DNA of 64,000 nucleotides, taken from an uncultured Gaiellales bacterium. GTDB lineage: Bacteria; Actinomycetota; Thermoleophilia; BMS3ABIN01. Shown here piece after piece: positions 1-64,000 of the stretch (position 1 is the first letter of the stretch; the number at the start of each line of letters is the position of its first letter). The notes under the pieces were generated by a model. The model worked only from the letters and a program-made list of their open reading frames with translations. It made no database searches and was not told the DNA's origin. Where the stretch lies: assembly GCA_964497425.1 (NCBI GenBank), contig CAZCCR010000006.1, forward strand, positions 13,306 through 77,305. Direction: 5' to 3'. A program made the translations under genes and the position numbers.

Positions 1-531
1 GTCTATGTCAAGGACCTGCAGAGCGGCGCCGTGGAGCTGGTCTCAAAGAGCGCGGGTGGGGCTTTCGGTAACGACTGGAGCATCGGCCCCCGCTTCTCCT
101 TCGGCGGCGGCTTCGTGGGAATCTACTCGCAGGCGAGCAACCTGGTGCCGGGTGACACCAACGGTGTCTACGAAGTGCTTCTGACCGATAACACCGCTGC
201 CTGCGACGGCAACCGGCCCAGCCTGTCCCTCAGCCGCGACGCGGTCTACTGGGGCAGCCTCGGCGATTACATAGATCGCATTCTCAGCGTGGACTACACC
301 ATTTACGCCGTCTCCGCCTACCCTGTGGTCAATGTGGCCATCACTGACTCGCCGTCCAGCAACGGCGTCACCCTGGCCAGCTCCATGCCCATGGACCTTG
401 GCAATATCACCGGCGGCTCGTCGGCGCCGGCGACGCTGCAGTATAACGTGCCGACAGGCGTGACCGGATACCTGACGACCGTGTACGTGTCCGCCCAGGA
501 TGCCTGCGGCGCGCTGTTCAACTGGCCCTGA
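1..531 (+). CDS. C-terminal part of a secreted TolB/PD40-like beta-propeller repeat protein (5' truncated by window)
   Basis: Frame is open from base 1 (VYVKDLQSGAVELVSKSAGG...ASNLVPGDTNGVYEV), a typical TolB-like repeat. It is followed by a ~110-aa beta-rich tail ending AQDACGALFNWP, stop TGA at 531. Confidence 0.75.
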   Translation, partial: VYVKDLQSGAVELVSKSAGGAFGNDWSIGPRFSFGGGFVGIYSQASNLVPGDTNGVYEVLLTDNTAACDGNRPSLSLSRDAVYWGSLGDYIDRILSVDYTIYAVSAYPVVNVAITDSPSSNGVTLASSMPMDLGNITGGSSAPATLQYNVPTGVTGYLTTVYVSAQDACGALFNWP

Positions 532-572
532 TGGAGGGACGTTCTTTCCTTTTTGCCTTTAAGACTCCGGCA

Positions 573-1994
573 TCAGCCATGGCCGCCGTGTGGTAGCCAC
601 ACGGAGACATCAGGCCATTGACGGCTTGAACACACATTTCGGTAACCGCTCTCCAGCTCCGGCGCCAGTATCTGCAGGGACGCGCGGTCGGCTTCGAACA
701 CAGCCACCGGCGGCCGGCTGCCGGCCATGGCGGACCTGATGCTTTCGAAAAGCCCGATCGCGTCCGGGTCGCCGCGTCCGTATTTCTCTTCCCAGAGGAA
801 CTGGTCGTAGAAGTCCCGCATGACCGGGCGCTCCGCCTCGACAGCGTAGCAGCCCGGCGCCAGTATCTCCTGGCCTTCCCTGCTCTCGTTCCCGATGATG
901 GAGACTATCCTCGTCACGTCAGCAGCGTTGCTGCGTGTGATGAAGACGCGGTCCTTTGCCAGCATCGTCACTATGCCGCCCAGGAGCAGGATCGCCGCCG
1001 CTGCAACGGGCAACAGCTTTCCCTTGCCCGCAAGGCCGATCACTCCCCAGGCGGCCAGCAGGGCCATCGCCGGTTCGGCCAGCTGGAAAAGGTTGGTATC
1101 GTGTCCGGCTGCGGGGAGGGTCAACAGCAGAGAGAGCCCGGCGCCGAGCCAGGCGAACAGCAGGAAGAGATGATCCGGCCGCCGGCGAAAGCGCAGCTCT
1201 TCCGCTGCCAGCCAGGCTCCGGGCAGCGCCGCCAGGATCAGCGGCCAGTCCATGCTCCAGATTCGCCTGACGCCGCCGGTGAAGTTGGCCAGGCTCAACC
1301 CCTTGCTCGCCTGGGCGGCGAAGATATCGCTGAAATAGGCTCCACTGGAAGCGAACTGGGCAGCGAGCGCCGCCGCCAGGGAACCGCCGACAGCCACGCG
1401 GAGGAACAGCGCCAGATGCTCTCTCCGGTACCTGTGGACGAACAGGATCAGGAGCAGCAGCAGGGGGATGAAAGTCAGTTTGGTGAGGCTGCCGAGGACG
1501 CAGAGCCCTCCGGCAAGGGCCACCCGCCTGCGGCTGTTTTCCAGCAACAGCATGATGACCGCGACCGTGATCAGGGCAACCAGGGCGTCCTGGATGAACA
1601 GCTTGGAGAAGTAGATACCCAGGGGGGCGAACAGGGTGAACGCCCCAGCCAGGAAGGCACAGCCCACGTTCCTGCTGAGCCGGTATGCCAGGCGCCAGAC
1701 GGCCAGGCCCAGTCCGGCCATGACCAGGATGCTGAAGACGCGGAAGGGCAGAACGCCGTCGCCGATGAGAGCCAGCGGCGCTCCCAGGAAGTAGAGAAGG
1801 GGCGGATGGGCGGCGAGGAAATCACGGTATGGCCAGATACCACGGGAGATCGCTCTCGCTGAAGCCATATAGGCGCTATCGGCGGCGTCCAGGCAGCTGT
1901 GGTCGATGCCGGACAGGTTCAGAAGCAGGAAAAGGCCGAGCAGGAAGAGGAAGGCGAGAAGATAGTGGCGGGAAAGACCGGTGGAGTCCCTCAT
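573..1994 (-). CDS. Polytopic membrane glycosyltransferase, GT39/ArnT-PMT-like
   Basis: About 11-12 hydrophobic segments; N-terminal loop DSAYM...PYRDFLAAHPPLLY; TKLT motif; soluble C-terminal domain. Confidence 0.7.
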   Translation of the reverse strand: MRDSTGLSRHYLLAFLFLLGLFLLLNLSGIDHSCLDAADSAYMASARAISRGIWPYRDFLAAHPPLLYFLGAPLALIGDGVLPFRVFSILVMAGLGLAVWRLAYRLSRNVGCAFLAGAFTLFAPLGIYFSKLFIQDALVALITVAVIMLLLENSRRRVALAGGLCVLGSLTKLTFIPLLLLLILFVHRYRREHLALFLRVAVGGSLAAALAAQFASSGAYFSDIFAAQASKGLSLANFTGGVRRIWSMDWPLILAALPGAWLAAEELRFRRRPDHLFLLFAWLGAGLSLLLTLPAAGHDTNLFQLAEPAMALLAAWGVIGLAGKGKLLPVAAAAILLLGGIVTMLAKDRVFITRSNAADVTRIVSIIGNESREGQEILAPGCYAVEAERPVMRDFYDQFLWEEKYGRGDPDAIGLFESIRSAMAGSRPPVAVFEADRASLQILAPELESGYRNVCSSRQWPDVSVWLPHGGHG

Positions 1995-2668
1995 CCGGAG
2001 AGACAGCCGGCTGCTTCCTCCGTCTCTTTCAGCCGCCCGTGACAGAGGGTCACCGGGGCGGGGGCCGGCGCCGGACGCTTTATCCTCTCCAGCAGGCCGC
2101 GGCGGCGGAGCCGCCGCGGCGGTTCAGCCAGCTTGAGGCCGCCCAGTTCCAGGCGCATCAGCTGTATCTCGCCCGCGGAACGGGCGGGATAAAATCCGCA
2201 TCGTCTCAGCAGCTCCCGGTCGAGAAGGTGGCCGGGGTTGTCTCTGCTACCGTCTCTGAGGCAAAAGGCTTCCACGGTGCCGATGCCGCGCCCGCGCAGG
2301 TCAGCCAGTGCCGCCAGGACAAGGCCTTTGCGGATGGGTTCATTGGCAGGAGCGGTCACCATGCCGCAGGCAAGCAGGATGTTGTCCTCTGCGCTCTGCC
2401 CGGGACACAGTTCCCCGCTGCGGGGGAAGAGCCACGACGGACCGTACTGCACCAGTCCCAGCGGCTCGCCGTCAGCCAGGGCTATCCTGCCCCAGCCGCC
2501 GAAAGAATCCTCGGCCTGCCGCCTCCAGCCGGACTCCTGTTCTTCCCCGGGCCACCCTCGGGTATACCCTTGCCACCAGCCACAGGAGCGGCAGTCTTCG
2601 GGGACCAGTTCCAGGGTCGTCAGGTCCAGGTTTTGCATGCGGAAGACCATACGATGATTATAGCTCAT
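1991..2668 (-). CDS. GNAT-family N-acetyltransferase (Rv3916c-like actinobacterial family)
   Basis: CRSCGWW...FGGWGRIALADGEPLGLVQYGP...ALADLRGRGIGTVEAF matches the family pattern. Start is probably ATG 2668 or 2650 rather than the track's 2788. Overlaps the GT39 start by 4 bp. Confidence 0.7.
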   Translation of the reverse strand: MSYNHRMVFRMQNLDLTTLELVPEDCRSCGWWQGYTRGWPGEEQESGWRRQAEDSFGGWGRIALADGEPLGLVQYGPSWLFPRSGELCPGQSAEDNILLACGMVTAPANEPIRKGLVLAALADLRGRGIGTVEAFCLRDGSRDNPGHLLDRELLRRCGFYPARSAGEIQLMRLELGGLKLAEPPRRLRRRGLLERIKRPAPAPAPVTLCHGRLKETEEAAGCLSG

Positions 2669-2699
2669 GCCGGAACGGCGATGCATCATATGACAGTGC

Positions 2700-3551
2700 T
2701 CAACCCGGAACGAGCTCGAGCAGGGTGACTTCGGGGCGGCTGAGCAGCCTGAGAGGGACGAAGGTGGTGCCGACTCCCCGGGAGACATGCATCAATGTTC
2801 CCCCGTGTTGGTATAAACCGTAACGGTAACTGGAGCCTGAGGAGGAGAGCAGTATCCTTCCCTTCCAGGGGTGGGGCATACATATCTGTCCACCATGGGT
2901 ATGTCCGGACAGCACCAGATGGAACTCACCCGGCCTGATCTGCGAGATGACGTCGGGTGAGTGGGACAGGAGTATGCGCAGACCGGCGCTGCTGTCCAGC
3001 CGCTCCCTGACAGCCGCCATATCAGCCAGTCCGTATTCCAGCTCGTCGATGCCGCAGACCTGCAGGCGGTCCCCGTCCCGCTCGACGCCGGCGCACTCGT
3101 TCTCCAGCAGCGTGATACCGGCATGGCCGAGCAGGTCACGGTTGAGGGAGACCGTAGCGGCCACCTCGTCCGCCCCCATGTCGGCGTTGCGAGCGATCCT
3201 CTGGCCGATGAGCCCGAAACTGAACTCATGCAGGGCGTTCTTGCGCAGGCCGTGGTCGTGGTTGCCCAGTACGGCGAACTTTCCCAGGGGGGCCCTGATG
3301 TGCGAAAGCATCTCCAGGCACGGTTCCAGGGCCTTCTTCTTGTCGGTCATATCGCCAGTGAACAGGACCAGATCCGGGGCCGTCTCCCTGGCTAACGGTT
3401 CCAGCTTGGCGATGGCCAGCTCGTTGGGCCAGGGGGAGCCGGTGTGCAGGTCACTGACGTGAAGCAGCCTCAGGCCCGCCAGCGCCAGCGGCAACCCAGG
3501 CAGCGTCAGCTTCAGGTGGCGGAGCTGTAACCACTGGGCTTCGAAAAGCAT
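2700..3551 (-). CDS. Calcineurin-like metallophosphoesterase (YkuE/YaeI type)
   Basis: Motifs SDLH, TGD, LGNHD, LSH and SGHTHGGQ. The in-frame hydrophobic stretch upstream suggests a true start near 3596. Confidence 0.9.
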   Translation of the reverse strand: MLFEAQWLQLRHLKLTLPGLPLALAGLRLLHVSDLHTGSPWPNELAIAKLEPLARETAPDLVLFTGDMTDKKKALEPCLEMLSHIRAPLGKFAVLGNHDHGLRKNALHEFSFGLIGQRIARNADMGADEVAATVSLNRDLLGHAGITLLENECAGVERDGDRLQVCGIDELEYGLADMAAVRERLDSSAGLRILLSHSPDVISQIRPGEFHLVLSGHTHGGQICMPHPWKGRILLSSSGSSYRYGLYQHGGTLMHVSRGVGTTFVPLRLLSRPEVTLLELVPG

Positions 3552-3615
3552 GTAGGCCGAGGCGAGGGCAGAGGCGCCCAGGGTAAGCCTCAGCAGCCGC
3601 GCCGCCGAGTGGCAG

Positions 3616-3942
3616 CTACTCTTCTTCCCCGTCTTCGTCTTCGCCCTCTTCGCTCTCTTGCTTCTCTTCTTTGCCCGTGTCCTCTTCCTGCCGGGCCTCT
3701 ATCTCAGCCTTGAGCCGCGCGCTGGTCTCCTCTATCCGGGCCTTCAGTTCCTCTTCAGAGCCCAGTTCCTCTTCCTGCCGGAGACCGCTCTGCGTACCCG
3801 GCTCTCCTGTCACATCCATGGAGCCTCCGAACAGCTCCTGCCTTATGTCGCGGCCCGCTTTGGGCGCCAGGAGCATGCCCGCGCCGATACCCAAACCTAC
3901 GCCGAACATGAAAAGACCGCATCTTCCGCATCTGGCCATCAT
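3616..3942 (-). CDS. YtxH domain-containing protein
   Basis: GLGIGAGMLLAPKAGRDIRQEL is the YtxH signature; acidic coiled-coil tail. Confidence 0.8.
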   Translation of the reverse strand: MMARCGRCGLFMFGVGLGIGAGMLLAPKAGRDIRQELFGGSMDVTGEPGTQSGLRQEEELGSEEELKARIEETSARLKAEIEARQEEDTGKEEKQESEEGEDEDGEEE

Positions 3943-4024
3943 CAGCCTCCCTCACTGTCTTTTTGTTCCGGGGCTCCATTCTAGTTACCGGTGCCACAGG
4001 TGGCAAGGCGGCGGCGCCTGCCGA

Positions 4025-4735
4025 TCAGTAAGTGTTCTCACTGTCGACATACCAGCCGTACTGGTCCTTGTACATGTAGAGCTCCGTATACCATGTCTGG
4101 TCGCCGTAATAGGTGATGAGGACGATGGCGCTCATGTCGTCCGGGTTATAGGAGGCCACATCATAGCTGTCCCCACCCCCGTAAAGCGGGTCAGACATCA
4201 CTACATCGAGTATGGCGGCCTTCTCCGCCTCGGCGCTTCCCGCTGCCGGCGCAGGGTTCTGGGCGGGTGCGGGGGTCTGCGCCCGGCCCTGCCCTTGTGG
4301 AGCGGCCTGCTGGTTTGTCGCTGACGTGCGGGTGGTTGGGGTGGTGGGGGTGGTGGCAGTTGTCCGCGTGGTTGATGTGGCGGTCCTGCTGCTTGCGGTG
4401 CCGGTCTTGCTGCTGCCTCCCGCCGATGACGCCGCTGAGCCGCCGCCGTCGTCCCTGAAGATGAACCAGGCGCCGATGGCGATGGCGGCGATGACGATGA
4501 TGGCGGCCACGTTGGCGCCGATGATGACAGCCGGGTTGCTGAAGGGACCCTTGCTTTTCGGCGCCTCTCCAGTGCCGGGTGTGGCGCCGGCGCCTGCCGC
4601 CGTCACCTGGGTAGGCGCCTCTGTTCCCTCAGCAGCCTGTCCCCCTCTCTCTCGCCCCGGGACGGTGGCGCCGCAGGAGGCGCAGAACTTCGAATCCGGT
4701 TCCAGCTCGTTGCCGCATTCCTGACAGTAAGCCAT
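4025..4735 (-). CDS. Zinc-ribbon membrane protein (N-terminal CxxC-x10-CxxC, one TM helix, Thr/Ala linker, small external domain)
   Basis: MAYCQECGNELEPDSKFCASCG; TM segment VIIGANVAAIIVIAAIAIGAWFIF; GGAG-type RBS upstream. Confidence 0.8.
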   Translation of the reverse strand: MAYCQECGNELEPDSKFCASCGATVPGRERGGQAAEGTEAPTQVTAAGAGATPGTGEAPKSKGPFSNPAVIIGANVAAIIVIAAIAIGAWFIFRDDGGGSAASSAGGSSKTGTASSRTATSTTRTTATTPTTPTTRTSATNQQAAPQGQGRAQTPAPAQNPAPAAGSAEAEKAAILDVVMSDPLYGGGDSYDVASYNPDDMSAIVLITYYGDQTWYTELYMYKDQYGWYVDSENTY

Positions 4736-4774
4736 GATGATCTCCGTTGGTCGTTCAGATTCCGATGACTATGA

Positions 4775-6043
4775 TTATGACCCGCTGGCGGCCGTGCCGC
4801 AATGGCGGCAGAAGGCGGCTCCGGGGCTCAGTTCCTTGCCGCAGTTCCGGCAGAAGCGGGGGGGTGCGCCGGCAGCGCGTCCTTCCGTCTCCTGCGAGGG
4901 GGTAGCCGCGGCGCCCTCTTCAGCGGTCCTTGCGGCAGCACCGGCTGTTGCTGCTTTCAGCTGCTCGATGATGGTGTCGGTATCCTGCTGGCGGGTTGCC
5001 GCCGCACCTTCGCCGGCTGCCTCTTCCCCCGCCGCCAGCACTGTTTCCAGCAGTCCCCTCGCCAGCTCCGGGCTCAGGGCCGTCAGGTTCGCCTCTCCTT
5101 CAGGCAGGGAACTCACGTCCGCCAGCCAGATGCCGCCGGACGTGCGCCAGCCGCCGAGGATGGCCGCCTCCACCTTGTCCGGCCCCAGCCGCCTCTGAAC
5201 CGCCATGCCGAAGTTGGTGCCCGCTGCTGCCAGGGAGCGGTAGAGCATGTCGAGCCCTTCGCCGATGACATACATGTCGCCCATCGGCTCCGCCTCCTCA
5301 TCTTCCAGCACCGCCAGCAGACCCTCATCGGCCATTCGCCGCATCACTTCCGGCAGGCGCCTGTCGAAATCCGCGGGGACGGCGTCGGGGTTCAGCATGG
5401 CGAAAAGGGTCACCGACCATGAAGGATCGGCTCCCCCCAGCCCCGCCAGCCAGGCCTTCACGGCATCGGCGGCCGTCAGCCCCGATGGCGGGCCCGGCAG
5501 CCGCGAAAGCCGGCGCCGGGCCGAGTCACTGACATAGGCATCTACCAGGGCCGCCAGGGCGAAGAACTCATCGTTGTCCAGAGTCAGCCTCACCTCGGCG
5601 GCGGCAGCGGCGCTGTCAAGGGAGAGTGCTTCCAGGAGGCTCTGCCTGACCTCGTCCAGTGACAGCGGCCCCTGGACAGCCAGGGCGCCCTCACCGAGGT
5701 CGAGACGGAAGCCCGGTCCTCGGGCGGCGGGGTCGGGCCAGAGGTACTGGCCGAGCATTGTGGTCTCACCATCTCCCAGCACCAGCATGGCTGTGAGCCC
5801 CGGGTCCATCATCGCCGGCGGCAGCTGCCGCCAGTCTCCGGACAGGCCCGCCAGTAACGCCAGCAGCCCATTCCGGTCGGACTCCTCCGGTGGGGACTGG
5901 ATGCGGGTCAGGGGGGAAAGCGGACCGGCGGCGACCTCCGGCAACTCTCCCAGGGCTTTCAGGGCCCTGAGCGGGATGGAGACCCCTTCCGCCGCTTCTG
6001 TTTCATCCTGTGTGATGTCAGACATGACGCCTTCCTTTCCCAT
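4775..6043 (-). CDS. Hypothetical cytoplasmic protein with C-terminal zinc ribbon
   Basis: Ends FCRNCGKELSPGAAFCRHCG. Acidic ~330-aa body with no recognised motif. Start at 6043 or 6025. Confidence 0.75.
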   Translation of the reverse strand: MGKEGVMSDITQDETEAAEGVSIPLRALKALGELPEVAAGPLSPLTRIQSPPEESDRNGLLALLAGLSGDWRQLPPAMMDPGLTAMLVLGDGETTMLGQYLWPDPAARGPGFRLDLGEGALAVQGPLSLDEVRQSLLEALSLDSAAAAAEVRLTLDNDEFFALAALVDAYVSDSARRRLSRLPGPPSGLTAADAVKAWLAGLGGADPSWSVTLFAMLNPDAVPADFDRRLPEVMRRMADEGLLAVLEDEEAEPMGDMYVIGEGLDMLYRSLAAAGTNFGMAVQRRLGPDKVEAAILGGWRTSGGIWLADVSSLPEGEANLTALSPELARGLLETVLAAGEEAAGEGAAATRQQDTDTIIEQLKAATAGAAARTAEEGAAATPSQETEGRAAGAPPRFCRNCGKELSPGAAFCRHCGTAASGS

Positions 6044-6073
6044 GTTCTTCTGTGCCCGGGCGGCGATCGCGTA

Positions 6074-9000
6074 TCATTTCGGCTTCGCTATCTTCAGGCT
6101 CTCGATCTTCTTGCCCAGCAGTTCGGATACCTGTGCCGGGCCGCCCTTGAAACCCAGCTGCCTGACCCGGGCGGCGCGCTCCAGTGGTGAGAGGTCGTTG
6201 TCACCGATGACCTTCAGTGCCTGCTTCATCTTGGGGGAGAGATCGCTGACCTGGTAGTTCTTCTGATATCCCTTGATCAGCGCCTCCGTCTCCCGTCCCT
6301 GTTTGGACAGCTGTTCCAGGGCCTCCTTCTGGTCGGAGATGGTGCCCTTGTTCCATTGGCTGGTGAACTTCTCCTTCTCCATCATACCCAGCTGCTCAGC
6401 GTCCCCCAGCCGGCCTTCGCCCTTCTTGGCTGCGGCATGGGTCGAATCCCCGCCGACCTCTCCGGCGCCGCTACCGCCCTGCTTGAAATCGCGGCCGGCG
6501 GTGGGCTGGTAGACGTCACCCGGCTCCTGCTGGTGCAGTTCGCCCCACTTGCGGGTCTGCTGCTGAGGCGTCATGCTGTCCCAGTCCACGTCGCTGAAGC
6601 GCTGCTTGGCCTTTTCGACGCTGAACCCGGAATGTTCGGCGAAAGAATCGTGGTAGGTCTGCTCCCACTCGCTCTTGGGGACCTCCTCCCAGGAGACGCT
6701 GCCGTCGGAGTGGGTCACCTTGCGCAGGGCGTGGATGTCGTTGTCCGTGTTGATGCCGGCCGGGTCATACTTCTTGCCGGGGGTGCGCACGCTCTCCACC
6801 CGGAACTCCTCGCCGGGGTGCTTCTTTCCCAGGAACGACTCCACATCCTGGTTGGTCGGCTCCAGGATCTTCTTCTGGGTCTCGATGAAGCTCTTGCGCA
6901 CGTTCTCCGGAGCGTTCTTCAGCTTGCGCATGGCGGCGGGGTCGGACATGTTGTCCAGGGCCTGGTCGACGCTAGGTTCCTTGCCGCTCTCGACGGTGCT
7001 GGTGATGTCGTCGGCTTTCTTCTGGGCGTCATCCATATACTTCTTGTAATCGGACTCGTAGGACTGCCGCTGCTCGGGGTCGTTGAAGCGCTGCTCGTCG
7101 CGGGCGCGGGCGGCGTCGCCCTTGGCCTGCTCGGCCCGGCGGGCGGCGCTCTTCTCCGCTTCGGCCGCCCTGGCCTCGGCTCCCGCCTCCGCGGCCTCAG
7201 GCTGCGTCTTTCCTCGCGTGGCTCCCGCCTCCGTTTCGCTGCTCGCGGCGCCCGCCTTCGGCTTTCCGGCAGACGCGGCTGCCTCCGATTCCGCCGTCCC
7301 CGCCTCCGCGGCGCCCTCGGCCGCACCCTCGGCAGCCGGGATCTCTGCCCCCTCGGCAGCTGCGCCCTCAGCCGCCTGCCCGGCCCGGGCCGCCTGGCCG
7401 GCGGCGGCCCCTTCCGTCTCAGTGGCGGCGGAAGCTCCCGCCTCCGCGGCACCCTCTACTGCCGCGCCCTCCCCGGCGGCGGTGCCGGCAGAGGGGATGA
7501 AGGTGCGGGTGCCGGTGAAGGGGACGCGCGTGGTGGAGACATTAATGCCAAGTGAATCCAGGATGAGAGCTATCCCGGCCATCTTGGTGGCGGCGGAGGG
7601 GATGGACCAGAGCTTCTCCTCCGTGGAGGCGTTCTTGTCGAACCAGGAGTGGACCTCATCCACCGGCAATATGTCCTTGCCCGCTCCCTTTGCTTTCTGA
7701 AACAGGCTGCCCAGGATCGCTCCCGCCCCCTTCATGGAAGAGGCCACCATCACCTTCAGCCCTCCCAGGAAATCCTTGTTGTCGAAGGCCTTCCTGAATT
7801 CCTGTTTCTCCGTCGTCAGGTTGCGGTCCGACCATTTGTTGATGGAATCATCCAGGCCGCGCTTGAAATCCTTGAAGTTCTTGATGCCATAGTAGATGCC
7901 CTTGGCGCCCCTGAATGGGGCGAGGATCATGTGCCCCATACCGGAGAAGAAGCCCGTTACGCCCTGCTTGGTCTTGCTCAGGACATCAGCGGTGGTCTTG
8001 GCGGCCGCCCTGATGTTTGCCGCCTCCATGGAGGTGGAGCCGGGCTTGCCGGCTTTGGCGGCTATCTCCTTGCGCAGCTCCTTCTGGACGGCGGCCCATT
8101 TCTGCGGATCCACATTGCCGTCAGGGCCGAAGGCCTCCTTGCGGGCCTGGTTGACCAGGGCCTCCAGCTTCCTGTTTCCGTGACGCCGGGCATGCTTGTC
8201 CAGCATGTCGAGGGTCTTACGGGCATGGCCGGTGGCGGCGTCCAGACCCGCCACCGCCGCTCGCCGTCTTCTGGCCCGGCGCCGCTTCCGTTCCTTCTCC
8301 TTGTCCTTCTTTGGCTTATCTGAGCCGGGCTCCTTCCTGTCAGAATCGTCAGGCTCGGGTTCTTCCGGCGGCGGCCCGGGCTCGGGAGCTCCACCCAGAC
8401 CAGCTATCAATCCGATGATGATGGAGATGATGCCCGGGGCAAGGATGCCGGTCATGGCCTCCCACCAGTTGGCCGGGCCGGGGATCTTGCCCAAAGGACC
8501 AAGGCCGGGCAGGGCGCCTCCGGTCCCGCCGCCCTCTTTCCCTCCGGTCCCGCCGCCGCTGTCGCCCTCACCCTGGCCTCCTTGTCCACCCCCACTTGCC
8601 TCGAATGTGGCTGTAGTGGAACCACCAGCGGCGGATTCATCCGGGGTATCCGATTCAGTGATGGAGCCATTCCAGTAGAAGTCGGTGTATTCGACGACCT
8701 TGCCGGTGAACTCTACCGTCGCCGATGTGCTCGTGACCAGACCCTTCGAGGCGAAGGTCCCGCTTGCCCTGTATTTCGTGGGGACATAGCCGTCACGAAC
8801 ATTCTCTCTGCCGGAGGTCAGATCCGACTGGAAAGACCACTCACCGCTCAGATTGCCGTCTTTATAGGTGCCTGATACCTTCAGGGTGCCGTGGAAGTTG
8901 CCGACGAAGACCTCCCCGTTGGAGTATTGGGTTGTAAGGTTGGTCAACTGGAAGTCACTTGATGTCTCGCCGGAGAAGCTGCCCATCGTCAGCTTCATGG

Positions 9001-9262
9001 CTGGCAGGTTGCCGAGCAGATCCAGGCCGTCCGTATCGTTACCCGTGTAAAGGCTGTCGAACCTGACCGTGGAAGGAGCTTCCAGAGGCTCTTTTTCCTG
9101 CGCATGTGAGGAGGCTGGTGTCATCAGGGCGAAAAGAAACACAAGGATGGAGAGCGCGACAAGAAACCTGCATAGACCGGCCCCGGCCGATGCGCTTCCG
9201 TTCCGGGGCCCGCACACCGCTGTTTCGTATCTGTGGTTTCTTTTCTTCATCAGGCTGGACAT
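6074..9262 (-). CDS. 1062-aa multidomain membrane-anchored protein, polymorphic-toxin-like architecture
   Basis: Signal peptide (cleavage near SSHA|QEK), beta-rich domain, Gly linker, TM helix TGILAPGIISIIIGLIAGLG, Pro/acidic then basic segment, helical region, Ala/Glu/Gly repeats, ~350-aa globular C-terminus. The ORF is well supported; the function is inferred. Confidence 0.75.
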   Translation of the reverse strand: MSSLMKKRNHRYETAVCGPRNGSASAGAGLCRFLVALSILVFLFALMTPASSHAQEKEPLEAPSTVRFDSLYTGNDTDGLDLLGNLPAMKLTMGSFSGETSSDFQLTNLTTQYSNGEVFVGNFHGTLKVSGTYKDGNLSGEWSFQSDLTSGRENVRDGYVPTKYRASGTFASKGLVTSTSATVEFTGKVVEYTDFYWNGSITESDTPDESAAGGSTTATFEASGGGQGGQGEGDSGGGTGGKEGGGTGGALPGLGPLGKIPGPANWWEAMTGILAPGIISIIIGLIAGLGGAPEPGPPPEEPEPDDSDRKEPGSDKPKKDKEKERKRRRARRRRAAVAGLDAATGHARKTLDMLDKHARRHGNRKLEALVNQARKEAFGPDGNVDPQKWAAVQKELRKEIAAKAGKPGSTSMEAANIRAAAKTTADVLSKTKQGVTGFFSGMGHMILAPFRGAKGIYYGIKNFKDFKRGLDDSINKWSDRNLTTEKQEFRKAFDNKDFLGGLKVMVASSMKGAGAILGSLFQKAKGAGKDILPVDEVHSWFDKNASTEEKLWSIPSAATKMAGIALILDSLGINVSTTRVPFTGTRTFIPSAGTAAGEGAAVEGAAEAGASAATETEGAAAGQAARAGQAAEGAAAEGAEIPAAEGAAEGAAEAGTAESEAAASAGKPKAGAASSETEAGATRGKTQPEAAEAGAEARAAEAEKSAARRAEQAKGDAARARDEQRFNDPEQRQSYESDYKKYMDDAQKKADDITSTVESGKEPSVDQALDNMSDPAAMRKLKNAPENVRKSFIETQKKILEPTNQDVESFLGKKHPGEEFRVESVRTPGKKYDPAGINTDNDIHALRKVTHSDGSVSWEEVPKSEWEQTYHDSFAEHSGFSVEKAKQRFSDVDWDSMTPQQQTRKWGELHQQEPGDVYQPTAGRDFKQGGSGAGEVGGDSTHAAAKKGEGRLGDAEQLGMMEKEKFTSQWNKGTISDQKEALEQLSKQGRETEALIKGYQKNYQVSDLSPKMKQALKVIGDNDLSPLERAARVRQLGFKGGPAQVSELLGKKIESLKIAKPK
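7190..7480 (-). repeat. Low-complexity Ala/Glu/Gly repeats (EGAA/AEAG units) inside the 1062-aa protein
   Basis: AGEGAAVEGAAEAGASAATETEGAAAG...AAEGAAEGAAEAG. Confidence 0.7.
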
Positions 9263-9284
9263 GTCCCTGTCGTCAAGGCTCCGC

Positions 9285-9794
9285 TCACCCCACCCACGCC
9301 CGTGCCGCCAGGCTCAGCGCCATCCAGGCGCCCACCAGGGCGAAAGCGCCGACGCTGGGCAACAGTCCACTGACAAAACCGAGCTTGCCTCTGCCGGGGG
9401 TGCCCGCGCCCTCTCTGTCCCCCTGCGCCATGCCGGCGCCGATGGCGGCCCCGGAGGTCATAATGCCGGCGGAGGCGAAGACCTGCGCCGCGTTCCACTC
9501 CAGGGCCAGTTCGGAGAGCAGAGCAAGCAGCGTGAAAGGCACCAGCATCAGGAAGCCGGTGTTCACCGCCCGGTCGATGCCGGCCAGGCCGCGGCCGGAG
9601 CGGGCGGGGCCGTCGAAGGAATATACCAGGCTGTCGATCAGCAACGAGCCGACGATGGAGAGGGCGACTGCCCCCAAGGCCCCCGCGGCGATGACCGCTG
9701 GGCCGTCGGAGACATGGCGGGCTGTCAACGCGCCCAGTACGCCGAAGCAGCAGTACTTGACCATGCCGGTGAAGAGCCAGTAGCCGTCCATCAT
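9285..9794 (-). CDS. Hypothetical 4-TM membrane protein
   Basis: Four hydrophobic segments. ATG at 9794 overlaps the upstream stop as ATGA (translational coupling). Confidence 0.75.
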   Translation of the reverse strand: MMDGYWLFTGMVKYCCFGVLGALTARHVSDGPAVIAAGALGAVALSIVGSLLIDSLVYSFDGPARSGRGLAGIDRAVNTGFLMLVPFTLLALLSELALEWNAAQVFASAGIMTSGAAIGAGMAQGDREGAGTPGRGKLGFVSGLLPSVGAFALVGAWMALSLAARAWVG

Positions 9795-10387
9795 CCACCC
9801 ACCAGTATGCTCAGCAGCCACCAGCCATAGAGCAGCAGGCCGCCGCTGAAGGTGGCAAGGACGATGCTCGTGCCCATCCTCTGTCCGGTCATCTCACGGA
9901 TGGTGGATACCATCGGGCCCAGGGCCCAGAGCATGCCGGTGACGCCGAAGGCGACAGCGGTATTCAGGCCGAAGGCAAGGTTGGCCACGAGCCCGAAGGA
10001 AGCATAGATGAGGGAAGGGCTGTAGCCCAGGGCGAAGGCCTTGATGGACCAGCCCAGGGTTTTCTCACACCCGAACAGCTGCGACTGCAGCCAGGCCAGG
10101 GTGGCGATGAGGCTGACGGCCGCGGTGCCGTAGGTGGCGCCTGCTACCACCAGGATGTAGGCGGTGCTTTGAGGGCTGCCGTTGCGGGACAGGTCCAGGC
10201 CGGTCTGGAGGAAGAAGAGGGTGAAGGCCAGGCCGGAGATGGAGAGGGCCAGCACCGGGGAGACGGCAGCCATCCGGCGCTTCAGTACTGCGGCGGGGTT
10301 TATCATCATGATCATGGCCGCCCGCAGGCCGCCACCGGCTGCCGCCGTTGCCGCCGCCCCTGCCTTTTCCCGTTCAATTGCAGACAT
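9791..10387 (-). CDS. Yip1-domain membrane protein
   Basis: Five TM helices; IKAFALGYSPSL...AFGVTGMLWALG pattern typical of Yip1/DUF1282 proteins. Start probably ATG 10387. Confidence 0.7.
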   Translation of the reverse strand: MSAIEREKAGAAATAAAGGGLRAAMIMMINPAAVLKRRMAAVSPVLALSISGLAFTLFFLQTGLDLSRNGSPQSTAYILVVAGATYGTAAVSLIATLAWLQSQLFGCEKTLGWSIKAFALGYSPSLIYASFGLVANLAFGLNTAVAFGVTGMLWALGPMVSTIREMTGQRMGTSIVLATFSGGLLLYGWWLLSILVGG

Positions 10388-10814
10388 CTTCGGGTAGCTC
10401 ACCTGCCGCCGGGGGAGAACGCTTTCCAACTGCCTCACAAGCCGCGGGGCTGTCATCGATAACGGCATCGGGGACCGGCCCTCGCCGGGTAACCTGGTTG
10501 CGGTCCCCAGGCAGACATCGGTCTCCGGTCCCCGGGGGTTCGCATGAGCAATGGCGGTTCGCGGCCTTTGCCGCGCCCAGGCCTTTTCCGTGGCTCTGAT
10601 ATTAAACTACCACACGAAAAGCCGGCTGTATATGCCGGCCCTTATCGCATCCCGCCGCGCCCGTCACAGTCACTCCGCCCGGCGCGCTCCCGTGCCCGGA
10701 ACTATCCTGCACGTGCCCGGGCATGATATGAGAACGCAGGTGCGGGTATATACAGAGACATGAAAAGGGTGTCAGGCAAGGGGAATGTCCACCCGGGGAA
10801 GGAGTTGCAACGAT

Positions 10815-11015
10815 ATGGCAGAAAAGAAGATAAGCGGTGAGATGGTGATAAACGAGGCCATCAGGCTCTATCCCTGGACGCTGCCCGTCTTCCACCGCTA
10901 CGAAGTGGATTCCTGCTGCGGCGGGGCCAATACCATCGCCGCCGCCGCGCGTATGCAGGGGCTGGACCTGGACACCCTGCTGGCGGAGCTGGAAGAGGCC
11001 GCCGCCGGTGGATGA
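10815..11015 (+). CDS. Stand-alone DUF542/ScdA-N domain protein
   Basis: YPWTLPVFHRYEVDSCCGGANTIAAAARMQGLDLDTLLAEL, with the DxCCGG signature. AGGAG RBS precedes ATG 10815. Confidence 0.85.
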   Translation: MAEKKISGEMVINEAIRLYPWTLPVFHRYEVDSCCGGANTIAAAARMQGLDLDTLLAELEEAAAGG

Positions 11016-11246
11016 TGTTCCGGCAAGAGGCGCCGGCAGCTCGAACGATAATTGATCACGGTCATGCGAATCGCTCAGGTGCTTCATGAAGTCGTCATTC
11101 CGATCAAAGCGAAGAACCTGCTTTTTTTACGTAAAAGCAGAGCTATTGTCGCGCTTCCCGGGATGTCGGGTGCATGGGCCGGTTGAATGATCGTTCAATA
11201 GATCAAACATGCCGCCCGACCGGGCGGCGACATGGAAAGGAGTGAG

Positions 11247-11801
11247 ATGGTAGCCTGGATCATCGTGATAGCCGTGGTGGCGGTGCTGGCCATCGCCCTC
11301 ATCGGCATCTACAACAGCCTTGTGAGGGCACGCAACAAGGTGGACAACGCATGGAAGCAGATCGACGTGCAGCTGAAACGGCGCTACGACCTCATCCCCA
11401 ACCTGGTGGAGATGGTCAAGGACTACATGTCCTACGAACAGGAGGTGCTGGAGAACGTCACCAAGGCCCGCGCAGCAGCCATGAGCGCCCAGGGCCCGAA
11501 AGAGCAGGGGCAGGCGGAGAACTTCCTCAGCGAGACCCTCAAGTCGCTCTTCGCCGTATCAGAGAACTACCCGGAGCTCAAGGCCAACCAGAACGTGATG
11601 AGCCTGCAGGAGGAGCTGACCTCCACGGAGAACAAGATATCCTTCGCGCGGCAGCTATACAACGATGTGGTCATGGCCTACAACAACGCCATCCAGACGG
11701 TGCCCCGCAACGTCATCGCCGGCGCCTTCGGTTTCAGGGAGCGGGAATACTTCGAGATCCCTGAAGGCGAGACCGAGCCGGTGGCGGTGGACCTGCGCTA
11801 G
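11247..11801 (+). CDS. lemA: LemA family protein
   Basis: N-terminal TM; [20 protein letters not shown]; ENYPELKAN; AAAGGAG RBS before ATG 11247. Confidence 0.95.
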
Positions 11802-11829
11802 CAGCGCGGTTGTGAAGGCTCCCGGATAG

Positions 11830-12750
11830 ATGTACGAACAGATATCAAGGAACAAGCGGCTGTCGTACCTTCTGATCGTGGTCGTGGCAGCCCTGCTGCT
11901 GATACTGGGCTTTGCCATCGGCTATGCCACCGGCTTCGGCTATTTCGGGGTCATTTTCGCCGCCGCCGTGGCGGTGGTCATGGGCCTCACCAGCTACTAC
12001 AAGGGCGATCGCATGGTCCTTGCCGCCAGCCACGCCCGGCGCGTCACCCATGACGATGAGCCTCAGCTGTTCAACGTGGTGGAGGAGATGGCTATCGCCT
12101 CGGGCAACCCCATGCCCGTGGTCTATGTCATCCCCGATTCCGCCCCCAACGCCTTCGCCACCGGCAGGGACCCGGAGCATGCCTCCATCGCCGTGACCCA
12201 GGGCCTGATGGACAAGCTCAACCGCGAGGAGCTCCAGGGGGTGATCGGCCACGAGATGTCCCACGTGCGCAACTACGACATCCTCTACGCGACGCTGGTG
12301 GGGATACTGGTGGGGGCCATCGTGCTCATGGCCGACTTCTTCCTGCGCTGGGGGTTCTGGACCGGGGGCGGGCGGCGGGGCCGTAGCAGCAGCAGCGGCG
12401 GCGGGTATTTCCAGATCATCATGCTGGTGGTGGCCATCGTGGCGGCCATCCTGGCGCCGCTGGCGGCGCGGGCGGTGCAGATGGCCATCTCGCGCCGGCG
12501 CGAGTACCTGGCGGACGCCTCCTCCGTTGAACTCACCCGCAACCCGCTGGGGCTGGCCAGCGCCCTGGAGAAGATCGACCGGGACCAGGAGGTGCTGGAG
12601 GTGGCCAACCGCGCCACCGCCCACCTCTACATCGCCAACCCGGTGAAGAAGTTCGAGAAGAGGGCGAAGAGCGTCTTCAGCAGCCACCCGCCCATCCAAA
12701 TGCGCATCCAGGCGCTGAGGTCCATGGCCTCCATGCCCGCCCGGGGCTGA
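11830..12750 (+). CDS. htpX: M48 zinc metalloprotease HtpX
   Basis: PNAFATGR, GHEMSH (HExxH), SRRREYLAD, FSSHPP; canonical lemA-htpX pair. Confidence 0.93.
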   Translation: MYEQISRNKRLSYLLIVVVAALLLILGFAIGYATGFGYFGVIFAAAVAVVMGLTSYYKGDRMVLAASHARRVTHDDEPQLFNVVEEMAIASGNPMPVVYVIPDSAPNAFATGRDPEHASIAVTQGLMDKLNREELQGVIGHEMSHVRNYDILYATLVGILVGAIVLMADFFLRWGFWTGGGRRGRSSSSGGGYFQIIMLVVAIVAAILAPLAARAVQMAISRRREYLADASSVELTRNPLGLASALEKIDRDQEVLEVANRATAHLYIANPVKKFEKRAKSVFSSHPPIQMRIQALRSMASMPARG

Positions 12751-13021
12751 GGAGCGGGGGCAGGAAGTTGCTTCGCGTACCGCCCGGTGCGCGATGAGGG
12801 TCATCGTAAAACAACTGTTCCCGCTGGCCTGGTGGAAGCAGCCGTCTCGGGCCCGGAGGTCTGATTGCCTCACCTACGAATGTTCTCGAAAGAGCCTGTC
12901 GTTGCCTCACGAAAAATGTTGCTGAAACGTGGTTTGCCATATCGCCGCGGGACGTATATCATGAACGCCCACTCCCTCAACGCTCACTCCCTGCTGCTCC
13001 TGCCCTTCATTCTGGAACTGT

Positions 13022-13687
13022 TTGAGCAATCACCGGGGATATATCGAAGAAGAGGGGGCGGCGCCGGATACGACAGGCGCAGTGGCGTCCATGCCGGACC
13101 ACGAGCTGGTGGGTATGGTGCTGGACAGCGCCGATGGATCCCTTGCCGTCGAGAGCATCTCCCGCAGTATCTTCTCCCGTTTCTCCGGCCGTTCACTCTC
13201 GCCCGTATCCCCCGACGAACTCTGCTCCGCCTGCGGCCTTTCCCTCGCAATGGCCGCCCGGCTTTCGGCGGCGATAGAGCTGGCCAGACGCCTGCTGCTG
13301 CCCGATGAGGGCAGGGGCCCTGTCCGTTCCCCCCGCGACGCCTGCCGGTTCGTCTCACGCATCCGCGGGGAGCAGAAGGAGCATTTCATCGCCCTCTGTC
13401 TCAACGCGCGCAACATGGTCATCCACGAAGAGACCGTATCCATCGGCAGCCTCAACGCCAACATCGTGCATCCCCGCGAGGTCTTCCGGCCGGCCATAGC
13501 CCATTCGGCGGCGGCGGTGGTGCTGGCCCATAACCATCCCTCCGGCGATGTCTCTCCCAGCCAGGAAGACCTGCGCCTTACCAGCAGGATGGTGGAGGCG
13601 GGCAGGGTCATCGGCATCGAGGTCCTGGACCACATCATCGTCTCCAGGAGCTCATATCTCAGCTTCAGGAGCGAATCCTACCTGTAA
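13022..13687 (+). CDS. radC: RadC/JAB-domain protein
   Basis: KEHFIALCLN, GSLNANIVHPREVF, AHNHPSGD, IEVLDHIIV. N-terminus divergent and start uncertain. Confidence 0.9.
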   Translation: MSNHRGYIEEEGAAPDTTGAVASMPDHELVGMVLDSADGSLAVESISRSIFSRFSGRSLSPVSPDELCSACGLSLAMAARLSAAIELARRLLLPDEGRGPVRSPRDACRFVSRIRGEQKEHFIALCLNARNMVIHEETVSIGSLNANIVHPREVFRPAIAHSAAAVVLAHNHPSGDVSPSQEDLRLTSRMVEAGRVIGIEVLDHIIVSRSSYLSFRSESYL

Positions 13688-13726
13688 ACAGGGCGGTCGC
13701 GCCAAAGATGATTCCCCGCTCATGTT

Positions 13727-13962
13727 TGTGGAAAACCTTTTTTCTGTCTCAAGCTGGGCCGAATGCCACGGGTCTGTAACCGGGACTCAACAGGAAATCA
13801 CCCATACCAGGCTGATACTGGTTGAAAATACCTGTTTTTGCAGGCACATCATCCATAGATAGTCTTCCCGACTTTCTTTGTAGGATTTGGATGGGCCCAT
13901 CCCGCCCCGGGGCGCTCCCTCGCCCATCCCCCCCGGAATCGCGGTTTTCCACATTATCCACA
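13727..13962. promoter_or_regulatory. DnaA boxes upstream of rpmH
   Basis: TGTGGAAAA at 13727-13735 (1 mismatch, reverse); tandem TTTTCCACA at 13945-13953 and perfect TTATCCACA at 13954-13962; weaker TCATCCATA at 13849-13857. Confidence 0.7.
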
Positions 13963-14031
13963 ATCGTTTGCCGGCCCAAAAGCGACTCCGGAGCGGCGGA
14001 AACGGCATGGGAAACCACGGAAAGGCGCAAT

Positions 14032-14061
14032 TTGACTTGATTTGACGGCTGTATGTATAAT
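14032..14061 (+). promoter_or_regulatory. Sigma70-type promoter of the rpmH operon
   Basis: TTGACT-N18-TATAAT, 31 bp upstream of the rpmH start. Confidence 0.75.
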
Positions 14062-14092
14062 TTCAGGTCGGTTTACCGAAAAGGGAGAGACC

Positions 14093-14227
14093 TTGAAGCG
14101 GACCTATCAGCCGAACAAAAGGAAGAGGAAGAAGGCTCACGGCTTTCGCAAGCGCGCCAGCACCAGGGCGGGGCGCCGGGTATTGAAGAGGCGGCGGGCA
14201 AAGGGGAGAAAGACCCTGTCCGCATAG
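14093..14227 (+). CDS. rpmH: 50S ribosomal protein L34
   Basis: TTG start; (M)[43 protein letters not shown], 44 aa. Confidence 0.97.
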
Positions 14228-14242
14228 GAATCACCGGTTCCT

Positions 14243-14611
14243 GTGAATAAAAAACACCGACTCAGCCGGTCTGCCGATTTCGAACGGGTCTACCGTCACG
14301 GCAAGTCTGTTGCGGGTCGTTACGCGGTACTGTATTATTTCGACCGGCCGGGGAACGAGTCCCGGGGCGAACCACGCCTGGGGGTCTCGGTGTCGAAGAA
14401 AGTAGGGGGAGCCGTCGTCAGGAACCGGGTGAAGCGGACCGTTAAAGAGGTGTTCCGCCGGCACCAGGACGCGATGGCTCCCGGTTACGATTATGTGATC
14501 ATCGCCCGCACGGGGCTTGCTGAATACATAGAGAAGAGCAGGTTCGAGGAGGTGTCCGGAATGATCGAAGGGCTCTTCCGGCGGGCTGACCTAATCCAGG
14601 AAGCAGACTGA
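14243..14611 (+). CDS. rnpA: Ribonuclease P protein component
   Basis: RLSRSADFERVYRHG; RLGVSVSKKVGGAVVRNRVKR (RNR motif). Confidence 0.95.
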   Translation: MNKKHRLSRSADFERVYRHGKSVAGRYAVLYYFDRPGNESRGEPRLGVSVSKKVGGAVVRNRVKRTVKEVFRRHQDAMAPGYDYVIIARTGLAEYIEKSRFEEVSGMIEGLFRRADLIQEAD

Positions 14612-14612
14612 A

Positions 14613-14831
14613 TTGAGACGGATACCCATCTTTTTCATCGGCCTCTACCAGAGGCTGGTATCGCCGCTGTTCCCGAGACGCTGCAAGTATTACCCCAGCT
14701 GTTCCAGCTACGCCGTGGAGGCCATCCGAGAGTGGGGGCTGCTCCGTGGCGGCGCCATGTCCCTGTGGCGGCTGCTGAGATGCAACCCGTTCTCCCACGG
14801 CGGCTTTGACCCGGTCAGGAAACGCTCCTGA
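14613..14831 (+). CDS. yidD: Membrane protein insertion efficiency factor
   Basis: YQRLVSP...CKYYPSCSSYAVEAI...LLRCNPFSHGGFDPV. Confidence 0.95.
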   Translation: MRRIPIFFIGLYQRLVSPLFPRRCKYYPSCSSYAVEAIREWGLLRGGAMSLWRLLRCNPFSHGGFDPVRKRS

Positions 14832-15745
14832 TGACCAACGCGCTCTCATTCCTCATCGATCCCCTGCGGGCGATCCTCGAGTGGATCCACGCGACCATGG
14901 GCATCTCCTGGGGATGGTCCATAGTCGTCCTCACCATCATGGTCCGCGTCGTACTCATCCCCCTGGGGGTGAAGCAGTATACATCCATGCGGGCGATGCA
15001 GAAGCTGCAGCCCAGGATCAAGGAGCTGCAGAAGAAATACAAGGGCGACAAGCAGAAGCTCAACGAAGAGACCATGAAGTTCTACCGGGAGAACAAGGTC
15101 AACCCCTTCGGCTCCTGCCTGCCGCTGCTGTTGCAGATGCCGCTGTTCATCGCCCTGTATTACATGCTGAGGAACCATCCCTTCGAGTCGGATTATTCCT
15201 GGCTCTGGATATCCAACATCAACGACCCGGACAAGATCATCGTCTTCCTCTACATCGGTTCCCAGTTCCTGTCCAGCAGACTTCTCAGCACTGCCACGGA
15301 CAAGACACAGCAGATGATGATGACTGTGATGCCGCTGATGTTCGGCGTCATCTTTCTCATCTATCCCTTCCCCGCCGGTGTACTCATCTACTGGGTGACC
15401 ACCAACGTATGGACAGTCGGCCAGCAGCTGGTGACCCGCCGCATCGTCGAATCCCGGGAGGTCGCTGGCGGCGTGGTGGAGCCGGCCGAGGACCCACAGG
15501 CCGGTGAGGGGAAAAGAAAGAAGGCGTCAGCCGGCAAAGGCAAGTCATCCAAACAGGCGGAGCAGGGCAGGAAGCCAAAAGGCAGGAAACCACAGGGCAG
15601 GAAGCCGGCGGGAAAGAAGGCGCGGGCGGCGAAACCCCGGGAAAACAGGCCTCAGGGAAAGAGATCGGGTAAGAAGAGGACCGGAGGCCCGAAGAGCGGA
15701 GGCAAAGGTGGAGGAAAATCAGGTTCAAAGAAACAGCGCCGGTGA
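14831..15745 (+). CDS. yidC: YidC/Oxa1 membrane insertase with a long basic C-terminal tail
   Basis: WGWSIVVLTIMVR, KLQPRIKELQKKYK, NPFGSCLPLLLQMP, PAGVLIYWVTTN; operon position. Confidence 0.95.
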   Translation: MTNALSFLIDPLRAILEWIHATMGISWGWSIVVLTIMVRVVLIPLGVKQYTSMRAMQKLQPRIKELQKKYKGDKQKLNEETMKFYRENKVNPFGSCLPLLLQMPLFIALYYMLRNHPFESDYSWLWISNINDPDKIIVFLYIGSQFLSSRLLSTATDKTQQMMMTVMPLMFGVIFLIYPFPAGVLIYWVTTNVWTVGQQLVTRRIVESREVAGGVVEPAEDPQAGEGKRKKASAGKGKSSKQAEQGRKPKGRKPQGRKPAGKKARAAKPRENRPQGKRSGKKRTGGPKSGGKGGGKSGSKKQRR

Positions 15746-16541
15746 CCTGAGCGCGGAAGGCAGCGGCAAGACCGTTGCCGACGCCGAGGCGGACGCCATA
15801 GTCAAACTGGAGGAGATCACCGGCCCGCTGGAGCCAGACCGGGTGGAAGTAGAGGTTCTGGAGGAGGGCTCCAAGGGTTTTCTGGGCATGGGCTCGAACC
15901 TTGCCCGCGTCAGGGTGCGCCTGCCGGCTGCGGAGGTGCCGGGAGCGGCAGATGAAGGCGAAGGGCCGGAACCTGGAACGCCTGACATGGTCGAGGAGGC
16001 GGAAGGCGTGGAGAGCGGCGGGAACGGGGCAGAGGGCGACGCGGAGGCCGGGGAGGCCGGGGAAACCGTCCCGGCGCCGGGCTCCAGCGAAACGGCGCGG
16101 GAGAGGCTGGCGGATTATATGGATAAGGTGATGGACGCCATCGGGCTCGACGGCACGGTGGACTTCACCGAGGATGAAGAGTCAATCACCTGTAATGTCA
16201 GCGGCTCCGATCTGGGCATCTTCATCGGCAGGCACGGCCAGACCATCGATGCCGTCCAGTACCTTGCCAACATAATATCCTTCAGGGGCCTGGAAGGCAG
16301 GAAGCGCGTCATCGTCGATGCCGAAGACTATCGCCAGAGACGCACCGAGTCACTGAAGACCATGGCGGAACGGGCGGTGAGCGAGCTGGAGAAGGGCCTG
16401 GCCGAATACGAACTGAACCCCATGAGCGCCGCCGAGCGGCGCATCATCCATATCTACCTGCAGGACCGCGAAGGGGTGGAAACAGCGAGTGAGGGCAGGG
16501 ACCCCTTCCGACGCGTGGTGATCACCCGCGTGGAAGACTGA
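15708..16541 (+). CDS. jag: Jag/KhpB RNA-binding protein (Jag_N, KH, R3H)
   Basis: GKTV...EVLEEGSKGFLG; IGRHGQTIDAVQYL; PMSAAERRIIH. Start taken as GTG 15708 after GGAGG, not the track's 15504. Confidence 0.92.
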   Translation: MEENQVQRNSAGDLSAEGSGKTVADAEADAIVKLEEITGPLEPDRVEVEVLEEGSKGFLGMGSNLARVRVRLPAAEVPGAADEGEGPEPGTPDMVEEAEGVESGGNGAEGDAEAGEAGETVPAPGSSETARERLADYMDKVMDAIGLDGTVDFTEDEESITCNVSGSDLGIFIGRHGQTIDAVQYLANIISFRGLEGRKRVIVDAEDYRQRRTESLKTMAERAVSELEKGLAEYELNPMSAAERRIIHIYLQDREGVETASEGRDPFRRVVITRVED

Positions 16542-16599
16542 AAACCGCCGCTGCCCTTCCCGGCCCAACCGGCTGACATGCGAGCCGCCGGACAAGCGG

Positions 16600-16806
16600 T
16601 TATTCGACGGGATAGCCCGCCTGTTCTATCGCCTGCCTGATATCCTCCAGGGATACCTGACCCTCATCATAGCTGATCTCTATCTTCTTGGATTCCGGGT
16701 CCGCGTTCACCGAATCCACACCCGCCAGCGCGCCCGCGGCGTTCTCGACGGTCATCTTGCAATGCCCGCATGACATCTTGGGCGCGGTCAATGTTACCTG
16801 GGGCAT
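16600..16806 (-). CDS. copZ: Copper chaperone (HMA domain)
   Basis: MPQVTLTAPKMSCGHCKMTVE...IEQAGY; AAAGGAGG RBS before ATG 16806. Confidence 0.92.
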   Translation of the reverse strand: MPQVTLTAPKMSCGHCKMTVENAAGALAGVDSVNADPESKKIEISYDEGQVSLEDIRQAIEQAGYPVE

Positions 16807-16930
16807 GGTCCTCCTTTCACTTTCAGTGGGTATCACTATTTTATTCCCGTAAAAAGGATATCAGAAGCAGGCATAGAAGATTAGGGGGCACGAAAGGGGA
16901 GCATCAGGAAAACACAAGGAAAGGCAGGCC

Positions 16931-17140
16931 ATGACTGCGGAAAAGACGCCCGGATGGTCGGGGTCGCGAAAGCTCGGGGCCGCTGACCGTAAATGTCACT
17001 GGTGTGATTCTGTCGTGCCGATCCCGGAAGGAGATCTCTGCGCGGTCTGTATCGATTGCGGTATGGTGATCTTCAGGGAGCGGACTGGTGTGAGGGAAAG
17101 CGGAGCTGCTCCACCTGCACTCGCGTCTGCCCTTCCCTGA
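16931..17140 (+). CDS. Small putative zinc-ribbon protein
   Basis: CHWC-x14-CIDC; purine-rich RBS-like sequence upstream; fills an otherwise empty gap. Confidence 0.5.
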   Translation: MTAEKTPGWSGSRKLGAADRKCHWCDSVVPIPEGDLCAVCIDCGMVIFRERTGVRESGAAPPALASALP

Positions 17141-17251
17141 CCCTCCGCAGGTTGTGATAACACCGGAGGGATGGAGCGCCGCTGTCTCCGACTCCGGACC
17201 GGGCCTGGCGGTCGATGGTTTACATGAGCGCCGGGGCCGTTGGGCCTGGAC

Positions 17252-18112
17252 CTAACCCTCGTCGTCCAGCATGCTGTCGATGCGCTCCTCGATCTCGCTG
17301 TCGATGCCGGGCCGCTGCGTGCTTTCGTCGGGGCCCTTCATCTTCTCCCCCTTGCCGATCATGGTCTCACCTTCCACCATGCTGTCGAAGGCCTTGGCCT
17401 TGAGCCTGGCCCTGGTCTCCTCGATGCGCCGGCGCATCTCGTCAGGGTCGATGAAGGAAGGTTCGGGGCCGGGCGTGGTTTCCCCGGGCGGGCCGGCGGC
17501 GGCCGTCTCTTCCGGTGTGGGTTCACCCGCCACCGGAGCCTTCAACGCTGCGAACTCATCTTCATCCTCCGGCCCGGGGGCCTCTTCCTCCGCCGGGGGC
17601 TTTTCCTCTTCCTCTACTACCGGCTCCTCTTCCGCCACCGGGAGTGCTTCCTCTCCCTCTTCTCCAGGCGCCTCCTCAGCGGTCTCGCCGGTGGTTACCT
17701 CTTCCATCAGAATCTCCTCGTCCGGCGGCGCCTCTTCCGCTTCCGGGGGCCCGGGCGCCTCTTCATCCGCCGAGGGCGCTTCCTCTACCTCTGCTACGGG
17801 TTCCTCTTCCTCTGCTACCGGCTCCTCTTCCGCCACCGGCGGCTCCTCAACGGTTACCGGCGCCACCGGCGCCGGAGCAACCTTCTCCAGTTCCGCCTCG
17901 ACCTGCTCCCTTGTCTTCTCCATGCGAGCCTCCAGGTCTACAGGCGGCGGTGGCGTCTCCGCAGGCGGCGTGTATCTGGAGGCAGGGGGCAGGGCCCGCC
18001 GGTAGCCTCCCATCAGCATCTGCCTGAGTTCCTTGCCGGCCTTGGGAGCGAAGAGCAGCCCCAAAGCGGCTCCGAAGATGCCGCCCAACATGAACCTGGT
18101 GATCCTTGCCAT
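17252..18112 (-). CDS. YtxH-domain protein with long Glu/Pro-rich disordered region
   Basis: GGIFGAALGLLFAPKAGKELRQML; central EEEPVA repeats; C-terminal RRIEETRARLKAK. Confidence 0.8.
   Translation of the reverse strand: MARITRFMLGGIFGAALGLLFAPKAGKELRQMLMGGYRRALPPASRYTPPAETPPPPVDLEARMEKTREQVEAELEKVAPAPVAPVTVEEPPVAEEEPVAEEEEPVAEVEEAPSADEEAPGPPEAEEAPPDEEILMEEVTTGETAEEAPGEEGEEALPVAEEEPVVEEEEKPPAEEEAPGPEDEDEFAALKAPVAGEPTPEETAAAGPPGETTPGPEPSFIDPDEMRRRIEETRARLKAKAFDSMVEGETMIGKGEKMKGPDESTQRPGIDSEIEERIDSMLDDEG
17575..17860 (-). repeat. Imperfect 18-21 bp coding repeats (EEEPVA/EEAP units)
   Basis: Forward-strand units such as CTACCGGCTCCTCTTCCGCCACCG recur. Confidence 0.65.
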
Positions 18113-18220
18113 CAGTACTTCCTTCCACTCAGTACATAAGGGACATCATCTTATTATCTGTTTCGGCAAAAAGGAAGGCCGGTAAAAAAAGGGCGTTACC
18201 TGGCGCTCCCATACCGCTCT

Positions 18221-19588
18221 TCAACTCTTTTGTTCCCCATCTTCCGATTCCGTAACTTCCCTGATCTCCCTCATGCGGCGCTCAAGCTCCTGCTCGAAGC
18301 CGCGTCCCGATGGGCGGTAATACCGCCGGGCTTCCATGCCGTCGGGGAAGTAGTCCTGCCGTACCCTGCCGCCGGGATAATCATGCGGATAAAGGTATCC
18401 CTCGCCATGGCCGAGGCTGGCGGCTCCCCGGTAGCTGGAGTCCCGCAGGTGCCTGGGCGGCCGGCGGGTCCCCTCTCCGGCCACATCCTTCATCGCCTCG
18501 TTGACAGCTTTGCAGGATGCGTTGCTCCTGTGAGCGAGGGAGAGGTAGGCGGCCCCCTGGGCCAGGTTGATCCTGCATTCAGGCAGGCCTACGAACTCCA
18601 CGGCCCGTGAGACCGCCACCGCCAGCGGCAAAGCCTGGGGGTCGGCGTTGCCGATGTCCTCCGAGGCGAAGATGACCATCCTCCGGGCTATGTACTTCGG
18701 ATCCTCCCCACCTGTGAGCATCACCGCCATCCAGTAGATGGCCGCGTCCGGGTCGCCGCCGCGCATGCTCTTGATAAAGGCGGAGACGGCATCGAAGTGA
18801 AGGTCACCCTCCTTCTGGTAGAAGACCGGTTTACGGTTGATGGCCTCCGCGATGGTTTCAGCCGGGATATCGCCTTCGTGTGAGGCGGGCACCAGTCCCG
18901 CCGCCGCCTCCAGGATGGACAGCGCCGCCCGCGCGTCACCGGCGCTGGCGCCGATGATGGCCGAGGCGCCGGCCTGGCTCAGGTTGAGCTCCCTGTTCCC
19001 CAGGCCTCGCTCCCGGTCACTGAGGGCGCGCCTGAGCAGGGCGTCGACCTCTTCGGCCTGGAGCGGTCTGAACTCATAAAGCTCGCAGCGGGAGATCAGG
19101 GGGTTGATTATCTCGAAGTACGGGTTCTCCGTGGTGGCGCCCACCAGTATCACCACACCGCTCTCGACCACCGGCAGCAGGGCATCCTGCTGCGCCTTGC
19201 TGAAACGGTGGATCTCGTCCACGAAGAGGATGGTGCGCTGCTGGTGGAAGGCCAGCCGGTCCTGGGCCTCGGTGAAGACCTTCCTCAGGTCGGCGACGCC
19301 GGAGTTCACGGCGCTGACCTGGCGGAACAGCGAGCGGCTGACGCCGGCGATGATGCGGGCCAGGCTGGTCTTGCCCGTCCCCGGCGGCCCGAAGAATATC
19401 ATCGAGGAAAGGCTGTCGGATTCTATCGCCCGTCTGAGCGCGCCGTCCGGGGCCAGTATCTCCTTCTGGCCGGCGAACTCGTCCAGGCTGCGGGGACGCA
19501 TGCGCCAGGCCAGGGGCGCATCGGCGCCCGCGTCTTCACCGGAACCATCCTGGTGGAAGAGGTCTGGTTCTTCCCGGCCGTCTCTCAT
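18221..19588 (-). CDS. rarA: Replication-associated recombination protein A (AAA+)
   Basis: PLAWRMRP; GPPGTGKT; DEIHRFSKAQQD; GATTENP; SAFIKSMRGGDPDAA; YLYPHD. Confidence 0.96.
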   Translation of the reverse strand: MRDGREEPDLFHQDGSGEDAGADAPLAWRMRPRSLDEFAGQKEILAPDGALRRAIESDSLSSMIFFGPPGTGKTSLARIIAGVSRSLFRQVSAVNSGVADLRKVFTEAQDRLAFHQQRTILFVDEIHRFSKAQQDALLPVVESGVVILVGATTENPYFEIINPLISRCELYEFRPLQAEEVDALLRRALSDRERGLGNRELNLSQAGASAIIGASAGDARAALSILEAAAGLVPASHEGDIPAETIAEAINRKPVFYQKEGDLHFDAVSAFIKSMRGGDPDAAIYWMAVMLTGGEDPKYIARRMVIFASEDIGNADPQALPLAVAVSRAVEFVGLPECRINLAQGAAYLSLAHRSNASCKAVNEAMKDVAGEGTRRPPRHLRDSSYRGAASLGHGEGYLYPHDYPGGRVRQDYFPDGMEARRYYRPSGRGFEQELERRMREIREVTESEDGEQKS

Positions 19589-19635
19589 CCTGTGATTCTA
19601 ACACGGAGCCACGACGCCGGCACCGGGGCCGTTCC

Positions 19636-19664
19636 TTGATAGTTTCCCGTGCCGGGGCTAGAAT
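19636..19664 (+). promoter_or_regulatory. Sigma70-type promoter of the HNH gene
   Basis: TTGATA-N17-TAGAAT. Confidence 0.55.
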
Positions 19665-19705
19665 TCTCATGAACCAGCCAGAGTGTGAGGAAGGAACCGC
19701 GGTCA

Positions 19706-20218
19706 ATGGGAAACAGGGTCCTGGTGCTCAATGCCACCTACGAACCACTCAATATATGTACCGCCAAACGGGCTGTCGTGCTCATGCTCAAGAGCAAGGC
19801 TGAGGCCCTCGAGGTCTCGGACAGGGAGTTCCACTCCGCCGAGATGACGGTGCCTGTCCCCGACGTCATCCGTCTCAACTATTATGTGCGCATACCCCGC
19901 GGCGGCCGGCGCCGGGTGTCGCGGCGGGCGGTACTGGCACGGGACCGGCACCGCTGCCAGTACTGCGGTTCCAGCCGCCATCTCACAATCGACCATGTCG
20001 TTCCCCGCAGCCGCGGCGGCGACACCTCCTGGGAGAACATCGTCACCTCCTGCGCGCCATGCAACGCCCGCAAGGGGGACCGCCTTCCCCGTGAGGCGAA
20101 CATGCGGCTGAGGGCCAGGCCGCGGCCTCCGGAGCCGCTGGCGTTCATCTATCTCGCCGTCAGCGATATCCACCGCTCCTGGAGGCGCTATCTCGAGTAT
20201 GCGCCCGCCTCGTCCTGA
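19706..20218 (+). CDS. HNH endonuclease (McrA-like)
   Basis: VLVLNATYEPL; RDRHRCQYCG...TIDHVVPRSRGG...WENIVTSCAPCNARKG. Confidence 0.92.
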   Translation: MGNRVLVLNATYEPLNICTAKRAVVLMLKSKAEALEVSDREFHSAEMTVPVPDVIRLNYYVRIPRGGRRRVSRRAVLARDRHRCQYCGSSRHLTIDHVVPRSRGGDTSWENIVTSCAPCNARKGDRLPREANMRLRARPRPPEPLAFIYLAVSDIHRSWRRYLEYAPASS

Positions 20219-20241
20219 GGACGCGGCTGAAGCGGCATAGT

Positions 20242-20270
20242 TTGACACTGCGCCAGTCGCTGTCTAATCT
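20242..20270 (+). promoter_or_regulatory. Sigma70-type promoter
   Basis: TTGACA-N17-TAATCT upstream of the nucleotidyltransferase gene. Confidence 0.6.
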
Positions 20271-20298
20271 AATCCAAGCCATTCCAACTGGAGGATAA

Positions 20299-21408
20299 TT
20301 GAAAGCTGTCATACTGGTCGGAGGCCAAGGGACCAGGCTCCGTCCGCTCACCCTCGCCAAACCCAAACCGATGGTGCCGCTGGCCAACAAGCCTTTCGTG
20401 GCTTATGTCCTGGAACACCTGAAGGAACACGGCATAGTCGATATCGTCTTCTCCATGGGCTATCTGCCGGAAGGCATCGAGGCTTTTTTCGGCGACGGGT
20501 CGGGGTTCGGCGTCAACCTCACCTACGTGGTGGAGGACCATCCCCTGGGCACGGCCGGCGCCGTGAAGAACGTGGAGGAGCATGTCAGGAACGATGACTT
20601 CCTCGTGCTCAACGGCGACATCCTCACGGACCTGGATATCAGCGACATGATAGAGAAGCACCGGGCCCGGGAAGCGGTGGGGACCATCTCGCTGACGCCG
20701 GTGGAAGACCCGACCGCATACGGCCTGGTGCGGACCGGCCCGGAGGAAGAGGTCCTGGGCTTCCTGGAGAAGCCCAGCTGGGACCAGATAGACACCAACC
20801 TGATAAACGCCGGCACCTACATCCTCAGGAACGAGGTGCTGGATATGATCCCTGCCGGCAGCGAGTACTCCTTCGAGCGGGGGGTCTTCCCGCGGCTGGT
20901 GGGCAAGGGGCTCTATGGTTACAGCAGCGCCGCCTACTGGATGGACATCGGCACCCCCGAAAAGTACCTGCAGGCCCATTACGATATCCTGGAGAAGAAC
21001 GTGGAGACCAGTGTCTCCCACTGCCTGGACAACGACTTCGTCTGCCTGCAGGGAACGGTGCGCCTGGAGACCGGCGCCAAGATAGTGCCGCCGGTTATCA
21101 TCGGCAAGGGCACCACCATCCATGCCGGCGCCCGCGTCGGGCGCATGGCGGTGATCGGCGCCGGCTGCTCCATCGCCTCCGGCTGCGCTATTGAGGAATC
21201 GATTATCCAGGACGGCGTCAGCCTGGAAAGGGGCGTCCGCGTCAGCCAGAGTATCGTCGCCTGCGGTGCCAGCGTCGGCGCCGGCAGCGTGGTGGCGGGA
21301 GGCTCCATCGTCGGGGATGATGCTTCCATCGGCGCGGACAACATGCTAACCAACCATATCCGGATATATCCCGGCACCGTGGTGAAGGAGGGCTGTATCA
21401 GGTTCTGA
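20299..21408 (+). CDS. Mannose-1-phosphate guanylyltransferase-like NDP-sugar pyrophosphorylase
   Basis: LVGGQGTRLRPLT..PKPMVP; PLGTAGA; LNGDIL; WMDIGTPEKYL; C-terminal hexapeptide repeats. Confidence 0.9.
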   Translation: MKAVILVGGQGTRLRPLTLAKPKPMVPLANKPFVAYVLEHLKEHGIVDIVFSMGYLPEGIEAFFGDGSGFGVNLTYVVEDHPLGTAGAVKNVEEHVRNDDFLVLNGDILTDLDISDMIEKHRAREAVGTISLTPVEDPTAYGLVRTGPEEEVLGFLEKPSWDQIDTNLINAGTYILRNEVLDMIPAGSEYSFERGVFPRLVGKGLYGYSSAAYWMDIGTPEKYLQAHYDILEKNVETSVSHCLDNDFVCLQGTVRLETGAKIVPPVIIGKGTTIHAGARVGRMAVIGAGCSIASGCAIEESIIQDGVSLERGVRVSQSIVACGASVGAGSVVAGGSIVGDDASIGADNMLTNHIRIYPGTVVKEGCIRF

Positions 21409-21480
21409 ACCGGCCCCGGCGGACCGCGTGATCATCCAACGGCCGCCCGGCGCCTGCCTGTTGCGGCACCACCGCCGGGT

Positions 21481-22149
21481 TTACCGCGAGCGCAGGTTCT
21501 CCAGCGCCAGGCCGGCCGCTTCCCCCACCGTCTTCTGCCGCAGCTCGCCGTCTTCGTAGATACGGAAACGCCCGTCGTCATCACTCAGACTCTCCAGCAG
21601 GGGCGCGACCTCCTGAAAAGGCAGCCGCGCCGCAGCCCAGGCGGCTGTGCCCCGGGTGCGGGGATCATCGTTCTCGAGGCTGGACAGGAGCAGCTCGCGC
21701 GCCCCCTCGACATCGTCGACGCCGGCCTCCGCCATGCGGCCCAGGGCCCAGAGGACACCGCGGAGGAAGACGCCTTCCTCGTCCTCGCCATGGAAGCCGA
21801 GCAGGATGGTGGGCAGGTCGCTGTAGGGCCGGGGGGTGACCCTCACTATCTCACCCAGCAGCTCCGGTGCGCTCCAGCCCATGCCTCCGGACTCTTCCCG
21901 GGCCGACCAGATGATGCGGCGGATGGCGTTCCTGACGATGGCCGAGTCCTGTTCCCGGGTGATCCGTCCGGCGGCGATGCCCATGGCCTCGATGGCGCGC
22001 CAGCTGAGCAGGTCGTCCTTGTTGAAGGACATGGAGATGAGGAGGGTGAGGACCTTGCGGTTCTCAAGCGCCAGCTCCGCGACACTTTCGAAATCCGCGT
22101 CGGCCAGCGCCCGGCGTAGCGCCTTCCTGATGGAGCCGATGGAAGCCAA
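21481..22149 (-). CDS. DVU0298-family HEAT-repeat protein
   Basis: WRAIEAMG...RRIIWSAREESGGMGWSAPELLGEI; C-terminal FRIYEDGELRQKTVGE. Confidence 0.7.
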   Translation of the reverse strand: MASIGSIRKALRRALADADFESVAELALENRKVLTLLISMSFNKDDLLSWRAIEAMGIAAGRITREQDSAIVRNAIRRIIWSAREESGGMGWSAPELLGEIVRVTPRPYSDLPTILLGFHGEDEEGVFLRGVLWALGRMAEAGVDDVEGARELLLSSLENDDPRTRGTAAWAAARLPFQEVAPLLESLSDDDGRFRIYEDGELRQKTVGEAAGLALENLRSR

Positions 22150-22167
22150 GGACCGCTCCAGCCCGGC

Positions 22168-23460
22168 TCAGCGGCCGATGCCCTCGTAGGTGAAGCCCGC
22201 CTCCCGTACTTCAGACGGGTCGAGGAAGTTGCGTCCGTCGATGATGAGGTGGTTGTTCATCAGCTGCTTCATCCTGTCCAGAGGGAGATGGGCGAACTCT
22301 TCCCATTCGGTCACCAGCACCGCTGCGTCGCAGCCCTCGACAGCCGAGAGCAGGTCGTCGCAGAGGAGCACACCGCGCACCGCCCTGGCGGCGTGCGGGA
22401 TTGCCACAGGGTCGTAGGCCTTGACGTATGCGCCGTCCCCCATCAGCCGCGAGGCGAGGACGATGGACGATGCCTCACGCAGGTCGTCGGTGTTGGGTTT
22501 GAAAGCCAGCCCCAGCAGGGCGATACTCTTGTCCGCCAGCACCCCCAGGTGTTTCTTCAGCTTGTTCACCACGCGGCGCTTCTGCAGCTCGTTCACCTCG
22601 ATGACGGCGTTGAGCAGCTGGAAGTGGTATCCGGTATTGCCGGCGATCTGTTTCAGCGCCGTCACATCCTTGGGGAAGCAGGACCCGCCGAAACCGATGC
22701 CGGCATTGAGGAAATGGGGTCCGATGCGATGGTCCAGCCCCATGCCGTCGGCGACCACGGTGACATCCGCGCCCACCTCCTCGCAGACGTTGGCGATCTC
22801 GTTGATGAAGGAGATCTTGGTGGCGAGAAAGGCGTTGGAGGCATACTTGATCATCTCCGCCGTGGGGATGTTGGTCCTGAGGACAGGCGCTTCGATATTA
22901 TCGTAGAGTGCTGCCACCTTGTCCCCCGCTTCCTGCTTGCGCGAGCCGATGATTATACGGTCCGGCTCCATGAAGTCCCCCAGGGCCGAACCTTCGCGCA
23001 GGAACTCGGGGTTGGATACATACTCGATGTTCCCCGTCTCCATCCTGGCCAGCTCAGCGCTGATCTTGCTGCCGGTGCCCACCGGTACCGTGCTCTTCAT
23101 CACCAGGATATGGTCGTCGGTGGACAGGCCGGGCAGGGCCGACATCACCTGGAAGACCCGGCTCAGGTCTGCGTCGCCGGTAAAGGTGGGCGGCGTATCC
23201 ACAGCGATATAGACGATCTCGCAGCGTCCGAAGACGTCCTCCAGCGAGGTGGTGAAGGTCATCCTCTCCCTGTTCTTCGCTATCAGCTCCGGCAGCCCCG
23301 GTTCATAGATGGGCACTTCGCCCTCTTCCAGCAGCGCGATCTTCTCCGCGTCGATATCCATGCAGACTACGTCATGGCCGAGGTCGGCCAGGCAGGTGCT
23401 GGTCACCAGGCCTACGTAGCCGATGCCGATGACGCCGACCGCTTTTCTCTCAGGGCTCAT
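22168..23460 (-). CDS. ugd: UDP-glucose/GDP-mannose dehydrogenase
   Basis: GIGYVG; SNPEFLREG; EMIKYASNAFLATKIS; GFGGSCFPKD; LGLAFKPNTDDLR. Confidence 0.95.
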   Translation of the reverse strand: MSPERKAVGVIGIGYVGLVTSTCLADLGHDVVCMDIDAEKIALLEEGEVPIYEPGLPELIAKNRERMTFTTSLEDVFGRCEIVYIAVDTPPTFTGDADLSRVFQVMSALPGLSTDDHILVMKSTVPVGTGSKISAELARMETGNIEYVSNPEFLREGSALGDFMEPDRIIIGSRKQEAGDKVAALYDNIEAPVLRTNIPTAEMIKYASNAFLATKISFINEIANVCEEVGADVTVVADGMGLDHRIGPHFLNAGIGFGGSCFPKDVTALKQIAGNTGYHFQLLNAVIEVNELQKRRVVNKLKKHLGVLADKSIALLGLAFKPNTDDLREASSIVLASRLMGDGAYVKAYDPVAIPHAARAVRGVLLCDDLLSAVEGCDAAVLVTEWEEFAHLPLDRMKQLMNNHLIIDGRNFLDPSEVREAGFTYEGIGR

Positions 23461-23538
23461 TTACGCTCGCCTCCTGACGGGCAGTTTCATTGATTGACAG
23501 CGCTCGGTGCGCGGTGGTTCAAGAGGGCCGCTTCCCGC

Positions 23539-25293
23539 TCATTGTGCCGGCCTGAAAGAAACGGCCAGCCTCAGCATGGTATCCTCGCTGAGCGAGTCCT
23601 GCAACGAGTTGGTGATCCAGAACACCTGGTCCCCGTCCTCCCAGGCCAGGTACCGCAGCGTATCGTCGGCACAGAAGAAGCGGTAGGTCCGGCCGTCTAT
23701 CTCCCGCTCGACGCTGGGCGCCTCCAGCAGCGGCGCATCCTTGAAGGTGGTCTCCATGATGCCCCAGTAATCGCCCTTCTCGTTCTGGGCCACCACCTTC
23801 AGCGCCGGCTGCGGCCCGTCGTCCGTGTCGATCTCGTAGGGATGGAAGTCCACATAGTCGAACTCCACAGGGAAATCCCCTGGCTTCTGCACCGTGAAGG
23901 GCAGCTGCAGGTCTGCGGCCTTCCAGCGCAGTTCACCGGCGTCGCTGTCAGCCTCGAAATGAACGCCGGGATGATTGCCGCTGTCAGCCGGTGCCGGCTG
24001 GGCCTGGTAGCTGTCGCCCAGCACCAGCAGCAGCTGCGCCTGGGTGTCCGTCCCGGCGGGCATGGGTCCGATGTCGCATGGCGCGAAGAGGCGGGCCAGG
24101 TCCTCAGCCGCTCCCTGGCTCCCCTCTGTGTAGAACACCTGTGTCCGGGCGTAACTGCCGGCGGCGTTGCCGCCGACGCTGACCGACAGGCAGCCCTTGT
24201 CCGTCAGCATGCTTGCCGCCGATGAGGCCGCCCCCTCGACGCCGTTGCCGTTGAGTACTTCGATCGCTGTCTTCTTCGTCTCCTCCGCGGGGCCCGCCGG
24301 GGCCGTCTGCGGCTCCGGCTCCGGTTCCGGCCGGTTGAACTCGGGGGACTGGAAGGCTGCTATCACTTCAGGCAGCTGTTCTTTGGACAGCACCAGGTAG
24401 CTGCCGCCACCAGCCTCCTGGATCGGCGCCTGGGCCTGATAGATGCGGTCCCGGTCAACGGAAAGGATGAACTTCGTCAGGGAGAGGACCTCGGAGCGGC
24501 CGATATCGGATGTGGTGTTGCTGGCGAAGACATCCGCCAGCTCCGGTATCTTGGTGAAGTTGCCCCACTTGAGGGATTGGGCCTTGACGTCGCGGATGAA
24601 ATACTGCTGGCGTTTTATACGCACGAAGTCGCTGTCGGTATGGCGGTAGCGCACATAGGCGAGGGCGTCGTCCCCGTTGAGCTTCTGGTAGCCGGGGTAG
24701 ATGTCGATGGGTTCGTAAGCCTCGCCCCAGGGGGCGTCGCTGTTGTCATTGAAATATCGCCGGTCCACATCGGCATAGACGCCGCCCATGGCGTCAACAG
24801 CCTTGCGGAAGCCTTCGTAGTTGAGCAGCACGAAATGATGGATGGGCAGGCCTGTCAGTTCGCGGATGGTCTCTATGGAAAGGGGCACTCCGCCGATGGC
24901 GTAGGCGGCGTTTATCTTGTCCTGGCCCACTCCGGGGATATCCACCAGAAGGTCTCGCGGTATGGAGAGCATGGAGAGACATTCTCCCTGGGGATTCACC
25001 CTCACCAGCATGATGGAATCGGAACGGGTGGAGTCACCGTCGGGGTCCTCATCCGTGCCCATCAGCAGGATGTTCACCGGTTCGTCGGGGAGGGGGATAT
25101 CCAGCTGTTGCCTGGCCTCGTATATGACTTCGGTGTTGAGGCCTATCTTTCCCAGGGTACGGTAGACGAAGATGAAGCCCGCCAGCCCTACGGAGAGGAT
25201 GATTATCAGGATGGACAGAAGCGTCCACTTGATGATCCTCTTCCAGAGAGCAGGCTTCCGGTAGTGCCTCCCGTTCTTGTTAAAGATACCCAT
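23539..25293 (-). CDS. LCP (LytR-CpsA-Psr) cell-wall polymer ligase with LytR_C and an extra C-terminal domain
   Basis: N-terminal TM; NILLMGTD, RSDSIML, SIPRD, KINAAY, LAYVRYR, RIKRQQ; later EVLNGNG (LytR_C). Confidence 0.92.
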   Translation of the reverse strand: MGIFNKNGRHYRKPALWKRIIKWTLLSILIIILSVGLAGFIFVYRTLGKIGLNTEVIYEARQQLDIPLPDEPVNILLMGTDEDPDGDSTRSDSIMLVRVNPQGECLSMLSIPRDLLVDIPGVGQDKINAAYAIGGVPLSIETIRELTGLPIHHFVLLNYEGFRKAVDAMGGVYADVDRRYFNDNSDAPWGEAYEPIDIYPGYQKLNGDDALAYVRYRHTDSDFVRIKRQQYFIRDVKAQSLKWGNFTKIPELADVFASNTTSDIGRSEVLSLTKFILSVDRDRIYQAQAPIQEAGGGSYLVLSKEQLPEVIAAFQSPEFNRPEPEPEPQTAPAGPAEETKKTAIEVLNGNGVEGAASSAASMLTDKGCLSVSVGGNAAGSYARTQVFYTEGSQGAAEDLARLFAPCDIGPMPAGTDTQAQLLLVLGDSYQAQPAPADSGNHPGVHFEADSDAGELRWKAADLQLPFTVQKPGDFPVEFDYVDFHPYEIDTDDGPQPALKVVAQNEKGDYWGIMETTFKDAPLLEAPSVEREIDGRTYRFFCADDTLRYLAWEDGDQVFWITNSLQDSLSEDTMLRLAVSFRPAQ

Positions 25294-25359
25294 GGCCTAG
25301 CGAGGAATCCCTTTCGGCTTGCAAAAAAATTGCCTCCCAGGAGGCGAAAATCGCCGCTA

Positions 25360-25389
25360 ATTATACCCCAGCCGCCTGATTTCTGGCAA
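25360..25389 (-). promoter_or_regulatory. Sigma70-type promoter of the LCP-ugd operon
   Basis: Minus strand TTGCCA-N18-TATAAT. Confidence 0.6.
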
Positions 25390-25446
25390 GAAAGCCAACC
25401 CTGGGGCACGATACAGTATCCATCTTCGATACCCGGGTTGTTTATC

Positions 25447-26499
25447 CTACCCGGATGTGTCCCCTTTGATGCGGCCGCGCCGCTCGAGCGCGGTCCGTAC
25501 CTCTTCACGGAGGAAACCCTCCAGGCTGGCGGGACTCTCGCCCGAGGCGGTGAACCCCGCGGCCTGGGGATGGCCGCCGCCGCCCTTCTTCCTGGCGATG
25601 CGCTGGACGTTGACCGCGCCTCCTGAAGAGCGGAGGCTGACGCGGTAGCCCGGCTCTTCGCCGGCGCCCTCTTCCGGAGGCAAGGCGTAGATGAGTGCGG
25701 CCACCGTCACGCCTTCCAGTTCCCGCAGGCTGTTGATCAGGCCATCGGTGAGCTCCAGGCCGGCGCCGGCCCGGTTGAAATCCTCGCTCTCCAGCACACC
25801 GATAGCCAGGCGCCCGTCACACGCCAGTCTGAGGTTCTCTATCATCCGGCAGCGCAGGCGGGCTTTGGCCAGGGGCTCCGATTCATAGACCTTCCTGTAG
25901 ATGGCCGTATGGTCCACTCCGGCGGCCATCAGGTCGGCCGCTATCCTGAGGGTGGCGGGGCTGGTGGAGGCGTACTGGAAGCGGCCGCTGTCCACCAGGA
26001 TACCGGTATAGAGCGCATCGGCGATGGTTGGCGTTATCTCCGTTCCCATCCGCTTCATGACGAAGAAGAGGATCTCCGCCGTAGAGCTGGCGCTGCCGAT
26101 GACCAGGTTCACCTCACCGAAGTGGGGGTTGTCGCTGTGGTGGTCGATGTTGATGATCCTGGGGGCCTGCCTTACCAGTTCCTCGTTACCGATCCTCTCG
26201 GCGTTGCCACAGTCCACCACCACCAGGGTACGTTGGGCGGCGTCCGCCGGAGCCTGGCCGCGGACTATATCATCCATGCCCTGGAAGAAGCTGTATTCGG
26301 GAGCGATGGCATCCTGCTCGGAAAGGTACATGATGCTGTCGGCCCCCGCCTGGGTCATGGCGCCCTGCATGGCTACCAGGCAGCCCAGGGCGTCACCGTC
26401 GGGTTTGATATGGGTGGTGATGATTACTTTTTTCTGCCTGAGCAGGGCGTCGGCGGTAGCCTCGAGGGCCTTGTCTACTGACTTGGGTCCGGCCACCAC
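25447..26499 (-). CDS. nrnA: DHH/DHHA1 phosphoesterase (NrnA-like nanoRNase/pAp phosphatase)
   Basis: HIKPDGDALG; VVDCG; NIDHH; YTGILVDSGRF; GGGGHPQAAG. Confidence 0.88.
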   Translation of the reverse strand: MVAGPKSVDKALEATADALLRQKKVIITTHIKPDGDALGCLVAMQGAMTQAGADSIMYLSEQDAIAPEYSFFQGMDDIVRGQAPADAAQRTLVVVDCGNAERIGNEELVRQAPRIINIDHHSDNPHFGEVNLVIGSASSTAEILFFVMKRMGTEITPTIADALYTGILVDSGRFQYASTSPATLRIAADLMAAGVDHTAIYRKVYESEPLAKARLRCRMIENLRLACDGRLAIGVLESEDFNRAGAGLELTDGLINSLRELEGVTVAALIYALPPEEGAGEEPGYRVSLRSSGGAVNVQRIARKKGGGGHPQAAGFTASGESPASLEGFLREEVRTALERRGRIKGDTSG

Positions 26500-26508
26500 A
26501 GAAAGGCT

Positions 26509-27930
26509 TTACGGGATGTCGCCGGGCTTGCCGGCGGCCTGCAGCGGTTGCATGTAGTTGGAGACATCGGCGAACTCACGGGCGGCGCGCAGGATGCGGA
26601 ATATGTGGGTCAGACTCAGGCGGCGTGCCGCCAGGTCCTTGATCAGCCGTGTGGAGCGGCGCTTGACCACACCCGAGTGCAGGTAGGCGGCGCTATAGAG
26701 GCTGGCGAACTCCTGATAGAACTCCTTGGGGTCCAGTCTGGTGGGCAACACCGAATGGATGAAGTCATACAGCTCGTAGTTCCGGATCTGTATCTTCTTT
26801 TCCACCTCGCGGAAGAGGTCCGTCCCCGGCAGCGGTGTCAGCACTGTGAACTGGGGCAGGGAGATGCGGCGGCTGACGATGTAGTCCCGCAGCTGCTTGA
26901 AGTCGCTGTGGCCGAACTCCTGGTTGACGATGAAAGCCGTGGTCACCGAGAGCCCCTGGTCCTGGCATATCTTCAGCGCCTGCTCGTTGGTCTCTACGCT
27001 GTTCTTCTTGTTGACCGCCTTCAGGTCTTCCTGGTTGAGGCTCTCGAAGCCGATGAAGACATGCGAGAGGCCGATACCGCGCCACTGGGATATTATCTCC
27101 GGGTGCTTGCAGATGGTGTCGCTGCGCGCCTGGAAGGAGTAGCGCTTCCTGATACCGTTCTTCTCGATCAGCTCGCCTATCTCGCGCGCCCTTCTCACGC
27201 TGAGCAGGAAGTTGTCGTCTGTGATTAGGATATAGGGCTCGGGCCGGCGGGAAAGCTCCTCCACCACCCGCTGCGGGCTCTTGGTTCGGCAGCGGCCCTG
27301 GAAGAAGGCCCAGACGCTGCAGAAGTTGCAGCGGTGCGGACAGCCCCTGGCCGTCTCGATGGTGGCCATGGGCTTCCAGAAGTTGAAGAAGTACTTATGG
27401 CCCCGGCCCCGGGGCAGCAGCTGCCGGGCGGCGAAGGGCAGGTCGTCCATGTCCTTTACCGGCTCGCGGGGGCCGGTGAAGACCTGTCCGTCCTCCATGT
27501 TCAGCACCAGGCCGGACACATCCCTCAGGCTTGTTCCCGTCTCCAGGGCGCCGATGAGGTCTCGGCTGGCGAACTCCCCTTCGCCGATGACGACACAGTC
27601 GATGGCTTCATCGTCGAAGTCCGGAGGGTTGAGCGAGGCGTGCAGGCCGCCGACGAAGACGAAGGGTGAGTTGACCTGCTTGACTCTCTGGGCTATGCGG
27701 CGGGCGCGGTAGACATCGATGGTGAAACAGCAGCTGATGCCGACGGCGTCCGGGTTGAATGACCTGACCGCTTTTTCCAGGTCTTCGTCGATCCGCATGT
27801 CGTGGATGCGGACATCATGGTCGTCTGTGAGTGCGCCGGCCACCATCTCCAGACCGAGCGGCTCCACCCGCGCGATCTTGGTGAAACCGGGTTTGCCGAA
27901 CTGGGGTGGTTGTACAAGAAGGACCTTCAT
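26509..27930 (-). CDS. Cobalamin-binding radical SAM methyltransferase (class B), HpnR-like
   Basis: EPLGLE B12-binding region; GGLHAS; ETARGCPHRCNFC (CxxxCxxC); GFES; LTPLPGT. Confidence 0.85.
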   Translation of the reverse strand: MKVLLVQPPQFGKPGFTKIARVEPLGLEMVAGALTDDHDVRIHDMRIDEDLEKAVRSFNPDAVGISCCFTIDVYRARRIAQRVKQVNSPFVFVGGLHASLNPPDFDDEAIDCVVIGEGEFASRDLIGALETGTSLRDVSGLVLNMEDGQVFTGPREPVKDMDDLPFAARQLLPRGRGHKYFFNFWKPMATIETARGCPHRCNFCSVWAFFQGRCRTKSPQRVVEELSRRPEPYILITDDNFLLSVRRAREIGELIEKNGIRKRYSFQARSDTICKHPEIISQWRGIGLSHVFIGFESLNQEDLKAVNKKNSVETNEQALKICQDQGLSVTTAFIVNQEFGHSDFKQLRDYIVSRRISLPQFTVLTPLPGTDLFREVEKKIQIRNYELYDFIHSVLPTRLDPKEFYQEFASLYSAAYLHSGVVKRRSTRLIKDLAARRLSLTHIFRILRAAREFADVSNYMQPLQAAGKPGDIP

Positions 27931-28012
27931 ATCAGATAAAGCCTGCTTTCGAGTAGATGTTCATGCCGCTCTCCCCTTTAAGCAGCCTAAGGCATCCTAG
28001 ATTATTATCCGC

Positions 28013-29077
28013 TCAGTTGCAATCATGCCGTCCGGCCGGAACCTGTTCCTCGCGGCCGATGAGGAAGCGCAGCGCTCCCAGCACAAGCAGGCTGAAGACG
28101 AGGCCGGTGACAGCCCCCAGCTGGTTTATGGTGAAGAGGAACACCTGGCTGAGCAGGATGTTCACCAGCATGGCCCGCTCGAACATCTTGTAGGCGGTCA
28201 GCCGCGAGCGGCGCAGGGACAGGACGCCCAGCAGGATGAAGAGCCCGGATGTGATGCTCGTCACCAGCAGCGCCGAGTCGGAGAAGCCGGGCTCCCGGGC
28301 ACTCTCCCCCAGGCCCTGGGGGAAAAGGACCTCTTCGAAGATGAAAGCCATGCCAACCACCAGCTGGACTATGAAGAAGGTTATCAGCAGCGGGACGAAC
28401 AGCCGCTTCTCGATGATGCTGTAGTAGCGGCGGGCCAGGAACCTCCTCAGGCGCTGATAATACCCCGGACCCGTCGCCGGTACGGTATCCACGTCATCGA
28501 TGAAGCGCGAGAGCGTCACGGTGAGGGGGTCGCCGCCGTCGGCCTGCTCCAGGTAGGAGCGCATCTCCCCGACCTGGTTCGCGTCGAGGTAGCCACGGCG
28601 GTATTCCTGCATCAGGTTGAGGCTGTTCATCAGGTATTCGGTGCGTGAATAGCCCCGTGACGCCAGCGCCCAATGGGCCACCAGGTATATGAGCACGAAG
28701 ATGATGTACATCAGGGAGAAGGAGGGCGCGAAGAAGTAGTCGTTGTCCTGGGTGACGAACTTGCCGATCTCGTCGATGAAAGCTCCGAAACCCAGTCCGC
28801 CGATAAAGGCGCCGGCGTACTCCACCCACTTTCCCATCAACATCAGCCTCAGCAGCGCCGCCACCAGCATGCCCAGTCCGCCCCAGAGCATGTGGGCTAT
28901 GTGCAGCCTGCCGCCTCCCAGCTGGGGATAGCCGGTGAGCTCCAGGAAGATGCGGATCAGCAGGATGATGGAGACAGCCGAGACCAGGAACACCTCCAGC
29001 TGGTTCAATGCCCGCGTATTGCGGATGAAGAGGATGTCGCGCCACCTCTTGCCCCTCCTGACGGTATCGCCGGTCAT
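28013..29077 (-). CDS. Conserved multi-pass membrane protein of unknown function
   Basis: About 8 TM helices; GGGRLHIAHMLWGG and FIDEIGKFVTQDNDYFF motifs; 1-bp gap after the kinase stop. Confidence 0.75.
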   Translation of the reverse strand: MTGDTVRRGKRWRDILFIRNTRALNQLEVFLVSAVSIILLIRIFLELTGYPQLGGGRLHIAHMLWGGLGMLVAALLRLMLMGKWVEYAGAFIGGLGFGAFIDEIGKFVTQDNDYFFAPSFSLMYIIFVLIYLVAHWALASRGYSRTEYLMNSLNLMQEYRRGYLDANQVGEMRSYLEQADGGDPLTVTLSRFIDDVDTVPATGPGYYQRLRRFLARRYYSIIEKRLFVPLLITFFIVQLVVGMAFIFEEVLFPQGLGESAREPGFSDSALLVTSITSGLFILLGVLSLRRSRLTAYKMFERAMLVNILLSQVFLFTINQLGAVTGLVFSLLVLGALRFLIGREEQVPAGRHDCN

Positions 29078-29078
29078 G

Positions 29079-32000
29079 TCAGGCTTCCTTCATGCTCAGC
29101 AGGTCCCTGACCGCTGCCATCACTTCCGGCAGGGAGTAGGGTTTCTGCAGGAAACGGTAACCCTTCTCCTCGATAACCCGGCGGTATTCGTCCTCGTGAT
29201 AGCCGCTGGCCAGCAGCACCGGCAGCGAGGGGTCGTCGGCCAGCAGCCTCTCCACCAGCTGCAGGCCGTTCTCTCCCGGCAGGACGACATCGCTGAATAC
29301 CAGGTCTATCGCGCCGTTCTCCTTCCGGTAGAGTTCCAGGCCCTTGCCGGCGTCGGCGGCCGCCAGCACCCGGTAGCCGCTCCTGGTCAGCATCTTCTCC
29401 AACAGCAGCCTGACACCCTCCTCGTCCTCCACCACCAGCACTTTCTCACCGTGGCCTCCCAGGTCCTCGACGACGGGCTGCTCCCGGGGCTGCCGCACCG
29501 GTTCATAAGGGACGACGGGAAGGAACACCCTGAAGGTGGAGCCCTGTCCCGGCGCGCTGAGGACGTCTATCCAGCCGCCATGCTGTTCGGCGATGCCGTA
29601 GGCGACCGAGAGCCCCAGGCCGGTCCCCTGCCCGGTCTCCTTGGTGCTGTAGAAAGGCTCGAATATGTGCCGGACCGTCTCCTCGTCCATGCCCACACCA
29701 CTGTCGGACACCGTCAGGCGGATATAGTCACCCGGTTCGCTGCCGGCTTCAGGCGGTATCCGGTCCCCGTCCAGGGTGACGTTCCCGGTCCTGAGGATGA
29801 TGTCACCGCCGGCGGGCATGGCGTCGCGGGCGTTGATCACCAGGTTCACCACCACCTGTTCCAGATGGCCGGGGTCGGCGAAGAGGCTCTCGAGGTCTTC
29901 AGCGAGATCGGTGACTATGCGATGCCGTTCGCCGATGAGCCGGTCCAGCATCCTCTTCATGTCCCTCACCACAGCGTTGGCATCGACGATCTTGAGGTTG
30001 AGCTGTTCGCGGCGGCTGAAGAAGAGCAGCTGCCGGGTGACGGCTATGGCGCGCTCCGTGGACTTGCTCACTTCGTAGATGTTCTCCAGCGCCGGGCTGT
30101 CCGGCGGCAGCTCCAGTATGGCCAGGTCCGTATAGCCCTTGATGGCGGTGAGCAGGTTGTTGAAGTCGTGGGCGACGCCGCCGGCCAGGCGGCCGATGCT
30201 CTCCATCTTCTGCGCCTGCAGCAGCTGCTGCTCCATGCGGCGGTGCTCGGTGATGTCCCGGCCGATGCCCCAGTTGCCCGTGATGTTGCCTTCGGAGTCA
30301 CGGATGATGTTGGCGGTGACGGAGAAGAGGAGGGGTGAGCCGTCCTTGCGCCTGAGGGTGATCTCGTAATCCTCCACGAACCCCTTTTCCGCCAGTATCC
30401 GCTGGTAGGCGTCCCGGTCCGCCGGGTCGGCATAGAGGTCGTGGGCCAGGTCCAGTTCCAGCAGCTCCTCCCTGGTGTATCCCAGCATCTCCACCCCGGC
30501 CGGGTTGACCTCGATGAACCGGCCCTCGCTGGAGGCCATGTAGATGGCGTCACGAGATTCCTCGAAGAGAGTGCGGTAACGTTCCTCGCTGGCTCGGCGC
30601 GCCGCCTCCGCCTCTTCGCGCTCCATCTCCGCCGAAGCCCTGGAGGCGAATATCTTCAGCAGCGACTCGCAGAGGGTGAGGTTCTTTATCGGCTGATGGA
30701 ATAACACCGCCATGATGCCCAGCGGGCTCCCGGCCGAGTCCGCCAGCGGGGTTCCCACATACCCTTCTATGCCCATATCCACAAGCATCTGGTCTTCGGG
30801 AAAACGCTCCTGCACGCCGCTGGGATAGGCGCAGAGTTCCTTGCCGATGACTGTCTCGCAGGGAGTCCCCGCCAGTTCGTATTCAAAATCGTCAACCTTC
30901 TCTCCATGGGCATAGGTCTCGATGGTCCGCACCCTGGGCGGCTCTTCCCCGGCCAGTCTGCCGATGAAGGCGAAATCGGCGTCCAGGGCCGCCGCCAGCC
31001 GTTCCACCAGCGAGCGGAAGAAGGATTCACCCGTCTCGGCGGAGACGCCGGTGGCGATGCTGATCACCAGCTTCTCGATCCGCTTGCGTTCGGTGATATC
31101 CTGTGCCGTGCCGCTCATGCGGGCGGGTTTGCCCTGCTCATCCGTGTAAACCTCGCCGATGGCTTCCATCACCCACTGTGTCCCGTCCGGCCTCATGATA
31201 CGTGCGTCGACGTGATAGTGGGAGCAGTCGGCGACGGATTTCCGCACGGCGCGGTCAAGCATGGCCCGGTCGTCCGGGTGCACCATGTCGAGGAAGGCCT
31301 GGTAGGTGGCCTCGAACCCCTGGGGCTCCACACCGAAGATGTGGTACAGTTCGTCCGACCACGTCAACCTGTCGGCGGCGATGTCCCAGTCCCAGCTGCC
31401 CAGGCGCGCCACGTGCTGGGATTCTTCCAGCTGCCGTGTCCTGGCTCTCAAACTCTCCTCCGCCTGTCTGCGCCCGGTGATGAACCTCCGCATCAGCAGT
31501 AACGAGTAGAGCCAGGCGGCGGTGACGAGGGGGATGACCAGGCCCAGGGCTACCATTATCGTCTTTTGCCGCGCATGCTGGGAGTCGAGGGTAGTGTCGA
31601 GGTGGTCCTGGATGGCGGCGACCAGCTCTTCCTCCCTGGCGGTGTAGGCGGTCCTGAGGGCGGCGTAATCCTCGCCGGTGATGGCGGCGAGCGCCCCGGC
31701 GTGGTCGCCTGAGGCTTCGAGGTCCATCGCCTGCCGTTCGCGCGCCCTCAGCGACGCGCTCGAATCACGCAACCCGTCTATGGTCTCCGCGGGCACCAGG
31801 CCCGGCGCCAGCACCAGCAGCTCTGCCAGCGCGTCGCTGAGGGCGCTCTCACTCTCGACGTAACGCTCGCTCCACCCGGCCTCACCCGTCTCCAAAGCCA
31901 GCCGGGCGGACATGGTCAAGGTCTCATTGTCCTGGCCGATGGCGGTGTCCAGCATCTCCAGCGGCAGGTCGCGGGTCTTGAGTGCCTGGAAGTCCTGGTG

Positions 32001-32120
32001 GGTCCGCCAGGCGAACCAGGAAAGGCCGAAGAAGAGACCGAGGGTTAGCAGCAGCGTGACTGTCAGCACGCCGATGGGGAATGCCCCCGCGCCGCCGCCT
32101 GTCCTTTCGTCTTGAGCCAT
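29079..32120 (-). CDS. Hybrid sensor histidine kinase/response regulator (TM-periplasmic-TM, PAS, GAF, PAS, HisKA, HATPase, REC)
   Basis: GSWDWD PAS; H-box GGVAHDFNNLL; QVVVNLVINARDAM; DSGVGM; GTGLGL; receiver VVEDE...SDVVLPG...KPY. Confidence 0.95.
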   Translation of the reverse strand: MAQDERTGGGAGAFPIGVLTVTLLLTLGLFFGLSWFAWRTHQDFQALKTRDLPLEMLDTAIGQDNETLTMSARLALETGEAGWSERYVESESALSDALAELLVLAPGLVPAETIDGLRDSSASLRARERQAMDLEASGDHAGALAAITGEDYAALRTAYTAREEELVAAIQDHLDTTLDSQHARQKTIMVALGLVIPLVTAAWLYSLLLMRRFITGRRQAEESLRARTRQLEESQHVARLGSWDWDIAADRLTWSDELYHIFGVEPQGFEATYQAFLDMVHPDDRAMLDRAVRKSVADCSHYHVDARIMRPDGTQWVMEAIGEVYTDEQGKPARMSGTAQDITERKRIEKLVISIATGVSAETGESFFRSLVERLAAALDADFAFIGRLAGEEPPRVRTIETYAHGEKVDDFEYELAGTPCETVIGKELCAYPSGVQERFPEDQMLVDMGIEGYVGTPLADSAGSPLGIMAVLFHQPIKNLTLCESLLKIFASRASAEMEREEAEAARRASEERYRTLFEESRDAIYMASSEGRFIEVNPAGVEMLGYTREELLELDLAHDLYADPADRDAYQRILAEKGFVEDYEITLRRKDGSPLLFSVTANIIRDSEGNITGNWGIGRDITEHRRMEQQLLQAQKMESIGRLAGGVAHDFNNLLTAIKGYTDLAILELPPDSPALENIYEVSKSTERAIAVTRQLLFFSRREQLNLKIVDANAVVRDMKRMLDRLIGERHRIVTDLAEDLESLFADPGHLEQVVVNLVINARDAMPAGGDIILRTGNVTLDGDRIPPEAGSEPGDYIRLTVSDSGVGMDEETVRHIFEPFYSTKETGQGTGLGLSVAYGIAEQHGGWIDVLSAPGQGSTFRVFLPVVPYEPVRQPREQPVVEDLGGHGEKVLVVEDEEGVRLLLEKMLTRSGYRVLAAADAGKGLELYRKENGAIDLVFSDVVLPGENGLQLVERLLADDPSLPVLLASGYHEDEYRRVIEEKGYRFLQKPYSLPEVMAAVRDLLSMKEA

Positions 32121-32180
32121 AACCTGACATAGCCCGCCGCATAGGGATGGCGGCGCGCCCCTTGTTCATATATGGGTGAA

Positions 32181-32194
32181 TGAAACCGGTTTCA
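32181..32194. promoter_or_regulatory. Perfect 14-bp palindrome resembling a LacI/GalR-family operator
   Basis: TGAAACCGGTTTCA, about 60 bp upstream of the hybrid kinase start. Confidence 0.5.
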
Positions 32195-32275
32195 AACATT
32201 ATTGGCCGGGGACTGGGCGAATCCTGCAGCGGGTCGCCGCAGGATGGTGAGCGCGGCATCGATAGAGGCGGCGGT

Positions 32276-32352
32276 TGGCGCCCCGGGAAGGATTCGAACC
32301 TTCGACCTACCGCTTAGGAGGCGGTCGCTCTGATCCCCTGAGCTACCGGGGC
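32276..32352 (-). tRNA. tRNA-Arg (anticodon CCT)
   Basis: Minus strand GCCCCGGTAGCTCAGGGGATCAGAGCGACCGCCT-CCT-AAGCGGTAGGTCGAAGGTTCGAATCCTTCCCGGGGCGCCA: 7-bp acceptor stem, TTCGAA T-loop, encoded CCA, 77 nt. Confidence 0.96.
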
Positions 32353-32463
32353 GGGCTGCGGCTATCGAGTTTAGCAGAAGGGCGGCGTCCGCGGTAGCAT
32401 CTCCGGCTTTGCCGGCCGGGCGGGAGGGGACCGTCTGAGGACCGCTTGCCGGGGCTGTGCGGC

Positions 32464-33408
32464 TCAGGCCTCGAGCGCCGCCAGCAGCACCTCTTCGATC
32501 ATGCGGTTGAAACCCATGCCATCCGCTTCCGCCGCCATGGGCATGAGGCTGGTGTCGGTGAGGCCGGGGATGGTGTTTATCTCCAGCACGTGAAGGGCGC
32601 CCTCCTCATCCATGATCAGGTCCACCCTGCCGAAGCCGGAGCACTGCAGTACATCGAAGACCTTGAGCGATATCTCCACCGCTTCCGAGGCCACTTCGCC
32701 GGGGATCTCGGCCGGCACCACGTAGTCGGCCTTGCCCGCCGTGTAGCGCGACTCGAAATCGAAGAACTCGGTCTTGGGAATGGCCTCGACGATGGGGAGC
32801 GCCCGCGGCTCGGTGCCGATGACGCTCACCGCCAGCTCCCGCCCCTTGATGTATCTCTCCAGCAGCACCTTGTCATCGAAGCTGAAAGCGGAGATCAGCG
32901 CCGCCGGCAGCTCGTCGACGCTGTGGGCGAAGCGGATGCCCAGGGCCGAGCCCTGCGCCGCCGGCTTGACCACGATGGGGAAGCCCAGCTCCTTGCCGAT
33001 GATCGGCAAAGTGTCCGCCGCCCCCAACTCCTGGAAGGCAGCGCGGTTGAAGGCATAGAAGGACGGCGTGGGGATGCCGTCCGCGACGAAGATGTGCTTG
33101 GTCAGTACCTTGTCCATACAGCGCGCCGACGGCAGCACGTCAGAGCCCGTATAGGGGATGCCCAGGATGTCCAGCAATTCCTGCACCGTGCCGTCCTCGC
33201 CGCCGGCGCCGTGCATGGCGATGAAGGCGGCGTCGGGCTCCAGTTCCTTCAGTCTGCGTACCATGTGCGCGTCGACATCGATGGCCTCGACCCGGTAGCC
33301 CAGCTCCCTCAGGGCCTTCTCCACCCGGGCGCCCGACTTGAGGGACACGTTGCGCTCCAGCGAGCGGCCGCCTTTGAGTACCGCTATGTTCTGTTTACTC
33401 ATTTCCAT
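32464..33408 (-). CDS. ddl: D-alanine--D-alanine ligase (ATP-grasp)
   Basis: GGRSLERNVSLKSG; HGAGGEDG; PYTGS; MDKVLTK; VKPAAQGSALG; LEINTIPGLT. Confidence 0.9.
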   Translation of the reverse strand: MEMSKQNIAVLKGGRSLERNVSLKSGARVEKALRELGYRVEAIDVDAHMVRRLKELEPDAAFIAMHGAGGEDGTVQELLDILGIPYTGSDVLPSARCMDKVLTKHIFVADGIPTPSFYAFNRAAFQELGAADTLPIIGKELGFPIVVKPAAQGSALGIRFAHSVDELPAALISAFSFDDKVLLERYIKGRELAVSVIGTEPRALPIVEAIPKTEFFDFESRYTAGKADYVVPAEIPGEVASEAVEISLKVFDVLQCSGFGRVDLIMDEEGALHVLEINTIPGLTDTSLMPMAAEADGMGFNRMIEEVLLAALEA

Positions 33409-33435
33409 TCCCCCGTAATCTCTGTGGGTTGACGC

Positions 33436-34680
33436 TCATCCTTTAAGGGCCTCGAACAGGGACATCTGTTCCCTGATAACCTTCGCCAGGCGCTTTATGC
33501 CTTCGTCGATCCGCTCCTCGGAGACGGCGCAGAAGGCCAGCCGCATATGGTTGGCGCCGCTGCCGTCCATGTACGCCCCGGCGCCGGGGACGAAAGCCAC
33601 GTTCTCCTGCTCGATGGCAAGGGCCAGCAGGTCCGTGGTATCCAGGTATTCCGGCAGTGTCACCCAGATATAGAAGCCTCCCCGGGGCCTGGTCCAGGAG
33701 GCCTCCTCCGGGAAATACTCCTCCAGAGCCTTAAGCATGGCGTCGCGCCGCTGGTGATAGAGGGCCGTGGTCTTCTCCACGTAATCCTGCCAGCGGAAAT
33801 CCTGGAAGTAGCGGTTGACGATCTTCTGGGCCAGGGTGGAGGGACAGAGGTCGGCCGCCTGTTTGCCCAGGTTGAACTTGGCCAGCAGCGGCGCCGGCGC
33901 GGCCATCCAGCCCAGGCGGATGCCCGGTGAGATTATCTTGGAGAAGGTGCTGAGGTAGATGACGTTCTCATCCTCGTCAAGGGCGTAGAGAGTCGGCTCA
34001 GGCTCGCCCTCGAAACGCAGCTGCCCGTAGGGGTTGTCCTCGATGATGAGCAGCTCCCGCTCCCTGGCGATGGAGACCAGTTCCATGCGCCGCTCCCGGC
34101 TGAGGGAGACGCCGGCGGGGTTGTGGAAGTTCGGTATGACGTAGATGAACTTGGGTTTTTTACCCTCCTTCTCCAGGCGGTCCAGCACCTGCCGCAGCAG
34201 GTCGGTGCGGATGCCGTCGTCGTCCAGCGGCACCTGGTGCACATCGGCTTCGAAGCTGGCGAAGGAGGGGATGGCGCCCGGATAGGTGGGCGCTTCAGCG
34301 ATGATGGCATCCCCCGGGTCTACCAGTATGCGGGTGACCAGGTCTATGCCCTGCTGGCCTCCGGTGGTGATGATCAGGCTCTCCGGGTCCACCAGCGTGT
34401 CCTCCGCCTCCATCACCTTTACGATGTTGCGCTTGGTCTCCTCGAAACCTTCGGTAGGACCGTACTGCAGCGCTGCGGCGCTGTTCTCCATGGCCACGTC
34501 ATGGGTGACCTGGGCCAGCGTCCTGGCGGGGAAGCTCTCCGTGTTGGGCAGTCCGCCCGCCAGGGTGATTATCTCCGGGCGGGCGGTGATGGCCATCAGG
34601 TCGCGCATCACCGAGGAGCGCAGGTGTCCGGTGCGCCGGGCGTAGAACCCATCATACTTGTCAAGGTCTATGCGGGTCAT
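33436..34680 (-). CDS. PLP-dependent class I/II aminotransferase (LysN/MocR-type, no HTH)
   Basis: ITLAGGLPN; LQYGPTEG; IPNFHNPAG; IEDNPYG; STFSKIISPGIRLGW. Start ATG 34680; the track's upstream extension is spurious. Confidence 0.92.
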   Translation of the reverse strand: MTRIDLDKYDGFYARRTGHLRSSVMRDLMAITARPEIITLAGGLPNTESFPARTLAQVTHDVAMENSAAALQYGPTEGFEETKRNIVKVMEAEDTLVDPESLIITTGGQQGIDLVTRILVDPGDAIIAEAPTYPGAIPSFASFEADVHQVPLDDDGIRTDLLRQVLDRLEKEGKKPKFIYVIPNFHNPAGVSLSRERRMELVSIARERELLIIEDNPYGQLRFEGEPEPTLYALDEDENVIYLSTFSKIISPGIRLGWMAAPAPLLAKFNLGKQAADLCPSTLAQKIVNRYFQDFRWQDYVEKTTALYHQRRDAMLKALEEYFPEEASWTRPRGGFYIWVTLPEYLDTTDLLALAIEQENVAFVPGAGAYMDGSGANHMRLAFCAVSEERIDEGIKRLAKVIREQMSLFEALKG

Positions 34681-34776
34681 GGCATCTGATTCTAGACTTG
34701 CCCCTGCCCTATGGCAACAAGGGCTATGATAGAATCCGGCGGTGGAACCTGCTCTCCCGGTATGATGGAGGCGCCG

Positions 34777-35352
34777 ATGGAGGATACATTCACCATATTC
34801 CTGGCTGTGGGAGCCGGCGCCGGTCTGGCTGTGGCCGCCGGCGTCAGGGCTTTCCTGCCCCTGGCCGTGTTCATGTTCCTCGCCCGGATGGACTGGGTCT
34901 GGGGCTACTCCCTTTCCGGCGGCCGCTTCGATTTCCTTCAGTCCGACGCCGCGGTGTACATATTGCTGGCCCTGGTGGTGCTGGAGATAATCCTTACCAG
35001 GGTGTCGCCGCTGAGGGGGCTGGAGCGCATGCTGAGGCTGCCGGCGTCCACGGCTTCCGGGGCCCTGCTGATGGCGGCGGCCATGGCCGTCGACGTCCCC
35101 GGCTACTGGGCTGGACTGGCGGTGGGGGCGCTGCTGGCGCTGGTGGCGGTGTATGTCCACCGGGGGTTGCTGGACGTGGGCGGTGGCAAGGACCCGGGCA
35201 TCGCCCTGGACCTTTCGGTGCTGGTGCTGGCCCTGGCCGTGATGCTGGCTCCGCCGGCAGGATATATCGCGGTGCTGTTCGTGGGCTGGCTGGCGCTCAG
35301 GGTCCGGCGGCTCAGGCGTCGCAAGTACAAGGGGCTCCGCATCCTCGCCTAA
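34777..35352 (+). CDS. DUF4126-family membrane protein
   Basis: GAGLAVAAGVRAFLPL signature; GGAGG before ATG 34777. Confidence 0.75.
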   Translation: MEDTFTIFLAVGAGAGLAVAAGVRAFLPLAVFMFLARMDWVWGYSLSGGRFDFLQSDAAVYILLALVVLEIILTRVSPLRGLERMLRLPASTASGALLMAAAMAVDVPGYWAGLAVGALLALVAVYVHRGLLDVGGGKDPGIALDLSVLVLALAVMLAPPAGYIAVLFVGWLALRVRRLRRRKYKGLRILA

Positions 35353-35437
35353 CGGGGGACGGCCTAGCCGGGGACGTACTTAAACTTATGAAACTTGCGA
35401 GCGGCTGCAGGAGGGTTGAAAGGCAGGCTGAAGCCGA

Positions 35438-35725
35438 ATGGCAACGCTGAAACGTGTGCATGTCCATATCAGCGGCCGCGTCCAGGGGGTTTTTTTCCGC
35501 ATGGCGACGGCGGAGCAGGCCCGGCGCCTGGGGTTGGGGGGATGGGTGCGAAACCGCCTGGACGGGCGCGTCGAGGCGGTCTTCGAAGGAGAGCCCGCGG
35601 TCGTCAGACAGATGGTCGAGTGGTGTCACGCCGGACCGCCCCACGCCCGCGTCGACTCTGTCGTCACAGATGAGGGTGAACAGCCCGAAGGGCTGACTTC
35701 TTTCAAGGTAAGAAGCACCGCCTGA
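35438..35725 (+). CDS. acyP: Acylphosphatase
   Basis: ISGRVQGVFFR; GWVRNRLDGRVEAVFEG. Confidence 0.95.
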   Translation: MATLKRVHVHISGRVQGVFFRMATAEQARRLGLGGWVRNRLDGRVEAVFEGEPAVVRQMVEWCHAGPPHARVDSVVTDEGEQPEGLTSFKVRSTA

Positions 35726-35738
35726 GATTGCCGCGGTC

Positions 35739-36575
35739 TCACCGTGGACGGTCGTGCGCGTGCCCGTGGTCGTCCAGGTGGCTATGGGGATGGATATGCT
35801 CCACCCCATCTTCCTCATGTCTGTGGGGATGGTCGTGGACCAGGTTCGAGCTGAGCAGCAGTCCCCGGTCCTCAAGCACCGCCGCCGGAGCCCCTTCCCC
35901 CGCCAGGCGGTGGTCCTCTCCCAGCACCAGCACCCGGTCGGCGATCTCCGCCGCCAGGCGCAGGTCCTGGGTGGCGGTGACTATCGTCTTGCCGGCTGCT
36001 GCCAGCTGGTTCAACAGCCTCTCCAGGAAACTGGCGGTCTTGGGGTCCAGCCCGGCTGTCGGTTCGTCCAGGAGCAGAACATCCGGGTTTATCGCCAGCA
36101 CCGACGCCAGGGCCACCTTCTTCTTCTCGCCGCCGCTCAGCTCATAGGGAGCCCTGTCCTCGAGCCGTGTCAATCCCAGGATATGCAGGCTGTCGGCTAC
36201 GCGCCGCCGGACCTCCTCCGGCGGCAGCCCGAGGTGCAACGGTCCGAAAGCCACTTCCTCGCCGACACTGGGCGAGAACAGCTGGACATCGGAGTTCTGG
36301 AACAGGAAGCCGACCCGCTGGCGGAAGGAGCGGGACAGTCCTTCATCCTGGAGCGATTCTGCGGTGATCTCGCGGCCGAAGGCCCGGACCGTCCCTTTGT
36401 CGGGGAATATCAGTCCGTCCAGAAGCTTCAGCAGCGTGGATTTGCCGGATCCATTGGCTCCCAGCAGAACCAGACGTTCGCCGGCATATGCGGAAAGGCT
36501 GACGCCGTCCAGCGCCACCGTCTCCCGATAGCGATAGTGGATGTCCACGGCTTCCATGACGGGCGCATCAGGCAA
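35739..36575 (-). CDS. cbiO: ECF transporter ATPase (CbiO/NikO) with His-rich tail
   Basis: GANGSGKST; LSGGEKKKV; LLDEPT; 11 His in the C-terminal ~32 aa. Start TTG 36575 after GGAGGTGA, or ATG 36557. Confidence 0.9.
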   Translation of the reverse strand: MPDAPVMEAVDIHYRYRETVALDGVSLSAYAGERLVLLGANGSGKSTLLKLLDGLIFPDKGTVRAFGREITAESLQDEGLSRSFRQRVGFLFQNSDVQLFSPSVGEEVAFGPLHLGLPPEEVRRRVADSLHILGLTRLEDRAPYELSGGEKKKVALASVLAINPDVLLLDEPTAGLDPKTASFLERLLNQLAAAGKTIVTATQDLRLAAEIADRVLVLGEDHRLAGEGAPAAVLEDRGLLLSSNLVHDHPHRHEEDGVEHIHPHSHLDDHGHAHDRPR

Positions 36576-37581
36576 GGAGGCGATCACCTCCGGCGGCCAG
36601 CAGGGCGGCGGCAATGAGCCCCGCCCCCAGCCAGATATCGCGGGCGGAGAGGGTGAACCGGCGCAACACCAGCGGCTCTCCATCGTAACCACGGCTGACC
36701 ATGGCCGAGTATATTCCGTCGCTCATGGCGCGGGACTTGCCCAGCAGTGCTCCCATGCCGGCGGCGGCGAAGCGCCGCTCTTCGGCGGCCCGGACGCCGT
36801 CTCCGCCGCGGCTGCGCCGGGCCATGTACATGTCCGTTGCCAACCCCAGGAGAAGGTGGATGTAGCGGTATGTCATGGACAGGATGAGGATGAAGACCCG
36901 CGGCACGAAGAAGACGCGCAGTGCCTTCAACAGTTCGGACCAGCGGGTGGTCACCGCCAGCAGCACCGCCAGCGACACGGAGACGGCGACGCGCAGCACC
37001 AGCAGCGCCGCGCCGTACAGGCCCTGCCGGGTGATGGCCAGCGTGTCCCCCAGCGACCAGGGGCCAAGATGGACTTCACGCCCGAAGTCCCAGAGGACCA
37101 GGAGGGGGTCCCCGGGCCTGACCACGTTGAAGATGCTGGGAATGACGACGACACCGGTGAAGATGGGGATGAACAGCCATACCCTTCCCAGGAAAAAGCC
37201 CGTGGGAAGGCGGGAAGCCGCTGCCAGGGCGAGGGTCAGCAGGTACAGCGCCGCCAGGGTGAGAGGGTGGCGGACCAGTGAGGCGGTCAACAGCAGTGCC
37301 AGCAGCGACACAAGCTTGAGGCGGGGGTCCATCCTCTGCAACAGTCCTTCGCGTGCCGCCAGCCGTTCCGAGAAGAGGGCCGACTGCAGGGCGCGGGAGA
37401 TGCCGGTTATGGTGCGCTCGATGGCCCCGGGGCGGCGGCGCCGTCCCGACGGGGTGAGCCCGCCGGGCCGGCTGTCGATGGCGCAGGCGCTGGTTGCACC
37501 CGTCCCGGGGCCGCCTCTCCCATCTCGGGGCGCTTCTTCTCCCAGCAGCCAGGCGGGGAGTGTGGGTGCACCACTGCTCAT
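36568..37581 (-). CDS. cbiQ: ECF transporter T component (CbiQ/NikQ)
   Basis: LQRMDPRLKL; TTRWSELLKALR; MTYRYI; AMVSRGY. ATG 37581 overlaps the upstream stop as ATGA. Confidence 0.9.
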   Translation of the reverse strand: MSSGAPTLPAWLLGEEAPRDGRGGPGTGATSACAIDSRPGGLTPSGRRRRPGAIERTITGISRALQSALFSERLAAREGLLQRMDPRLKLVSLLALLLTASLVRHPLTLAALYLLTLALAAASRLPTGFFLGRVWLFIPIFTGVVVIPSIFNVVRPGDPLLVLWDFGREVHLGPWSLGDTLAITRQGLYGAALLVLRVAVSVSLAVLLAVTTRWSELLKALRVFFVPRVFILILSMTYRYIHLLLGLATDMYMARRSRGGDGVRAAEERRFAAAGMGALLGKSRAMSDGIYSAMVSRGYDGEPLVLRRFTLSARDIWLGAGLIAAALLAAGGDRLLA

Positions 37582-38636
37582 GGCAGCTTCCCGCCGGTCT
37601 GTCCGCCACGCCTCGACCTCCTGGCGAGAAGGCGCGCGATCAAAAGTGATGCGGAGACGGCCAGCCCCAGTCCCAGGGCCGCTGACAGGATATATCCGGG
37701 AGTCGAAGCCCAGAGGCCTTCCCCGCCGCCCGGCAGGGCATAATCGGGCAATATGCCGCTCCACCAGCCGGCGAAACGTTCCATGCCGGCGGGGATGAAA
37801 CCCAGTTCCTGGCCTATCTCTTCCGTGCTCCATTCTCCCCAGGCGGAGCCGCCGGCCAGGAGTCCCAGGGGGACGAAGATCGCCATCAACAGCAGTGTCA
37901 CGAACAGGGGTCTGAGCCTGTAGCCCTTTCCCGGGCCCTGTCCGCCCCCCTCTTCCCCGGCGGCCGGGAGGTAAAGGAGTCCCGGGTCCGTGCGCTCTAT
38001 CCAGATCACGGCCAGGGCGGTGACCACCGCCTCCAGGGGGCCGATCACGCTGAGATGGGCCAGCATCATGGCGGGGACCGCCTGGTCGAGGCCATAGGGT
38101 GAGTAGAGGGCGGCGCCGCCGGCGGTGTGGAACAGCCCCGGCTGGATGCCTATCTCGACGGCGGTCAGCAGCGCCGCCGCGTTCACGCCGGCGTAGGCGC
38201 CGGCGGCGCCGCCCAGCCAGCGCCGCGGCGAGTCCGCCGCGGCGCCCCGCGCCACCAGGCTGTAGACCATGTATCCGGTGAGGGGCAGGACAAAAGCCAT
38301 GTTGAAACAGTTGGCGCCGAGGGCGAGGATACCGCCGTCACCGAAGAAGAGCGCCTGGATGACCAGGGCCACGGTGACGGAGATGACCGCCGCCCAGGGG
38401 CCGACGAAAAGGGCGACCAGGGTGCCGCCGGCGATGTGACCGGTAGTGCCGCCGGGTACGGGCACGTTGAACATCATGATGACGAAGGTGAAAGCGGCGC
38501 CGACGGCGATGAGGGGGGCGCGGCGGTCCCTGAGGCCGCGTCTGACCCGCGTGCCGGCATAATACCAGGCCGGGACCATCATCGCCCATAGTCCCCCGGC
38601 GGTCTGGGGGCTGATATAACCATCGGGTATATGCAT
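37578..38636 (-). CDS. cbiM: ECF substrate component, CbiM/NikM fused to an N-type (PDGLE-like) domain
   Basis: N-terminal MHIPDG; GGTTGH; LFFGDGG..ALGANCFN; C-terminal AWGEW...LPDYALPG domain. Confidence 0.92.
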   Translation of the reverse strand: MHIPDGYISPQTAGGLWAMMVPAWYYAGTRVRRGLRDRRAPLIAVGAAFTFVIMMFNVPVPGGTTGHIAGGTLVALFVGPWAAVISVTVALVIQALFFGDGGILALGANCFNMAFVLPLTGYMVYSLVARGAAADSPRRWLGGAAGAYAGVNAAALLTAVEIGIQPGLFHTAGGAALYSPYGLDQAVPAMMLAHLSVIGPLEAVVTALAVIWIERTDPGLLYLPAAGEEGGGQGPGKGYRLRPLFVTLLLMAIFVPLGLLAGGSAWGEWSTEEIGQELGFIPAGMERFAGWWSGILPDYALPGGGEGLWASTPGYILSAALGLGLAVSASLLIARLLARRSRRGGQTGGKLP

Positions 38637-38819
38637 GTTCCATACTCCTTTCCGGCCCTTCAGAATGAATGGCCATCGGCCGTCTGTCCCTGCGCGGCCT
38701 GCCGGCCGCGCGCGGGCCTTCGAGGCCCGGAGTACTTCATGCTTCCCGCGTTGGCTGGGTCCGGTCCGGCCGCCGCCTGGGGCCGGATGATCGATCCGGG
38801 TACACCCGGTAATACAGGC

Positions 38820-39005
38820 TCAACGCGTGAGGAACACCTTGTGCTCCAGTAGTCTCAGTTCCTTGATACGTGCCTCCACTATCTGTTGCCGGCCCAGCAG
38901 GTCGGTCAGGATCAGGCGGTCGCCTTCGGGGGTGATGGTGGCGACATCCTCCATCACTTTCTCTTTCTCCCCGTCACTGAGCAGGAAGACTGTGAGTTCA
39001 CACAT
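38820..39005 (-). CDS. cooT: CooT-family nickel-binding protein
   Basis: MCELTVFL...VMEDVATI...LTDLLG...RIKELRLLEHKV; Cys2 and late His; GGAGGTGA RBS. Confidence 0.85.
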   Translation of the reverse strand: MCELTVFLLSDGEKEKVMEDVATITPEGDRLILTDLLGRQQIVEARIKELRLLEHKVFLTR

Positions 39006-39516
39006 CAGCGTTCACCTCCCCGCCCGGCTCGACCATCTCTTTCACTTTTTCCAGAGCTTCTTCCATCATATGGGGCAGAGGCTGTTTCGCCGTAGCTATG
39101 AATTCCATCCCCGGCTGGCTCATGGGCAGCAGCACCTTGCGCGCCGGCGCCGAGGCGATGGCTTCGGCCATCCCCGGGGTCAGCTCCCCCATGTAGGAGT
39201 TGGGGATAACGGCGGCGGCGGGCGCTAGGATGACGTCCGCCTCCCCGATGGACACGCGGATCGCGTTCTCGCCGGTGGCACCGCGGCTGGCGCGGGCCTT
39301 CATCATCCTGGCGGTGGCGGCCGCGTTGGTGCCGAAGGCGACTATCTCCGTATCCGCCGACAGTTCACGGCGCAGCTGGCTGATGATCTGGTGGCCGATG
39401 TTGCCACCCATCCCGTCTATGACAGCTATGGTCTTGCCGCTGATGACATGCCTCCGGTTCCTTTGGTCCTCAGCTCCGTCGTTCCAGCTCCGTCGTTCGG
39501 GCCGGGGAGTGCTCAT
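38998..39516 (-). CDS. DUF3842-family protein (start uncertain)
   Basis: IAVIDGMGGNIG; GTNAAATARMMKA; GATGENAI; GELTPGMAEAI. Nearest in-frame ATG is at 39516; the frame stays open to 39735. Confidence 0.8.
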   Translation of the reverse strand: MSTPRPERRSWNDGAEDQRNRRHVISGKTIAVIDGMGGNIGHQIISQLRRELSADTEIVAFGTNAAATARMMKARASRGATGENAIRVSIGEADVILAPAAAVIPNSYMGELTPGMAEAIASAPARKVLLPMSQPGMEFIATAKQPLPHMMEEALEKVKEMVEPGGEVNADV

Positions 39517-39718
39517 TCGGGCCGGCGCGCACTCACACGGGCCGTCAGGCGCTCGCCCTGTCTCCGCACCCGGAACGCACGCTGTCCGTACGATCGGCGT
39601 GCACGACCGGCGCGCCACCCGGCACCCGCACCCGGAACAACCCTGTTCGTACGACCCGCACCATCCGGTCTCCGTACCCGGAACACACCCTCTCCGCACA
39701 ACCGGCGCGCCCACCCGG
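39471..39718. repeat. Mosaic of direct repeats
   Basis: Exact tandem CAGCTCCGTCGTTC x2 (39471-39498); three ~37-bp imperfect units with core CCCGGAAC (39569, 39631, 39677); ACCGGCGCGCC(C)ACCCGG x2 (39606, 39701). Confidence 0.7.
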
Positions 39719-40060
39719 TCCTCCGCACGGCTCATACCCTATCCGACGCTCCGCGTGCAGCCGCGGCTCGCCGGTAAAAAAACCCCGAAAGTCCGCAAAG
39801 CCAGGCAGGCTTTCCCGGACCTTCGAGGCCGGTGCTACATTCTTCAAACACAATGATAAAGGCGTTTCCCAAGAGCCTGCAGCTCTTCCCAGAGGAGGCT
39901 TCGGCCTCCTGCCTCATAAACTAGCCCAGACGGCGGGGCCAGTCAAGTGAAACGGGCTTCCGTCCGTTAAAGGTAGTTCAGGCCGTTAAAGGTTATCCAG
40001 GGATTACCGATAGGCCTGATGCACGCTGAATGCCGTCAGGGGGCGGGCGGAGCATGCCGG

Positions 40061-40107
40061 GCGGCTCATTGGGGAGGGGTATTGGCGGCTCAATGGGGAG
40101 GGGTATT
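40061..40107 (+). repeat. 23-bp tandem duplication containing a Shine-Dalgarno-like sequence
   Basis: GCGGCTCATTGGGGAGGGGTATT followed by GCGGCTCAATGGGGAGGGGTATT (1 mismatch). Confidence 0.75.
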
Positions 40108-42412
40108 GTTTCCCGGAGTCCTGAATTCAAGGCCTGAAGAAGATTTCAGGTCCAAAAGGGAGAAGATACACTGGCCGGTTTTCATGATGGCCGGGCTGGG
40201 GGTGTTCATCAACGCCCTCTATTTCGGTCTTGAGCTGCTCACCGGGCCTGAAGAGTTCCTCTCCCATTTTGCCGCGAACCTGCCGGAGCACCTTTTCATC
40301 GCCTCCCTGATAGTCATCTTTCCCCTGGTCGCCTATCTCTCCCACCATGTCGTCGCCGGTTACCGCCTCAGTGAATATTCGCGACGCCTGGAGCTGGAGA
40401 TGAAGACGAGGAACAAGCAGCTCATCGACCTGATGAACTTCAACGAGAACATCATGAGCAGCGTCAACGACCTGATTTTCGTCATAGGCTCCGACGGCCG
40501 TTTCCAGTTCGTCGGCGGCAACTGTTCCGACATGCTCGGATGCGAACCGGCGGCGCTGGTGGGGCATCAGTTCATCGAACTGGTAGCGCCTGGTTCCGTA
40601 GCCGTCGCTGTCAACAACTTCGAGAGCGTCCTGCGCGGGATGGAAGTGCAGCCCTATGAGGTCGAGATCAGGACCGGGGAGGGAGAGACCAGGTTCATCG
40701 AGATCTCCAGCACCGCATATCACGAGAACGAGACCGTATCGGCACAGGTGGGTGTAGCCCGCGACGTCACCGCGCGAAAGAAGCTGGAGCAGCACGTAGT
40801 CGAGCGGAACAGGGAGCTTGCGGCTCTCAACGCGGTCGCCACCGCCGTCGGCCATTCTCTGGAACTCAGCGAGGTGCTGGGAGCGGCACTGGAACAGGTA
40901 GCGGCGCTGCTGCGTGTTGAGGACGCTTGCATATATGTTTATGACACCTCAAGCCGCGAACTCGAGTTGAGGGCCTGGAAGGGAGCCTGCGTCCGGAACA
41001 AGGAGGAGGCCGGCCGCCTGGCGCTGGGGGAGACCGCCTTCGGCAAGGCGGCGGAGAAGGGGTCGCCGATCCTGATCAACCGGCGCGACGACCCGGATGA
41101 GGTCAAACGGCTGTCATGTGATGAGGAGGTGGCCGCCATCGCCGCCATCCCCATGAGATACAGCGGCAGGCTGGTGGGTGTGCTCGGTCTCGCCAGCGGC
41201 GAAGCGGACCATTTCTCGCGAGCCGACATCGACCTGATGCGCGTGGTTTCCAGCCAGATAGCCATGGCGATGGATAATGCCATGCTTTACCAGGAGGCCC
41301 AGAGCAAGGCCAGGGAGCTGGCGGCGCGCAACGCCGACCTGGCGCTGGCCACGGACGAGGTGAGCAAGCTCATCGACGTGGCCGAGAAGGAGAGGAGCTT
41401 CGCCGTCCGTTCCAACAACCCCAACCTGGTCAAATGCTGGGAGATCAAGGGATGCACCCAGCACAACTGCCCTTCCTTCAAATCGGAGAACCTCCGCTGC
41501 TGGCAGGTCGCCGGGACCCATTGCGGAGGGGAGGTCCAGGGGGTCTTCGCCCAGAAATTCGGCAGGTGCGAGAAATGTGAGGTGTACCGCATGGCGCGGC
41601 CGGACATGCTCAGCGAGATCGGCGAGGCCTTCAACAACATGATGGCCATGCTGGAGCAGAAGGTGGAAGAACAGCGGCAACTGCAGGAGGAGCTTGTCCA
41701 GTCATCCAAGCTGGCGGCCATCGGCGAACTGGCCGCCAACATCGCCCACGAGATAAACAACCCGCTCACCGGCGTCCTCGGACACGCGGTGATGATGTCG
41801 CGCCAGGCTCCCGAGGGCGATCCCTTCCGGGAGAACCTGCGTGTCATCGAGAGTGAGACCATCCGGGCCCGGGACATCGTGCGCAACCTCCTGGACTTCT
41901 CCCGCAAGGAGGGTCTGAAACCCCGGAAGGTCGCCATCGCCGATGTCCTTGATGACACGCTGCCCCTGCTGCGGAAGCAGGCAGACCTGATCAATGTGGA
42001 GATAGTGCAGGATTATGCCAGGGATGTCCCTATGGTCTACGTAGATGTCAACCAGATGAAACAGATATTCATCAACATCCTCAACAACGCTCTCTTCGCC
42101 ATGCCGGATGGTGGCAGGCTGGTGATCACCATCCGGTCGGAGAAGCCCGACAGCCGGCGCCCCTGGGTCGAAGTATCCTTCCGCGACACGGGAGCGGGTA
42201 TATCCGAGGAGAACATGGACAGGATCTTCGACCCCTTCTTCACCAGCAAGGAAGCCGGGGAGGGAACGGGACTGGGCCTGTCGATATCACGGAGGATAGT
42301 CGAGGAGCATGGCGGCATGCTGGAGGCCGAGAGCCGCCTGGGTGAGGGCTCAACCTTCACGGTCAAACTGCCGACAGCCAATATTGCAAAAGATTTCAGG
42401 CACGTAGCCTGA
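40106..42412 (+). CDS. Sensor histidine kinase (2 TM, PAS, GAF, HAMP-like with inserted two-CW domain, HisKA, HATPase)
   Basis: H-box IAHEINNPL; QIFINILNNA; DTGAGI; GTGLGL; Cys cluster CWEIKGC..NC..RCWQVAGTHC..RCEKC. Start TTG 40106, or ATG 40019 per the track. Confidence 0.93.
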   Translation: MFPGVLNSRPEEDFRSKREKIHWPVFMMAGLGVFINALYFGLELLTGPEEFLSHFAANLPEHLFIASLIVIFPLVAYLSHHVVAGYRLSEYSRRLELEMKTRNKQLIDLMNFNENIMSSVNDLIFVIGSDGRFQFVGGNCSDMLGCEPAALVGHQFIELVAPGSVAVAVNNFESVLRGMEVQPYEVEIRTGEGETRFIEISSTAYHENETVSAQVGVARDVTARKKLEQHVVERNRELAALNAVATAVGHSLELSEVLGAALEQVAALLRVEDACIYVYDTSSRELELRAWKGACVRNKEEAGRLALGETAFGKAAEKGSPILINRRDDPDEVKRLSCDEEVAAIAAIPMRYSGRLVGVLGLASGEADHFSRADIDLMRVVSSQIAMAMDNAMLYQEAQSKARELAARNADLALATDEVSKLIDVAEKERSFAVRSNNPNLVKCWEIKGCTQHNCPSFKSENLRCWQVAGTHCGGEVQGVFAQKFGRCEKCEVYRMARPDMLSEIGEAFNNMMAMLEQKVEEQRQLQEELVQSSKLAAIGELAANIAHEINNPLTGVLGHAVMMSRQAPEGDPFRENLRVIESETIRARDIVRNLLDFSRKEGLKPRKVAIADVLDDTLPLLRKQADLINVEIVQDYARDVPMVYVDVNQMKQIFINILNNALFAMPDGGRLVITIRSEKPDSRRPWVEVSFRDTGAGISEENMDRIFDPFFTSKEAGEGTGLGLSISRRIVEEHGGMLEAESRLGEGSTFTVKLPTANIAKDFRHVA

Positions 42413-42437
42413 AAGCGGGGGACCAGGGGGTCTTGAA

Positions 42438-42824
42438 ATGGGACGAAAGAACAGTGTACTCGTGGTCGATGACGAAGAAGTCATCCGTGACGTATGCGCG
42501 CAGATACTCGTCGGTGAGGGATACGATGTCACGACGGTATGCAACGGCAGGGAGGCTCTGCACGAGGTGAGCGAGCACAGCTACGATGTGGTTGTGACCG
42601 ATATCATGATGCCGGACATGTCCGGCCTGGAGCTGCTGGAAGTGATCAAGAGCACCAGCCTGGACGTGTGCACCGTCGTCATCACCGGTCTGGGCACATT
42701 CGACATGGCGACGCAGTCGGACAGGCTGGGGGCAAGGGAGTTCGTGGTCAAGCCCTTCACGCCCGACGAACTGAGCCGGGCCGTGGGCAAGGCGCTCAGC
42801 AAGCAGAAACCGCTGGCGGGCTAG
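42438..42824 (+). CDS. Single-domain response regulator
   Basis: LVVDDE; VTDIMMPDMSGLE; ITG; VKPF; no output domain. Confidence 0.93.
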   Translation: MGRKNSVLVVDDEEVIRDVCAQILVGEGYDVTTVCNGREALHEVSEHSYDVVVTDIMMPDMSGLELLEVIKSTSLDVCTVVITGLGTFDMATQSDRLGAREFVVKPFTPDELSRAVGKALSKQKPLAG

Positions 42825-43531
42825 CGGCCTCCCAACCGCAGCCGCCATACCTGCGCCATGGCCTCGAAGACTATCCTTTTCGACATCTTCGACTGCCCCT
42901 GCTGGCGGTCGCTGAAAGTGATCGGCACCTCCTTCACCCGGAAGCCCTTCTTCAGCGCCTTGTAGGTTACCTCTATCTGGAAGCCGTAACCATGGGAGGA
43001 GACGCTGTCCAGGTCCAGTTCTTCCAGCACTTCCCGGCGGAAGCATTTGAAGCCGCCGGTCAGGTCGTTCACCGGCACCCCCAGGATCCATTTGGCATAG
43101 AGGCCGCCGCCACGGCTGATCATGCGCCGGAGCAGGCCCCAGTCCTCCACGCCGCCGCCCGGAACATACCTCGATCCCAGCACCAGGTCGGCCTCATCCG
43201 CCGCCTGGAGCATGCGGGGGACATACTCCGGGTTGTGGGAGAAGTCGCAGTCCATCTCGAAGATGAGGCGGGTGTCGCTCTCCAGGGCCTTCCTGAAGCC
43301 GGCGATATAGGCTGGGCCCAGGCCCTGCTTCTCCCGCCGGTGCAGTACCGATATGTTATCGTGGTCGCGGGCCAGCCTGTCGGCGATGGCGCCGGTTCCG
43401 TCGGGGGAGCTGTCGTCGACGATGAGTATCCTGCCGTCAAGGCCATGTCGGGCGAACACCCGCTGCAACGCGGCCACGAAGCGTTCCAGGTTCTCACGCT
43501 CGTTGAATGTGGGAAGGATTATGGTGAACAT
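42821..43531 (-). CDS. ppm1: Polyprenol-monophosphomannose synthase (GT2, Ppm1/Dpm1-like)
   Basis: LPTFNERENL; VDDSSPDGTG; MDCDFSHNP; GSRYVPGG; DLTGGFKCFR; YGFQIE. Confidence 0.88.
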   Translation of the reverse strand: MFTIILPTFNERENLERFVAALQRVFARHGLDGRILIVDDSSPDGTGAIADRLARDHDNISVLHRREKQGLGPAYIAGFRKALESDTRLIFEMDCDFSHNPEYVPRMLQAADEADLVLGSRYVPGGGVEDWGLLRRMISRGGGLYAKWILGVPVNDLTGGFKCFRREVLEELDLDSVSSHGYGFQIEVTYKALKKGFRVKEVPITFSDRQQGQSKMSKRIVFEAMAQVWRLRLGGR

Positions 43532-43540
43532 CCGGCTGCC

Positions 43541-44074
43541 TCAGCGGTGACGTGATTCGTCGCGGCAGAGTGTCCTGCCGTCGACCCGGTCGGCCCGGGA
43601 CTCCATCACCGGTTCACCGCAGCCGTCGCAGCGCACCGACCGCATGATGCGGGCCTCGGCGGGCAGCTCCATGGACGTTTCCGATATATCGAAAAGCTCA
43701 TCCGTGCGAGCGGCGAGCACCCTGTCGGTCCTTTCCTTCTTGCTTGCCCCTTCAGCCTGCCTCATGAAGCCCCAGCGCAGGGAGACGCGCACCGCCCTGC
43801 CTTCGTCCCTGCGGGCGAAGGTAAAGACCTGTTTACCCCAGTCGCGGAAGTAGAGGTTGCCTTTGCCGAAGGTGGCTCCGGCCAGATATTGCACCGCGTC
43901 CACGCTGCAGCTGTCGTTCTCGACGATGGCTATCAGCTCTTCGTCGCGGGCGCGCTCCACGCCCAGCCGCCTGAGCCCGGCCAGCGTGGCGCGGTAGCCG
44001 ATGGCCAGTCCCGGGCAGAGATGCCCGTGGAACGCGGTCAGCTGTTCAAGGGTTTCCTTGTCGTCGTCCATCAT
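43541..44074 (-). CDS. fmdE: FmdE (formylmethanofuran dehydrogenase subunit E-like) protein with C-terminal finger
   Basis: FHGHLCPGLAIGYR; ENDSCSVDAVQ; TFGKGNL; CDGCGEPVME. Confidence 0.88.
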   Translation of the reverse strand: MMDDDKETLEQLTAFHGHLCPGLAIGYRATLAGLRRLGVERARDEELIAIVENDSCSVDAVQYLAGATFGKGNLYFRDWGKQVFTFARRDEGRAVRVSLRWGFMRQAEGASKKERTDRVLAARTDELFDISETSMELPAEARIMRSVRCDGCGEPVMESRADRVDGRTLCRDESRHR

Positions 44075-44173
44075 GTCCGGTTCCGGTCATGTCCGGTTCG
44101 CCTCTATCCCTGTCACGAGATTGTAACCTAAAGTCGGGGCTTTCGCTGACGGCGAGGCGGCGGCTGGGCCGGG

Positions 44174-44946
44174 TCAGGTCACCAGGCGCCGCTGCATGCT
44201 GCGTACGGCCAGTTCCGTCAGTATCAGGGTGGAGACGAGGGCCCAGACCGTTTCGGGCAGAAGGGTGCCGGAGAGGCGGTCCAGCGTCAGCGAGCGCATG
44301 ACATCGACGAAGCTGGTGAGGGGGATGACCCAGGCTACCGCCTGCACCGGCGCGGGGAAGCGGGAGACGGGGAAGAAGGTGCCACAGAGGAACTGGGCCG
44401 GCAGCACGAAGCCGGCGAAGTAGAAGTGAAAGTATTCCATCTGGGCGATACGGCTGGTGACGATGATGGCGATGGCGGCGAAGTTGAAGGCCGCGAGGAA
44501 GGTGAGCAGGGGTATCAGCAACACCATCAGGCTGTGGAAGACACCGAAGACAGCCAGAACCGACAGCACCAGTACCGAGGTCACCAGACCCCTGGTGGCG
44601 CCCCAGGCTATCTCCGCCGCCCCTACCTCGGCGGCGCTCACCGGGGTCGAGATTATCCCCTCGAACGTGTTCTGCATACGCATGCGGAAGTAGGAGCCGT
44701 AGGTGCATTCGAAGGTGGCCTGCATGATGGCGGCGATGCCGAGTATGCCGGGGGCGACGAACTCCAGGTACGGCACACCCTCCATCTCGTCGATGTAGGA
44801 GCCGATACCCAGGCCGAACACGAAGATGAAGAGGATGGGCTCGGCCAGAGCGGGGAAGACGTTGAACTTCCACAGCGCCAGGTATACCTGTGCGTTTCGC
44901 ATCCATACGCGCCCGAAGGCGGGGGTGACCGACAGGAGGCCCTCTC

Positions 44947-44950
<4 letters not shown>
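44174..44950 (-). CDS. ABC-2 exporter permease (NodJ-like)
   Basis: [12 protein letters not shown]; YLEFVAPG; FECTYGSY; QFLCGTFFP. Start ATG 44950. Confidence 0.88.
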
Positions 44951-45849
<899 letters not shown>

Positions 45850-45930
45850 CCCTGCATCATAAAGGTTCAGGGGAGCAGGTTTCCAGCCCGACAGGCTGGT
45901 TTCAGCCGTGGCGAAAGAGGGATTAAGATA

Positions 45931-48396
45931 ATGATGGGAAAAGAGGTCATGCAGGTGCCAGGAGACTTGAGAAAAATCATCATACCCATCGCAGGCATGA
46001 GTTGCGCCGCCTGCGTGGAGCGCAACCAGAAGGCGCTGAGGGATGTCCCCGGCGTGGTCAGGGCCGAGGTGAACTTCGCTACGGAGAAGGCGGCGATCGA
46101 GTACGACCCGGCAGAGACTTCCCCCGGCAGGCTGGTCGCGGCCATAGAGGATGCCGGTTATTCGGCGATCACGGACAAGGTCACCGTCCCCGTGGGTGGC
46201 ATGACCTGCGCCTCGTGCGTGGAGCATGTGGAGAAAGCCCTGCGGGCGGTGGACGGGGTCATAAGCGCTTCGGTGAACCTGGCGACGGAGAAGGCGACGG
46301 TGGAGTACGCCGCCGGCGTGGTGGCCATGGCGGACGTCAGGCGGGCCATCGAAGGGGCGGGTTATACGGTGCTGGCGACCGGGGACGAGGGGCCGGCGGG
46401 GGATGAAGACGCGGAGGCGCGCCTGCGGAGTCAGCAGTACCGCCGCCTGCAGCTGAAGGTGCTGGTGGGGGCGATCCTATCTGTCCTCGTCTTTGCCGGC
46501 AGCTTCGAATGGTTCGGCGGGTTGGGGCCGCTGAGCAACCCTTACGTGCTCTGGGCCCTGGCCACGCCGGTGCAGTTCTGGGTCGGCAGGCAGTTCTATA
46601 CCGGGGCCATCGCCGCGGCACGCCACCGTACCACCAACATGAACACGCTGGTGGCCGTGGGTTCCTCCTCGGCCTATTTCTACAGCGTGGCGGCGGTGCT
46701 CTTCCCGTCCTTCTTCGAGGCGCGGGGGCTGGGGGCGCCGGTATACTTCGATACTGCCGCCGTGATCATCACCCTCATCCTGTTCGGCCGCATGCTGGAG
46801 GCCAGGGCCAAGGGGCAGACATCGGATGCCATCAGGAAGCTGATCGGTCTCAGGCCGAAGACGGCGCGGGTCATCCGCGATGGAGAGGAAGCGGACATAC
46901 CGGTGGAGGATGTGCGCGTGGGCGACACGGTGCTGGTCAGGCCCGGGGAGAGCGTGCCTGTCGACGGCGTGGTCCTGGAGGGCGAGTCCAGCATCGACGA
47001 ATCGATGATCACCGGCGAGAGCATGCCCGTGGGAAAGCATCCCGGTGACGAGGTCATCGGCGCCACCATCAACCGGATGGGCAGCTTCAGGTTCGAGGCG
47101 GTGAGGGTGGGCAGGGACACTGCCCTGGCCAACATCATCCGTCTGGTCCAGGAGGCACAGGGCTCCAAGCCGCCCATCGCCCGCATGGCCGATGTCATCG
47201 CCAGCTACTTCGTGCCGGCCGTGTTCGCCATAGCCACGGTCACTTTCGTCATCTGGTTCGCCTTCGGGCCCGAGCCGGCTTTCACCGTGGCCCTGCTCAA
47301 CTTCGTGGCGGTGCTGATAATTGCCTGCCCCTGCGCCCTGGGCCTGGCCACGCCCACCGCCGTGATGGTGGGGACGGGCAAGGGGGCGGAAGAGGGCATC
47401 CTCATCCGGGGCGGGGACGCCCTGGAGACGGCGCACAAGCTTGACACGGTGGTGCTGGACAAGACCGGCACCCTTACCCGGGGTGAGCCTTCCCTCACCG
47501 ATGTACTCCCGCTCGGCGGGGATGAGGAGGAGGTGCTGCGGCTGGTGGCTTCGGTGGAGAGGGGTTCGGAGCATCCTTTGGGTGAGGCCATAGTCAGCGG
47601 CGCCCGCGCCCGCGGCCTGGAGCTGGCGGAGGCTTCCTCCTTCGAGGCGGTCGCCGGCCAGGGCGTGGCGGCGGAGGTGGAAGGGCATCCGGTCCTGGTG
47701 GGCAACGCCGCCATGTTCGCCGCCAGGGGTCTCGAACTGGACGGTCTGGCGCCGGCAGCCGACGGCCTTTCCCGTCAGGGGAAGACCCCCATGTTCGTAG
47801 CGGTCGATGGTCGGCCAGCCGCCGTAATCGGGGTGGCGGATACGATGAAGGATAGCTCGGGCGATGCCGTACAGAGCATGAGGCGGATGGGGCTGGAAGT
47901 GGTGATGCTCACCGGCGACAACCGGGCTACCGCTGAGGCGGTGGGCAGGGAAGCCGGGGTGGACCGGGTGCTGTCGGAAGTGCTTCCCGCCGGCAAGGCG
48001 CGCGAGGTCAGGCGGCTGCAGCAGGAGGAGAAGAAGGTGGCCATGGTCGGTGACGGTATAAACGATGCGCCGGCGCTGGCACAGGCCGACGTGGGCATAG
48101 CCATCGGCACCGGGACGGATGTGGCCATCGAGGCCGGAGACATCACCCTCATCTCCGGCGACCTCAGGGGCGTCTCCACCGCCATAGCGCTCAGCCGGCG
48201 CACCATCCAGATAATCAGGCAGAACCTCTTCTGGGCCTTCGCCTATAACACGGCGCTCATCCCCGTGGCCGCCGGGCTGCTCTATCCCTTCTTCGGCGTG
48301 ACGCTCAACCCCATGTTCGCCGCGGCCGCCATGGGGCTCTCGTCGGTGACGGTCGTCAGCAACTCCCTGCGGCTGAGGCGTTTCAGGCCGGTCTAA
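45931..48396 (+). CDS. copA: Cu(I)-translocating P1B-1 ATPase with two HMA domains
   Basis: GMSCAAC and GMTCASC; TGES; CPCALGLA; DKTGT; GDGINDAPA; YN and MGLSS. Real start near 45931-45949. Confidence 0.96.
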
Positions 48397-48438
48397 CGGC
48401 GGGTGGCCTGAGAGTCCGGAACGGAAAGGAGCAGGAGT

Positions 48439-49248
48439 ATGTCCGAACATCGCGACTATTACCAGATCGCCCAGTTCTCCGATATCCATTGCGGCGACGC
48501 CCGCTTCGACAGCGAACTGATGCAGGCGACCCTGGATGAGATCAACGAGCTGGCGCCGGAGCTGACGGTGGTGGCGGGAGACCTGACCGCCGATGGCTAC
48601 CGCGAACAGTTCAGCGAGGCGAAGAAATACATAGACCAGCTGGAGTGCGAGAAGGTGCTGGTGATGGCGGGAAACCATGATTGCCGCAATGTCGGCTTCC
48701 TCCATTTCGAGGAGATGTTCGGCTCCCGGCGCTCCAAGACCATGGAGCTGGACTTCCGCGTCTGCTGCCGGGACACCGCGAAAGGTGTGCAGCTTCGGGC
48801 CCGGGTGCTGGCGCTGGATTCCAACAAGCCCGACCTCAACGATGGTGAGGTGGGCCGGGACCATTACGGATGGATCGACGAACAGTTCCCCGATGAGGAC
48901 GAATACAAGATCTTTGTCCTGCACCACCATCTGGTAGGAATACCAGGCACCGGCAGGGAGCGCAACGTGGTCTGGGACGCCGGCGACGTACTGGAACGGC
49001 TGCGGGCGGTGAAGGTGGACCTGGTCCTCTGCGGCCACCGGCACGTGCCCTATACCTGGCCCCTGGCCGACATGCTCATCATCAGCAGCGGTACCGCCTC
49101 CACCTGGCGCACGCGGGGGTTCACCCAGCCGTCCTACAATGTCATCCGTATCGAACCCGACACGGTGACCGTTACCAACAGGGTGCCCGGTGGTGAGGTG
49201 GTACGGCAGGAGAGCTTCCGCCGGGGGGCGGGCATGGAAGCGGTATGA
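48439..49248 (+). CDS. Metallophosphoesterase (CpdA/Icc-like)
   Basis: SDIH; AGDLT; AGNHD; LHHH; CGHRH; AAAGGAG RBS. Confidence 0.88.
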   Translation: MSEHRDYYQIAQFSDIHCGDARFDSELMQATLDEINELAPELTVVAGDLTADGYREQFSEAKKYIDQLECEKVLVMAGNHDCRNVGFLHFEEMFGSRRSKTMELDFRVCCRDTAKGVQLRARVLALDSNKPDLNDGEVGRDHYGWIDEQFPDEDEYKIFVLHHHLVGIPGTGRERNVVWDAGDVLERLRAVKVDLVLCGHRHVPYTWPLADMLIISSGTASTWRTRGFTQPSYNVIRIEPDTVTVTNRVPGGEVVRQESFRRGAGMEAV

Positions 49249-49279
49249 ACGCCGCAGGCCTGGAGCGGCGCCTGTTCTC

Positions 49280-49309
49280 TTGACACCCGGCTCCCCGTGA
49301 GGTTAAGCT
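49280..49309 (+). promoter_or_regulatory. Sigma70-type promoter of the rhodanese lipoprotein
   Basis: TTGACA-N18-TAAGCT. Confidence 0.6.
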
Positions 49310-49408
49310 TGCGCCGTCCACACGCAGAGGGGTGTCGGTTGCGCCGCCGGAGGCCTGGTTCCTTCAAGCGGCTCCCTCGTCCAACGCGATAACGGGAGAG
49401 TGATTGCC

Positions 49409-50461
49409 ATGTCGAGATTCTGGAAGTACCTGGTTCTGACGGCGTTGTTGATCGGTCTGCTGGCGCCGACGGCGCTGGTGGCCACCGGCTGCGGTGGGGA
49501 GACCACGACGACGGCGGCGACGGCTACGAAGGCTGCTGTCGATTCGGCGGCGCTGGCGGAACGGGCCAATGAAGTGCTCTCTGCCGACCCGGGCGACTAT
49601 GCGGGCAACTCCATCAAGGCCCCGGACCTTCAAGCGATACTGAAGGACCCGGCCCGGAAGGATTCCTTTTTCGTGCTCGATGTCCGCGCCGCCAAGGATT
49701 ACGACGCGGGTCATATCGAGGGAGCCACCAACGTGCCCTTCGCCAAGTGGGCTGCACCTGACAGCCTGAGCGCCCTGCCCAAGGACAAGACAATCGCCGT
49801 GGTCTGTTACACGGGACACACTGCTGCCGAGGTCGTCGGCGGCCTGCGCATGCTTGGGTATGACGCCATCGCCGTCCGTGGCGGGATGCTGGGCTGGGTA
49901 TCGAACGATACTACCCGGAAGGTGGCGGATTCCCTTCTGGCGGCTGACAACCCTACGGTGAACACTCCGGCCGGGACTTCCGCCAAGGGAACGTCCAGCG
50001 GCAAGCTGAGCGCGCCCTCTGATGACGTCTATGAAGCCATCGCCGGCAAGGCCAACACGGACATGGGCAGCATGCCCACCAGCGGCGATTACGCCAACAA
50101 CGTCATCACCGCCGATGCGCTCAAGGCGATGCTGGATGACCCTGCAAAGAAGGACAGTCTTTTCCTGCTGGATATCCGCAGCGCCAAGGACTACGAGACG
50201 GTCGGACACATCGAAGGGGCGACCAACATCCCCTTCGCCGATGTGGCGGTGCCGGACAACCTGGCGCGGCTGCCGAAGGACAAGAAGATCATAGTCATCT
50301 GTTACACGGGCAACACGGCTGCGCAGACCACCATGATCCTGAGGATACTGGGATACGACGCGGCGGTAATGAAATACGGCTCCATGGGCTGGACGGTGAC
50401 GCCCAACACCCAGGGGTTCGTCGACTACATAACCACCGCCAACTGCCCGGTGGTGCAGTAA
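49409..50461 (+). CDS. Tandem-rhodanese lipoprotein (both domains keep Cys)
   Basis: Lipobox LVATG-C; DVR..DY..GHIEGA; active-site loops VCYTGHT and ICYTGNT. Confidence 0.88.
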   Translation: MSRFWKYLVLTALLIGLLAPTALVATGCGGETTTTAATATKAAVDSAALAERANEVLSADPGDYAGNSIKAPDLQAILKDPARKDSFFVLDVRAAKDYDAGHIEGATNVPFAKWAAPDSLSALPKDKTIAVVCYTGHTAAEVVGGLRMLGYDAIAVRGGMLGWVSNDTTRKVADSLLAADNPTVNTPAGTSAKGTSSGKLSAPSDDVYEAIAGKANTDMGSMPTSGDYANNVITADALKAMLDDPAKKDSLFLLDIRSAKDYETVGHIEGATNIPFADVAVPDNLARLPKDKKIIVICYTGNTAAQTTMILRILGYDAAVMKYGSMGWTVTPNTQGFVDYITTANCPVVQ

Positions 50462-50517
50462 GACGGGGCGGGCTATGTGAGAGCCGTGGCCGACGGCCGC
50501 GGTGAGTTGTGACATAC

Positions 50518-50550
50518 GGGGGCGGCGCGCCCTGGCGGCGCGCCGCCCCC
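50518..50550. terminator. GC stem-loop downstream of the rhodanese lipoprotein
   Basis: GGGGGCGGCGCGCC-CTGGC-GGCGCGCCGCCCCC, perfect 14-bp stem, no long U tract. Confidence 0.6.
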
Positions 50551-50725
50551 GTTCCGGTCAGGCGGCAGCCTCTGCTATAATGGCTGTACCGTTTCCCATA
50601 TGGTCGGCGGCGGCTATGATGCGCGGGACCGCGCCGGATATGTGGGACGGTTTCTGTTTGCAGGGAAAGAGAAAGGCTATGTCGGGCGCCGGACCGTGGG
50701 TCTGGTAACCGGCTGGAAGACAGCA

Positions 50726-51757
50726 ATGGATAATCAGCGAAGCGGCACAAGGCGACATGAGAGGGAAGAATCGTACCGGAAGGCGCAATATCCGGCGGAG
50801 AGCGCCGAGCTTGCCCGTTATCGGCAGGTGATCGGGGACCGGGCGATGGAGGTGCTGGCTTCCACGCCCATGAGCGACCATGATTTCATCGCCAACGGCC
50901 TTTACGGCCAGGAACTGGCCCGGCGGCTGACAAGGGAAAGCGAAGCCGGAAGGTTCTTCCTGCTGGACGTGCGGCGACGCGAGGATTTCGAAAGATGCCA
51001 TATCCAGGGCGCAGTCAGGGTGGATTTCCATCGCTGGGCCGAACCGGGGAATCTGGCTTTGCTGCCGCGGGACAGGAAGATAGTGGTGCTGAGCTATGCC
51101 GGTCTGGCGGCGGCCCAGGTTGCTTCGGGCCTGAGGCTGCTGGGGTACGACGCCGTGGTGGTGAAGACGGGCATGAACGGGTGGAAGCGTAACGACGGCA
51201 CCGGCAAGGTGCTGGAAGATATCGGGGCAGCCGCCTACCCGGTGGAACGGAAACCTCCCGAGCCGTTCGCCCCCGCTCCGGAGATGGAGTTCCGGCAGCC
51301 GTCCGGCGAGGAGTTCAGGATCATCGCCGAGAGGGCGGCGCAGGTCTTCAGGCGCGCGCCGCGGGACGGCTCCTTCAGGCACAACACCATAGAAGCGGGG
51401 TACCTCCACCGGCAGTTGCAGAACGGCGGCGGCGACAGGTACTTCATCCTGGACCTCAGGCGCGAGGAGGACTTCGAGGGGGTCGGCCACATCGGCGGCG
51501 CCAGCCAGGTCGATTTCACCGCCGCCATGGTGGAAGAGAACTTCAGCCGGCTGCCGCGGGATCGCAGGATCGTGGTGGTCTGTTACACGGGCAACCTGGC
51601 GGCGCAGCTGGTCACGGTCCTGCGCCTGCTGGGCTTCGATGCCGTGGCCCTGAGGTACGGGATGATAGGTTGGACCATGACCCCCACCACCAGGCTGTAT
51701 CTCAAGGACATCGAATCCGCCGACTACCCCGTGGTCTCACGCGCAGAAGATAACTGA
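50726..51757 (+). CDS. Cytoplasmic tandem-rhodanese protein, paralogue of the upstream gene
   Basis: DVRRREDFERCHIQGA; first loop LSYAGLA (Cys to Ser), second VCYTGNL. Extended -10 TGCTATAAT at 50573. Start uncertain (50600, 50726 or later). Confidence 0.8.
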   Translation: MDNQRSGTRRHEREESYRKAQYPAESAELARYRQVIGDRAMEVLASTPMSDHDFIANGLYGQELARRLTRESEAGRFFLLDVRRREDFERCHIQGAVRVDFHRWAEPGNLALLPRDRKIVVLSYAGLAAAQVASGLRLLGYDAVVVKTGMNGWKRNDGTGKVLEDIGAAAYPVERKPPEPFAPAPEMEFRQPSGEEFRIIAERAAQVFRRAPRDGSFRHNTIEAGYLHRQLQNGGGDRYFILDLRREEDFEGVGHIGGASQVDFTAAMVEENFSRLPRDRRIVVVCYTGNLAAQLVTVLRLLGFDAVALRYGMIGWTMTPTTRLYLKDIESADYPVVSRAEDN

Positions 51758-51930
51758 ACCCGCAGGCGTTCAGCCGCCGTTCTCTTTATTCTCTTCCATC
51801 TCTTTCCGGGCTTTCCGGCGGTCCTGCTTGCCGTACTTCCGGGAGGAATGGGGTCCGGCTCCCGACCTGGGCCTGCCGGCGAAGGGGTTGCGCGGCTTGC
51901 CCTTCCTTTTTCCACCCCTGGCCATGCGTC

Positions 51931-52380
51931 TTATCCTTTCCCCCTGCTGTCCAGCAGGATGGTCACCGGTCCGTCGTTGACCAGCTCCACGTCCATCATG
52001 GCGCCGAAGCTGCCGGTGCTGGTGGGTATGCCGCTTTCGCGGAGAAGTTCAGCCACCCGCAGATATAGTTCTTCCGCCAGCTCCGGCCCGGCGGCGCCGG
52101 TGAAGCTGGGCCGGTTGCCCCTGCGGGCGTCGCCCAGCAGGGTGAACTGGCTGACCAGCAATATGCCGCCGCCGGCCTGGCCCACATCCAGGTTCATCCT
52201 GCCGGCGCCGTCCTCGAATATCCTCAGCCGGGCCAGCTTGCCGGCCATGTATTCGGCGTCGGCCTCACCGTCGCCGGCGGCCACGCCCAGGAGCACCAGC
52301 ATGCCTTCGCCGGTCTCCCCGACGGTTTTTCCGTCCACCCGGACCATGGCCCGGGTCACCCTCTGCACCACGGCTTTCAT
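51931..52380 (-). CDS. dtd: D-aminoacyl-tRNA deacylase
   Basis: MKAVVQRV; SQFTL; GNRPSF; FGAMMDVELVNDGPVT. Confidence 0.97.
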   Translation of the reverse strand: MKAVVQRVTRAMVRVDGKTVGETGEGMLVLLGVAAGDGEADAEYMAGKLARLRIFEDGAGRMNLDVGQAGGGILLVSQFTLLGDARRGNRPSFTGAAGPELAEELYLRVAELLRESGIPTSTGSFGAMMDVELVNDGPVTILLDSRGKG

Positions 52381-52493
52381 GGTGACAAGTCTAACCGCAC
52401 CGGGGCCCGGTTGGAAGCTTGCAGTTGAAGTGAGCGCCGGGATAAATCAGAATCGGGTCAGCGCCGGGCGCGACCCGCCCGGCTGGAAAACCA

Positions 52494-53909
52494 ATGGACA
52501 CATCCTTGAAGACAGGAACACTCGATTCCGGCAGCGCCTGGCTGCTTTACGCGGCGCTGCTGACAGGAAGCCTCTGGAGCGGCAGCTACTTCCCCACGCC
52601 CAAATGGGTCTTTATCGTCCTGCTGCTGGCGGCGGGCGCCTGGGAACTGGCGGTGTCGCTGGAAGGCGGGACGGCACGGCTGCCGCGCTCACCCGCTTTC
52701 TGGCTGCTCACTCCCTTCACCTTGTTCGCCGCGGCGGGTGTCTTCTGGTCTCTCGCCCCGTCGGATACGGTTCGCGAGACCCTGCTGCTTTGCGGTTACC
52801 TTTCTGTTGTATATGTGATGGCGGGGAACCTGCGCCGCCGCCCGGGGGCGGCGGCGCAGGTGGCGGCCTGGATGGTCTACGCTGCGGCCTTCATCGGCGC
52901 CTGGGGCGTGGGGGCCTACATCATGCGGGCGCAGCCCTACACGATCCTGCTGGACGGCGTCTACCGGGCCGGCTCCACCTTCGAATACTCAAACGCCCTC
53001 AGCTGCTTCTGCCTGATGGCCCTGCCCCTCACCTGGGCGTTGCTCATCACAGCCGCCGACCGTGACCGGGCGCTTTTCGCCGCGGCCGCTTCCATCCAGG
53101 TGACCGCGGTGGTCCTGGCTTTCTCGCGGCTGGGGATGGCGTTGCTGGCGCTGCTGACCGTCTTTTATCTGGCAGCTTCCTGGCGCCGGCGCATGTTGCC
53201 GGAGCTGCTGCTGACCCTGGCCACGGGACTGCCGGCCGCGGCCCTGGCGACGGCACTGGCGGGCTCGGGAAGGCAGGCAGCCGCCGCGGCGGCGGCGGGG
53301 GGGATGGCGCTCCTGGCCTGGCTGGGACAGGGGCCGGCGGCGAGGGTTTCCGGCCACAGGCTGGGAGCCGCCGCCGCGGCGGCGGTGGCGGCCGCGGCCC
53401 TGGCCGCGGCCGCCCTCCTGACACGACTGAGTGAGAGCCTGGACCTGGCCGTGACCCGCAGGTTCCGCCAGGGCATCGCCCTCAGCAAACTCCTGCCCCA
53501 CAGGCTCGACACCTACAGCGGCACGGCGGCGGCCTTCCACGCACATCCCGTCGCCGGCAGCGGGCTGGGTACCTTTGCCCGCGTGTACCAGCAGTACGCC
53601 ATAACCTCATACACCAAATTCGCTCACAATCTGGTCCTGCAGATGGCGGTGGATACGGGGGTCATCGGGGCGGTGCTTTTCTCCCTGTTCCTGGTATACG
53701 CCGCCGCCGCAGGCATCTGGCGCCTGCTGAAGGGGCCGGACATGCTCAACCGGGGGTTCGCCCTGGCCGCCCTTGTCTTCATCGCCTATAACATGGTGGA
53801 TTGGGAATGGTATGTGCCGGCGCTCACGGCCTGGTTCCTGGTCGTGCTCGCCGCCATGGAACACCGATGGGAAGAGGTTCGTCCCCGGCCTCCGGGGCGG
53901 TCCGCGTGA
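52494..53909 (+). CDS. O-antigen ligase/Wzy_C-family membrane protein
   Basis: About 12 TM helices; RAGSTFEYSNA; FSRLG; PVAGSGLGTF...AHNLVLQMAVDTGVIG. Confidence 0.85.
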   Translation: MDTSLKTGTLDSGSAWLLYAALLTGSLWSGSYFPTPKWVFIVLLLAAGAWELAVSLEGGTARLPRSPAFWLLTPFTLFAAAGVFWSLAPSDTVRETLLLCGYLSVVYVMAGNLRRRPGAAAQVAAWMVYAAAFIGAWGVGAYIMRAQPYTILLDGVYRAGSTFEYSNALSCFCLMALPLTWALLITAADRDRALFAAAASIQVTAVVLAFSRLGMALLALLTVFYLAASWRRRMLPELLLTLATGLPAAALATALAGSGRQAAAAAAAGGMALLAWLGQGPAARVSGHRLGAAAAAAVAAAALAAAALLTRLSESLDLAVTRRFRQGIALSKLLPHRLDTYSGTAAAFHAHPVAGSGLGTFARVYQQYAITSYTKFAHNLVLQMAVDTGVIGAVLFSLFLVYAAAAGIWRLLKGPDMLNRGFALAALVFIAYNMVDWEWYVPALTAWFLVVLAAMEHRWEEVRPRPPGRSA

Positions 53910-53918
53910 AACGCGCCC

Positions 53919-54800
53919 TCAGTGCAGGAGCAGGTCGGTGGTGAGGAAGACTATATAGACGACGCTGATCACCCCGTTCATGGTCATGAAGGCGGTGTTC
54001 ACCCGGGAGAGGTCGCGTGGGGAGACGATGGCGTTCTCCCAGGCCAGCAGCAGGGCGACTATGGCCAGGCCTGAGAAATACACTGCGCCCAGCTCCCGCT
54101 CCAGACCGGTCAGCAACAGCAGCGCCACCGCCGCCAGATGGAACAGTCGCGTAAGCCACAGTGCCGCCGCCACCCCCACCGATACCGGCAGGGAATGGAT
54201 GCCCTCGCGGCGGTCGAAGTCCAGGTCGAGGCAGGCGTAGATGATGTCGAAGCCGGCGATCCAGAAAGCCACGGCCCCCATCAGCAGGAAGGGCTGCCAG
54301 ACCAGCCTGGGGCTTACCGCCAGCCAGCCTCCCACCGGCGCCAGGCCGATGGTGGCGCCGAGGAACAGGTGGCAGAGGGAGGTGAAACGCTTGGTGTAGG
54401 GGTAGATGACGAACGCGGCGACCACGATGGGTGAGAGGTACCAGGTGATGTGCGGCAGGTGGAAGAGGGAGAAGGCCAGCAGGGCCAGGGAGATGGTCAG
54501 GAAAGCCAGGGCCTCGTCGAGGGAGAGCTGCCCGGAGGGCAGTTCACGCCCGGCGGTGCGGGGGTTGCGGGCATCGATCTCCCTGTCGATCACCCGGTTC
54601 AGGCCCATGGCCAGGCTGCGCGCCGCCACCATGGCCAGGGTGATCCAGAGCAGCTTGCGGGAGGACGGGATGCGGTTGTGGGCCAGGAAGGCCCCGGCAT
54701 AGGCGAAGGGCAGGGCGAAGACGCTGTGCTCCAGCTTGACGAAACCCGCCAACAGCCGCGGCAGCCTCAGCAGGGATATGGCGCCGGCCTTCCCGGTCAT
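53919..54800 (-). CDS. ubiA: UbiA-like prenyltransferase (MqnP type, futalosine menaquinone pathway)
   Basis: VKLEHSVFALPFA; ARSLAMGLNRVIDREIDARNPRTAGRELP; GFDIIYACLD. Confidence 0.9.
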   Translation of the reverse strand: MTGKAGAISLLRLPRLLAGFVKLEHSVFALPFAYAGAFLAHNRIPSSRKLLWITLAMVAARSLAMGLNRVIDREIDARNPRTAGRELPSGQLSLDEALAFLTISLALLAFSLFHLPHITWYLSPIVVAAFVIYPYTKRFTSLCHLFLGATIGLAPVGGWLAVSPRLVWQPFLLMGAVAFWIAGFDIIYACLDLDFDRREGIHSLPVSVGVAAALWLTRLFHLAAVALLLLTGLERELGAVYFSGLAIVALLLAWENAIVSPRDLSRVNTAFMTMNGVISVVYIVFLTTDLLLH

Positions 54801-54825
54801 GGTCCCGGCGGTCGGCGTTTCCCGG

Positions 54826-56265
54826 TCACGACAGGTCGATACCGTAACGGGGCCACTTCTCGTCCACCAGCTTCTTTATCCCCTCGCTCATGACGATATC
54901 GTCGGGCCACTGGCGCGGATGCCCCTCGCTGGCCCAGGTCTTGGTGGCGTCTATGCCCATCTTGGCGCCGTAGTTGGCCGTGGGGCTGGAGTGGTCCAGC
55001 ACGTCCAGAGGTCCCTCACTGATGAGCACGTCCCGGCGCGGGTCCACGTTGTTGAAGACCCGCCAGGCCACCTCGCTCTCGTCATGCACATCCACGTGAC
55101 TGTCGACGACGACCACGAACTTGGTGAAGGAGAGCATGCCCAGACCCCAGACGGCGCTCATCACCTTCTTGGCCTGGGTGGGGTAGCTCTTGTCGATGGA
55201 GATGATGGCGCAGTTGTGGAACACGCCCTCCAGAGGGAGGTTCATGTCCACCATCTCCGGCAGCGTCACCTTCAGCATGGGCAGGAACAGGCGCTCCGTG
55301 GCCTTGCCCAGGTAGCAATCCTCCATGGGCGGCCGGCCGACGATGGTGGTGGCGTAGACGGGGTCGCGGCGGTGGGTGATACAGGTCAGGTGGAAGACCG
55401 GGTAGTCATCCGCCAGGGAATAATAGCCGGTATGGTCGCCGAAGGGACCCTCGCGCCTGAACTCGCCCCGGTTGACGTATCCCTCCAGGATTATCTCCGC
55501 CGTCGCCGGCACCTCCAGGTCGATGGTGCGGCATCTGACCATCTCCACGGGGCTGCCCTTCAGGAAACCCGCCAGCATCATCTCGTCCAGATCCCGCGGC
55601 AGCGGCGCCGTCGCCGCGTAGGTGGTGGCCGGGTCGGTGCCGATGGCCACCGCCACCTCCAGGCGCTCGCCGGCGGCGCGGAAGTTCTCGGCCCCGTCCT
55701 TGTGCACGTGCCAGTGCATGCCGGTGGTGCGCGAGTCGAACTTCTGCAGGCGGTACATACCGGCGTTGCGACGGCCGGATACGGGGTCGCGGGTGAAGAC
55801 CACCGGCAGGGTGATGAAGGGACCACCGTCGCCGGGCCAGCTCTTCAGTATGGGCAGGGCATCCAGGTCGGGCTCGTCCATCACTATCTCCTGGCAGGGG
55901 CCGGAACGGACGATCTTCGGCGCCGACGAGGCGAGATGGCGCAGCCTGCCCAGGGCCCGGACCTTGCTTACCAGCCCCCGGGGCACCTGCATCTCCAGCA
56001 CCTGCGCCAGGCGGCCGGCCACCTCGTCCAGGTCGGCGCCGCCCAGGGCCAGGCTCATGCGTTTCATGCTGCCGAACTGGTTGATCAGGAGCGGCATCTG
56101 CGAGCCGGTAGGGTTGCGGAACAGCAGGGCCGGGCCGTGAGCCTTGCTGACGCGGTCGGTGATCTCCGTTATCTCCAGTTCGGGGTCGGCCGGCTCGCTG
56201 ATCTCGACCAGCTCGCCTTCCTTTCGCAGGATATGGATGAACTGTCTCAGGTCGTCAATGGCCAT
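54826..56265 (-). CDS. ubiD: UbiD-family menaquinone biosynthesis decarboxylase (MqnL type)
   Basis: LEITEITDR; GPALLF; NAGMYRLQ; EGPFGDHTGYY; GRPPMED; KMGIDAT. ATG 56265 follows GGAGG. Confidence 0.93.
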   Translation of the reverse strand: MAIDDLRQFIHILRKEGELVEISEPADPELEITEITDRVSKAHGPALLFRNPTGSQMPLLINQFGSMKRMSLALGGADLDEVAGRLAQVLEMQVPRGLVSKVRALGRLRHLASSAPKIVRSGPCQEIVMDEPDLDALPILKSWPGDGGPFITLPVVFTRDPVSGRRNAGMYRLQKFDSRTTGMHWHVHKDGAENFRAAGERLEVAVAIGTDPATTYAATAPLPRDLDEMMLAGFLKGSPVEMVRCRTIDLEVPATAEIILEGYVNRGEFRREGPFGDHTGYYSLADDYPVFHLTCITHRRDPVYATTIVGRPPMEDCYLGKATERLFLPMLKVTLPEMVDMNLPLEGVFHNCAIISIDKSYPTQAKKVMSAVWGLGMLSFTKFVVVVDSHVDVHDESEVAWRVFNNVDPRRDVLISEGPLDVLDHSSPTANYGAKMGIDATKTWASEGHPRQWPDDIVMSEGIKKLVDEKWPRYGIDLS

Positions 56266-56911
56266 CGCGCCTCCGGTCATGGTGGCAGCCGGAATATATT
56301 CTACTCAATATGGCTCCGATTTCCCCGCGGCGCGCCTCAGGCAACTCCGACAGCATGTCATCCCTCAGGGTCGCCAGGGAAGCTCCTTCACCACCGTCCT
56401 CCCTGATGGAGCGGAAGCACGAATCGAACATCCCGGCGAAACCGCCGCCGCAGCCGCCTGAAGCGCGCCGCGCCAGGCAGAGGGTCACCACCGACCAGGC
56501 GTCCAGGGCCAGGCGCGGGTCCATCCCTTCGCAATGGATGAAGGAACACAGTTCCACCAGGCGCGCCAGCATCATGATACAGAAGGTGTCTTCCAGGGCC
56601 GCCAGGCGGCCCAGGCCCCGGGCGTACATATAGTCCCCCGCCAGCAGCAGCAGGTCGCTGGACTGCGGCTCGAGCAGGCGGCTTTCACCGTAATGGAGCA
56701 GGTAACCTTCAAAGATGTACTCGAGGGCGAAGCGGTAGGCTTCGGCATCGCCGCCGCCCGCTGCCGTGTAGAGGTCCGAATAGCCGGCGCCGGCGGCGGC
56801 CGGCTGCCGGCGCAGGCTCACGGCCAGCAGGCTGCTGTCGTCCGCGACCTCCGCCGCGATGGCCTGAAGTGTCTGTGTGAGCACCAGGGCGCCACCGGTC
56901 ACGACCGGCAT
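56255..56911 (-). CDS. Hypothetical protein resembling a degenerate polyprenyl-synthase helical fragment
   Basis: LEYIFEGYLLHYG...LLLLAGDYMYARGL resembles the AILAGDYL helix of prenyl synthases but has no DDxxD; overlaps the ubiD start. Confidence 0.6.
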   Translation of the reverse strand: MPVVTGGALVLTQTLQAIAAEVADDSSLLAVSLRRQPAAAGAGYSDLYTAAGGGDAEAYRFALEYIFEGYLLHYGESRLLEPQSSDLLLLAGDYMYARGLGRLAALEDTFCIMMLARLVELCSFIHCEGMDPRLALDAWSVVTLCLARRASGGCGGGFAGMFDSCFRSIREDGGEGASLATLRDDMLSELPEARRGEIGAILSRIYSGCHHDRRRDGH

Positions 56912-56963
56912 CCTCCCCGTCCCGGTCCCGCTGCCGGGACGATGTGAAGCCTGTCGAGCGGGT

Positions 56964-57602
56964 TCATGGCTTCTCCAGATAGAAGGAAAGGGTCATCAGC
57001 TCCGTGGAGAGGTCGACCTGCCTGAGGATGACAGGCTTGCCGGCGGTGGCATGGATCGGAGCGAAGTTGAGCACCGAGGGCACACCCGCCGCCACCACGC
57101 GGTCTATCATCTCCTGCGCCGAGTCCGCCGGTGTGGTGATCATGGCGATATGTACATCCTTCTGCGCGATGAAGTCCTCCAGTCCCGTGATGGGGAGCAC
57201 AGGCCCCGCGCCGCGGTCGCTGCCGATGACGTCGGGGCTGGAGTCGAACATACCCACCAGGTTGAAGCCCTGCTCCTCGAAGCCGCGGTACAGAGCCAGC
57301 GCCGTGCCCAGCTTGCCGGCGCCGATGATGATGATATTCCAGGAGCGGTCCAGCCCCAGCTGCCGGCGTAACTCCTCCGCCAGTGTGTGTACATCATACC
57401 CCACTCCCCTGGTGCCGAACTCGCCGAAATAGGACAGGTCCTTGCGGACCTGGGCGGGGTTGGAGCCCACCGCATCGGCCAGCTGGCGCGACGACACCGT
57501 CCTCTGGCCCTGCTGCTCCATCTCCTGCAGCTGGCGCAGGTAGCTGGAAAGCCGGGGGATGGTCGCTTCGGGGACGGGTTCGTTTCGCCTGGACTGGCTC
57601 AT
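56964..57602 (-). CDS. rex: Redox-sensing transcriptional repressor Rex
   Basis: ATIPRLSSYLR; VSSRQLA; QVRKDLSYFGEFGTRGVGY; IGAGKLG; LNFAP. Confidence 0.96.
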   Translation of the reverse strand: MSQSRRNEPVPEATIPRLSSYLRQLQEMEQQGQRTVSSRQLADAVGSNPAQVRKDLSYFGEFGTRGVGYDVHTLAEELRRQLGLDRSWNIIIIGAGKLGTALALYRGFEEQGFNLVGMFDSSPDVIGSDRGAGPVLPITGLEDFIAQKDVHIAMITTPADSAQEMIDRVVAAGVPSVLNFAPIHATAGKPVILRQVDLSTELMTLSFYLEKP

Positions 57603-57623
57603 GGCAGCCGCTTCCTCTGTATG

Positions 57624-58904
57624 TCAACCTGTCAGGAAAGCCGCCGCCGCCTCGATGGTGCGGTCCAGGTCCTCGTCGCTGTGGGCGACGGAGACGAAGG
57701 CGGCTTCGAACTGCGAGGGGGCAAGGTAGATGCCGTGCTCGAGCATGTGCCGGAAATAATCGGCATAGAGGCCGGTGTCGCTGGCCCTGGCCGTGGTGAA
57801 ATCCCTGACCGGGCCGCTGTTGAAGAAGAGGGTCATCATCGAACCGACACGGTTGAGGCTTAGTTCATAGCCCGATGCGGCCATAGCCTCCTCGGCGCCT
57901 GCAGCCAGGCGGGCGGCTTTCTGTTCCAGGATGTCGTAGACCCCCGGTTTGGCCAGTTCCTCCAGAGTGCAGGCCCCGGCCGTCATGGCCAGAGGGTTCC
58001 CGGAGAGCGTCCCCGCCTGATAGGTGTCGCCGGCGGGGGCCACGGTCTCCATGATCTCCCTGCGGCCGCCGAAGGCGCCCACCGGCAGTCCGCCGCCGAT
58101 GACCTTCCCCAGGCAGCTCATGTCGGGAATGACGCCGTAGCGTTCCTGGGCGCCGCCCAGGGCGACGCGGAAACCGCTCATCACCTCGTCGAAGATGAGT
58201 ACGGCGCCATACTCCGTCGCCAGCCGCCTCAATCCTTCCAGGAAGCCTTCCACCGGGGGCACCGTACCCATGTTGCCGGCTACAGGCTCGACGATGATGG
58301 CGGCCACCTGCTCCCCCTCGCGCTCCATCACGCCGCCGACGCTTTCCAGGCTGTTGTACTCCGCCAGGATGGTGTCGGCGGACGTGCCGGCGGTGACGCC
58401 GGGACTGTCGGGGAGGGAAAGGGTGGCCACGCCGGAGCCTGCCTGCACCAGCAGGCTGTCCACGGCGCCGTGGTAACAGCCGATGAACTTGACTATCTTC
58501 TCGCGCCCGGTATAGCCGCGTGCTACTCTCAGGGCGCTCATGGTGGCCTCGGTGCCCGAGTTTGACATGCGCACCATCTCCACCGACGGGACGGCGTCGA
58601 CCACCCTCTGCGCCAGCTCCACCTCCAGTGGGCTGGGCGCCCCGAAACTGGTGCCGTCCCGGAGGGTCTTCTCCAGGGCCTCCTCCACGGCCGGATGGGA
58701 ATGGCCCAGAATGAGCGGACCCCAGGAGCCCACGTAGTCTATGTAGGCGTTGCCGTCCACGTCGTACATGCGGCTGCCTTCGCCGCGGGCGATGAAGAGC
58801 GGGTCGCGGCCTACGGAACGCATGGCCCGTACGGGGCTGTTGACGCCTCCGGGCATGAGCTCGAGGGCCCGGCTGTAGAGTTCCTGTGACCTTCGGGTAC
58901 CCAC
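57624..58904 (-). CDS. hemL: Glutamate-1-semialdehyde 2,1-aminomutase
   Basis: [10 protein letters not shown]; DYVGSWGP; SGTEATM; FDEVMSGFR; GKVIGGGLP; QAGTLSGNP. Confidence 0.97.
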
Positions 58905-58907
58905 GGC

Positions 58908-59882
58908 CTACTCTCCCAGCCAGCCGGCGGCTTCCCTGGCGTGATAGGTGATGATCATGTCGGCGCCGGCGCGGTGGATGGCCATCAGCGACTCCAGCAC
59001 CACGCGCTTCTCGTCGAGCCAGCCCCGCTGTGCCGCCGCCTTCAGCATGGAATACTCGCCGCTGACATTATAGGCGGCAAGGGGGAAGCGGGTCTCCTGC
59101 TTTACCCGCGAGATGATGTCCAGATAGGGCAGAGCCGGCTTGACCATGACGATGTCGGCGCCCTCCTCCAGGTCGAGCAGCACCTCGCGCACGGCCTCGT
59201 TGCCGTTGCGGTGGTCCATCTGGTAGGACCGGCGGTCGCCGAACTCCGGCGATGACTCCGCTGCCTCCCGGAAGGGTCCATAGAAGGCCGAGGCGAACTT
59301 GGCCGCGTATGACATTATGGGGATGTTGATGAAACCCTCGCTGTCGAGGCCGCTCCTGATGGCAGCCACCCGGCCGTCCATCATGTCCGAGGGCGCGACG
59401 ATGTCGGCGCCCGCCTCGGCATGGGAGACGGCCATCCGCGTCAGCATCTCCAGGGTGATGTCGTTGTCGACGTAACCGTCCTTGACGATGCCGCAGTGGC
59501 CGTGGCTGGTGTACTCGCAGAGGCATACGTCCGTGATCACCATCAGCTCCGGCAGGCTCTCCTTCAGCGCCGCCACTGCCAGCTGGACGATCCCCTCCTC
59601 GTCATAGGCGCCGGAACCGGCCTCGTCCTTCTCCGCCGGTATGCCGAAGAGCAGGATCGCCGGTATGCCCAGGGCCATCACTTCCCTGGCTTCCTTCACC
59701 AGGTTGTTGATGGACATCTGGTAACAGCCGGGCATGGACGGCACCTCCGTGCGCACGTCCTCGCCGTGGGTGACGAAAAGGGGATATATCAGGCGCCTTA
59801 CCGACAGGTCGTTCTCGCTCACCAGGTCGCGCAGCTGCTGCGAGGTCCTCAGGCGCCGCATTCTGTAGGAAGGAAAGTACAC
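58908..59882 (-). CDS. hemB: Porphobilinogen synthase (Zn-type)
   Basis: RMRRLR; [13 protein letters not shown]; APSDMMDG; FYGPFREA; MVKPA; AYNVSGEY. Start GTG 59882 after GGAG. Confidence 0.97.
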
Positions 59883-60008
59883 CTTGGAGACTCCTTTGGC
59901 GGGTTTTTGGCTGGCCCTTATGGTCCGGACTGGGGTTATATTATCCCAGAAGGCGCCGGGCATAAAGTCATCGGGCTACGGTTCCGCAGGGAACCTTCAC
60001 CGGTCCCG

Positions 60009-60683
60009 TTACTGGTTGGCCTGTTGCAGCAGTGCCGGGTCGGTGATGGCGGCGCTGCCGTATTGCTGCCAGTTGGCGTAGATGGTGGGCTCGACCCAGT
60101 ATTCGGTCGACATCTGGCCGATGGTGTTCTCGTCGAACTTGAACCAGTCGTCGATCTTGTCGGCGTCGGCCTTGGTCATCAGGTCGCGGGCGGCCATGTC
60201 GTTCTTGGTGGAGTGGTCCTCGGTGGTGCCGTAGAGTGTCACCTGCACCTTCACCACATCCGGATAGAGGAAAAGGGAGCTCATGAATCCGCGGGACATC
60301 TCGGTGATGTAGCCCACCACCTGGCCCGGATGGCACGAAGGGGGCCGGCCCACGGCGATGTCGACGAAGGTTCCTCCCCCTTCGGGAGAGAGGGTGATCT
60401 TGCGGATGATGGGGTCTCCGGCGTAGTCGACGCTGCCGACCTTGCGCGTCACCATCTTGGTGACCGCCTCCTTCGTCACCGGATCCTTGGCCTTCAGGGT
60501 CACGTGTTCGCTGCCGGTGCTGGTGTTGGCGGTGGATTCCGCACTGCCCGAATCGCCGGAGCAGCCGCCGAGCGCCACGATGGCCGGGACCATGATCAGC
60601 AGGACGCCGAGGATGACTGTCGATCTCAGGAAGCCGCAGGTGTTGCCGCCGGGGATTGATGGCTTGAGGTTCGGGAAGGTCAC
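60009..60683 (-). CDS. Hypothetical lipoprotein
   Basis: Hydrophobic leader ending ALGG-C, Ser/Thr linker, ~150-aa domain; AAGGAG RBS before GTG 60683. Confidence 0.7.
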   Translation of the reverse strand: MTFPNLKPSIPGGNTCGFLRSTVILGVLLIMVPAIVALGGCSGDSGSAESTANTSTGSEHVTLKAKDPVTKEAVTKMVTRKVGSVDYAGDPIIRKITLSPEGGGTFVDIAVGRPPSCHPGQVVGYITEMSRGFMSSLFLYPDVVKVQVTLYGTTEDHSTKNDMAARDLMTKADADKIDDWFKFDENTIGQMSTEYWVEPTIYANWQQYGSAAITDPALLQQANQ

Positions 60684-60897
60684 GGTACAAATCTCCTTTA
60701 CGGTCTGTTCAATGACGGTAGCGGGGCCGTGACGGCCGCCGCCGGACAGATTCATGAGGATTCATGCTCGGAGGCCTCTGCCGGTTACCTTGATCCATCA
60801 TGGATTATAACACATATACGGTTGATGGCAGGTTGGGCTATACAGGCACTTTGGCTATAATGGCATTCAGAAGGACAACCCAACCGGAGAAAGGTCC

Positions 60898-61923
60898 ATG
60901 ATGCTTAACAAGCTGATGATTCTTGTAGCGGGCGTTGTTGCGGGAACCTGGCTGATGCTGTCGATGGCGGGCTGCGGGCTGCCGGAGGACGCTGCGGCAT
61001 CGGTGAACGGGGTCATTATTTCCAAGGACGATGTGCAACACCGCATCGATGTGACCGCCATACTGTTCCCTTCCGAGGTCCCGGAAGACCGGGAGAGCCA
61101 GGAGTTCATCGATTACCGGGGCAACGTCACCAAGCAGCTGGTGAGCGAGGAGATAGAGAGACAGGAAGCGGAGAAGCGGGGTATAAGCGTGAGCCCGGAC
61201 GAGATAGAGGAGTCCCTGACCATCTACGTCGAGGACAAGTACTTCGGCGATGTGGAGAAGATGGAAGAGGCCTTCGCCGGACAGGGCATCAGCATCGATG
61301 ACCTGCGGGCGGAGATAGAGCGGGACCTGAGGCATGAGAAGATGCTCGATGCCGTACACGAGGAGACGACGATAACCGATGAGGAGGTCGAATCCTTCTA
61401 TAACGAGAACAAGGCCAGGTATGTATATCCGGAACGAAGGCAGATACGCCAGATAGTAGTGCCTGACCAGGCGGCAGCGCAGGCCGCCGCAGCCAGGATA
61501 GCCGGCGGCGAGGATTTCACCGCCGTTGCGTCTGAGGTCTCGGTGGACGGGGCGACGGCTGCAAACGGCGGCCTGGTGGGAATGGTCTCACAGGACCAGC
61601 TGCCCGCGGATATCGGGCAACGTGCCTTCTCCCTCGACATGAACTCGGTGTCAGAGCCGTTCCAGTCGGGCTCAAGCTGGTACATAATCAAGGTGGAGAT
61701 CATCACACCTGCTTCCAACAAGACATTCGACGAGATCAAGGACGAACTGTCCTTCTACCTCAGGAACCAGAAATTCGCCCAGAGGTGGAAGGACTATTCG
61801 GCGGAGTTGTGGGATGAATATGATATCGAGTATGCAGAGGGTTACGAACCTCCGCCGGAGGGAGAGACACAGACCACCACGACCCTGGATCCGAACGCGC
61901 CGGCGCCCAGGGCAAGCAACTGA
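60898..61923 (+). CDS. PrsA/SurA-like foldase lipoprotein (SurA_N plus parvulin PPIase)
   Basis: Lipobox MAG-C; ASVNGVIISK; RQIRQIVV; FTAVASEVS; NGGLVG; VSEPF. Confidence 0.85.
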   Translation: MMLNKLMILVAGVVAGTWLMLSMAGCGLPEDAAASVNGVIISKDDVQHRIDVTAILFPSEVPEDRESQEFIDYRGNVTKQLVSEEIERQEAEKRGISVSPDEIEESLTIYVEDKYFGDVEKMEEAFAGQGISIDDLRAEIERDLRHEKMLDAVHEETTITDEEVESFYNENKARYVYPERRQIRQIVVPDQAAAQAAAARIAGGEDFTAVASEVSVDGATAANGGLVGMVSQDQLPADIGQRAFSLDMNSVSEPFQSGSSWYIIKVEIITPASNKTFDEIKDELSFYLRNQKFAQRWKDYSAELWDEYDIEYAEGYEPPPEGETQTTTTLDPNAPAPRASN

Positions 61924-61965
61924 CCACACAGGATCACGTCACGCGTCGTGAGAGGCGCGGGTTTG

Positions 61966-61998
61966 AGCGGCGCGGCCCCCGGCGGGGGCCGCGCCGCT
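61966..61998. terminator. Stem-loop downstream of the foldase gene
   Basis: AGCGGCGCGGCCCCC-GGC-GGGGGCCGCGCCGCT, perfect 15-bp stem. Confidence 0.65.
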
Positions 61999-62030
61999 TC
62001 CTGTATTCGGGAGGACTTCCGTGGTTACGC

Positions 62031-62070
62031 CAAAGAGGTGCTCAGTAGAACAAAGAGGTACTCAATAGAA
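62031..62070 (+). repeat. 20-bp tandem direct repeat
   Basis: CAAAGAGGTGCTCAGTAGAA followed by CAAAGAGGTACTCAATAGAA (18/20 identical). Confidence 0.8.
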
Positions 62071-62646
62071 AAATGAAACACGTCAAAGACGCATCCAGTC
62101 GTCCGCCCGGCCGCAGGTTTGCAGAAGCAGGAGGAAATCCGCCCGGGCATGAGGGAAAAACCTGTCCGGAACCACCGGTGAATGGCGCCAGAATCAAATA
62201 CCCCAAGGGGTTATCGATAAATGTCGTATAGGGGGTTTCCCTGAGAAAAATAAAATAAAATTACTATAAAACCGGGGGGAAATGATGAAAAATAATCATG
62301 TAAAGTTTGAAAATCGGAGTAGACTAGTTGCAATTAAACCATATATTAAGCGTATCTATCCATTCACCGGGGGGTGAGTGGGAAAAGAGGGAAGCGGTTA
62401 TTGGGCGCCTGAGACGGTCATCTTCCTTAAAACGGGGATCGGCCCTTCCTCCTCTCAGTGATAGTCGGATAACCAACCTCCAGTCTCCCGCCTCCAGGCT
62501 CAAGTGGGAATAGTGCGCTTGATATGAATGGGTGCGAGGAGGTGAATCAACAGACTGACTCACTTGCGTTCGATCGTAAGACCCAGACCAAGCCTTCTCC
62601 GACGGGAGAAGCATTGTTTTATAAACGTTAGAAAGAGGGTGAAGGA

Positions 62647-64000
62647 ATGAAGGTTGCCATAAGTGAAAACAAGTGGCAGTTCGCACTACTGGCGGTGCCG
62701 CTTGTTCTTATCCTGGCATTGGCAATCGCCACGGGCAGCATGTCCGGGGCGGCCGATGCCGCTTATGGTGTCTATGGTTGTGGCGGCGCCTATGGCAGTG
62801 GTTGCGATCAGGCTCCGTCTGCCAGTCTCGGCGTCAGCAACCAGCTGCTGTATGTCGCCAATGGTGACGCCAGCAATGTCGCCGTGATCGACGTAGGCAC
62901 CATGAACATCGTGGACTACATCCCCGTGACCTGTGCTCCCGACAACCTTGCCGGGCCTCTGGGCATGTACTGGGAGATCCACGGTGTGGTTCCGTCAAAC
63001 GACAGGCAGAGCATCTACGCCGTAGGCGCCCTGTCGGGCGACGCCAACTCCAGCGACCTGTACCAGATGGATGTCAAGACAGGTACCGAGATCCGCAGGA
63101 TACCGATGACCAGTTCGCTGGTCGGTTACTGCGGCCTGGAGTATGACCTGAACGACACCACCTCCGACAACCTGGTTGCCGCCGACATGGCCGCCGGCCC
63201 CGGCGTGGTAGCCAGCCTGGAAGCCAACTGGTCCCCCGCTTACGGCGGACCGCTGCCTCCGGGCTCACTGCCGGTGACCCAGGGTGGATGGCAGGAGAAC
63301 AGCCTCTCGGCTGGCACCGCCACCAACCATATCTCCACCGACTTCGATGGAGACGGAGAGTCCAGCACCTGCGGTATCAGCTGGAACGCCTCCGGCACCA
63401 CCGGCTATGCGTCCCTGATGTGGGATCCGGCCAGCTCGGTGACCATCGACTGGGCCGGCAGCAAGACGGCTACTGGTGAGAACCCCGCCCTGCCGGGCGC
63501 GGTCATCCATCAGAACACCGCCGCCAAGAGCCGTGACCTGCTGTTCGTCACCGGCGGAAGCGGCGGCTTCATCGAGATAGTTGACATGACCACCAACTCC
63601 ACAGTCGGCAGCATCGACGTAGCGTCTCTGACCGGTGTACCTTCGGCCGAGCCGCACAGCGTCGATATCGCTCCCGGCAACGACAACCTGCTGTACGCCA
63701 TGGTGCGTCAGGTGCCGAACCCGACTCCGGGCGGCGCCTCCGCGTTGCTGATCGATGTCAGCAACATCGCCGCGCCTAACGTAGTCGCGGGCGTCACCGG
63801 CCTGAACAAGGCTGCTTGCGGCATCTATGCCGATTACGACAAGAGCCTCTACTACCAGGCCAACGGCAGCGTCGCCGCCGGCAAGATGGCTCTGGTCGCC
63901 AACGGTAACGACAGCAGTGTGGCCACCGTCGACTTCGACTCGATGTCGGTCACGGGTACCATCCCCATCCCGCGTGCCCCCGACAACCTTGCCGGGCCTC
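62647..64000 (+). CDS. Secreted YVTN/YncE-like beta-propeller protein with at least two tandem modules (3' truncated; absent from the ORF track)
   Basis: ATG 62647 after GAAAGAGGGTGAAGGA; open to the window end (451 codons). Signal peptide, then LYVANGDASNVAVID. The module restarts near 63885 (LVANGNDSSVATVD...APDNLAGP), with nucleotide repeat CCCGACAACCTTGCCGGGCCTC at ~62938 and ~63979. Confidence 0.85.
   Translation, partial: MKVAISENKWQFALLAVPLVLILALAIATGSMSGAADAAYGVYGCGGAYGSGCDQAPSASLGVSNQLLYVANGDASNVAVIDVGTMNIVDYIPVTCAPDNLAGPLGMYWEIHGVVPSNDRQSIYAVGALSGDANSSDLYQMDVKTGTEIRRIPMTSSLVGYCGLEYDLNDTTSDNLVAADMAAGPGVVASLEANWSPAYGGPLPPGSLPVTQGGWQENSLSAGTATNHISTDFDGDGESSTCGISWNASGTTGYASLMWDPASSVTIDWAGSKTATGENPALPGAVIHQNTAAKSRDLLFVTGGSGGFIEIVDMTTNSTVGSIDVASLTGVPSAEPHSVDIAPGNDNLLYAMVRQVPNPTPGGASALLIDVSNIAAPNVVAGVTGLNKAACGIYADYDKSLYYQANGSVAAGKMALVANGNDSSVATVDFDSMSVTGTIPIPRAPDNLAGP

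Follow-up and report, generated by a model that had tools for sequence, protein, structure and literature searches.

Judged from its sequence relatives, the five-gene operon at positions 10387 to 4025 of the window (the whole 64,000-nucleotide stretch analysed here) is a local copy of a bacterial membrane system that is real, conserved and as yet undescribed. The invariant core of this system consists of a Yip1-like protein, a 4-TM protein and a giant single-pass protein carrying a G-x-[IVL]PGP motif followed by a Gly/Pro-rich transmembrane (TM) helix. The order Yip1-like gene, 4-TM gene, giant gene and gene for a zinc-ribbon protein of about 400 residues recurs in Bacillota and Actinomycetota genomes and on many metagenome contigs: it is kept in 16 of 16 genome loci (Bacillota and Schaalia) that have enough upstream DNA, and closer relatives have the same four-gene order. 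The 4-TM gene directly follows the Yip1-like gene at all 16 genome loci and at all 76 metagenome loci with room for it, and every one of the 30 complete giant proteins encoded 3' of a Yip1-like/4-TM pair bears the xPGP+TM signature, irrespective of its ectodomain or C-terminus. Since dozens of unrelated contigs show the same gene order, the five-gene cluster is no chance arrangement. The first-pass annotation had expected all five genes to co-occur elsewhere; this holds for genes 1-4, which are found together across phyla, but not for the 236-residue fifth gene product, for which no clear orthologue was found even in the closest relative. The family is rare and patchily distributed, with carriers in at least 20 of 185,579 species genomes in a pattern-based scan that undercounts.

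The five genes are all encoded on the minus strand (Table 1). As had been read from the DNA at the outset, they are co-oriented, the ATG of the 4-TM gene overlaps the stop codon of the Yip1-like gene as ATGA, and the gaps that follow are short (22, 30 and 39 nt). The 4-TM gene call is reproduced by gene callers on two public contigs with the same DNA. For the Yip1-like gene we favour the start at 10387, as its orthologues have 188-209 residues and are alignable only from there, and for the 422-aa gene the alternative start at 6025 has a better ribosome-binding site (GGAAGG) than that at 6043. The operon is chromosomal and close to the replication origin, adjoining rnpA-yidC-jag. No relatives were found on the viral contigs searched, and its GC content (0.64-0.68) is like that of the remainder of the window; thus, there are no signs of mobility. 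A promoter-like site lies 3' of the fifth gene, and the conservation of the operon does not extend to the co-oriented genes further downstream (YtxH, metallophosphoesterase and others). LuxR-type and HTH regulators and LemA/DUF2207 envelope genes adjoin the operon in Bacillota loci. Comparison of the operon components with PADLOC-DB v2 gave chance-level matches only (best E about 4e-4 to 1e-3, over low-complexity or short stretches).

Table 1. Genes of the operon and segments of the giant carrier protein, in window coordinates.
Feature	Position (nt)	Strand	Details
Yip1-like gene	10387 to 9791	minus	198 aa; ORF stays open to 10468
4-TM gene	9794 to 9285	minus	169 aa
Giant carrier gene	9262 to 6074	minus	1062 aa; alternative start 9250
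422-aa zinc-ribbon partner gene	6043 to 4775	minus	416 aa if start at 6025
Zinc-ribbon/TM gene (fifth)	4735 to 4025	minus	236 aa
Carrier: signal peptide / N-terminal hydrophobic segment	9101..9262	minus	aa 1-54; Kyte-Doolittle scan
Carrier: variable ectodomain	8618..9100	minus	aa 55-215
Carrier: G-K-IPGP juxtamembrane motif and Gly/Pro-rich TM helix (family signature)	8384..8488	minus	aa 259-293
Carrier: Pro/acidic segment, then poly-basic cluster	8258..8383	minus	aa 294-335; read from sequence
Carrier: helical middle region	7466..8257	minus	aa 336-599; alignment A4
Carrier: Ala/Glu-rich low-complexity spacer	7106..7465	minus	aa ~600-719
Carrier: C-terminal domain (C-dom)	6077..7105	minus	aa 720-1062

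Of the components of the system, the Yip1-like protein is the best conserved, with 43-64% identity to its orthologues from Bacillota, Schaalia and metagenome contigs. The family HMM matches the window protein at E=3.7e-57, and the alignment holds 38 invariant columns, among them polar residues inside hydrophobic segments, which would suit an active membrane component. The original label, Yip1, could be kept only in part: the Pfam profile (PF04893) can be aligned along almost all of its length (positions 22-173 of 173), but the score of 15.1 bits (E=0.022) falls below the gathering cut-off of 28.6 bits, and the profile matches four of 17 orthologues at E<=0.1 (best E=1.7e-5). From these alignments a distant relationship to Yip1 is plausible. 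The 4-TM protein, whose hydrophobic segments are seen in a hydropathy scan and whose family HMM matches at E=2.3e-19, has no match in Pfam or NCBIfam, and homology between the two membrane proteins is unsupported (hhalign probability 3.6%). No known protease, channel, transporter or motor motif was found in either protein.

An HMM built from Bacillota homologues matches the giant protein at E=1.6e-112, covering the pre-TM/TM segment and the C-terminal domain. The features ascribed to this protein by the first-pass annotation (signal peptide, TM helix after PGP, Pro/acidic and poly-basic segments, hydrophobic patch, Ala/Glu spacer and folded C-terminus) are all present. Its N-terminal hydrophobic stretch (residues 23-54) ends in AHA followed by QE, and 14 relatives have the same feature. 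The ectodomain is 32% identical to that of the closest relative (P0002) and unrecognisable in other relatives; a weak match (E=1e-4), from a set of just seven ectodomain sequences, relates it to the ectodomain of the zinc-ribbon/TM protein encoded by the fifth gene of the related locus L024. The IPGP motif (residues 260-263) is followed right away by the TM helix (residues 267-293), and alignment A4 shows no variation at signature positions P7, G8 and P9. Beyond the Pro/acidic stretch lie the poly-basic cluster, KKDKEKERKRRRARRRR, and a middle region with a conserved LPxEE...EEKLW(A/S)IPSA..K motif, for which AlphaFold2 gave a poor, all-helical model (pLDDT 54.7). The tail after the TM helix is long and partly of low complexity, with low-complexity linkers of up to about 1500 residues in relatives, and the protein has no Cys in the 1031 residues after two N-terminal Cys (window baseline 0.88%). 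Based on the signal peptide, the single TM helix and the poly-basic cluster, the positive-inside rule predicts that the C-terminal tip lies in the cytoplasm of the producer, and relatives show the same pattern. A weak second hydrophobic patch (residues 550-572, nt 7547-7615) is unlikely to be a second TM helix that would place the tip outside, because a conserved Lys lies within it.

The tip of the window's carrier, C-dom, is the best-conserved part of the giant protein (72% identity to the closest relative versus 32% for the ectodomain) and is found across phyla, with relatives in 165 representative clusters at E<=1e-3. AlphaFold2 predicts a confident fold (pLDDT 91.6, pTM 0.87), in which a conserved acidic loop (R826-T-P-G829 ... 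N838-T-D840-x-D842, nt 6737-6787, alignment A1) is accompanied by the further invariant residues D954, K965 and K987. Foldseek comparison of the model with the PDB gave a best E of 0.12 (TM<0.2), there was no match in BFVD, in Pfam or in a sequence-profile search of the PDB, and no similarity to known toxins was found. Two candidate activities were rejected: a pol-beta-type nucleotidyltransferase, considered for the G-x9-DxD pattern, as Foldseek returned no nucleotidyltransferase from the PDB, and an ExoY/CyaA/EF cyclase (PF03497), as there was no Pfam match and an hhalign probability of 0.2% against the cyclase-like class described below. C-dom is internal or N-terminal in a few distant proteins, and no second copy was present in the loci examined.

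Searches seeded with C-dom had made this domain seem universal, an impression corrected by the reverse search from the Yip1-like gene. The 30 complete giant proteins recovered in this way fall into eight C-terminal classes, with C-dom the commonest (16/30) and the remaining 14 carriers ending in seven other classes. C-terminal swapping, surmised earlier from a single operon, was indeed found. HMM homology between carriers ends in the low-complexity spacer, and the C-terminal domains then differ. The cyclase-tipped carrier L071 nests among C-dom carriers, its mid-domain being 72-75% identical to theirs, while the C-dom carriers nearest to it are only 54-60% identical to other C-dom carriers; such closeness of the mid-domain indicates that the L071 tip was replaced. 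The cyclase-like tips, carried by L033, L071 and L104, weakly match the ExoY/CyaA/EF family (PF03497, E=2.2e-4 and 21.7 bits, below the Pfam cut-off of 25 bits; Vibrio ExoY-like structures 7p1h, E=0.003, and 8bjj, E=0.042), and their catalytic Lys pair (spacing 7 residues) and xDxD Asp pair align with those of ExoY-like proteins. Five other tip classes, like C-dom, have no match in Pfam or PDB. The three cyclase-class loci, and no others, have a homologous ORF of 257-303 residues 3' of the giant gene, and class D loci have small ORFs of their own in common. With 14 of 30 carriers ending in seven other classes, two of which have class-specific downstream genes, the polymorphic layout of the carriers is real at the family level. 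The polymorphic-toxin layout claimed for this operon fares less well at the window's own tip, which is of the majority type, resembles no known toxin and has no tip-specific immunity gene. No window ORF matched the alternative tips or tip-linked genes, so the window has no orphan tip/immunity cassettes.

Both proteins annotated as zinc-ribbon proteins exceed the cut-off (25 bits) of Pfam Zn_Ribbon_1 (PF13240), at 32.5 bits for the C-terminal ribbon of the 422-aa protein (residues 397-417, nt 4793-4855) and 31.3 bits for the 236-aa protein (residues 3-24, nt 4664-4729), and in each the four ribbon Cys (CxxC...CxxC) are the sole Cys. The 422-aa protein is orthologous to the ~370-residue protein (ZnR370) encoded after the Bacillota giant gene (hhalign probability 97.7%, E=1.9e-12). 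Because this family follows four different tip classes, we take the 422-aa protein to be a conserved cytoplasmic partner and no tip-specific immunity protein. The proposal that the next gene varies with the C-terminus thus applies to the cyclase-like and D classes, but not to the tip in the window. The 236-aa protein combines its ribbon with a TM segment (nt 4445-4546), a Thr/Pro-rich linker and a small ectodomain; its similarity to the corresponding proteins of other loci is confined to the ribbon and TM region, and the gene is missing from the closest related contig, L032. Proteins with this combination of zinc ribbon, TM and ectodomain recur, and the 236-aa protein is an accessory component of this type.

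C-terminal swapping, class-specific downstream genes and a toxin-like cyclase class together form the signature of a biological-conflict system. We consider it an even bet that the operon encodes a membrane system of conflict type, as in toxin or defence systems, with a variable outside ectodomain, an xPGP+TM anchor, an exchangeable tip and two membrane proteins acting on the anchor. In such a system, the tip would be kept on the cytoplasmic face of the membrane while the two conserved membrane proteins work on the carrier's conserved anchor; once the ectodomain is engaged, this membrane pair may process or gate the anchor, and the tip would be freed or activated. Acting in cis, the tip would give rise to a defence or suicide-type response that runs from sensor to effector, or to a signalling output. 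Action within the producing cell is somewhat more likely than export, mainly because the topology prediction is strong and the operon is without an energy-coupling or known secretion component. The cis-acting conflict reading is weakened by C-dom itself, whose conservation across phyla without a tip-specific downstream gene makes it look less like a conflict effector. The few distant proteins in which C-dom is internal or N-terminal also count against it, as do the negative outcomes for known protease, channel or transporter motifs in the two membrane proteins and for known defence systems (PADLOC). Moreover, the tip-linked 'immunity-like' genes, the cyclase class, the Cys depletion and the ~1500-residue linkers would fit an exported toxin better than a cis effector. 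To our knowledge, the ExoY/CyaA/EF cyclase family is known only as (secreted) toxins.

These features lend weight to the first-pass annotation's inference of a delivery system, which we regard as possible, if on the unlikely side: polymorphic toxins would be delivered to other cells, with the ectodomain binding the target, the Yip1-like and 4-TM proteins exporting or handing over the tethered toxin, or vesicles carrying it, and the downstream gene protecting siblings. Swapping of C-termini along with tip-linked downstream genes, an ExoY/CyaA/EF-like tip, a variable ectodomain and strong Cys depletion past the two N-terminal Cys all speak for this reading, and very long low-complexity linkers could provide reach. 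Yet the predicted topology keeps the tip in the producer's cytoplasm, the conserved Lys makes it improbable that the second patch alters this as a TM helix, and the operon has no export ATPase, known trafficking or pre-toxin domain, or processing peptidase. The tip in the window is, besides, the conserved majority type beside a gene that is not tip-specific, and orphan cassettes were not found in the window. A further-reaching form of this idea, in which a Yip1-like/4-TM machine of Gram-positive (monoderm) bacteria reads the internal xPGP+TM signal and exports or vesicle-loads toxins as a new polymorphic-toxin delivery route, strikes us as doubtful. If true, its cargo would include an ExoY-like cyclase and C-dom with its unmatched fold, and its mechanism of secretion or handover would be without counterpart among the numbered secretion systems.

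Sensor-variable, output-variable architectures are usual in receptors. The giant protein might be a housekeeping envelope receptor or scaffold that joins the surface to a cytoplasmic partner or to signalling, its C-termini being alternative outputs (such as a receptor-type cyclase) and no weapons. The chromosomal site near the replication origin by rnpA-yidC-jag without signs of mobility, the retention of the window's tip and partner across phyla and the regulators and LemA/DUF2207 genes adjoining Bacillota loci agree with this. We nevertheless think it improbable, as tips are replaced between close carriers, tip-linked extra genes are present, the sole recognisable alternative tip comes from a family that we know only as toxins, and the family is rare and patchy. 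That the five genes are unrelated neighbours forming no functional unit can be dismissed almost entirely: the fifth gene and the genes beyond it are not conserved with the rest and a promoter-like site follows the fifth gene, but for genes 1-4 the idea is contradicted by an order kept in dozens of loci from different phyla, and the ATGA overlap and 22-39 nt gaps also speak against it.

The conflict-type reading invites comparison with polymorphic toxin systems such as CdiA/CDI, Rhs/WapA, LXG-T7SS and S8-PTS (Zhang et al., 2012, PMC3482391; Li et al., 2022, PMC9424270). Like these, the present system centres on a large protein of several domains whose C-terminal domain is exchanged while the N-terminal part is conserved; at least two classes have genes of their own immediately 3', and one tip is related to a toxin family. 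By contrast, the trafficking, pre-toxin and processing domains of those systems are all missing here. Pfam and NCBIfam scans found no T7SS, CDI or Rhs domains in the window proteins, in line with the initial reading, and none of the export routes sought (T5SS/TPS, PAAR/VgrG, LXG/WXG100, RHS and others) in the window proteins and seven relatives. The invariant partners here are instead the Yip1-like and 4-TM proteins, an xPGP+TM anchor lies inside the carrier, whose tip is predicted to be cytoplasmic, and one tip, conserved across phyla, is common to half of the carriers, with a next gene in the window that is not tip-specific. The cyclase-like tips of L033, L071 and L104 weakly resemble ExoY/CyaA/edema-factor toxins, keeping the Lys-pair spacing and the xDxD motif, but such a tip is not in the window and C-dom itself is dissimilar (hhalign probability <1%).

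Zorya comprises a ZorAB membrane complex with soluble effectors (bioRxiv 10.1101/2023.12.18.572097). Membrane-sensor defence or signalling systems of this type, where cytoplasmic effectors are under the control of a membrane complex, share with ours a conserved membrane core, a variable outward part and cytoplasmic-side effectors that vary between subtypes. There is no sequence relationship, only a chance-level match of the 422-aa protein to ZorF (PADLOC, E about 1e-3, 50 residues); in our system the effector is fused to the sensor protein itself, and neither of the two conserved membrane proteins bears a known protease or motor motif. Anti-sigma factors are released by regulated intramembrane proteolysis, and a helix-breaking Pro-Gly in the TM helix is typical of intramembrane-cleavage substrates; the conserved TM helix of the carrier likewise contains Pro-Gly. 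Eukaryotic Yip1/Yif1 (PF04893) resembles the Yip1-like protein in being a small polytopic protein, in the near full-length profile alignment and in a second small membrane protein encoded alongside, but with a score far below the cut-off and only four of 17 orthologues matching, no function is transferable. In the LPXTG/sortase and PEP-CTERM/exosortase systems, a C-terminal motif, a TM helix and a basic cluster are served by dedicated membrane enzymes. Although the carrier's signal lies mid-protein with ~770 residues following it, and the membrane partners are without the Cys/His/Arg catalytic residues of sortases and exosortases (invariant columns, alignment A5), the carrier has the same succession of short motif, TM helix and basic cluster (residues 259-335), together with co-conserved polytopic membrane proteins.

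The five-gene operon described in the first-pass annotation is present as described, with its coordinates, ATGA overlap, short gaps and the listed sequence features of the giant protein (henceforth the carrier). Orthologues of the Yip1-like protein (188-209 aa) align from the 10387 start only, the 4-TM gene is called identically in independent annotations of two public contigs with the same DNA, and the 422-aa gene has a start at 6025 with a better ribosome-binding site (GGAAGG). Intergenic gaps in the operon measure 22, 30 and 39 nt.

Features of the operon and its surroundings (positions in the window)
Feature	Position	Strand	Remarks
Yip1-like gene	10387->9791	minus	198 aa; ORF open up to 10468
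4-TM gene	9794->9285	minus	169 aa; ATG overlaps the Yip1-like stop as ATGA
Giant protein (carrier) gene	9262->6074	minus	1062 aa; alternative start 9250
Zinc-ribbon protein gene	6043->4775	minus	422 aa
Zinc-ribbon/TM protein gene	4735->4025	minus	236 aa
LemA, then M48 (HtpX-like) peptidase	11232-12750	plus	divergent, upstream of the operon
RadC, rnpA, (yidD), yidC, jag/KhpB	13030-16541		
YtxH-like gene, Glu-rich tail	3616-3942	minus	co-oriented, after the operon
Metallophosphoesterase gene	2700-3551	minus	co-oriented, after the operon
225-aa and 473-aa genes	within 573-3942	minus	4-nt overlap; no family match

Pfam confirmed the zinc ribbons of the 422-aa and 236-aa proteins and returned no match for the 4-TM protein or the carrier. 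The Yip1 match of the Yip1-like protein is below threshold (15 bits against a cut-off of 28.6; 4 of 17 orthologues match), and membership of the Yip1 family is not established. A profile cross-match hinted that the 4-TM protein is a paralogue of the Yip1-like protein, which hhalign did not confirm (probability 3.6%). Scans of the operon with NCBIfam, PADLOC and PHROGs added nothing. No component carries a functional annotation in these libraries or Pfam, and those homologues that bear a source name are called "hypothetical protein". The sole defence-library match to a globular part of the system is a weak PADLOC match of the 422-aa protein (4775-6043, minus strand; aa 124-176) to ZorF (DUF2894 domain, type III Zorya; E=9.8e-4), which spans about 50 Ala/Leu-rich residues and is probably due to chance.

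An exhaustive HMMER search seeded with the C-terminal 348 residues of the carrier returned 165 representative clusters, mostly large proteins with the domain at the C-terminus, and alignment of the nearest clusters led to 20 loci in species genomes. These include Bacillota (Syntrophomonas, Sporomusa ovata DSM 2662, Sporotomaculum syntrophicum, Desulfosporosinus, Pelotomaculum and Gelria) and a single actinobacterium, Schaalia suimastitidis. Gene order is identical in each of the 16 loci whose upstream DNA is long enough: a Yip1-like gene (E about 1e-47), a 4-TM gene (E about 1e-13; 1e-6 in the Schaalia locus), a giant gene encoding 1640-2240 aa and a gene for a zinc-ribbon protein of ~370 aa with the ribbon at its C-terminus. 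The same order is found in the closer-relative contigs that encode carriers P0002, P0007, P0010 and P0027. The window's counterpart of the ~370-aa protein is its 422-aa protein, a diverged orthologue by hhalign (probability 97.7%, E=1.9e-12, 234 columns); the fifth gene is of a recurring zinc-ribbon/TM kind with no clear orthologue. The Yip1-like protein retains 43-64% identity across phyla, with 38 invariant columns that include polar residues within hydrophobic segments. In many Bacillota loci the operon is longer, with added zinc-ribbon/TM proteins, a 420-aa membrane protein and a LemA + DUF2207 pair, and LuxR-type or HTH regulators lie upstream of it. Word-indexed protein searches with the full carrier, its middle region or the domain profile gave almost no matches, reflecting a limit of the index and not absence.

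Against its closest relative, the carrier reaches 72% identity in the C-terminal domain but only 38% in the middle region and 32% in the ectodomain, a pattern that, taken alone, looks like the opposite of a polymorphic toxin. The intermediate conclusion that the C-terminus is conserved, and the system hence not polymorphic, was dropped as sampling bias after a reverse scan, which we ran because all earlier homologues had been found through the C-terminal domain. When metagenome contigs were searched with the Yip1-like protein, 197 relatives were recovered and the best 80 loci kept; among these 80, 76 have room for a 4-TM gene after the Yip1-like gene and all 76 have one, and a complete giant ORF is present in 30. 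All 30 complete carriers bear a signature made up of G-x-[IVL]PGP and a subsequent Gly/Pro-rich TM helix. Their C-terminal domains (tips) differ: 16 end in the window-type tip, five of these in diverged form, and the other 14 fall into seven further classes, a classification based on these 30 metagenomic ORFs. Thus, the neighbourhood search proposed with the first-pass annotation bore out its expectation that the Yip1-like/4-TM cassette is kept while the carrier C-terminus varies.

Several of the non-window tips were found in independent assemblies and are therefore not artefacts: the carriers of loci L070 and L072 are identical and come from two different samples, those of L047 and L110 have equal length and the same downstream gene layout, and a cyclase-like tip and the class D tip each occur in three loci. 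Against an HMM of Bacillota carriers, homology runs from the N-terminus to the low-complexity spacer, and the sequences are unrelated beyond it. Moreover, the mid-domain of the L071 carrier, which has a different tip, is 72-75% identical to that of four window-tip carriers, whereas these four are only 54-60% identical to two other window-tip carriers in the same domain; tip replacement is therefore required. The possibility that class D or cyclase-like tips are diverged forms of the window domain was rejected (hhalign probability 0.2% or less). The Yip1-like and 4-TM proteins and the carrier's xPGP+TM segment are the invariant parts of the system; its variable parts are the ectodomain, the linkers and the tip.

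The cyclase-like class (L033, L071 and L104) matches Pfam PF03497 below threshold (E=2.2e-4, 21.7 bits against a cut-off of 25), and profile comparison matches it to ExoY-like cyclase modules from Vibrio toxins (7p1h, E=0.003; 8bjj, E=0.042). These tips share two invariant Lys seven positions apart and an invariant D-x-D, which align with the Lys-rich and "TADYDL" motifs of the solved enzymes, the catalytic Lys and Asp pairs of the ExoY-type family. The cyclase assignment is thus putative and sub-threshold, though two separate libraries point the same way and the tips retain the catalytic motifs. In the L033 carrier gene (2737-6192) an Lgt domain (prolipoprotein diacylglyceryl transferase, PF01790, E=1e-35) stands at the N-terminus in place of a plain signal peptide. 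The tip of L051 contains a QCGEY...NHVA...D pattern that we read as papain-like, a reading of our own unconfirmed by any tool, and no match was found for the remaining classes.

The expectation that the next gene varies along with the C-terminus was borne out for two classes: the three cyclase-like loci, and only these, share a homologous ORF (257-303 aa) inserted between the giant gene and its next neighbour, and the class D loci (L052, L080 and L090) have their own small downstream ORFs in common. It did not hold for the window tip. The ~370-aa zinc-ribbon family, including the 422-aa gene, comes after tips of the window type, class B2 and the L047 type, and in the cyclase-like class it comes after the inserted ORF; it is therefore a partner conserved in this branch of the family rather than a tip-specific immunity protein. 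Among the window ORFs there is no match to any of the alternative tips or tip-linked genes. The polymorphic-toxin interpretation is thus partly supported: the family shows the predicted conserved cassette with a variable C-terminus and next gene, but the window itself carries the majority tip, conserved across phyla, without a tip-specific neighbour.

An AlphaFold2 model of the window tip (pLDDT 91.6, pTM 0.87, from a 22-sequence alignment) shows long helices around a small sheet. The most conserved residues, R826-T-P-G829 and N838-T-D840-x-D842, lie in the loop between strands 1 and 2, and D954, K965 and K987 are also invariant; from the acidic loop, conserved together with Arg and Lys, we infer a possible site for metal, phosphate or nucleotide. 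Nothing similar was found by Foldseek in the PDB (best E=0.12, TM below 0.2), in BFVD, among PDB sequence profiles or by Pfam scans of each of the 22 members, and assignment as a Pol-beta nucleotidyltransferase from the G-x9-DxD motif is unsupported by the fold search. In about 11 proteins of 1000-1300 aa (including P0088, P0092, P0096, P0108, P0113 and P0126) the window-type domain is N-terminal, often just after a hydrophobic segment, and in a few long proteins more than 700 residues follow it. The one locus examined for this form, L027 (10001-13030) in the Deferribacterales MAG GCA_050251875.1, has a TPR protein upstream, a 648-aa protein downstream and no Yip1-like or 4-TM genes.

How would such a carrier work? 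Its hydrophobic N-terminus ends in AHA|QE, and IPGP (aa 260-263) immediately precedes the TM helix (aa 267-293), after which come a Pro/acidic stretch, the basic cluster KKDKEKERKRRRARRRR, a second, weaker hydrophobic patch (aa 550-572) and an Ala/Glu spacer (~aa 600-719) leading to the globular C-terminal domain. The signal peptide, single TM helix and poly-basic cluster, a pattern also present in relatives, would place everything past aa 293 in the cytoplasm. The second patch is unlikely to be a TM helix placing the tip outside, given its weak hydrophobicity score and a conserved Lys; the structure model of the TM and middle region was poor (pLDDT 54.7) and was not used. The first-pass annotation had suggested that the Yip1-like and 4-TM proteins may be dedicated assembly factors; we propose that they act on the conserved carrier anchor. 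The tip would be kept at the cytoplasmic face of the membrane until engagement of the ectodomain releases or activates it. Intramembrane processing would fit the Pro-Gly of the conserved TM helix, but neither small membrane protein has a known protease motif. Because the predicted topology is cytoplasmic and the operon encodes neither an ATPase nor a known component for secretion or processing, we favour this cytoplasmic storage, and action of the tip inside the producing cell is a little ahead of its export.

Delivery of the tip as an exported toxin follows closely behind. In its favour are the tip-linked genes, the toxin-type cyclase tip, linkers of up to about 1500 residues and the cysteine content: the carrier has Cys only at aa 17 and 31 and none in the following 1031 residues, compared with 0.88% in 27 other window ORFs; its long relatives have 0-0.3% Cys. 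In the 422-aa protein, Cys is confined to the zinc ribbon. The long Bacillota carriers (L017, 4820-11017; L051, 10991-16027; P0003; P0011) have cytoplasmic linkers in which (G-[YF]-[DN]-x-x) repeats extend over hundreds of residues, where the window carrier has its Ala/Glu spacer. These repeats match the Pfam "Decapeptide repeat region" (E=5e-20) and the DotG/IcmE repeat region (E=2e-12); homology of a Bacillota carrier to DotG/IcmE was rejected, since the match comes from the repeats. In the related operon of L024 (5775-6500) the fifth-gene zinc-ribbon/TM protein has an ectodomain homologous to that of the window carrier (8618-9100; 27% identity over 169 aa), a weak match with E=1e-4 among seven ectodomain sequences only; outward-facing modules seem to be shared between operon components.

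A receptor or scaffold role outside conflict comes third. The location on a chromosome with no signs of mobility and the adjoining regulators and LemA/DUF2207 genes speak for it; against it stands the evolutionary signature of a conflict system, namely swappable effector domains with linked genes. Near the operon lie LemA, M48 peptidase, RadC, rnpA, yidC and jag; RadC to jag is the usual near-origin gene set, so the window is chromosomal and origin-proximal, and GC content is even across the region. A prophage or viral origin was rejected, as searches of viral contigs yielded no relatives and PHROGs returned nothing. In most Bacillota loci (L003-L020, L031) a LemA + DUF2207 pair lies inside or beside the operon (13 and 12 loci, respectively), and LemA adjacency recurring in differing arrangements may not be coincidence. 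The operon promoter should lie in the ~350-430 nt of divergent intergenic DNA within 10469-11231, where a sigma-70 consensus scan found no site; a 161-aa minus-strand ORF (10602-11087) is probably spurious, and in public annotations a 66-aa ScdA_N-like gene occupies the plus strand at ~10815-11015. Downstream, a promoter-like site (4006-3978) precedes the YtxH-like gene, and the four genes in 573-3942 are absent from L032, the closest related contig. The sole Rfam match in the window is one tRNA gene (32279-32352, minus strand).

All function proposed here is inferred from sequence. If this is a conflict system, it would represent a new architecture for bacterial toxin or defence biology, with membrane parts unseen before in that role (the Yip1-like protein, the 4-TM protein and the internal xPGP+TM anchor), and a bacterial Yip1-like protein would for the first time have a function open to testing. 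New effector domains would come with it, one with a confident predicted fold and no PDB, BFVD or Pfam match and another a bacterial, membrane-tethered relative of the ExoY/CyaA/EF cyclases. Experiments are feasible, since Sporomusa ovata DSM 2662, Sporotomaculum syntrophicum FB and Schaalia suimastitidis DSM 15538 are culturable carriers of the system.

Known defence systems in PADLOC gave no match, and full-text literature searches found no description of this system; S8-PTS (PMC9424270) is a different one. The logic is the same as that of polymorphic toxin systems (PMC3482391), but the carrier system lacks any of their trafficking, pre-toxin or processing domains, and no known export route was recognised. 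We conclude that the system works like a polymorphic effector system, yet fits no described one as a member.

Follow-up and report, generated by a model that had tools for sequence, protein, structure and literature searches.

A seven-cysteine two-CW module between the GAF and HisKA domains of a sensor histidine kinase: a possible HAMP-like transmitter with a built-in sensor

Introduction

HAMP and related coiled-coil linkers are viewed as passive converters that pass the state of a sensor to an output domain. The 64,000-nucleotide stretch of DNA analyzed here, referred to as the window, comes from an uncultured actinobacterium of the subsurface and encodes a sensor histidine kinase in which a segment with seven closely spaced cysteines lies between the GAF and HisKA domains. 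The question raised by this locus is what such a segment does at this place: whether it belongs to the relay, senses a signal of its own, or both. A preliminary description of the window had read it as a two-CW domain inserted into a HAMP-like element and suggested a metal or Fe-S redox switch; the parts of this reading were examined separately, as described below.

Results

The kinase and its cysteine-rich segment

The following features of the kinase, all on the forward strand, are needed here.

40106..42412, forward strand: sensor histidine kinase gene (from the open reading frame list; start placed by the N-termini of relatives)
40175..40357, forward strand: two predicted transmembrane helices, residues 53-73 and 91-113 (Kyte-Doolittle scan)
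40460..41275, forward strand: PAS (residues 148-254) and GAF (residues 281-419) input domains (Pfam PAS_4, 3.3e-10; GAF_2, 8.3e-19)
41435..41587, forward strand: two-CW knot, residues 473-523 (NF045718 match and column conservation)
41723..42379, forward strand: HisKA/DHp (residues 569-631) and HATPase_c (residues 676-787) (Pfam, 3.5e-15 and 3.4e-27)

The longest open reading frame of the kinase begins with ATG at 40019 and encodes 797 amino acids (40019..42412, forward strand), and residue numbers throughout refer to it. The likely start of the gene is the TTG at 40106, with GGGGAGGGG just upstream, giving a protein of 768 amino acids; it was preferred because the relatives are 765-770 amino acids long, begin with MLPGILN or MLLPGILN, and align from residue 30 on. 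A loop of some 17 residues on the outer side separates the two transmembrane helices, and the AF2 model places the N-terminal helices at residues 40-74 and 88-147. The pair looks like a membrane anchor without a large external sensor. The Pfam boundaries of GAF_2 and HisKA place the cysteine segment between these two domains, as had been claimed for it, and the phospho-acceptor His577 (codon 41747-41749) lies in the latter.

In the translation of 40019-42409 (forward strand), residues 473-520 read CW-x4-C-x4-C-x9-CW-x6-C-x14-C-x2-C. The full translated order is LATDEVSKLIDVAEKERSFAVR (residues 441-462), SNNPNLVK, the knot itself (CWEIKGC-TQHN-C-PSFKSENLR-CW-QVAGTH-C-GGEVQGVFAQKFGR-C-EK-C), EVYRMARP, and then DMLSEIGEAFNNMMAMLE (residues 529-546), the seven cysteines being C473 (codon 41435-41437), C479, C484, C494, C502, C517 and C520. 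The cysteine spacing given in the preliminary description was identical to this translation, and its coordinates were correct to within one base. With seven cysteines in 48 residues, as against five in the remaining 720 residues of the kinase, the enrichment is not due to chance (binomial P about 4e-8 per segment of this size, and about 3e-5 after allowing for the scan of the protein).

The identity of the segment as a two-CW domain was established by the NCBIfam model NF045718 (two_CW_domain; 80 positions), which was matched above its curated cutoff of 35 bits by the 139-residue fragment (41.4 bits, E 1.4e-10) as well as by the 63-residue core (44.4 bits, E 1.7e-11). Both CW dipeptides (C473-W474 and C494-W495) and all seven family-invariant cysteines are present in the kinase. 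Pfam DUF3624 also appeared on the core, with E values of 0.07-0.33, and was judged to be noise. No second two-CW module was found in the 64,000-nucleotide window. When 230 module copies from 224 diverse proteins were compared, each of the seven cysteines was kept in 222-229 of them (at least 96%), and R493, W495, G499, T500, E536, F538 and N539 in at least 98%. Position 501 is histidine in 100 copies, phenylalanine in 81 and tyrosine in 29, and an optional eighth cysteine occupies the position of S486 in about 30% of the relatives.

The knot is the core of a larger conserved unit

Conservation was found to extend well beyond the cysteines: the two-CW knot lies at the heart of a conserved unit some 130 residues long, consisting of a long helix, an extended connector, the seven-cysteine knot and a second long helix. 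The NF045718 model covers the same knot, with both CW dipeptides and the full cysteine set, but ends there, whereas the unit adds the connector and both flanking helices:

41303..41392, forward strand: N-flank helix, residues 429-458 (helix at positions 2-31 of the AF2 module model, pLDDT 89-94)
41393..41434, forward strand: extended connector, residues 459-472, consensus xSFxVR[FY]xNPxLxK (non-helical in AF2, pLDDT about 90)
41606..41701, forward strand: C-flank helix, residues 530-561 (hhalign against HAMP, conservation, AF2)

The N-flank helix runs on from the last GAF helix with an a/d heptad pattern, its conserved positions being L434, N438, L441, A444, L451 and I452. In the connector, F461, R464, N467, P468 and L470 are kept in 70-93% of the copies. 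The C-flank helix carries the motif D-x-[IL]-x-x-[IL]-G-E-x-F-N-N-M-M-x-x-L, in which E536, F538 and N539 are invariant, and continues into DHp helix 1, placing His577 39 residues past F538. Across the family, the distance from F538 to the phospho-accepting histidine falls into discrete heptad classes, namely 37/44/51 and 39/46 residues.

The AF2 model of the unit alone (pLDDT 85, pTM 0.76) showed the same succession of helix, extended connector, knot and helix, the knot having short helices only and a low-confidence loop at residues 505-511. The full-length model contained unbroken helices at residues 401-466 and 528-596; its pLDDT was below 50 over residues 456-546, and it was therefore used solely for helix continuity. 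Foldseek searches with the module model returned no match in the PDB at E of 10 or less and nothing but noise in BFVD, and the module profile found no sequence relative in the PDB, its single match (E 1.5) being a chance one.

A large family in anoxic habitats

A profile of the unit (135 residues) matched no fewer than 1,879 clusters (50% identity), 786 of them at E of 1e-10 or less. Nearly the whole profile, flanks included, was matched in the best 150 of the at least 1,879 clusters, by proteins of 149-1,503 amino acids. Most members are histidine kinases (57 of 75 sampled members have HATPase_c); the family also extends to cyclases and hybrid kinases. The relatives come from subsurface and sediment metagenome-assembled genomes of Thermoleophilia, Thermodesulfovibrionia/Nitrospirota, Deferribacteres, Phycisphaerae and Deltaproteobacteria, in keeping with the remark in the preliminary description that two-CW domains occur mostly in anaerobes. 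Its statement that the domain is uncharacterized was likewise upheld by the structure searches above and by the literature, where searches for the two-CW domain, NF045718, cysteine-rich HAMP inserts and seven conserved cysteines retrieved nothing relevant. The kinase is thus a further member of a named, widespread and unstudied family.

Is the unit HAMP-like?

The preliminary description had the knot inserted into a HAMP-like element, and this claim stood in part: the C flank and the connector match HAMP profiles and covariation favors a parallel arrangement, but Pfam HAMP never matches the protein and the N flank carries no AS1 signal. The alternative is that the module is unrelated to HAMP, i.e., an independent domain embedded in a coiled coil, such as a helical hairpin whose tip is formed by the knot, in which the FNxM motif would have arisen by convergence.

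The profile evidence was obtained by hhalign against 53 canonical HAMPs. With the knot excised, the joined flanks matched with probabilities up to 95.8% (E 8e-9) over 35 columns that span the connector and AS2 together with the last part of AS1. On its own, the C flank reached 94.4% (E 8.8e-8) and the reversed-sequence control 60%, indicating that the scores are inflated by coiled-coil composition. The AS2 signature DE[IL]Gx[LI]xxxFNxM was found in D529-M-L-S-E-I-G-E-A-F-N-N-M, which aligns without gaps, and the connector start S460-F-A-V-R was aligned to the HAMP GdLxxR. Once the knot is left out, the connector counts 13+3 residues, similar to the roughly 14 of HAMP, whose connector starts G-x-[LF]-x-x-[RP]; this length speaks against an independent domain, as do the profile matches of 94-96%. 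By comparison, the N flank alone had an hhalign probability of 3.3% against the same 53 HAMPs, lacks the AS1 proline, and forms a conserved helix of about 28 residues, roughly double the 16 or so of AS1. These features favor an independent domain, and so do the lengths of the flank helices, about four heptads each as against about two in HAMP. In membrane-bound members the knot lies at least 46 residues past the last transmembrane helix, so that the N-flank helix ends well past the usual end of a canonical AS1, which points the same way.

Pfam HAMP (PF00672, gathering score 25 bits) did not match the kinase as a whole protein at E of 1 or less, as the 139-residue fragment at E of 10 or less, or with the knot excised, which again favors a non-HAMP origin. 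On the other side, HAMP was the sole Pfam family that recurred on knot-excised sequences, matching 4 of 17 and, among relatives, 14 of 63 sequences (best E 1.1e-4), all below threshold.

Covariation between the flanks bears on the same choice. The top couplings between N and C flanks fell on one diagonal of the parallel type, at an offset of about 88-96. Of 16 parameter settings, 12 gave a significant diagonal (P<0.05; P 0.002-0.06 in most), at an Neff of about 112 and for a statistic picked after the top pairs had been seen; an antiparallel signal appeared in none of the 16. The band-mean comparison of parallel and antiparallel pairs did not reach significance (P 0.42 and 0.77), the connector gave no directional signal (Spearman P 0.16-0.95), and the couplings of knot with helix (columns 69-113 and 74-29) are compatible with either helix orientation. 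A parallel bundle is thus suggested with moderate statistical support. As regards the predicted structure, the AF2 model of the unit, with its long helices and extended connector, speaks for the HAMP-like reading, and the low confidence of the full-length model over residues 456-546 speaks against it.

Several comparisons with canonical HAMP (PF00672; Af1503, Tsr, NarQ, EnvZ; the Aer2 and AskA-like arrays) are instructive. The module shares the AS2-like motif DxIxxIGExFNNMMxxL and the connector start [GS]-F-x-x-R, and likewise stands directly before DHp with heptad-phased spacing. It differs in that its helices are about twice as long, its N helix is unlike AS1, a 50-residue cysteine knot stands where HAMP has a plain linker, and E536 is invariant at a position that varies in HAMP. 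Five proteins carry tandem modules and about 14 have a canonical HAMP within 30 residues upstream of the module, arrangements that resemble poly-HAMP arrays. AskA-like poly-HAMPs also offer a precedent for an insertion at the C-terminal end of the connector (PMC13446029). Taking both sides together, we consider a module unrelated to HAMP unlikely.

Genomic neighborhood

Two neighboring loci had been pointed out in the preliminary description:

35739..39735, reverse strand: divergent operon of DUF3842, CooT, CbiM (with PDGLE), CbiQ and an ABC ATPase (Pfam)
42438..42824, forward strand: stand-alone receiver of 128 amino acids with no output domain (Pfam Response_reg, 1e-28)

Pfam and gene order agree with the preliminary description on the divergent operon and the stand-alone receiver. 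From its predicted domains, the operon encodes an ECF-type system for the uptake of Ni/Co, along with a protein resembling Ni chaperones. The receiver gene lies 25 nucleotides downstream of the kinase on the same strand, as it also lies downstream of the kinase in six relatives, and its translation contains D11, D12, D55, T83 and K105. In these relatives the order of kinase and receiver beside DUF3842-CooT-CbiMQO is kept; the entire 16-kb block, in fact, is syntenic in the six orthologous loci, and the HAMP-GAF type of paralogue is an orphan among housekeeping genes. For these two reasons the nickel context was dropped as functional evidence, and nickel sensing by the kinase is unproven. An Rfam search of the window found no riboswitch, and one tRNA only.

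Discussion

Our main reading, to which we assign a probability of roughly one half, is that the segment is a copy of a two-CW signaling module, a transmitter of HAMP-like type that contains its own sensor and in which the knot most likely cages a metal centre. In such a module, the helices at residues 429-458 and 530-561 would be packed parallel to each other, probably forming a bundle of four helices when the kinase dimerizes, and joined by the extended connector (residues 459-472), at the distal end of which the compact knot of about 50 residues would be spliced in. The knot would dock on both helices, with the covarying pairs Q496 with N540 and H501 with E456 as the candidate contacts, and would most likely hold a metal centre, an Fe-S cluster being favored over zinc; such a cofactor is suggested by the conservation and spacing of the cysteines. 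Oxidation, loss or ligand binding of the centre may then alter the packing of the C helix, which runs unbroken into DHp helix 1 in the full-length model, and so set the balance of autokinase and phosphatase activity at His577, 39 residues on. The input from the knot would thereby be merged with those of PAS and GAF arriving via the N helix, and the phosphoryl group would presumably pass to the adjacent single-domain receiver; the type of signal, too, is deduced rather than observed.

What the knot binds, if anything, can be weighed from its composition. Cysteine-rich domains of about 50 residues most often bind zinc, and seven cysteines holding one or two Zn might merely rigidify the insertion, as a brace, dimer contact or docking surface, while the helices relay the PAS and GAF signals only. 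The CxxC pair C517 and C520 would suit such a structural knot, as would the absence of a ferredoxin-like fold from the model and of any Fe-S protein from the Foldseek matches, and most family members already own other sensors (PAS, GAF, Cache). But that CxxC knuckle is the only one, there is no conserved histidine (position 501 varies between H, F and Y), and seven invariant ligands are an odd number for zinc sites. The spacing C-x5-C-x4-C-P, moreover, is like that of Fe-S sensors such as Rrf2/IscR (C-x5-C-x5-C), the hosts are nearly all from anoxic habitats, and a role in signaling is suggested by the fixed position of the knot in the transmitter of over 1,800 clusters. On this balance, a purely structural zinc knot is a serious but rather doubtful contender. 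A metal-free thiol switch, in which oxidants would form reversible disulfides and the changed shape of the knot would move the output helix, is in our judgment quite improbable. Many invariant, closely set cysteines in a cytoplasmic signaling protein of anaerobes would fit it, and thiol switches do exist in sensor kinases, e.g., ArcB, albeit in other architectures; but seven is again an odd number, here for disulfide pairs, and a metal-free loop of 50 residues with little secondary structure is unlikely to stay so invariant. The invariant Trp, Arg and Gly beside the cysteines rather suggest a packed cofactor cage.

A more specific form of the main reading, which we advance tentatively, is a parallel bundle of HAMP type in which the connector has been turned into a seven-cysteine Fe-S cage, making the transmitter itself a sensor. 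The cluster, possibly of the 3Fe or 4Fe type, might be completed by the eighth cysteine (at the CP-C position, in about 30% of the members) or by the invariant Glu536, and its redox state or integrity would govern the packing and rotation of the helices at the entry to DHp.

Comparable regulators are known. NreB is a sensor kinase with a PAS-bound [4Fe-4S] cluster and AirS one with a [2Fe-2S] cluster, while FNR, Wbl and NsrR/IscR are Fe-S regulators; in all of these, cysteine-ligated clusters sense O2, NO or redox state in the cytoplasm, with cysteine spacings of a like type (C-x5-C, C-x2-C). They differ from the module in that the cluster is held by three or four cysteines of a dedicated input domain, and not by seven within the transmitter helices, and Pfam, as well as Foldseek against the PDB, gave no relation of the module to them in sequence or fold. 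The CZB (chemoreceptor zinc-binding) domain of TlpD and DgcZ, which usually stands at the C- or N-terminus and has its 3His/1Cys Zn site in a bundle of four helices, resembles the putative metal site of the module in that a metal within a helical bundle modulates the output of signaling proteins, but has no cysteine knot and no sequence relation to it.

The kinase gene itself is ordinary, one more member of its family. If the module does carry a cofactor, however, signal input can sit within the converter itself, and if it is a sensor and transmitter in one, it would represent a new and widespread class of cytoplasmic redox, O2 or NO input in anaerobes, comprising 1,879 protein clusters or more. 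The small size of the unit, its defined boundaries, its invariant residues and the candidate contacts Q496-N540, H501-E456 and R493/E536 provide an experimental handle. Considering that the family is large, unstudied and found in several phyla of anoxic habitats, characterizing a single member biochemically would allow thousands of proteins to be annotated, kinases and hybrid kinases as well as cyclases.

A conserved cysteine unit in the kinase transmitter

The 797-amino-acid protein translated from the ORF at 40019..42412 contains, between its GAF and HisKA domains, a real and highly conserved representative of the two-CW family, which is known but uncharacterised. The recognized features of the kinase and its surroundings are as follows.

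Features of the kinase and its surroundings
Kinase residues 53-73 and 91-113: two hydrophobic helices with a short loop between them
Kinase residues 148-254: PAS_4 (Pfam)
Kinase residues 281-419: GAF_2 (Pfam)
Kinase residues 569-631: HisKA (Pfam)
Kinase residues 676-787: HATPase_c (Pfam)
40019..42412, + strand: the kinase ORF
25 nt after the kinase: receiver, 128 aa, with all catalytic residues and without output domain
Upstream, divergent from the kinase: DUF3842, CooT, CbiM+PDGLE, CbiQ, ABC ATPase
Window 32279-32352, - strand: tRNA, the sole Rfam match in the window

The seven-cysteine segment was found exactly as the preliminary description had it, with cysteines at 473, 479, 484, 494, 502, 517 and 520, two of them in CW dipeptides, and it matched NCBIfam NF045718 ('two_CW_domain') at 41-44 bits, above the cutoff of 35. 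Its 48 residues hold seven cysteines, against five in the other 720 (P ~4e-8 per window). Since two hydrophobic helices with a short loop lie near the N-terminus, the kinase is taken to be membrane-anchored.

Related kinases are 765-770 amino acids long and their N-termini align at residue 30 of the ORF; judging from sequence, the start codon is likely TTG 40106, with GGGGAGGGG upstream. A 24-nt tandem duplication in perfect register (window 40060-40107, 96% identical: GGCGGCTCA[T/A]TGGGGAGGGGTATT) doubles this Shine-Dalgarno-like GGGGAGGGG, yields two in-frame TTG codons (40082 and 40106) at the 5' end of the gene, and is translated in the long ORF as WGGVLAAQ/WGGVLFPG.

Extent and distribution of the unit

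A search for relatives restricted to kinase residues 425-565 retrieved 81 relatives of four architectures: PAS-GAF-module-HisKA (the orthologues), HAMP-GAF-module-HisKA, module-GGDEF, and module-HisKA_3 together with hybrid kinases. The same flanks accompany the cysteine knot in all four, namely an N-terminal helix ending in AEKxxSFxVR[FY]xNPxLxK and a C-terminal DxIxxIGExFNNMMxxLE; the conserved unit is bigger than the catalogued two-CW domain. A profile built on the 135-residue unit (A2) matched 1,879 clusters at 50% identity (E<=1e-3), a number falling to 786 at 1e-10 and to 245 at 1e-30. The top 150 matches cover nearly the whole profile, in host proteins of 149-1,503 amino acids.

Among 230 module copies, each of the seven cysteines is kept in 222-229, and conservation is complete or almost complete at R493, W495, G499, T500, E536, F538 and N539. 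The W of the first CW is retained in 166 copies and replaced by Y in 43, an eighth cysteine occurs at position 486 in 68, and position 501 is variable (H 100, F 81, Y 29). The domains found in 75 sampled members were HATPase_c (57), HisKA (47), receiver (26), PAS (~25), canonical HAMP (14) and GGDEF (5). Judged by source names and by scanning species-representative genomes, the family occurs in MAGs of groundwater, deep-subsurface and sediment samples, from Thermoleophilia and other Actinomycetota, Nitrospirota (largely Thermodesulfovibrionia), Deferribacteres, Phycisphaerae, Deltaproteobacteria and Chloroflexota, often with several two-CW copies per genome.

Resemblance to HAMP

The two-CW domain sits in a HAMP-like transmitter, directly N-terminal to the DHp helices that bear His577. 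Both flanks had initially been read as HAMP-like; this held for the C half, for which support is good. PDMLSEIGEAFNNMM pairs gap-free with DEIGeLaraFNrM, the signature of the second HAMP helix (AS2), and by hhalign against 53 canonical HAMPs from the same protein set, the C flank alone scored 94.4% (E 8.8e-8). Adding the N flank and connector raised this to 95.8% (E 8e-9, 35 columns), a rise due to alignment of SFxVR with GdLxxR. A reversed control scored 60%, and scores against a narrower HAMP set were 62-75%. The N flank alone gave no signal for the first helix, AS1 (3%). Pfam HAMP matched neither the native kinase nor its sequence with the knot excised, and in relatives it marked a separate, canonical domain elsewhere in the same protein; formal membership in the HAMP family was not found. 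Across knot-excised sequences, HAMP was the sole repeated Pfam family in one set (4/17), and in a second it matched 14/63 (best E 1.1e-4), any other family matching at most 2/63. The connector without the knot (13+3 residues) is close in length to that of HAMP. E536 is invariant in the module, and the AS2 position to which it corresponds is variable in canonical HAMPs.

When 192 non-redundant modules (Neff ~112) were analysed by mean-field DCA, the ten strongest couplings between the flanks had offsets of 81-96 columns (SD 5.1 versus a null of 11.1, P = 0.003), and no couplings clustered on the antiparallel diagonal. Of 16 variants of parameters or method, 12 gave the offset clustering at P<0.05. 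Because this statistic was chosen post hoc and a band-mean covariation test was not significant, support for parallel packing of the flanks is moderate. Counted from F538, the phospho-His follows after 37, 44 or 51 residues in a first class and after 39 or 46 in a second (39 in this kinase), as would be predicted for a continuous coiled coil.

Tandem modules that share a helix occur in five proteins, and in ~14 a canonical HAMP lies <=30 residues upstream of the module; both arrangements recall poly-HAMP arrays. In the tandem proteins (P0083-P0087, all A2 matches) the modules are ~126 residues apart and the first module's C helix is continuous with the N helix of the next; P0083 has a GGDEF domain at its C-terminus. 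The site of the knot has a precedent, since in a published poly-HAMP structure the connector of one HAMP carries an insert at its C-terminal end (PMC13446029). Overall, the topology of the module is probably HAMP-like.

Predicted structure and possible cofactor

AF2 modeled the unit alone with pLDDT 85 and pTM 0.76, as two helices (2-31 and 103-134) separated by an extended, non-beta connector (32-45) and a knot that contains three short helices. The full-length model was poor across the module, and showed one helix running from GAF into the N flank (401-466) and another from the C flank through His577 (528-596). Foldseek of the unit model returned no PDB match at E<=10 and nothing in BFVD, and a profile search of PDB sequences gave no credible match. 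The only part of the unit with pLDDT <50, the loop GGEVQGxFAxK (window 41531-41551, residues 505-511), is among the best-conserved stretches (Q507, G508, F510, A511 and K513 at 87-95%) and could contact a cofactor, ligand or partner.

The top coupling of the whole unit joins Q496, after the second CW, to N540 in FNNM, followed by those of H501, and of V497 and E518, each with E456, which lies close to where the N helix ends. E536 of the output helix (window 41624-41626), invariant in 229/230 modules, could tether the invariant R493 or serve as an additional ligand. If a metal centre is bound, Fe-S would be slightly more probable than zinc: the seven invariant cysteines with an optional eighth, the C-x5-C-x4-C-P run, the presence of just one CxxC pair, the lack of a conserved His and the anoxic habitats of the hosts speak for Fe-S, whereas the small size of the domain and the failure to find an Fe-S fold match speak for zinc.

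Genomic neighborhood and significance

The kinase had been described as divergent from a nickel operon and as signalling to a stand-alone receiver; the divergent placement was borne out, and such a receiver lies next to the kinase. At six orthologous loci (module identity 64-85%), DUF3842-CooT-CbiMQO is still divergent from kinase-receiver, and beyond the receiver come GT2, FmdE, in most cases an ABC-2 exporter (two of the six lack it) and an HMA P-type ATPase. Flanking housekeeping genes are likewise conserved there, so the linkage of kinase and nickel genes is not independent evidence. The HAMP-GAF type of paralogue sits among infB/rbfA/truB/ribF/rpsO/pnp, without a receiver. The neighborhood has a metal theme; nickel as the signal is speculation.

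In the window (42821-48396) and at the relatives' loci L001-L007, the genes after the receiver encode a GT2 glycosyltransferase, FmdE, an ABC-2 exporter (not in two of the relatives) and an HMA-domain P-type ATPase; this FmdE bears a DksA/TraR-type C4 zinc finger. The divergent intergenic region (window 39444-40105) is ~660 bp, versus ~315-420 bp in relatives, and holds several direct repeats, among them a pair of 67 nt lying 108 nt apart (39557-39731) and tandem pairs of 14 nt (39471-39498) and 20 nt (39493-39532). Rfam detected no riboswitch in the window. The DUF3842 ORF (245 aa) has a 100-residue N-terminal extension, which is probably non-coding, since relatives of 144-149 aa lack it.

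Taken by itself, the kinase locus is of moderate interest; the interest of the two-CW family is higher.

Follow-up and report, generated by a model that had tools for sequence, protein, structure and literature searches.

At the end of the window (the whole 64,000-nucleotide stretch of DNA from an uncultured Gaiellales bacterium that we analysed) lies a gene for a surface protein built from six-bladed β-propeller modules, each with a ring of three Cys and three His on its innermost strands and two Met close by. We propose that one soft metal ion, or a small number of them, most likely occupies this Cys3-His3(-Met2) ring, a reading to which we assign a probability of about one half. Each of the six innermost strands of a module bears an invariant His or Cys, all six towards one end of the channel, and two invariant Met sit one strand further out, in blades 2 and 3. 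Cu(I) or Zn would be the most plausible metals, loaded outside the cell after Sec export; because of the rhodanese partners described below, sulfide might be held at the ring as well. The ring would then be the functional centre of the protein, its remaining surface being free to diverge.

Propeller-hub sites underlie several unusual metallo-enzymes, N2O reductase, thiocyanate dehydrogenase and galactose oxidase being examples. As far as we could see, no ring of six alternating Cys and His, capped by Met, has been described before. Should the ring bind Cu or a Cu-sulfide cluster, it would add a new environment for inorganic cofactors and, with it, a new extracellular activity in widespread, uncultured Actinomycetota of subsurface and hydrothermal settings.

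The propeller gene and its product

The open reading frame starts with the ATG at 62647, after GAAAGAGGGTGAAGG. It was absent from the ORF track, and its recognition as a gene in the first-pass annotation is borne out by its homologues, by high-confidence predicted folds and by the in-register statistics given below, which together rule out a chance or non-coding frame at 62647-64000. The product comprises an N-terminal signal or anchor, one complete propeller module and the start of a second:

62647-64000, + strand: propeller gene, cut by the window end (451 codons, open to base 64000)
62647-62811, + strand: N-terminal signal peptide or membrane anchor (residues 1 to ~38), then a Gly/Tyr/Cys-rich linker (to ~55), from sequence, model and homologue N-termini
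62812-63876, + strand: propeller module 1 (residues 56-410), six-bladed, YVTN-type, closed by N-terminal strands (AlphaFold; Foldseek and profile matches to 1L0Q)
63877-64000, + strand: start of propeller module 2 (from ~residue 411), including the second APDNLAGP at 63976-63999 (sequence; continues on contig L027)

The second module had been anticipated from a repeat of APDNLAGP near the window end, and this proved correct: the motif stands at residues 97-104 and returns at 444-451, and module 2 can be followed on L027, a 2-kb contig whose bases 1-596 are 100% identical to window positions 63405-64000. Module 2 on this contig carries the same six His/Cys, the last two being read after a one-base frame shift; the contig also shows the shared C-terminal surface domain and a gene for a 43-aa peptide. 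From this contig and from relatives, the complete protein comprises two or more modules and the C-terminal domain. The latter is also found in >350 other proteins of the same clade, and these domain-sharing proteins are exported. The propeller family itself has no name and few members, all of them from uncultured Actinomycetota.

In one AlphaFold model the N-terminus forms a helix at residues 2-30, and residues 30-52 have pLDDT < 50, so the linker is of low confidence. The N-termini of homologues share one build: a basic stretch, a hydrophobic stretch of ~20 residues and AADA|AYG. These conserved features suggest that the protein is secreted or otherwise extracytoplasmic. Since a twin-arginine motif is not conserved among them, export would be by Sec, with folding outside the cell; a Tat-exported Fe-S protein is unlikely on the same ground. 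Folding outside the cell suits loading with Cu or Zn, and not a pre-assembled Fe-S cluster.

A divergent six-bladed propeller of the YVTN type

We obtained two AlphaFold models, and both contain 24 strands arranged as six four-stranded blades (the second and better model has pLDDT 92.1 and pTM 0.92). Earlier, His or Cys had been described at the same position of ‘six consecutive blades’; each of the six indeed bears one such residue, but they are no subset, because with six blades in both models they make up the whole module. The models also rule out a seven-bladed YVTN propeller in which one blade lacks His/Cys.

The propeller is of a divergent YVTN type with no close solved structure. Its best match, by sequence and by fold, is the YVTN propeller 1L0Q of a Methanosarcina mazei surface-layer protein (TIGR02276): phmmer E = 0.003, family profile E = 2.1e-9 over several repeats, Foldseek E = 1.7e-14. 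The two share the repeat motif ...lYVan..s..vsviD..t..v...i.v...P-x-G-[IV]-A, and both are extracytoplasmic with a small β-rich domain after the propeller. They differ in that 1L0Q has seven blades, the window family six; in a 30-residue insertion in blade 2 of the window family; and in the variable x of the motif, which is an invariant His or Cys in every blade of the window family and is neither in 1L0Q. With the TIGR02276 repeat model the window protein scores 28.0 bits, marginally above the cut-off of 27.85, and its orthologue P0002 only 16.8 bits. In the comparison with 1L0Q, TM-scores are only 0.5-0.6; against seven-bladed structures they reach 0.62 at most.

A ring of His and Cys in register

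The translation reads the six blade-start motifs exactly as the first-pass annotation had given them. Together with the two Met, the residues concerned are as follows (the fractions are homologues covering the region in which the residue is kept):

62980-62982, + strand: H112, blade 1, innermost strand, motif EI-H112-GVV (38/38)
63130-63132, + strand: C162, blade 2, innermost strand, motif GY-C162-GLE (38/39; Ser in P0009)
63187-63189, + strand: M181, end of strand B of blade 2, same face as C162 (38/39; Ile in P0009)
63370-63372, + strand: C242, blade 3, innermost strand, motif ST-C242-GIS (38/39; Ala in P0009)
63418-63420, + strand: M258, end of strand B of blade 3 (37/39; Leu in P0009, Gln in P0011)
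63508-63510, + strand: H288, blade 4, innermost strand, motif VI-H288-QNT (39/39)
63655-63657, + strand: H337, blade 5, innermost strand, motif EP-H337-SVD (38/39; Phe in P0009)
63817-63819, + strand: C391, blade 6, start of innermost strand, motif AA-C391-GIY (38/39; Ser in P0009)

That these His and Cys occupy the place of the usual YVTN P.GIA was confirmed by aligning the family profile to 1L0Q, which puts them at the variable x of P-x-G-[IV]-A. The 355 residues of module 1 contain just four His and four Cys. Because six of these eight are in register, the arrangement is beyond chance (p ~1e-10, or ~6e-9 allowing for 45 possible registers).

By the topology of both models, the ring reads H-C-C-H-H-C by blade, one residue per blade, each time near the same end of its innermost strand. 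Five of the six are the second or third residue of strand A; C391 is two residues ahead of the short modelled strand A in blade 6. An invariant Gly directly follows four of them, as would be expected of positions at which the strands come nearest to the axis. The side chains would converge on the propeller axis. C162 and C242, on neighbouring blades, could alternatively form a disulfide; the ring Cys cannot all be disulfide-bonded, because their number is odd.

Conservation of the ring and its concerted loss in a natural variant

Conservation of these residues in homologues and second modules had been named as a check, and it was found: the six His/Cys are invariant in 38 of 39 relatives, second modules and a subfamily only 25-31% identical included. 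Across 27 modules at 25-31% identity, 23 of ~355 positions are (near-)invariant, among them all eight of H112, C162, M181, C242, M258, H288, H337 and C391. The other His and Cys of module 1, C96 and H228, are not conserved.

The single exception is instructive. P0009 is otherwise a well-conserved propeller, and it departs from the 23 conserved positions at exactly six: C162S, M181I, C242A, M258L, H337F and C391S. All six changes fall on Cys, Met or His (hypergeometric p = 2.8e-4). The joint loss of three Cys, one His and the two neighbouring Met points to one coherent site, rather than to independent residues or a single disulfide; the six changes amount to the concerted loss of a single unit. 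The question of the hub site is directly testable, since P0009 is a natural negative control and the module a defined, soluble piece of 355 residues. Metal binding is our inference, as are, beyond it, the kind of metal, any catalytic role and any part played by the neighbouring peptide.

Comparison with propellers of known function

N2O reductase (NosZ) is extracytoplasmic and has a Cu4S cluster at its propeller hub, held by His on the innermost strands. The window family falls in the fold class of YVTN, lactonase and NosZ propellers, and NosZ chains are among the Foldseek matches (TMq up to 0.60). In contrast, NosZ has seven blades and seven His ligands with no Cys, whereas our ring has three His and three Cys on six blades; the window family also lacks the cupredoxin CuA domain and the nosDFYL genes. 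Membership of the NosZ family is rejected by L-NosZ model NF052460 (12.6 bits versus a cut-off of 700).

Several other assignments were rejected. The zinc metallochaperone AztD (NF038015) scores 19.7 bits versus 400, and only over residues 410-450, a generic YVTN repeat; the PQQ-dependent catabolism-associated propeller (TIGR03866) and hydrazine synthase β (NF052340) each match one repeat only (33.5 bits versus 287.3 and 16.9 versus 560, respectively). For SBP56/methanethiol oxidase there is no Pfam match, and at E <= 1 the 451-aa product gave only a chance match of WD40 type to WDR11. Apart from these rejections, the product gave no Pfam match to the NHL repeats of other six-bladed propellers, and the family profile reaches NHLRC2 chains only at E = 0.011-0.037. 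No Pfam domain was seen in P0002, P0018 or P0023, three full-length relatives, and literature searches on ScmC, HprK-related kinase, lactonase-type NosZ and YVTN with copper gave nothing relevant to the propeller family.

Thiocyanate dehydrogenase (Cu3), SBP56, galactose oxidase (Cu), the amidating lyase and AztD hold metal on or near the propeller axis, ligated from several blades. One of these, peptidyl-α-hydroxyglycine α-amidating lyase, has six blades and a Zn-His3 site with catalytic Tyr and Arg, and acts on peptides. The window family has no detectable sequence relation to any of them, and to our knowledge none has a Cys3His3 ring. The most far-reaching form of our proposal is a new hub metal centre: a Cu or Cu-sulfide cluster with thiolate, imidazole and thioether ligands, akin to CuZ in its principle, yet built on six blades with Cys3His3Met2, displayed on the cell surface of an uncultured actinobacterial class and acting with surface rhodaneses and the peptide in an extracellular redox reaction or sulfur/metal transformation. 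We regard this as quite unlikely.

A conserved cassette with rhodanese-like partners

Genes conserved beside the propeller gene encode a Cys-Trp-Cys peptide of 43-45 aa, an HPr-kinase-like protein, a lipoprotein and rhodanese-like surface proteins. The propeller, the peptide, the HPr-kinase-like protein and the surface rhodaneses make up a conserved cassette that, as a system, is itself uncharacterised. In L001, L004, L006, L024, L026 and L030 the called neighbours are the peptide, a ParA-like protein, the lipoprotein, an HprK-like protein and rhodanese-like proteins. The HprK-related kinase scores 56 bits with TIGR04352 (cut-off 200) and 33 bits with ScmC (cut-off 125). The nosDFYL-like or cytochrome partners looked for downstream after the first-pass annotation are missing from the called neighbours of orthologous loci, and among the genes of the conserved cassette there is none for a metal chaperone or transporter, nor any accessory gene of the nos type. 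The same annotation had placed the propeller in a region with copper and sulfur-transfer genes. The window does contain a CopA-type ATPase (45100-48396) and two rhodanese genes (49400-51757), but they lie 11-17 kb from the propeller, behind housekeeping genes; a copA/copZ linkage is rejected, since CopA, 14 kb off, is not part of the conserved cassette. These genes were not found in the flanks read for related loci, which are shorter than this distance. The argument from gene context is weak; the conserved partners (rhodanese-like, Cys peptide, HPr-kinase-like) point to sulfur or peptide chemistry at least as much as to metal handling.

The peptide gene lies downstream of the propeller gene in 13 distinct loci, mostly beside the HPr-kinase-like gene and surface rhodanese-like proteins. 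The peptide is highly conserved, with two invariant Cys and the sequence …FECPNWQCSV…, and carries ...ITFECPNWQCSVTVPPPPA. Differences at codon positions 1/2/3 number 389/220/1164, indicating strong purifying selection, and the peptide is near-identical beside propellers only ~27% identical to one another. It has a YxxPxL leader-like motif, lacks a signal peptide and matched no family model. Were it a RiPP-type precursor, its sole candidate maturation partner would be the HprK-related kinase, whose scores fall short of all curated cut-offs. One genome retains the propeller-peptide pair twice, in genomic contexts unrelated to each other (L008 and L010), with a MacB-type ABC transporter near the pair in L010. 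The peptide gene also follows rhodanese-like, non-propeller genes, and also stands alone beside a sigma-54 two-component system, so that its association with the propeller is not specific.

These observations bear on two other explanations of the ring. One is that it is metal-free and sulfur-carrying or thiol-redox active: its Cys, with His as bases, would take persulfide or polysulfide from the rhodaneses, or swap disulfides with the CxxWxC peptide. Surface rhodanese-like proteins share the cassette in both propeller subfamilies, and a profile of their repeat units matches the window's rhodanese lipoprotein (E = 5e-13, Z = 3). In addition, P0022 joins a genuine rhodanese domain (Pfam 32.9 bits, motif CQSGWR) to a propeller of the same family in one fusion protein, and among the 13 loci with the two-Cys peptide gene 3' of the propeller is that of an unlinked paralogue. 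On the other hand, the fusion is a single case; the peptide occurs without a propeller, and it has no signal peptide although the propeller is extracytoplasmic. Moreover, three His and two Met are conserved along with the Cys and were lost jointly with them in P0009, which is more typical of metal ligation than of a relay of persulfide. We judge this metal-free chemistry unlikely. As to the rhodanese part of P0022, direct homology to the large surface proteins next to the propellers was rejected, as BLASTP found only the shared C-terminal domain; a profile of those proteins matched the window's own rhodanese proteins and not P0022, and a search of the PDB with a large surface protein gave no match.

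The other explanation makes the propeller a scaffold or enzyme partner of the co-encoded peptide, which would be exported and would dock at, or be modified by, the hub site. It is the retention of the pair in L008 and L010 that would speak for this, along with the purifying selection on the peptide, its leader-like motif, the nearby HprK-related kinase (TIGR04352-like, below cut-off) and the MacB-type transporter. Quinohemoprotein amine dehydrogenase and methylamine dehydrogenase offer an analogy, and only that: there too a propeller gene accompanies a gene for a small Cys/Trp peptide without a Sec signal, and an ABC exporter lies near one locus of the window family. A further analogy is the three-His Zn site of the six-bladed peptide-amidating lyase. 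Compared with the amine dehydrogenases, the window family lacks the radical-SAM maturase, the haem subunit and any sequence similarity, and we know of no Cys/His ring in the propeller subunits of amine dehydrogenases. The cassette encodes no radical-SAM enzyme, protease or other maturase, the peptide gene is also found after rhodanese-like genes or alone, and export of the peptide is an assumption; such a partnership with the peptide is in our view very unlikely.

Envelope context and a conserved leader

Further features are of the kind that would fit a mainly structural envelope protein, among them the long leader, the surface domain and the S-layer best match. Two elements lie upstream of the gene:

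62320-62347, + strand: promoter-like site TAGACT-16-TATATT in an AT-rich block (consensus scan; a pattern match only)
62348-62646, + strand: long conserved 5' leader, with SD-like GGAGGTGA at ~62559-62566, GACCCAGACC at ~62579-62588, a hairpin at 62594-62611 and the RBS GAGGGTGAAGG

A structural explanation would make the protein S-layer-like, its ring merely stabilising the hub (by a C162-C242 disulfide, a network of hydrogen bonds or a Zn with a structural role) and handling no ligand. Beyond the match to an archaeal S-layer protein and the leader with its SD-like motif, it could draw on the tandem modules followed by a domain common in the clade, on fast surface divergence with paralogues and tandem duplications, and on neighbours that include a SurA/PrsA-like foldase and the envelope genes Wzy_C, BacA and VTT. 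S-layer proteins are typically Cys-poor, however, and a structural role leaves unexplained why a family in which 70-75% of the sequence may otherwise change conserves eight soft-ligand residues more than any other positions, and why P0009 stayed a well-conserved propeller after six losses; C391, furthermore, sits on the blade opposite C242. A purely structural ring seems to us improbable, and a ring that holds soft metal remains our preferred reading.

As for the leader, no Rfam match was found in the 720-nt upstream gap at the gathering or at a relaxed threshold, and RNAalifold gave no covariation-supported structure; a riboswitch or known RNA was rejected on these grounds. The AT-rich block around the promoter-like site is conserved across orthologous loci (five upstream regions aligned), and the leader's two short motifs, GGAGGTGA and GACCCAGACC, recur 5' of 15 propeller genes, including those of the distant subfamily and of the unlinked paralogue.

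A His/Cys ring in a six-bladed propeller

With a strong ribosome-binding site ahead of its ATG, the propeller ORF (62647-64000, + strand) extends over 451 codons and is still open at the window end. The first-pass annotation had proposed that His and Cys residues at the same position of six successive blades mark a novel extracellular metalloprotein. All six motifs are present in the translation (H112, C162, C242, H288, H337 and C391), and a family profile aligned with 1L0Q, a YVTN propeller from an archaeal S-layer protein (E = 2.1e-9), places these residues, as had been suggested, at the variable position, x, within the YVTN motif P-x-G-[IV]-A. Module 1 (residues 56-410) contains four His and four Cys in total, six of these eight being in register; for a His+Cys composition of 2.3%, the chance probability of this placement is ~1e-10, or ~6e-9 if any register within the blade is allowed. 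The motif APDNLAGP occurs twice in the protein (residues 97-104 and 444-451).

AlphaFold models were obtained for the whole fragment (17 sequences; pLDDT 78.7, propeller region mostly >85) and for module 1 alone (39 sequences; pLDDT 92.1, pTM 0.92). Both contain 24 strands, i.e., six four-stranded blades closed by N-terminal strands, and each blade carries one His or Cys, so that the modelled ring is complete, in the blade order H, C, C, H, H, C. Five of the six are residue 2 or 3 of their own blade's innermost strand; C391 is two residues ahead of a short modelled strand A in blade 6.

Pfam has no family for the window protein, and a marginal YVTN-repeat match is its sole non-distant match in NCBIfam; those to AztD, hydrazine synthase, the PQQ-associated propeller and L-NosZ fall far under the cut-off. 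The sole PDB sequence match is 1L0Q. Foldseek found no close solved structure, only generic, mostly seven-bladed propellers (1L0Q, YncE, 6-phosphogluconolactonase, NosZ, WD40) with TM-scores <=0.62. By these searches the window protein falls outside the named metallo-propeller families compared; we see it as a new YVTN-class variant that has six blades, bears a Cys/His ring undescribed to our knowledge, and is set in an uncharacterised surface cassette.

Conservation of the ring and its concerted loss in one relative

The family is small (17 clusters in a 5.8-billion-protein collection; ~20-30 propeller-bearing representatives among the 1.84 billion scanned exhaustively with HMMER; 17 propeller loci in a genome scan), and all of its hosts are uncultured Actinomycetota, many labelled Thermoleophilia, or 'bacterium BMS3Abin01'. 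In an alignment of 27 modules, only 23 of ~355 positions show no or almost no variation, among them all six ring residues, M181 and M258. The ring persists through 70-75% sequence divergence and is kept in a distant subfamily (relatives P0022-P0031 and P0161-P0179) that has 25-31% identity to the window module; Gly directly follows four of the six residues. The remaining Cys and His of the module, C96 and H228, are unconserved. M181 and M258 are the ends of strand B in blades 2 and 3; the hairpin register leads us to infer that they lie on the face of the strand A start, one strand outward of C162 and C242.

Conservation of Cys, His and Met positions among 39 full-length proteins
H112: 38/38
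C162: 38/39
M181: 38/39
C242: 38/39
M258: 37/39
H288: 39/39
H337: 38/39
C391: 38/39

A single relative, P0009 (509 aa, on a 2974-bp contig), accounts for all the exceptions but one, the other being a Gln at M258 in P0011. P0009 is changed at exactly six of the 23 conserved positions (C162S, M181I, C242A, M258L, H337F, C391S), and all six lie within the eight Cys/His/Met positions (by chance, C(8,6)/C(23,6) = 2.8e-4). This loss in concert speaks for the eight residues acting as a single functional unit and against the Cys being merely one disulfide and a spare. In P0009 the usual C-terminal domain is replaced by a Cys-rich tail, with a MopE-type 'putative metal-binding motif' at 25.8 bits, under the cut-off of 27.

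The observation made in the first-pass annotation is confirmed and is stronger than originally described: every one of the six blades contributes, invariance extends across the family, two Met join the ring residues, and one relative is a natural knockout. That the ring marks a novel extracellular metalloprotein is a plausible reading with partial support; the metal and activity are conjectural.

A hub site for a soft metal would be the best single explanation for the ring, with a probability of about 0.5: pointing this way are a Cys3, His3 and Met2 set that would provide the ligands, one residue per blade, at a single mouth of the channel, together with the Gly residues, the conservation and the joint loss in P0009. 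The usual ligands of Cu(I) are thiolate, imidazole and thioether, which would make Cu(I) an attractive candidate; Zn, as Cys2His2 or Cys3His, would be the main alternative. The twin-arginine motif is unconserved, which suggests extracellular folding and metal loading. An unlikely but serious rival is a mainly structural, S-layer-like role in which the hub is merely stabilising.

The gene beyond the window

A 2031-bp contig, L027, continues the locus: its bases 1-596 are 100% identical to window 63405-64000, and the contig shows a second module with ~90% DNA identity to module 1 and the same H, C, C, H. After AVIHQNTAA there is a one-base frame shift, within GCCGCACCGCCG (L027 ~1195-1230), past which the module end carries PHSVD and AACGIY. 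Either misassembly of the nearly identical tandem repeats or a genuine disruption of the gene could account for the shift; in several related contigs, too, the sequence breaks off within the repeat. Relatives possess one module (P0002, 505 aa) or two (P0018, 894 aa; a paralogue on contig L010, 818 aa; P0019, 1008 aa).

Module 2 on L027 is followed by a C-terminal domain of ~110 residues (P0002 ~410-505; L027 frame 0; ...P[AS]LSLSKTxxYWASYADYxAGxLSVDYSIxN...YNVPxGVxSFxTxxYATAQ...), which has no Pfam match. In the HMMER scan this domain alone matches >350 other proteins of widely differing sizes; its carriers, which number in the hundreds, are exported proteins of the clade that otherwise have no relation to one another. 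It may be a clade-wide shared export, anchoring or display module, perhaps serving in surface anchoring or sorting. Past the propeller stop codon lies a 43-aa gene, MASEKSHREPYAKPELVKHDNLKEITFECPNWQCSVTVPPPPA.

Upstream region and copper/sulfur genes

The window genes upstream of the propeller encode UbiA, UbiD, Rex, HemL, HemB, a 206-248-aa exported protein and a SurA/PrsA-like prolyl isomerase, in an order identical in BMS3Abin01 and other MAGs. A conserved non-coding gap of ~720 nt separates the last of these from the propeller gene. The 400 nt preceding that gene (62250-62646) are strongly conserved across orthologous loci and comprise an AT-rich promoter-like block, then a ~300-nt leader; GGAGGTGA (SD-like, ~62559) and GACCCAGACC (~62579) recur ahead of 15 propeller genes, distant ones included. 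Rfam has no match for these 400 nt, and they show no covarying structure. The leader may be mRNA-stabilising, belonging to a highly expressed gene.

Copper and sulfur genes in the region had been cited in favour of a metalloprotein. Such genes do exist, 11-17 kb upstream and behind housekeeping genes:

45100-48396, + strand, CopA-type P1B ATPase (E1-E2 ATPase, two HMA domains with GMxCxxC, DKTGT)
49400-50461, + strand, tandem-rhodanese protein
50600-51757, + strand, tandem-rhodanese protein

The ATPase gene, 14 kb from the propeller gene, is outside the conserved cassette, and all these genes are absent from the flanks read at related loci, which are shorter than the window distance to them. 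Nor do nosDFYL-like or cytochrome genes, raised as potential partners, occur downstream in orthologous loci. Elsewhere, the window encodes an FmdE-domain protein with a DksA/TraR-type zinc finger (43541-44074, - strand) and a tRNA (32279-32352, - strand), neither with an apparent tie to the propeller. In the rhodanese at 49400-50461, a lipoprotein signal (LVATGCGG) and the active-site loops CYTGHTA and CYTGNTA predict an extracytoplasmic sulfurtransferase, one similar to the large surface proteins found in the propeller cassette.

The surface cassette and its small peptide

Genes conserved downstream of the propeller gene
Peptide, 43-45 aa: downstream of the propeller; conserved in orthologous loci and the distant subfamily
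Lipoprotein, ~180 aa: downstream; tail ...V-P-P-x-P as in the peptide
HPr-kinase-like protein, 341 aa: TIGR04352-like (56 bits) and ScmC-like (33 bits), both below cut-off
Large surface protein: downstream; often a further peptide gene copy behind

The distant subfamily occupies the equal chromosomal slot, with shared downstream genes. The lipoprotein (L001 13171-13722; L004 12628-13158; L006 11907-12470; L024 14015-14572; L026 11761-12327; each a contig with a related locus) ends in [IV]x[IV]VP[PSAG][APS]P*, and its match to the peptide tail suggests a C-terminal recognition signal in common.

A repeat-unit profile of the large surface protein matches the window rhodanese lipoprotein (E = 5e-13, Z = 3), which identifies the large proteins, at the sequence level, as tandem rhodanese-like units; their Cys (SYCVTGHTE) is kept in the first half and absent from the second. 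In P0022, a clear rhodanese domain is fused to a propeller of the same family. This association makes a sulfide-containing cluster at the ring a possibility, or else a metal-free persulfide relay there, an unlikely but serious rival to the metal site.

The peptide is evidently translated, given the third-position bias among 17 distinct copies of its gene (389/220/1164 differences at codon positions 1/2/3). It is restricted to the propeller clade (53 clusters), lacks a signal peptide and has an ultra-conserved 43-45-aa consensus, ...REPYAKPELVKHxNLKxITFEC[PAS]xW[QS]CSVxVPPxP*. Its genes adjoin the 3' ends of genes for propellers and for rhodanese-like surface proteins, often with several of them at one locus:

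L027: 1859-1990 (~1.3 kb past base 64000)
L001: 11584-11718
L004: 11556-11720, 12320-12457, 16157-16291
L010: ~12500-12640

L010 bears the second, unlinked propeller gene of BMS3Abin01, in the context of a sigma-54 regulator, a MacB-type ABC transporter and Rho, and here too a peptide gene lies directly behind. That the propeller is a partner or enzyme for the peptide is conceivable, weakly supported and quite unlikely; the metal and peptide readings can both hold. The peptide is not exclusive to the propeller, since a stand-alone copy is found in BMS3Abin01 (contig L028, 6001-6231). This copy is divergent from a two-component pair, a histidine kinase with a sigma-54 response regulator, and next to it lie hemC and hemA, a gene resembling sirohaem synthase, and ccsA and resB, which serve cytochrome c biogenesis.
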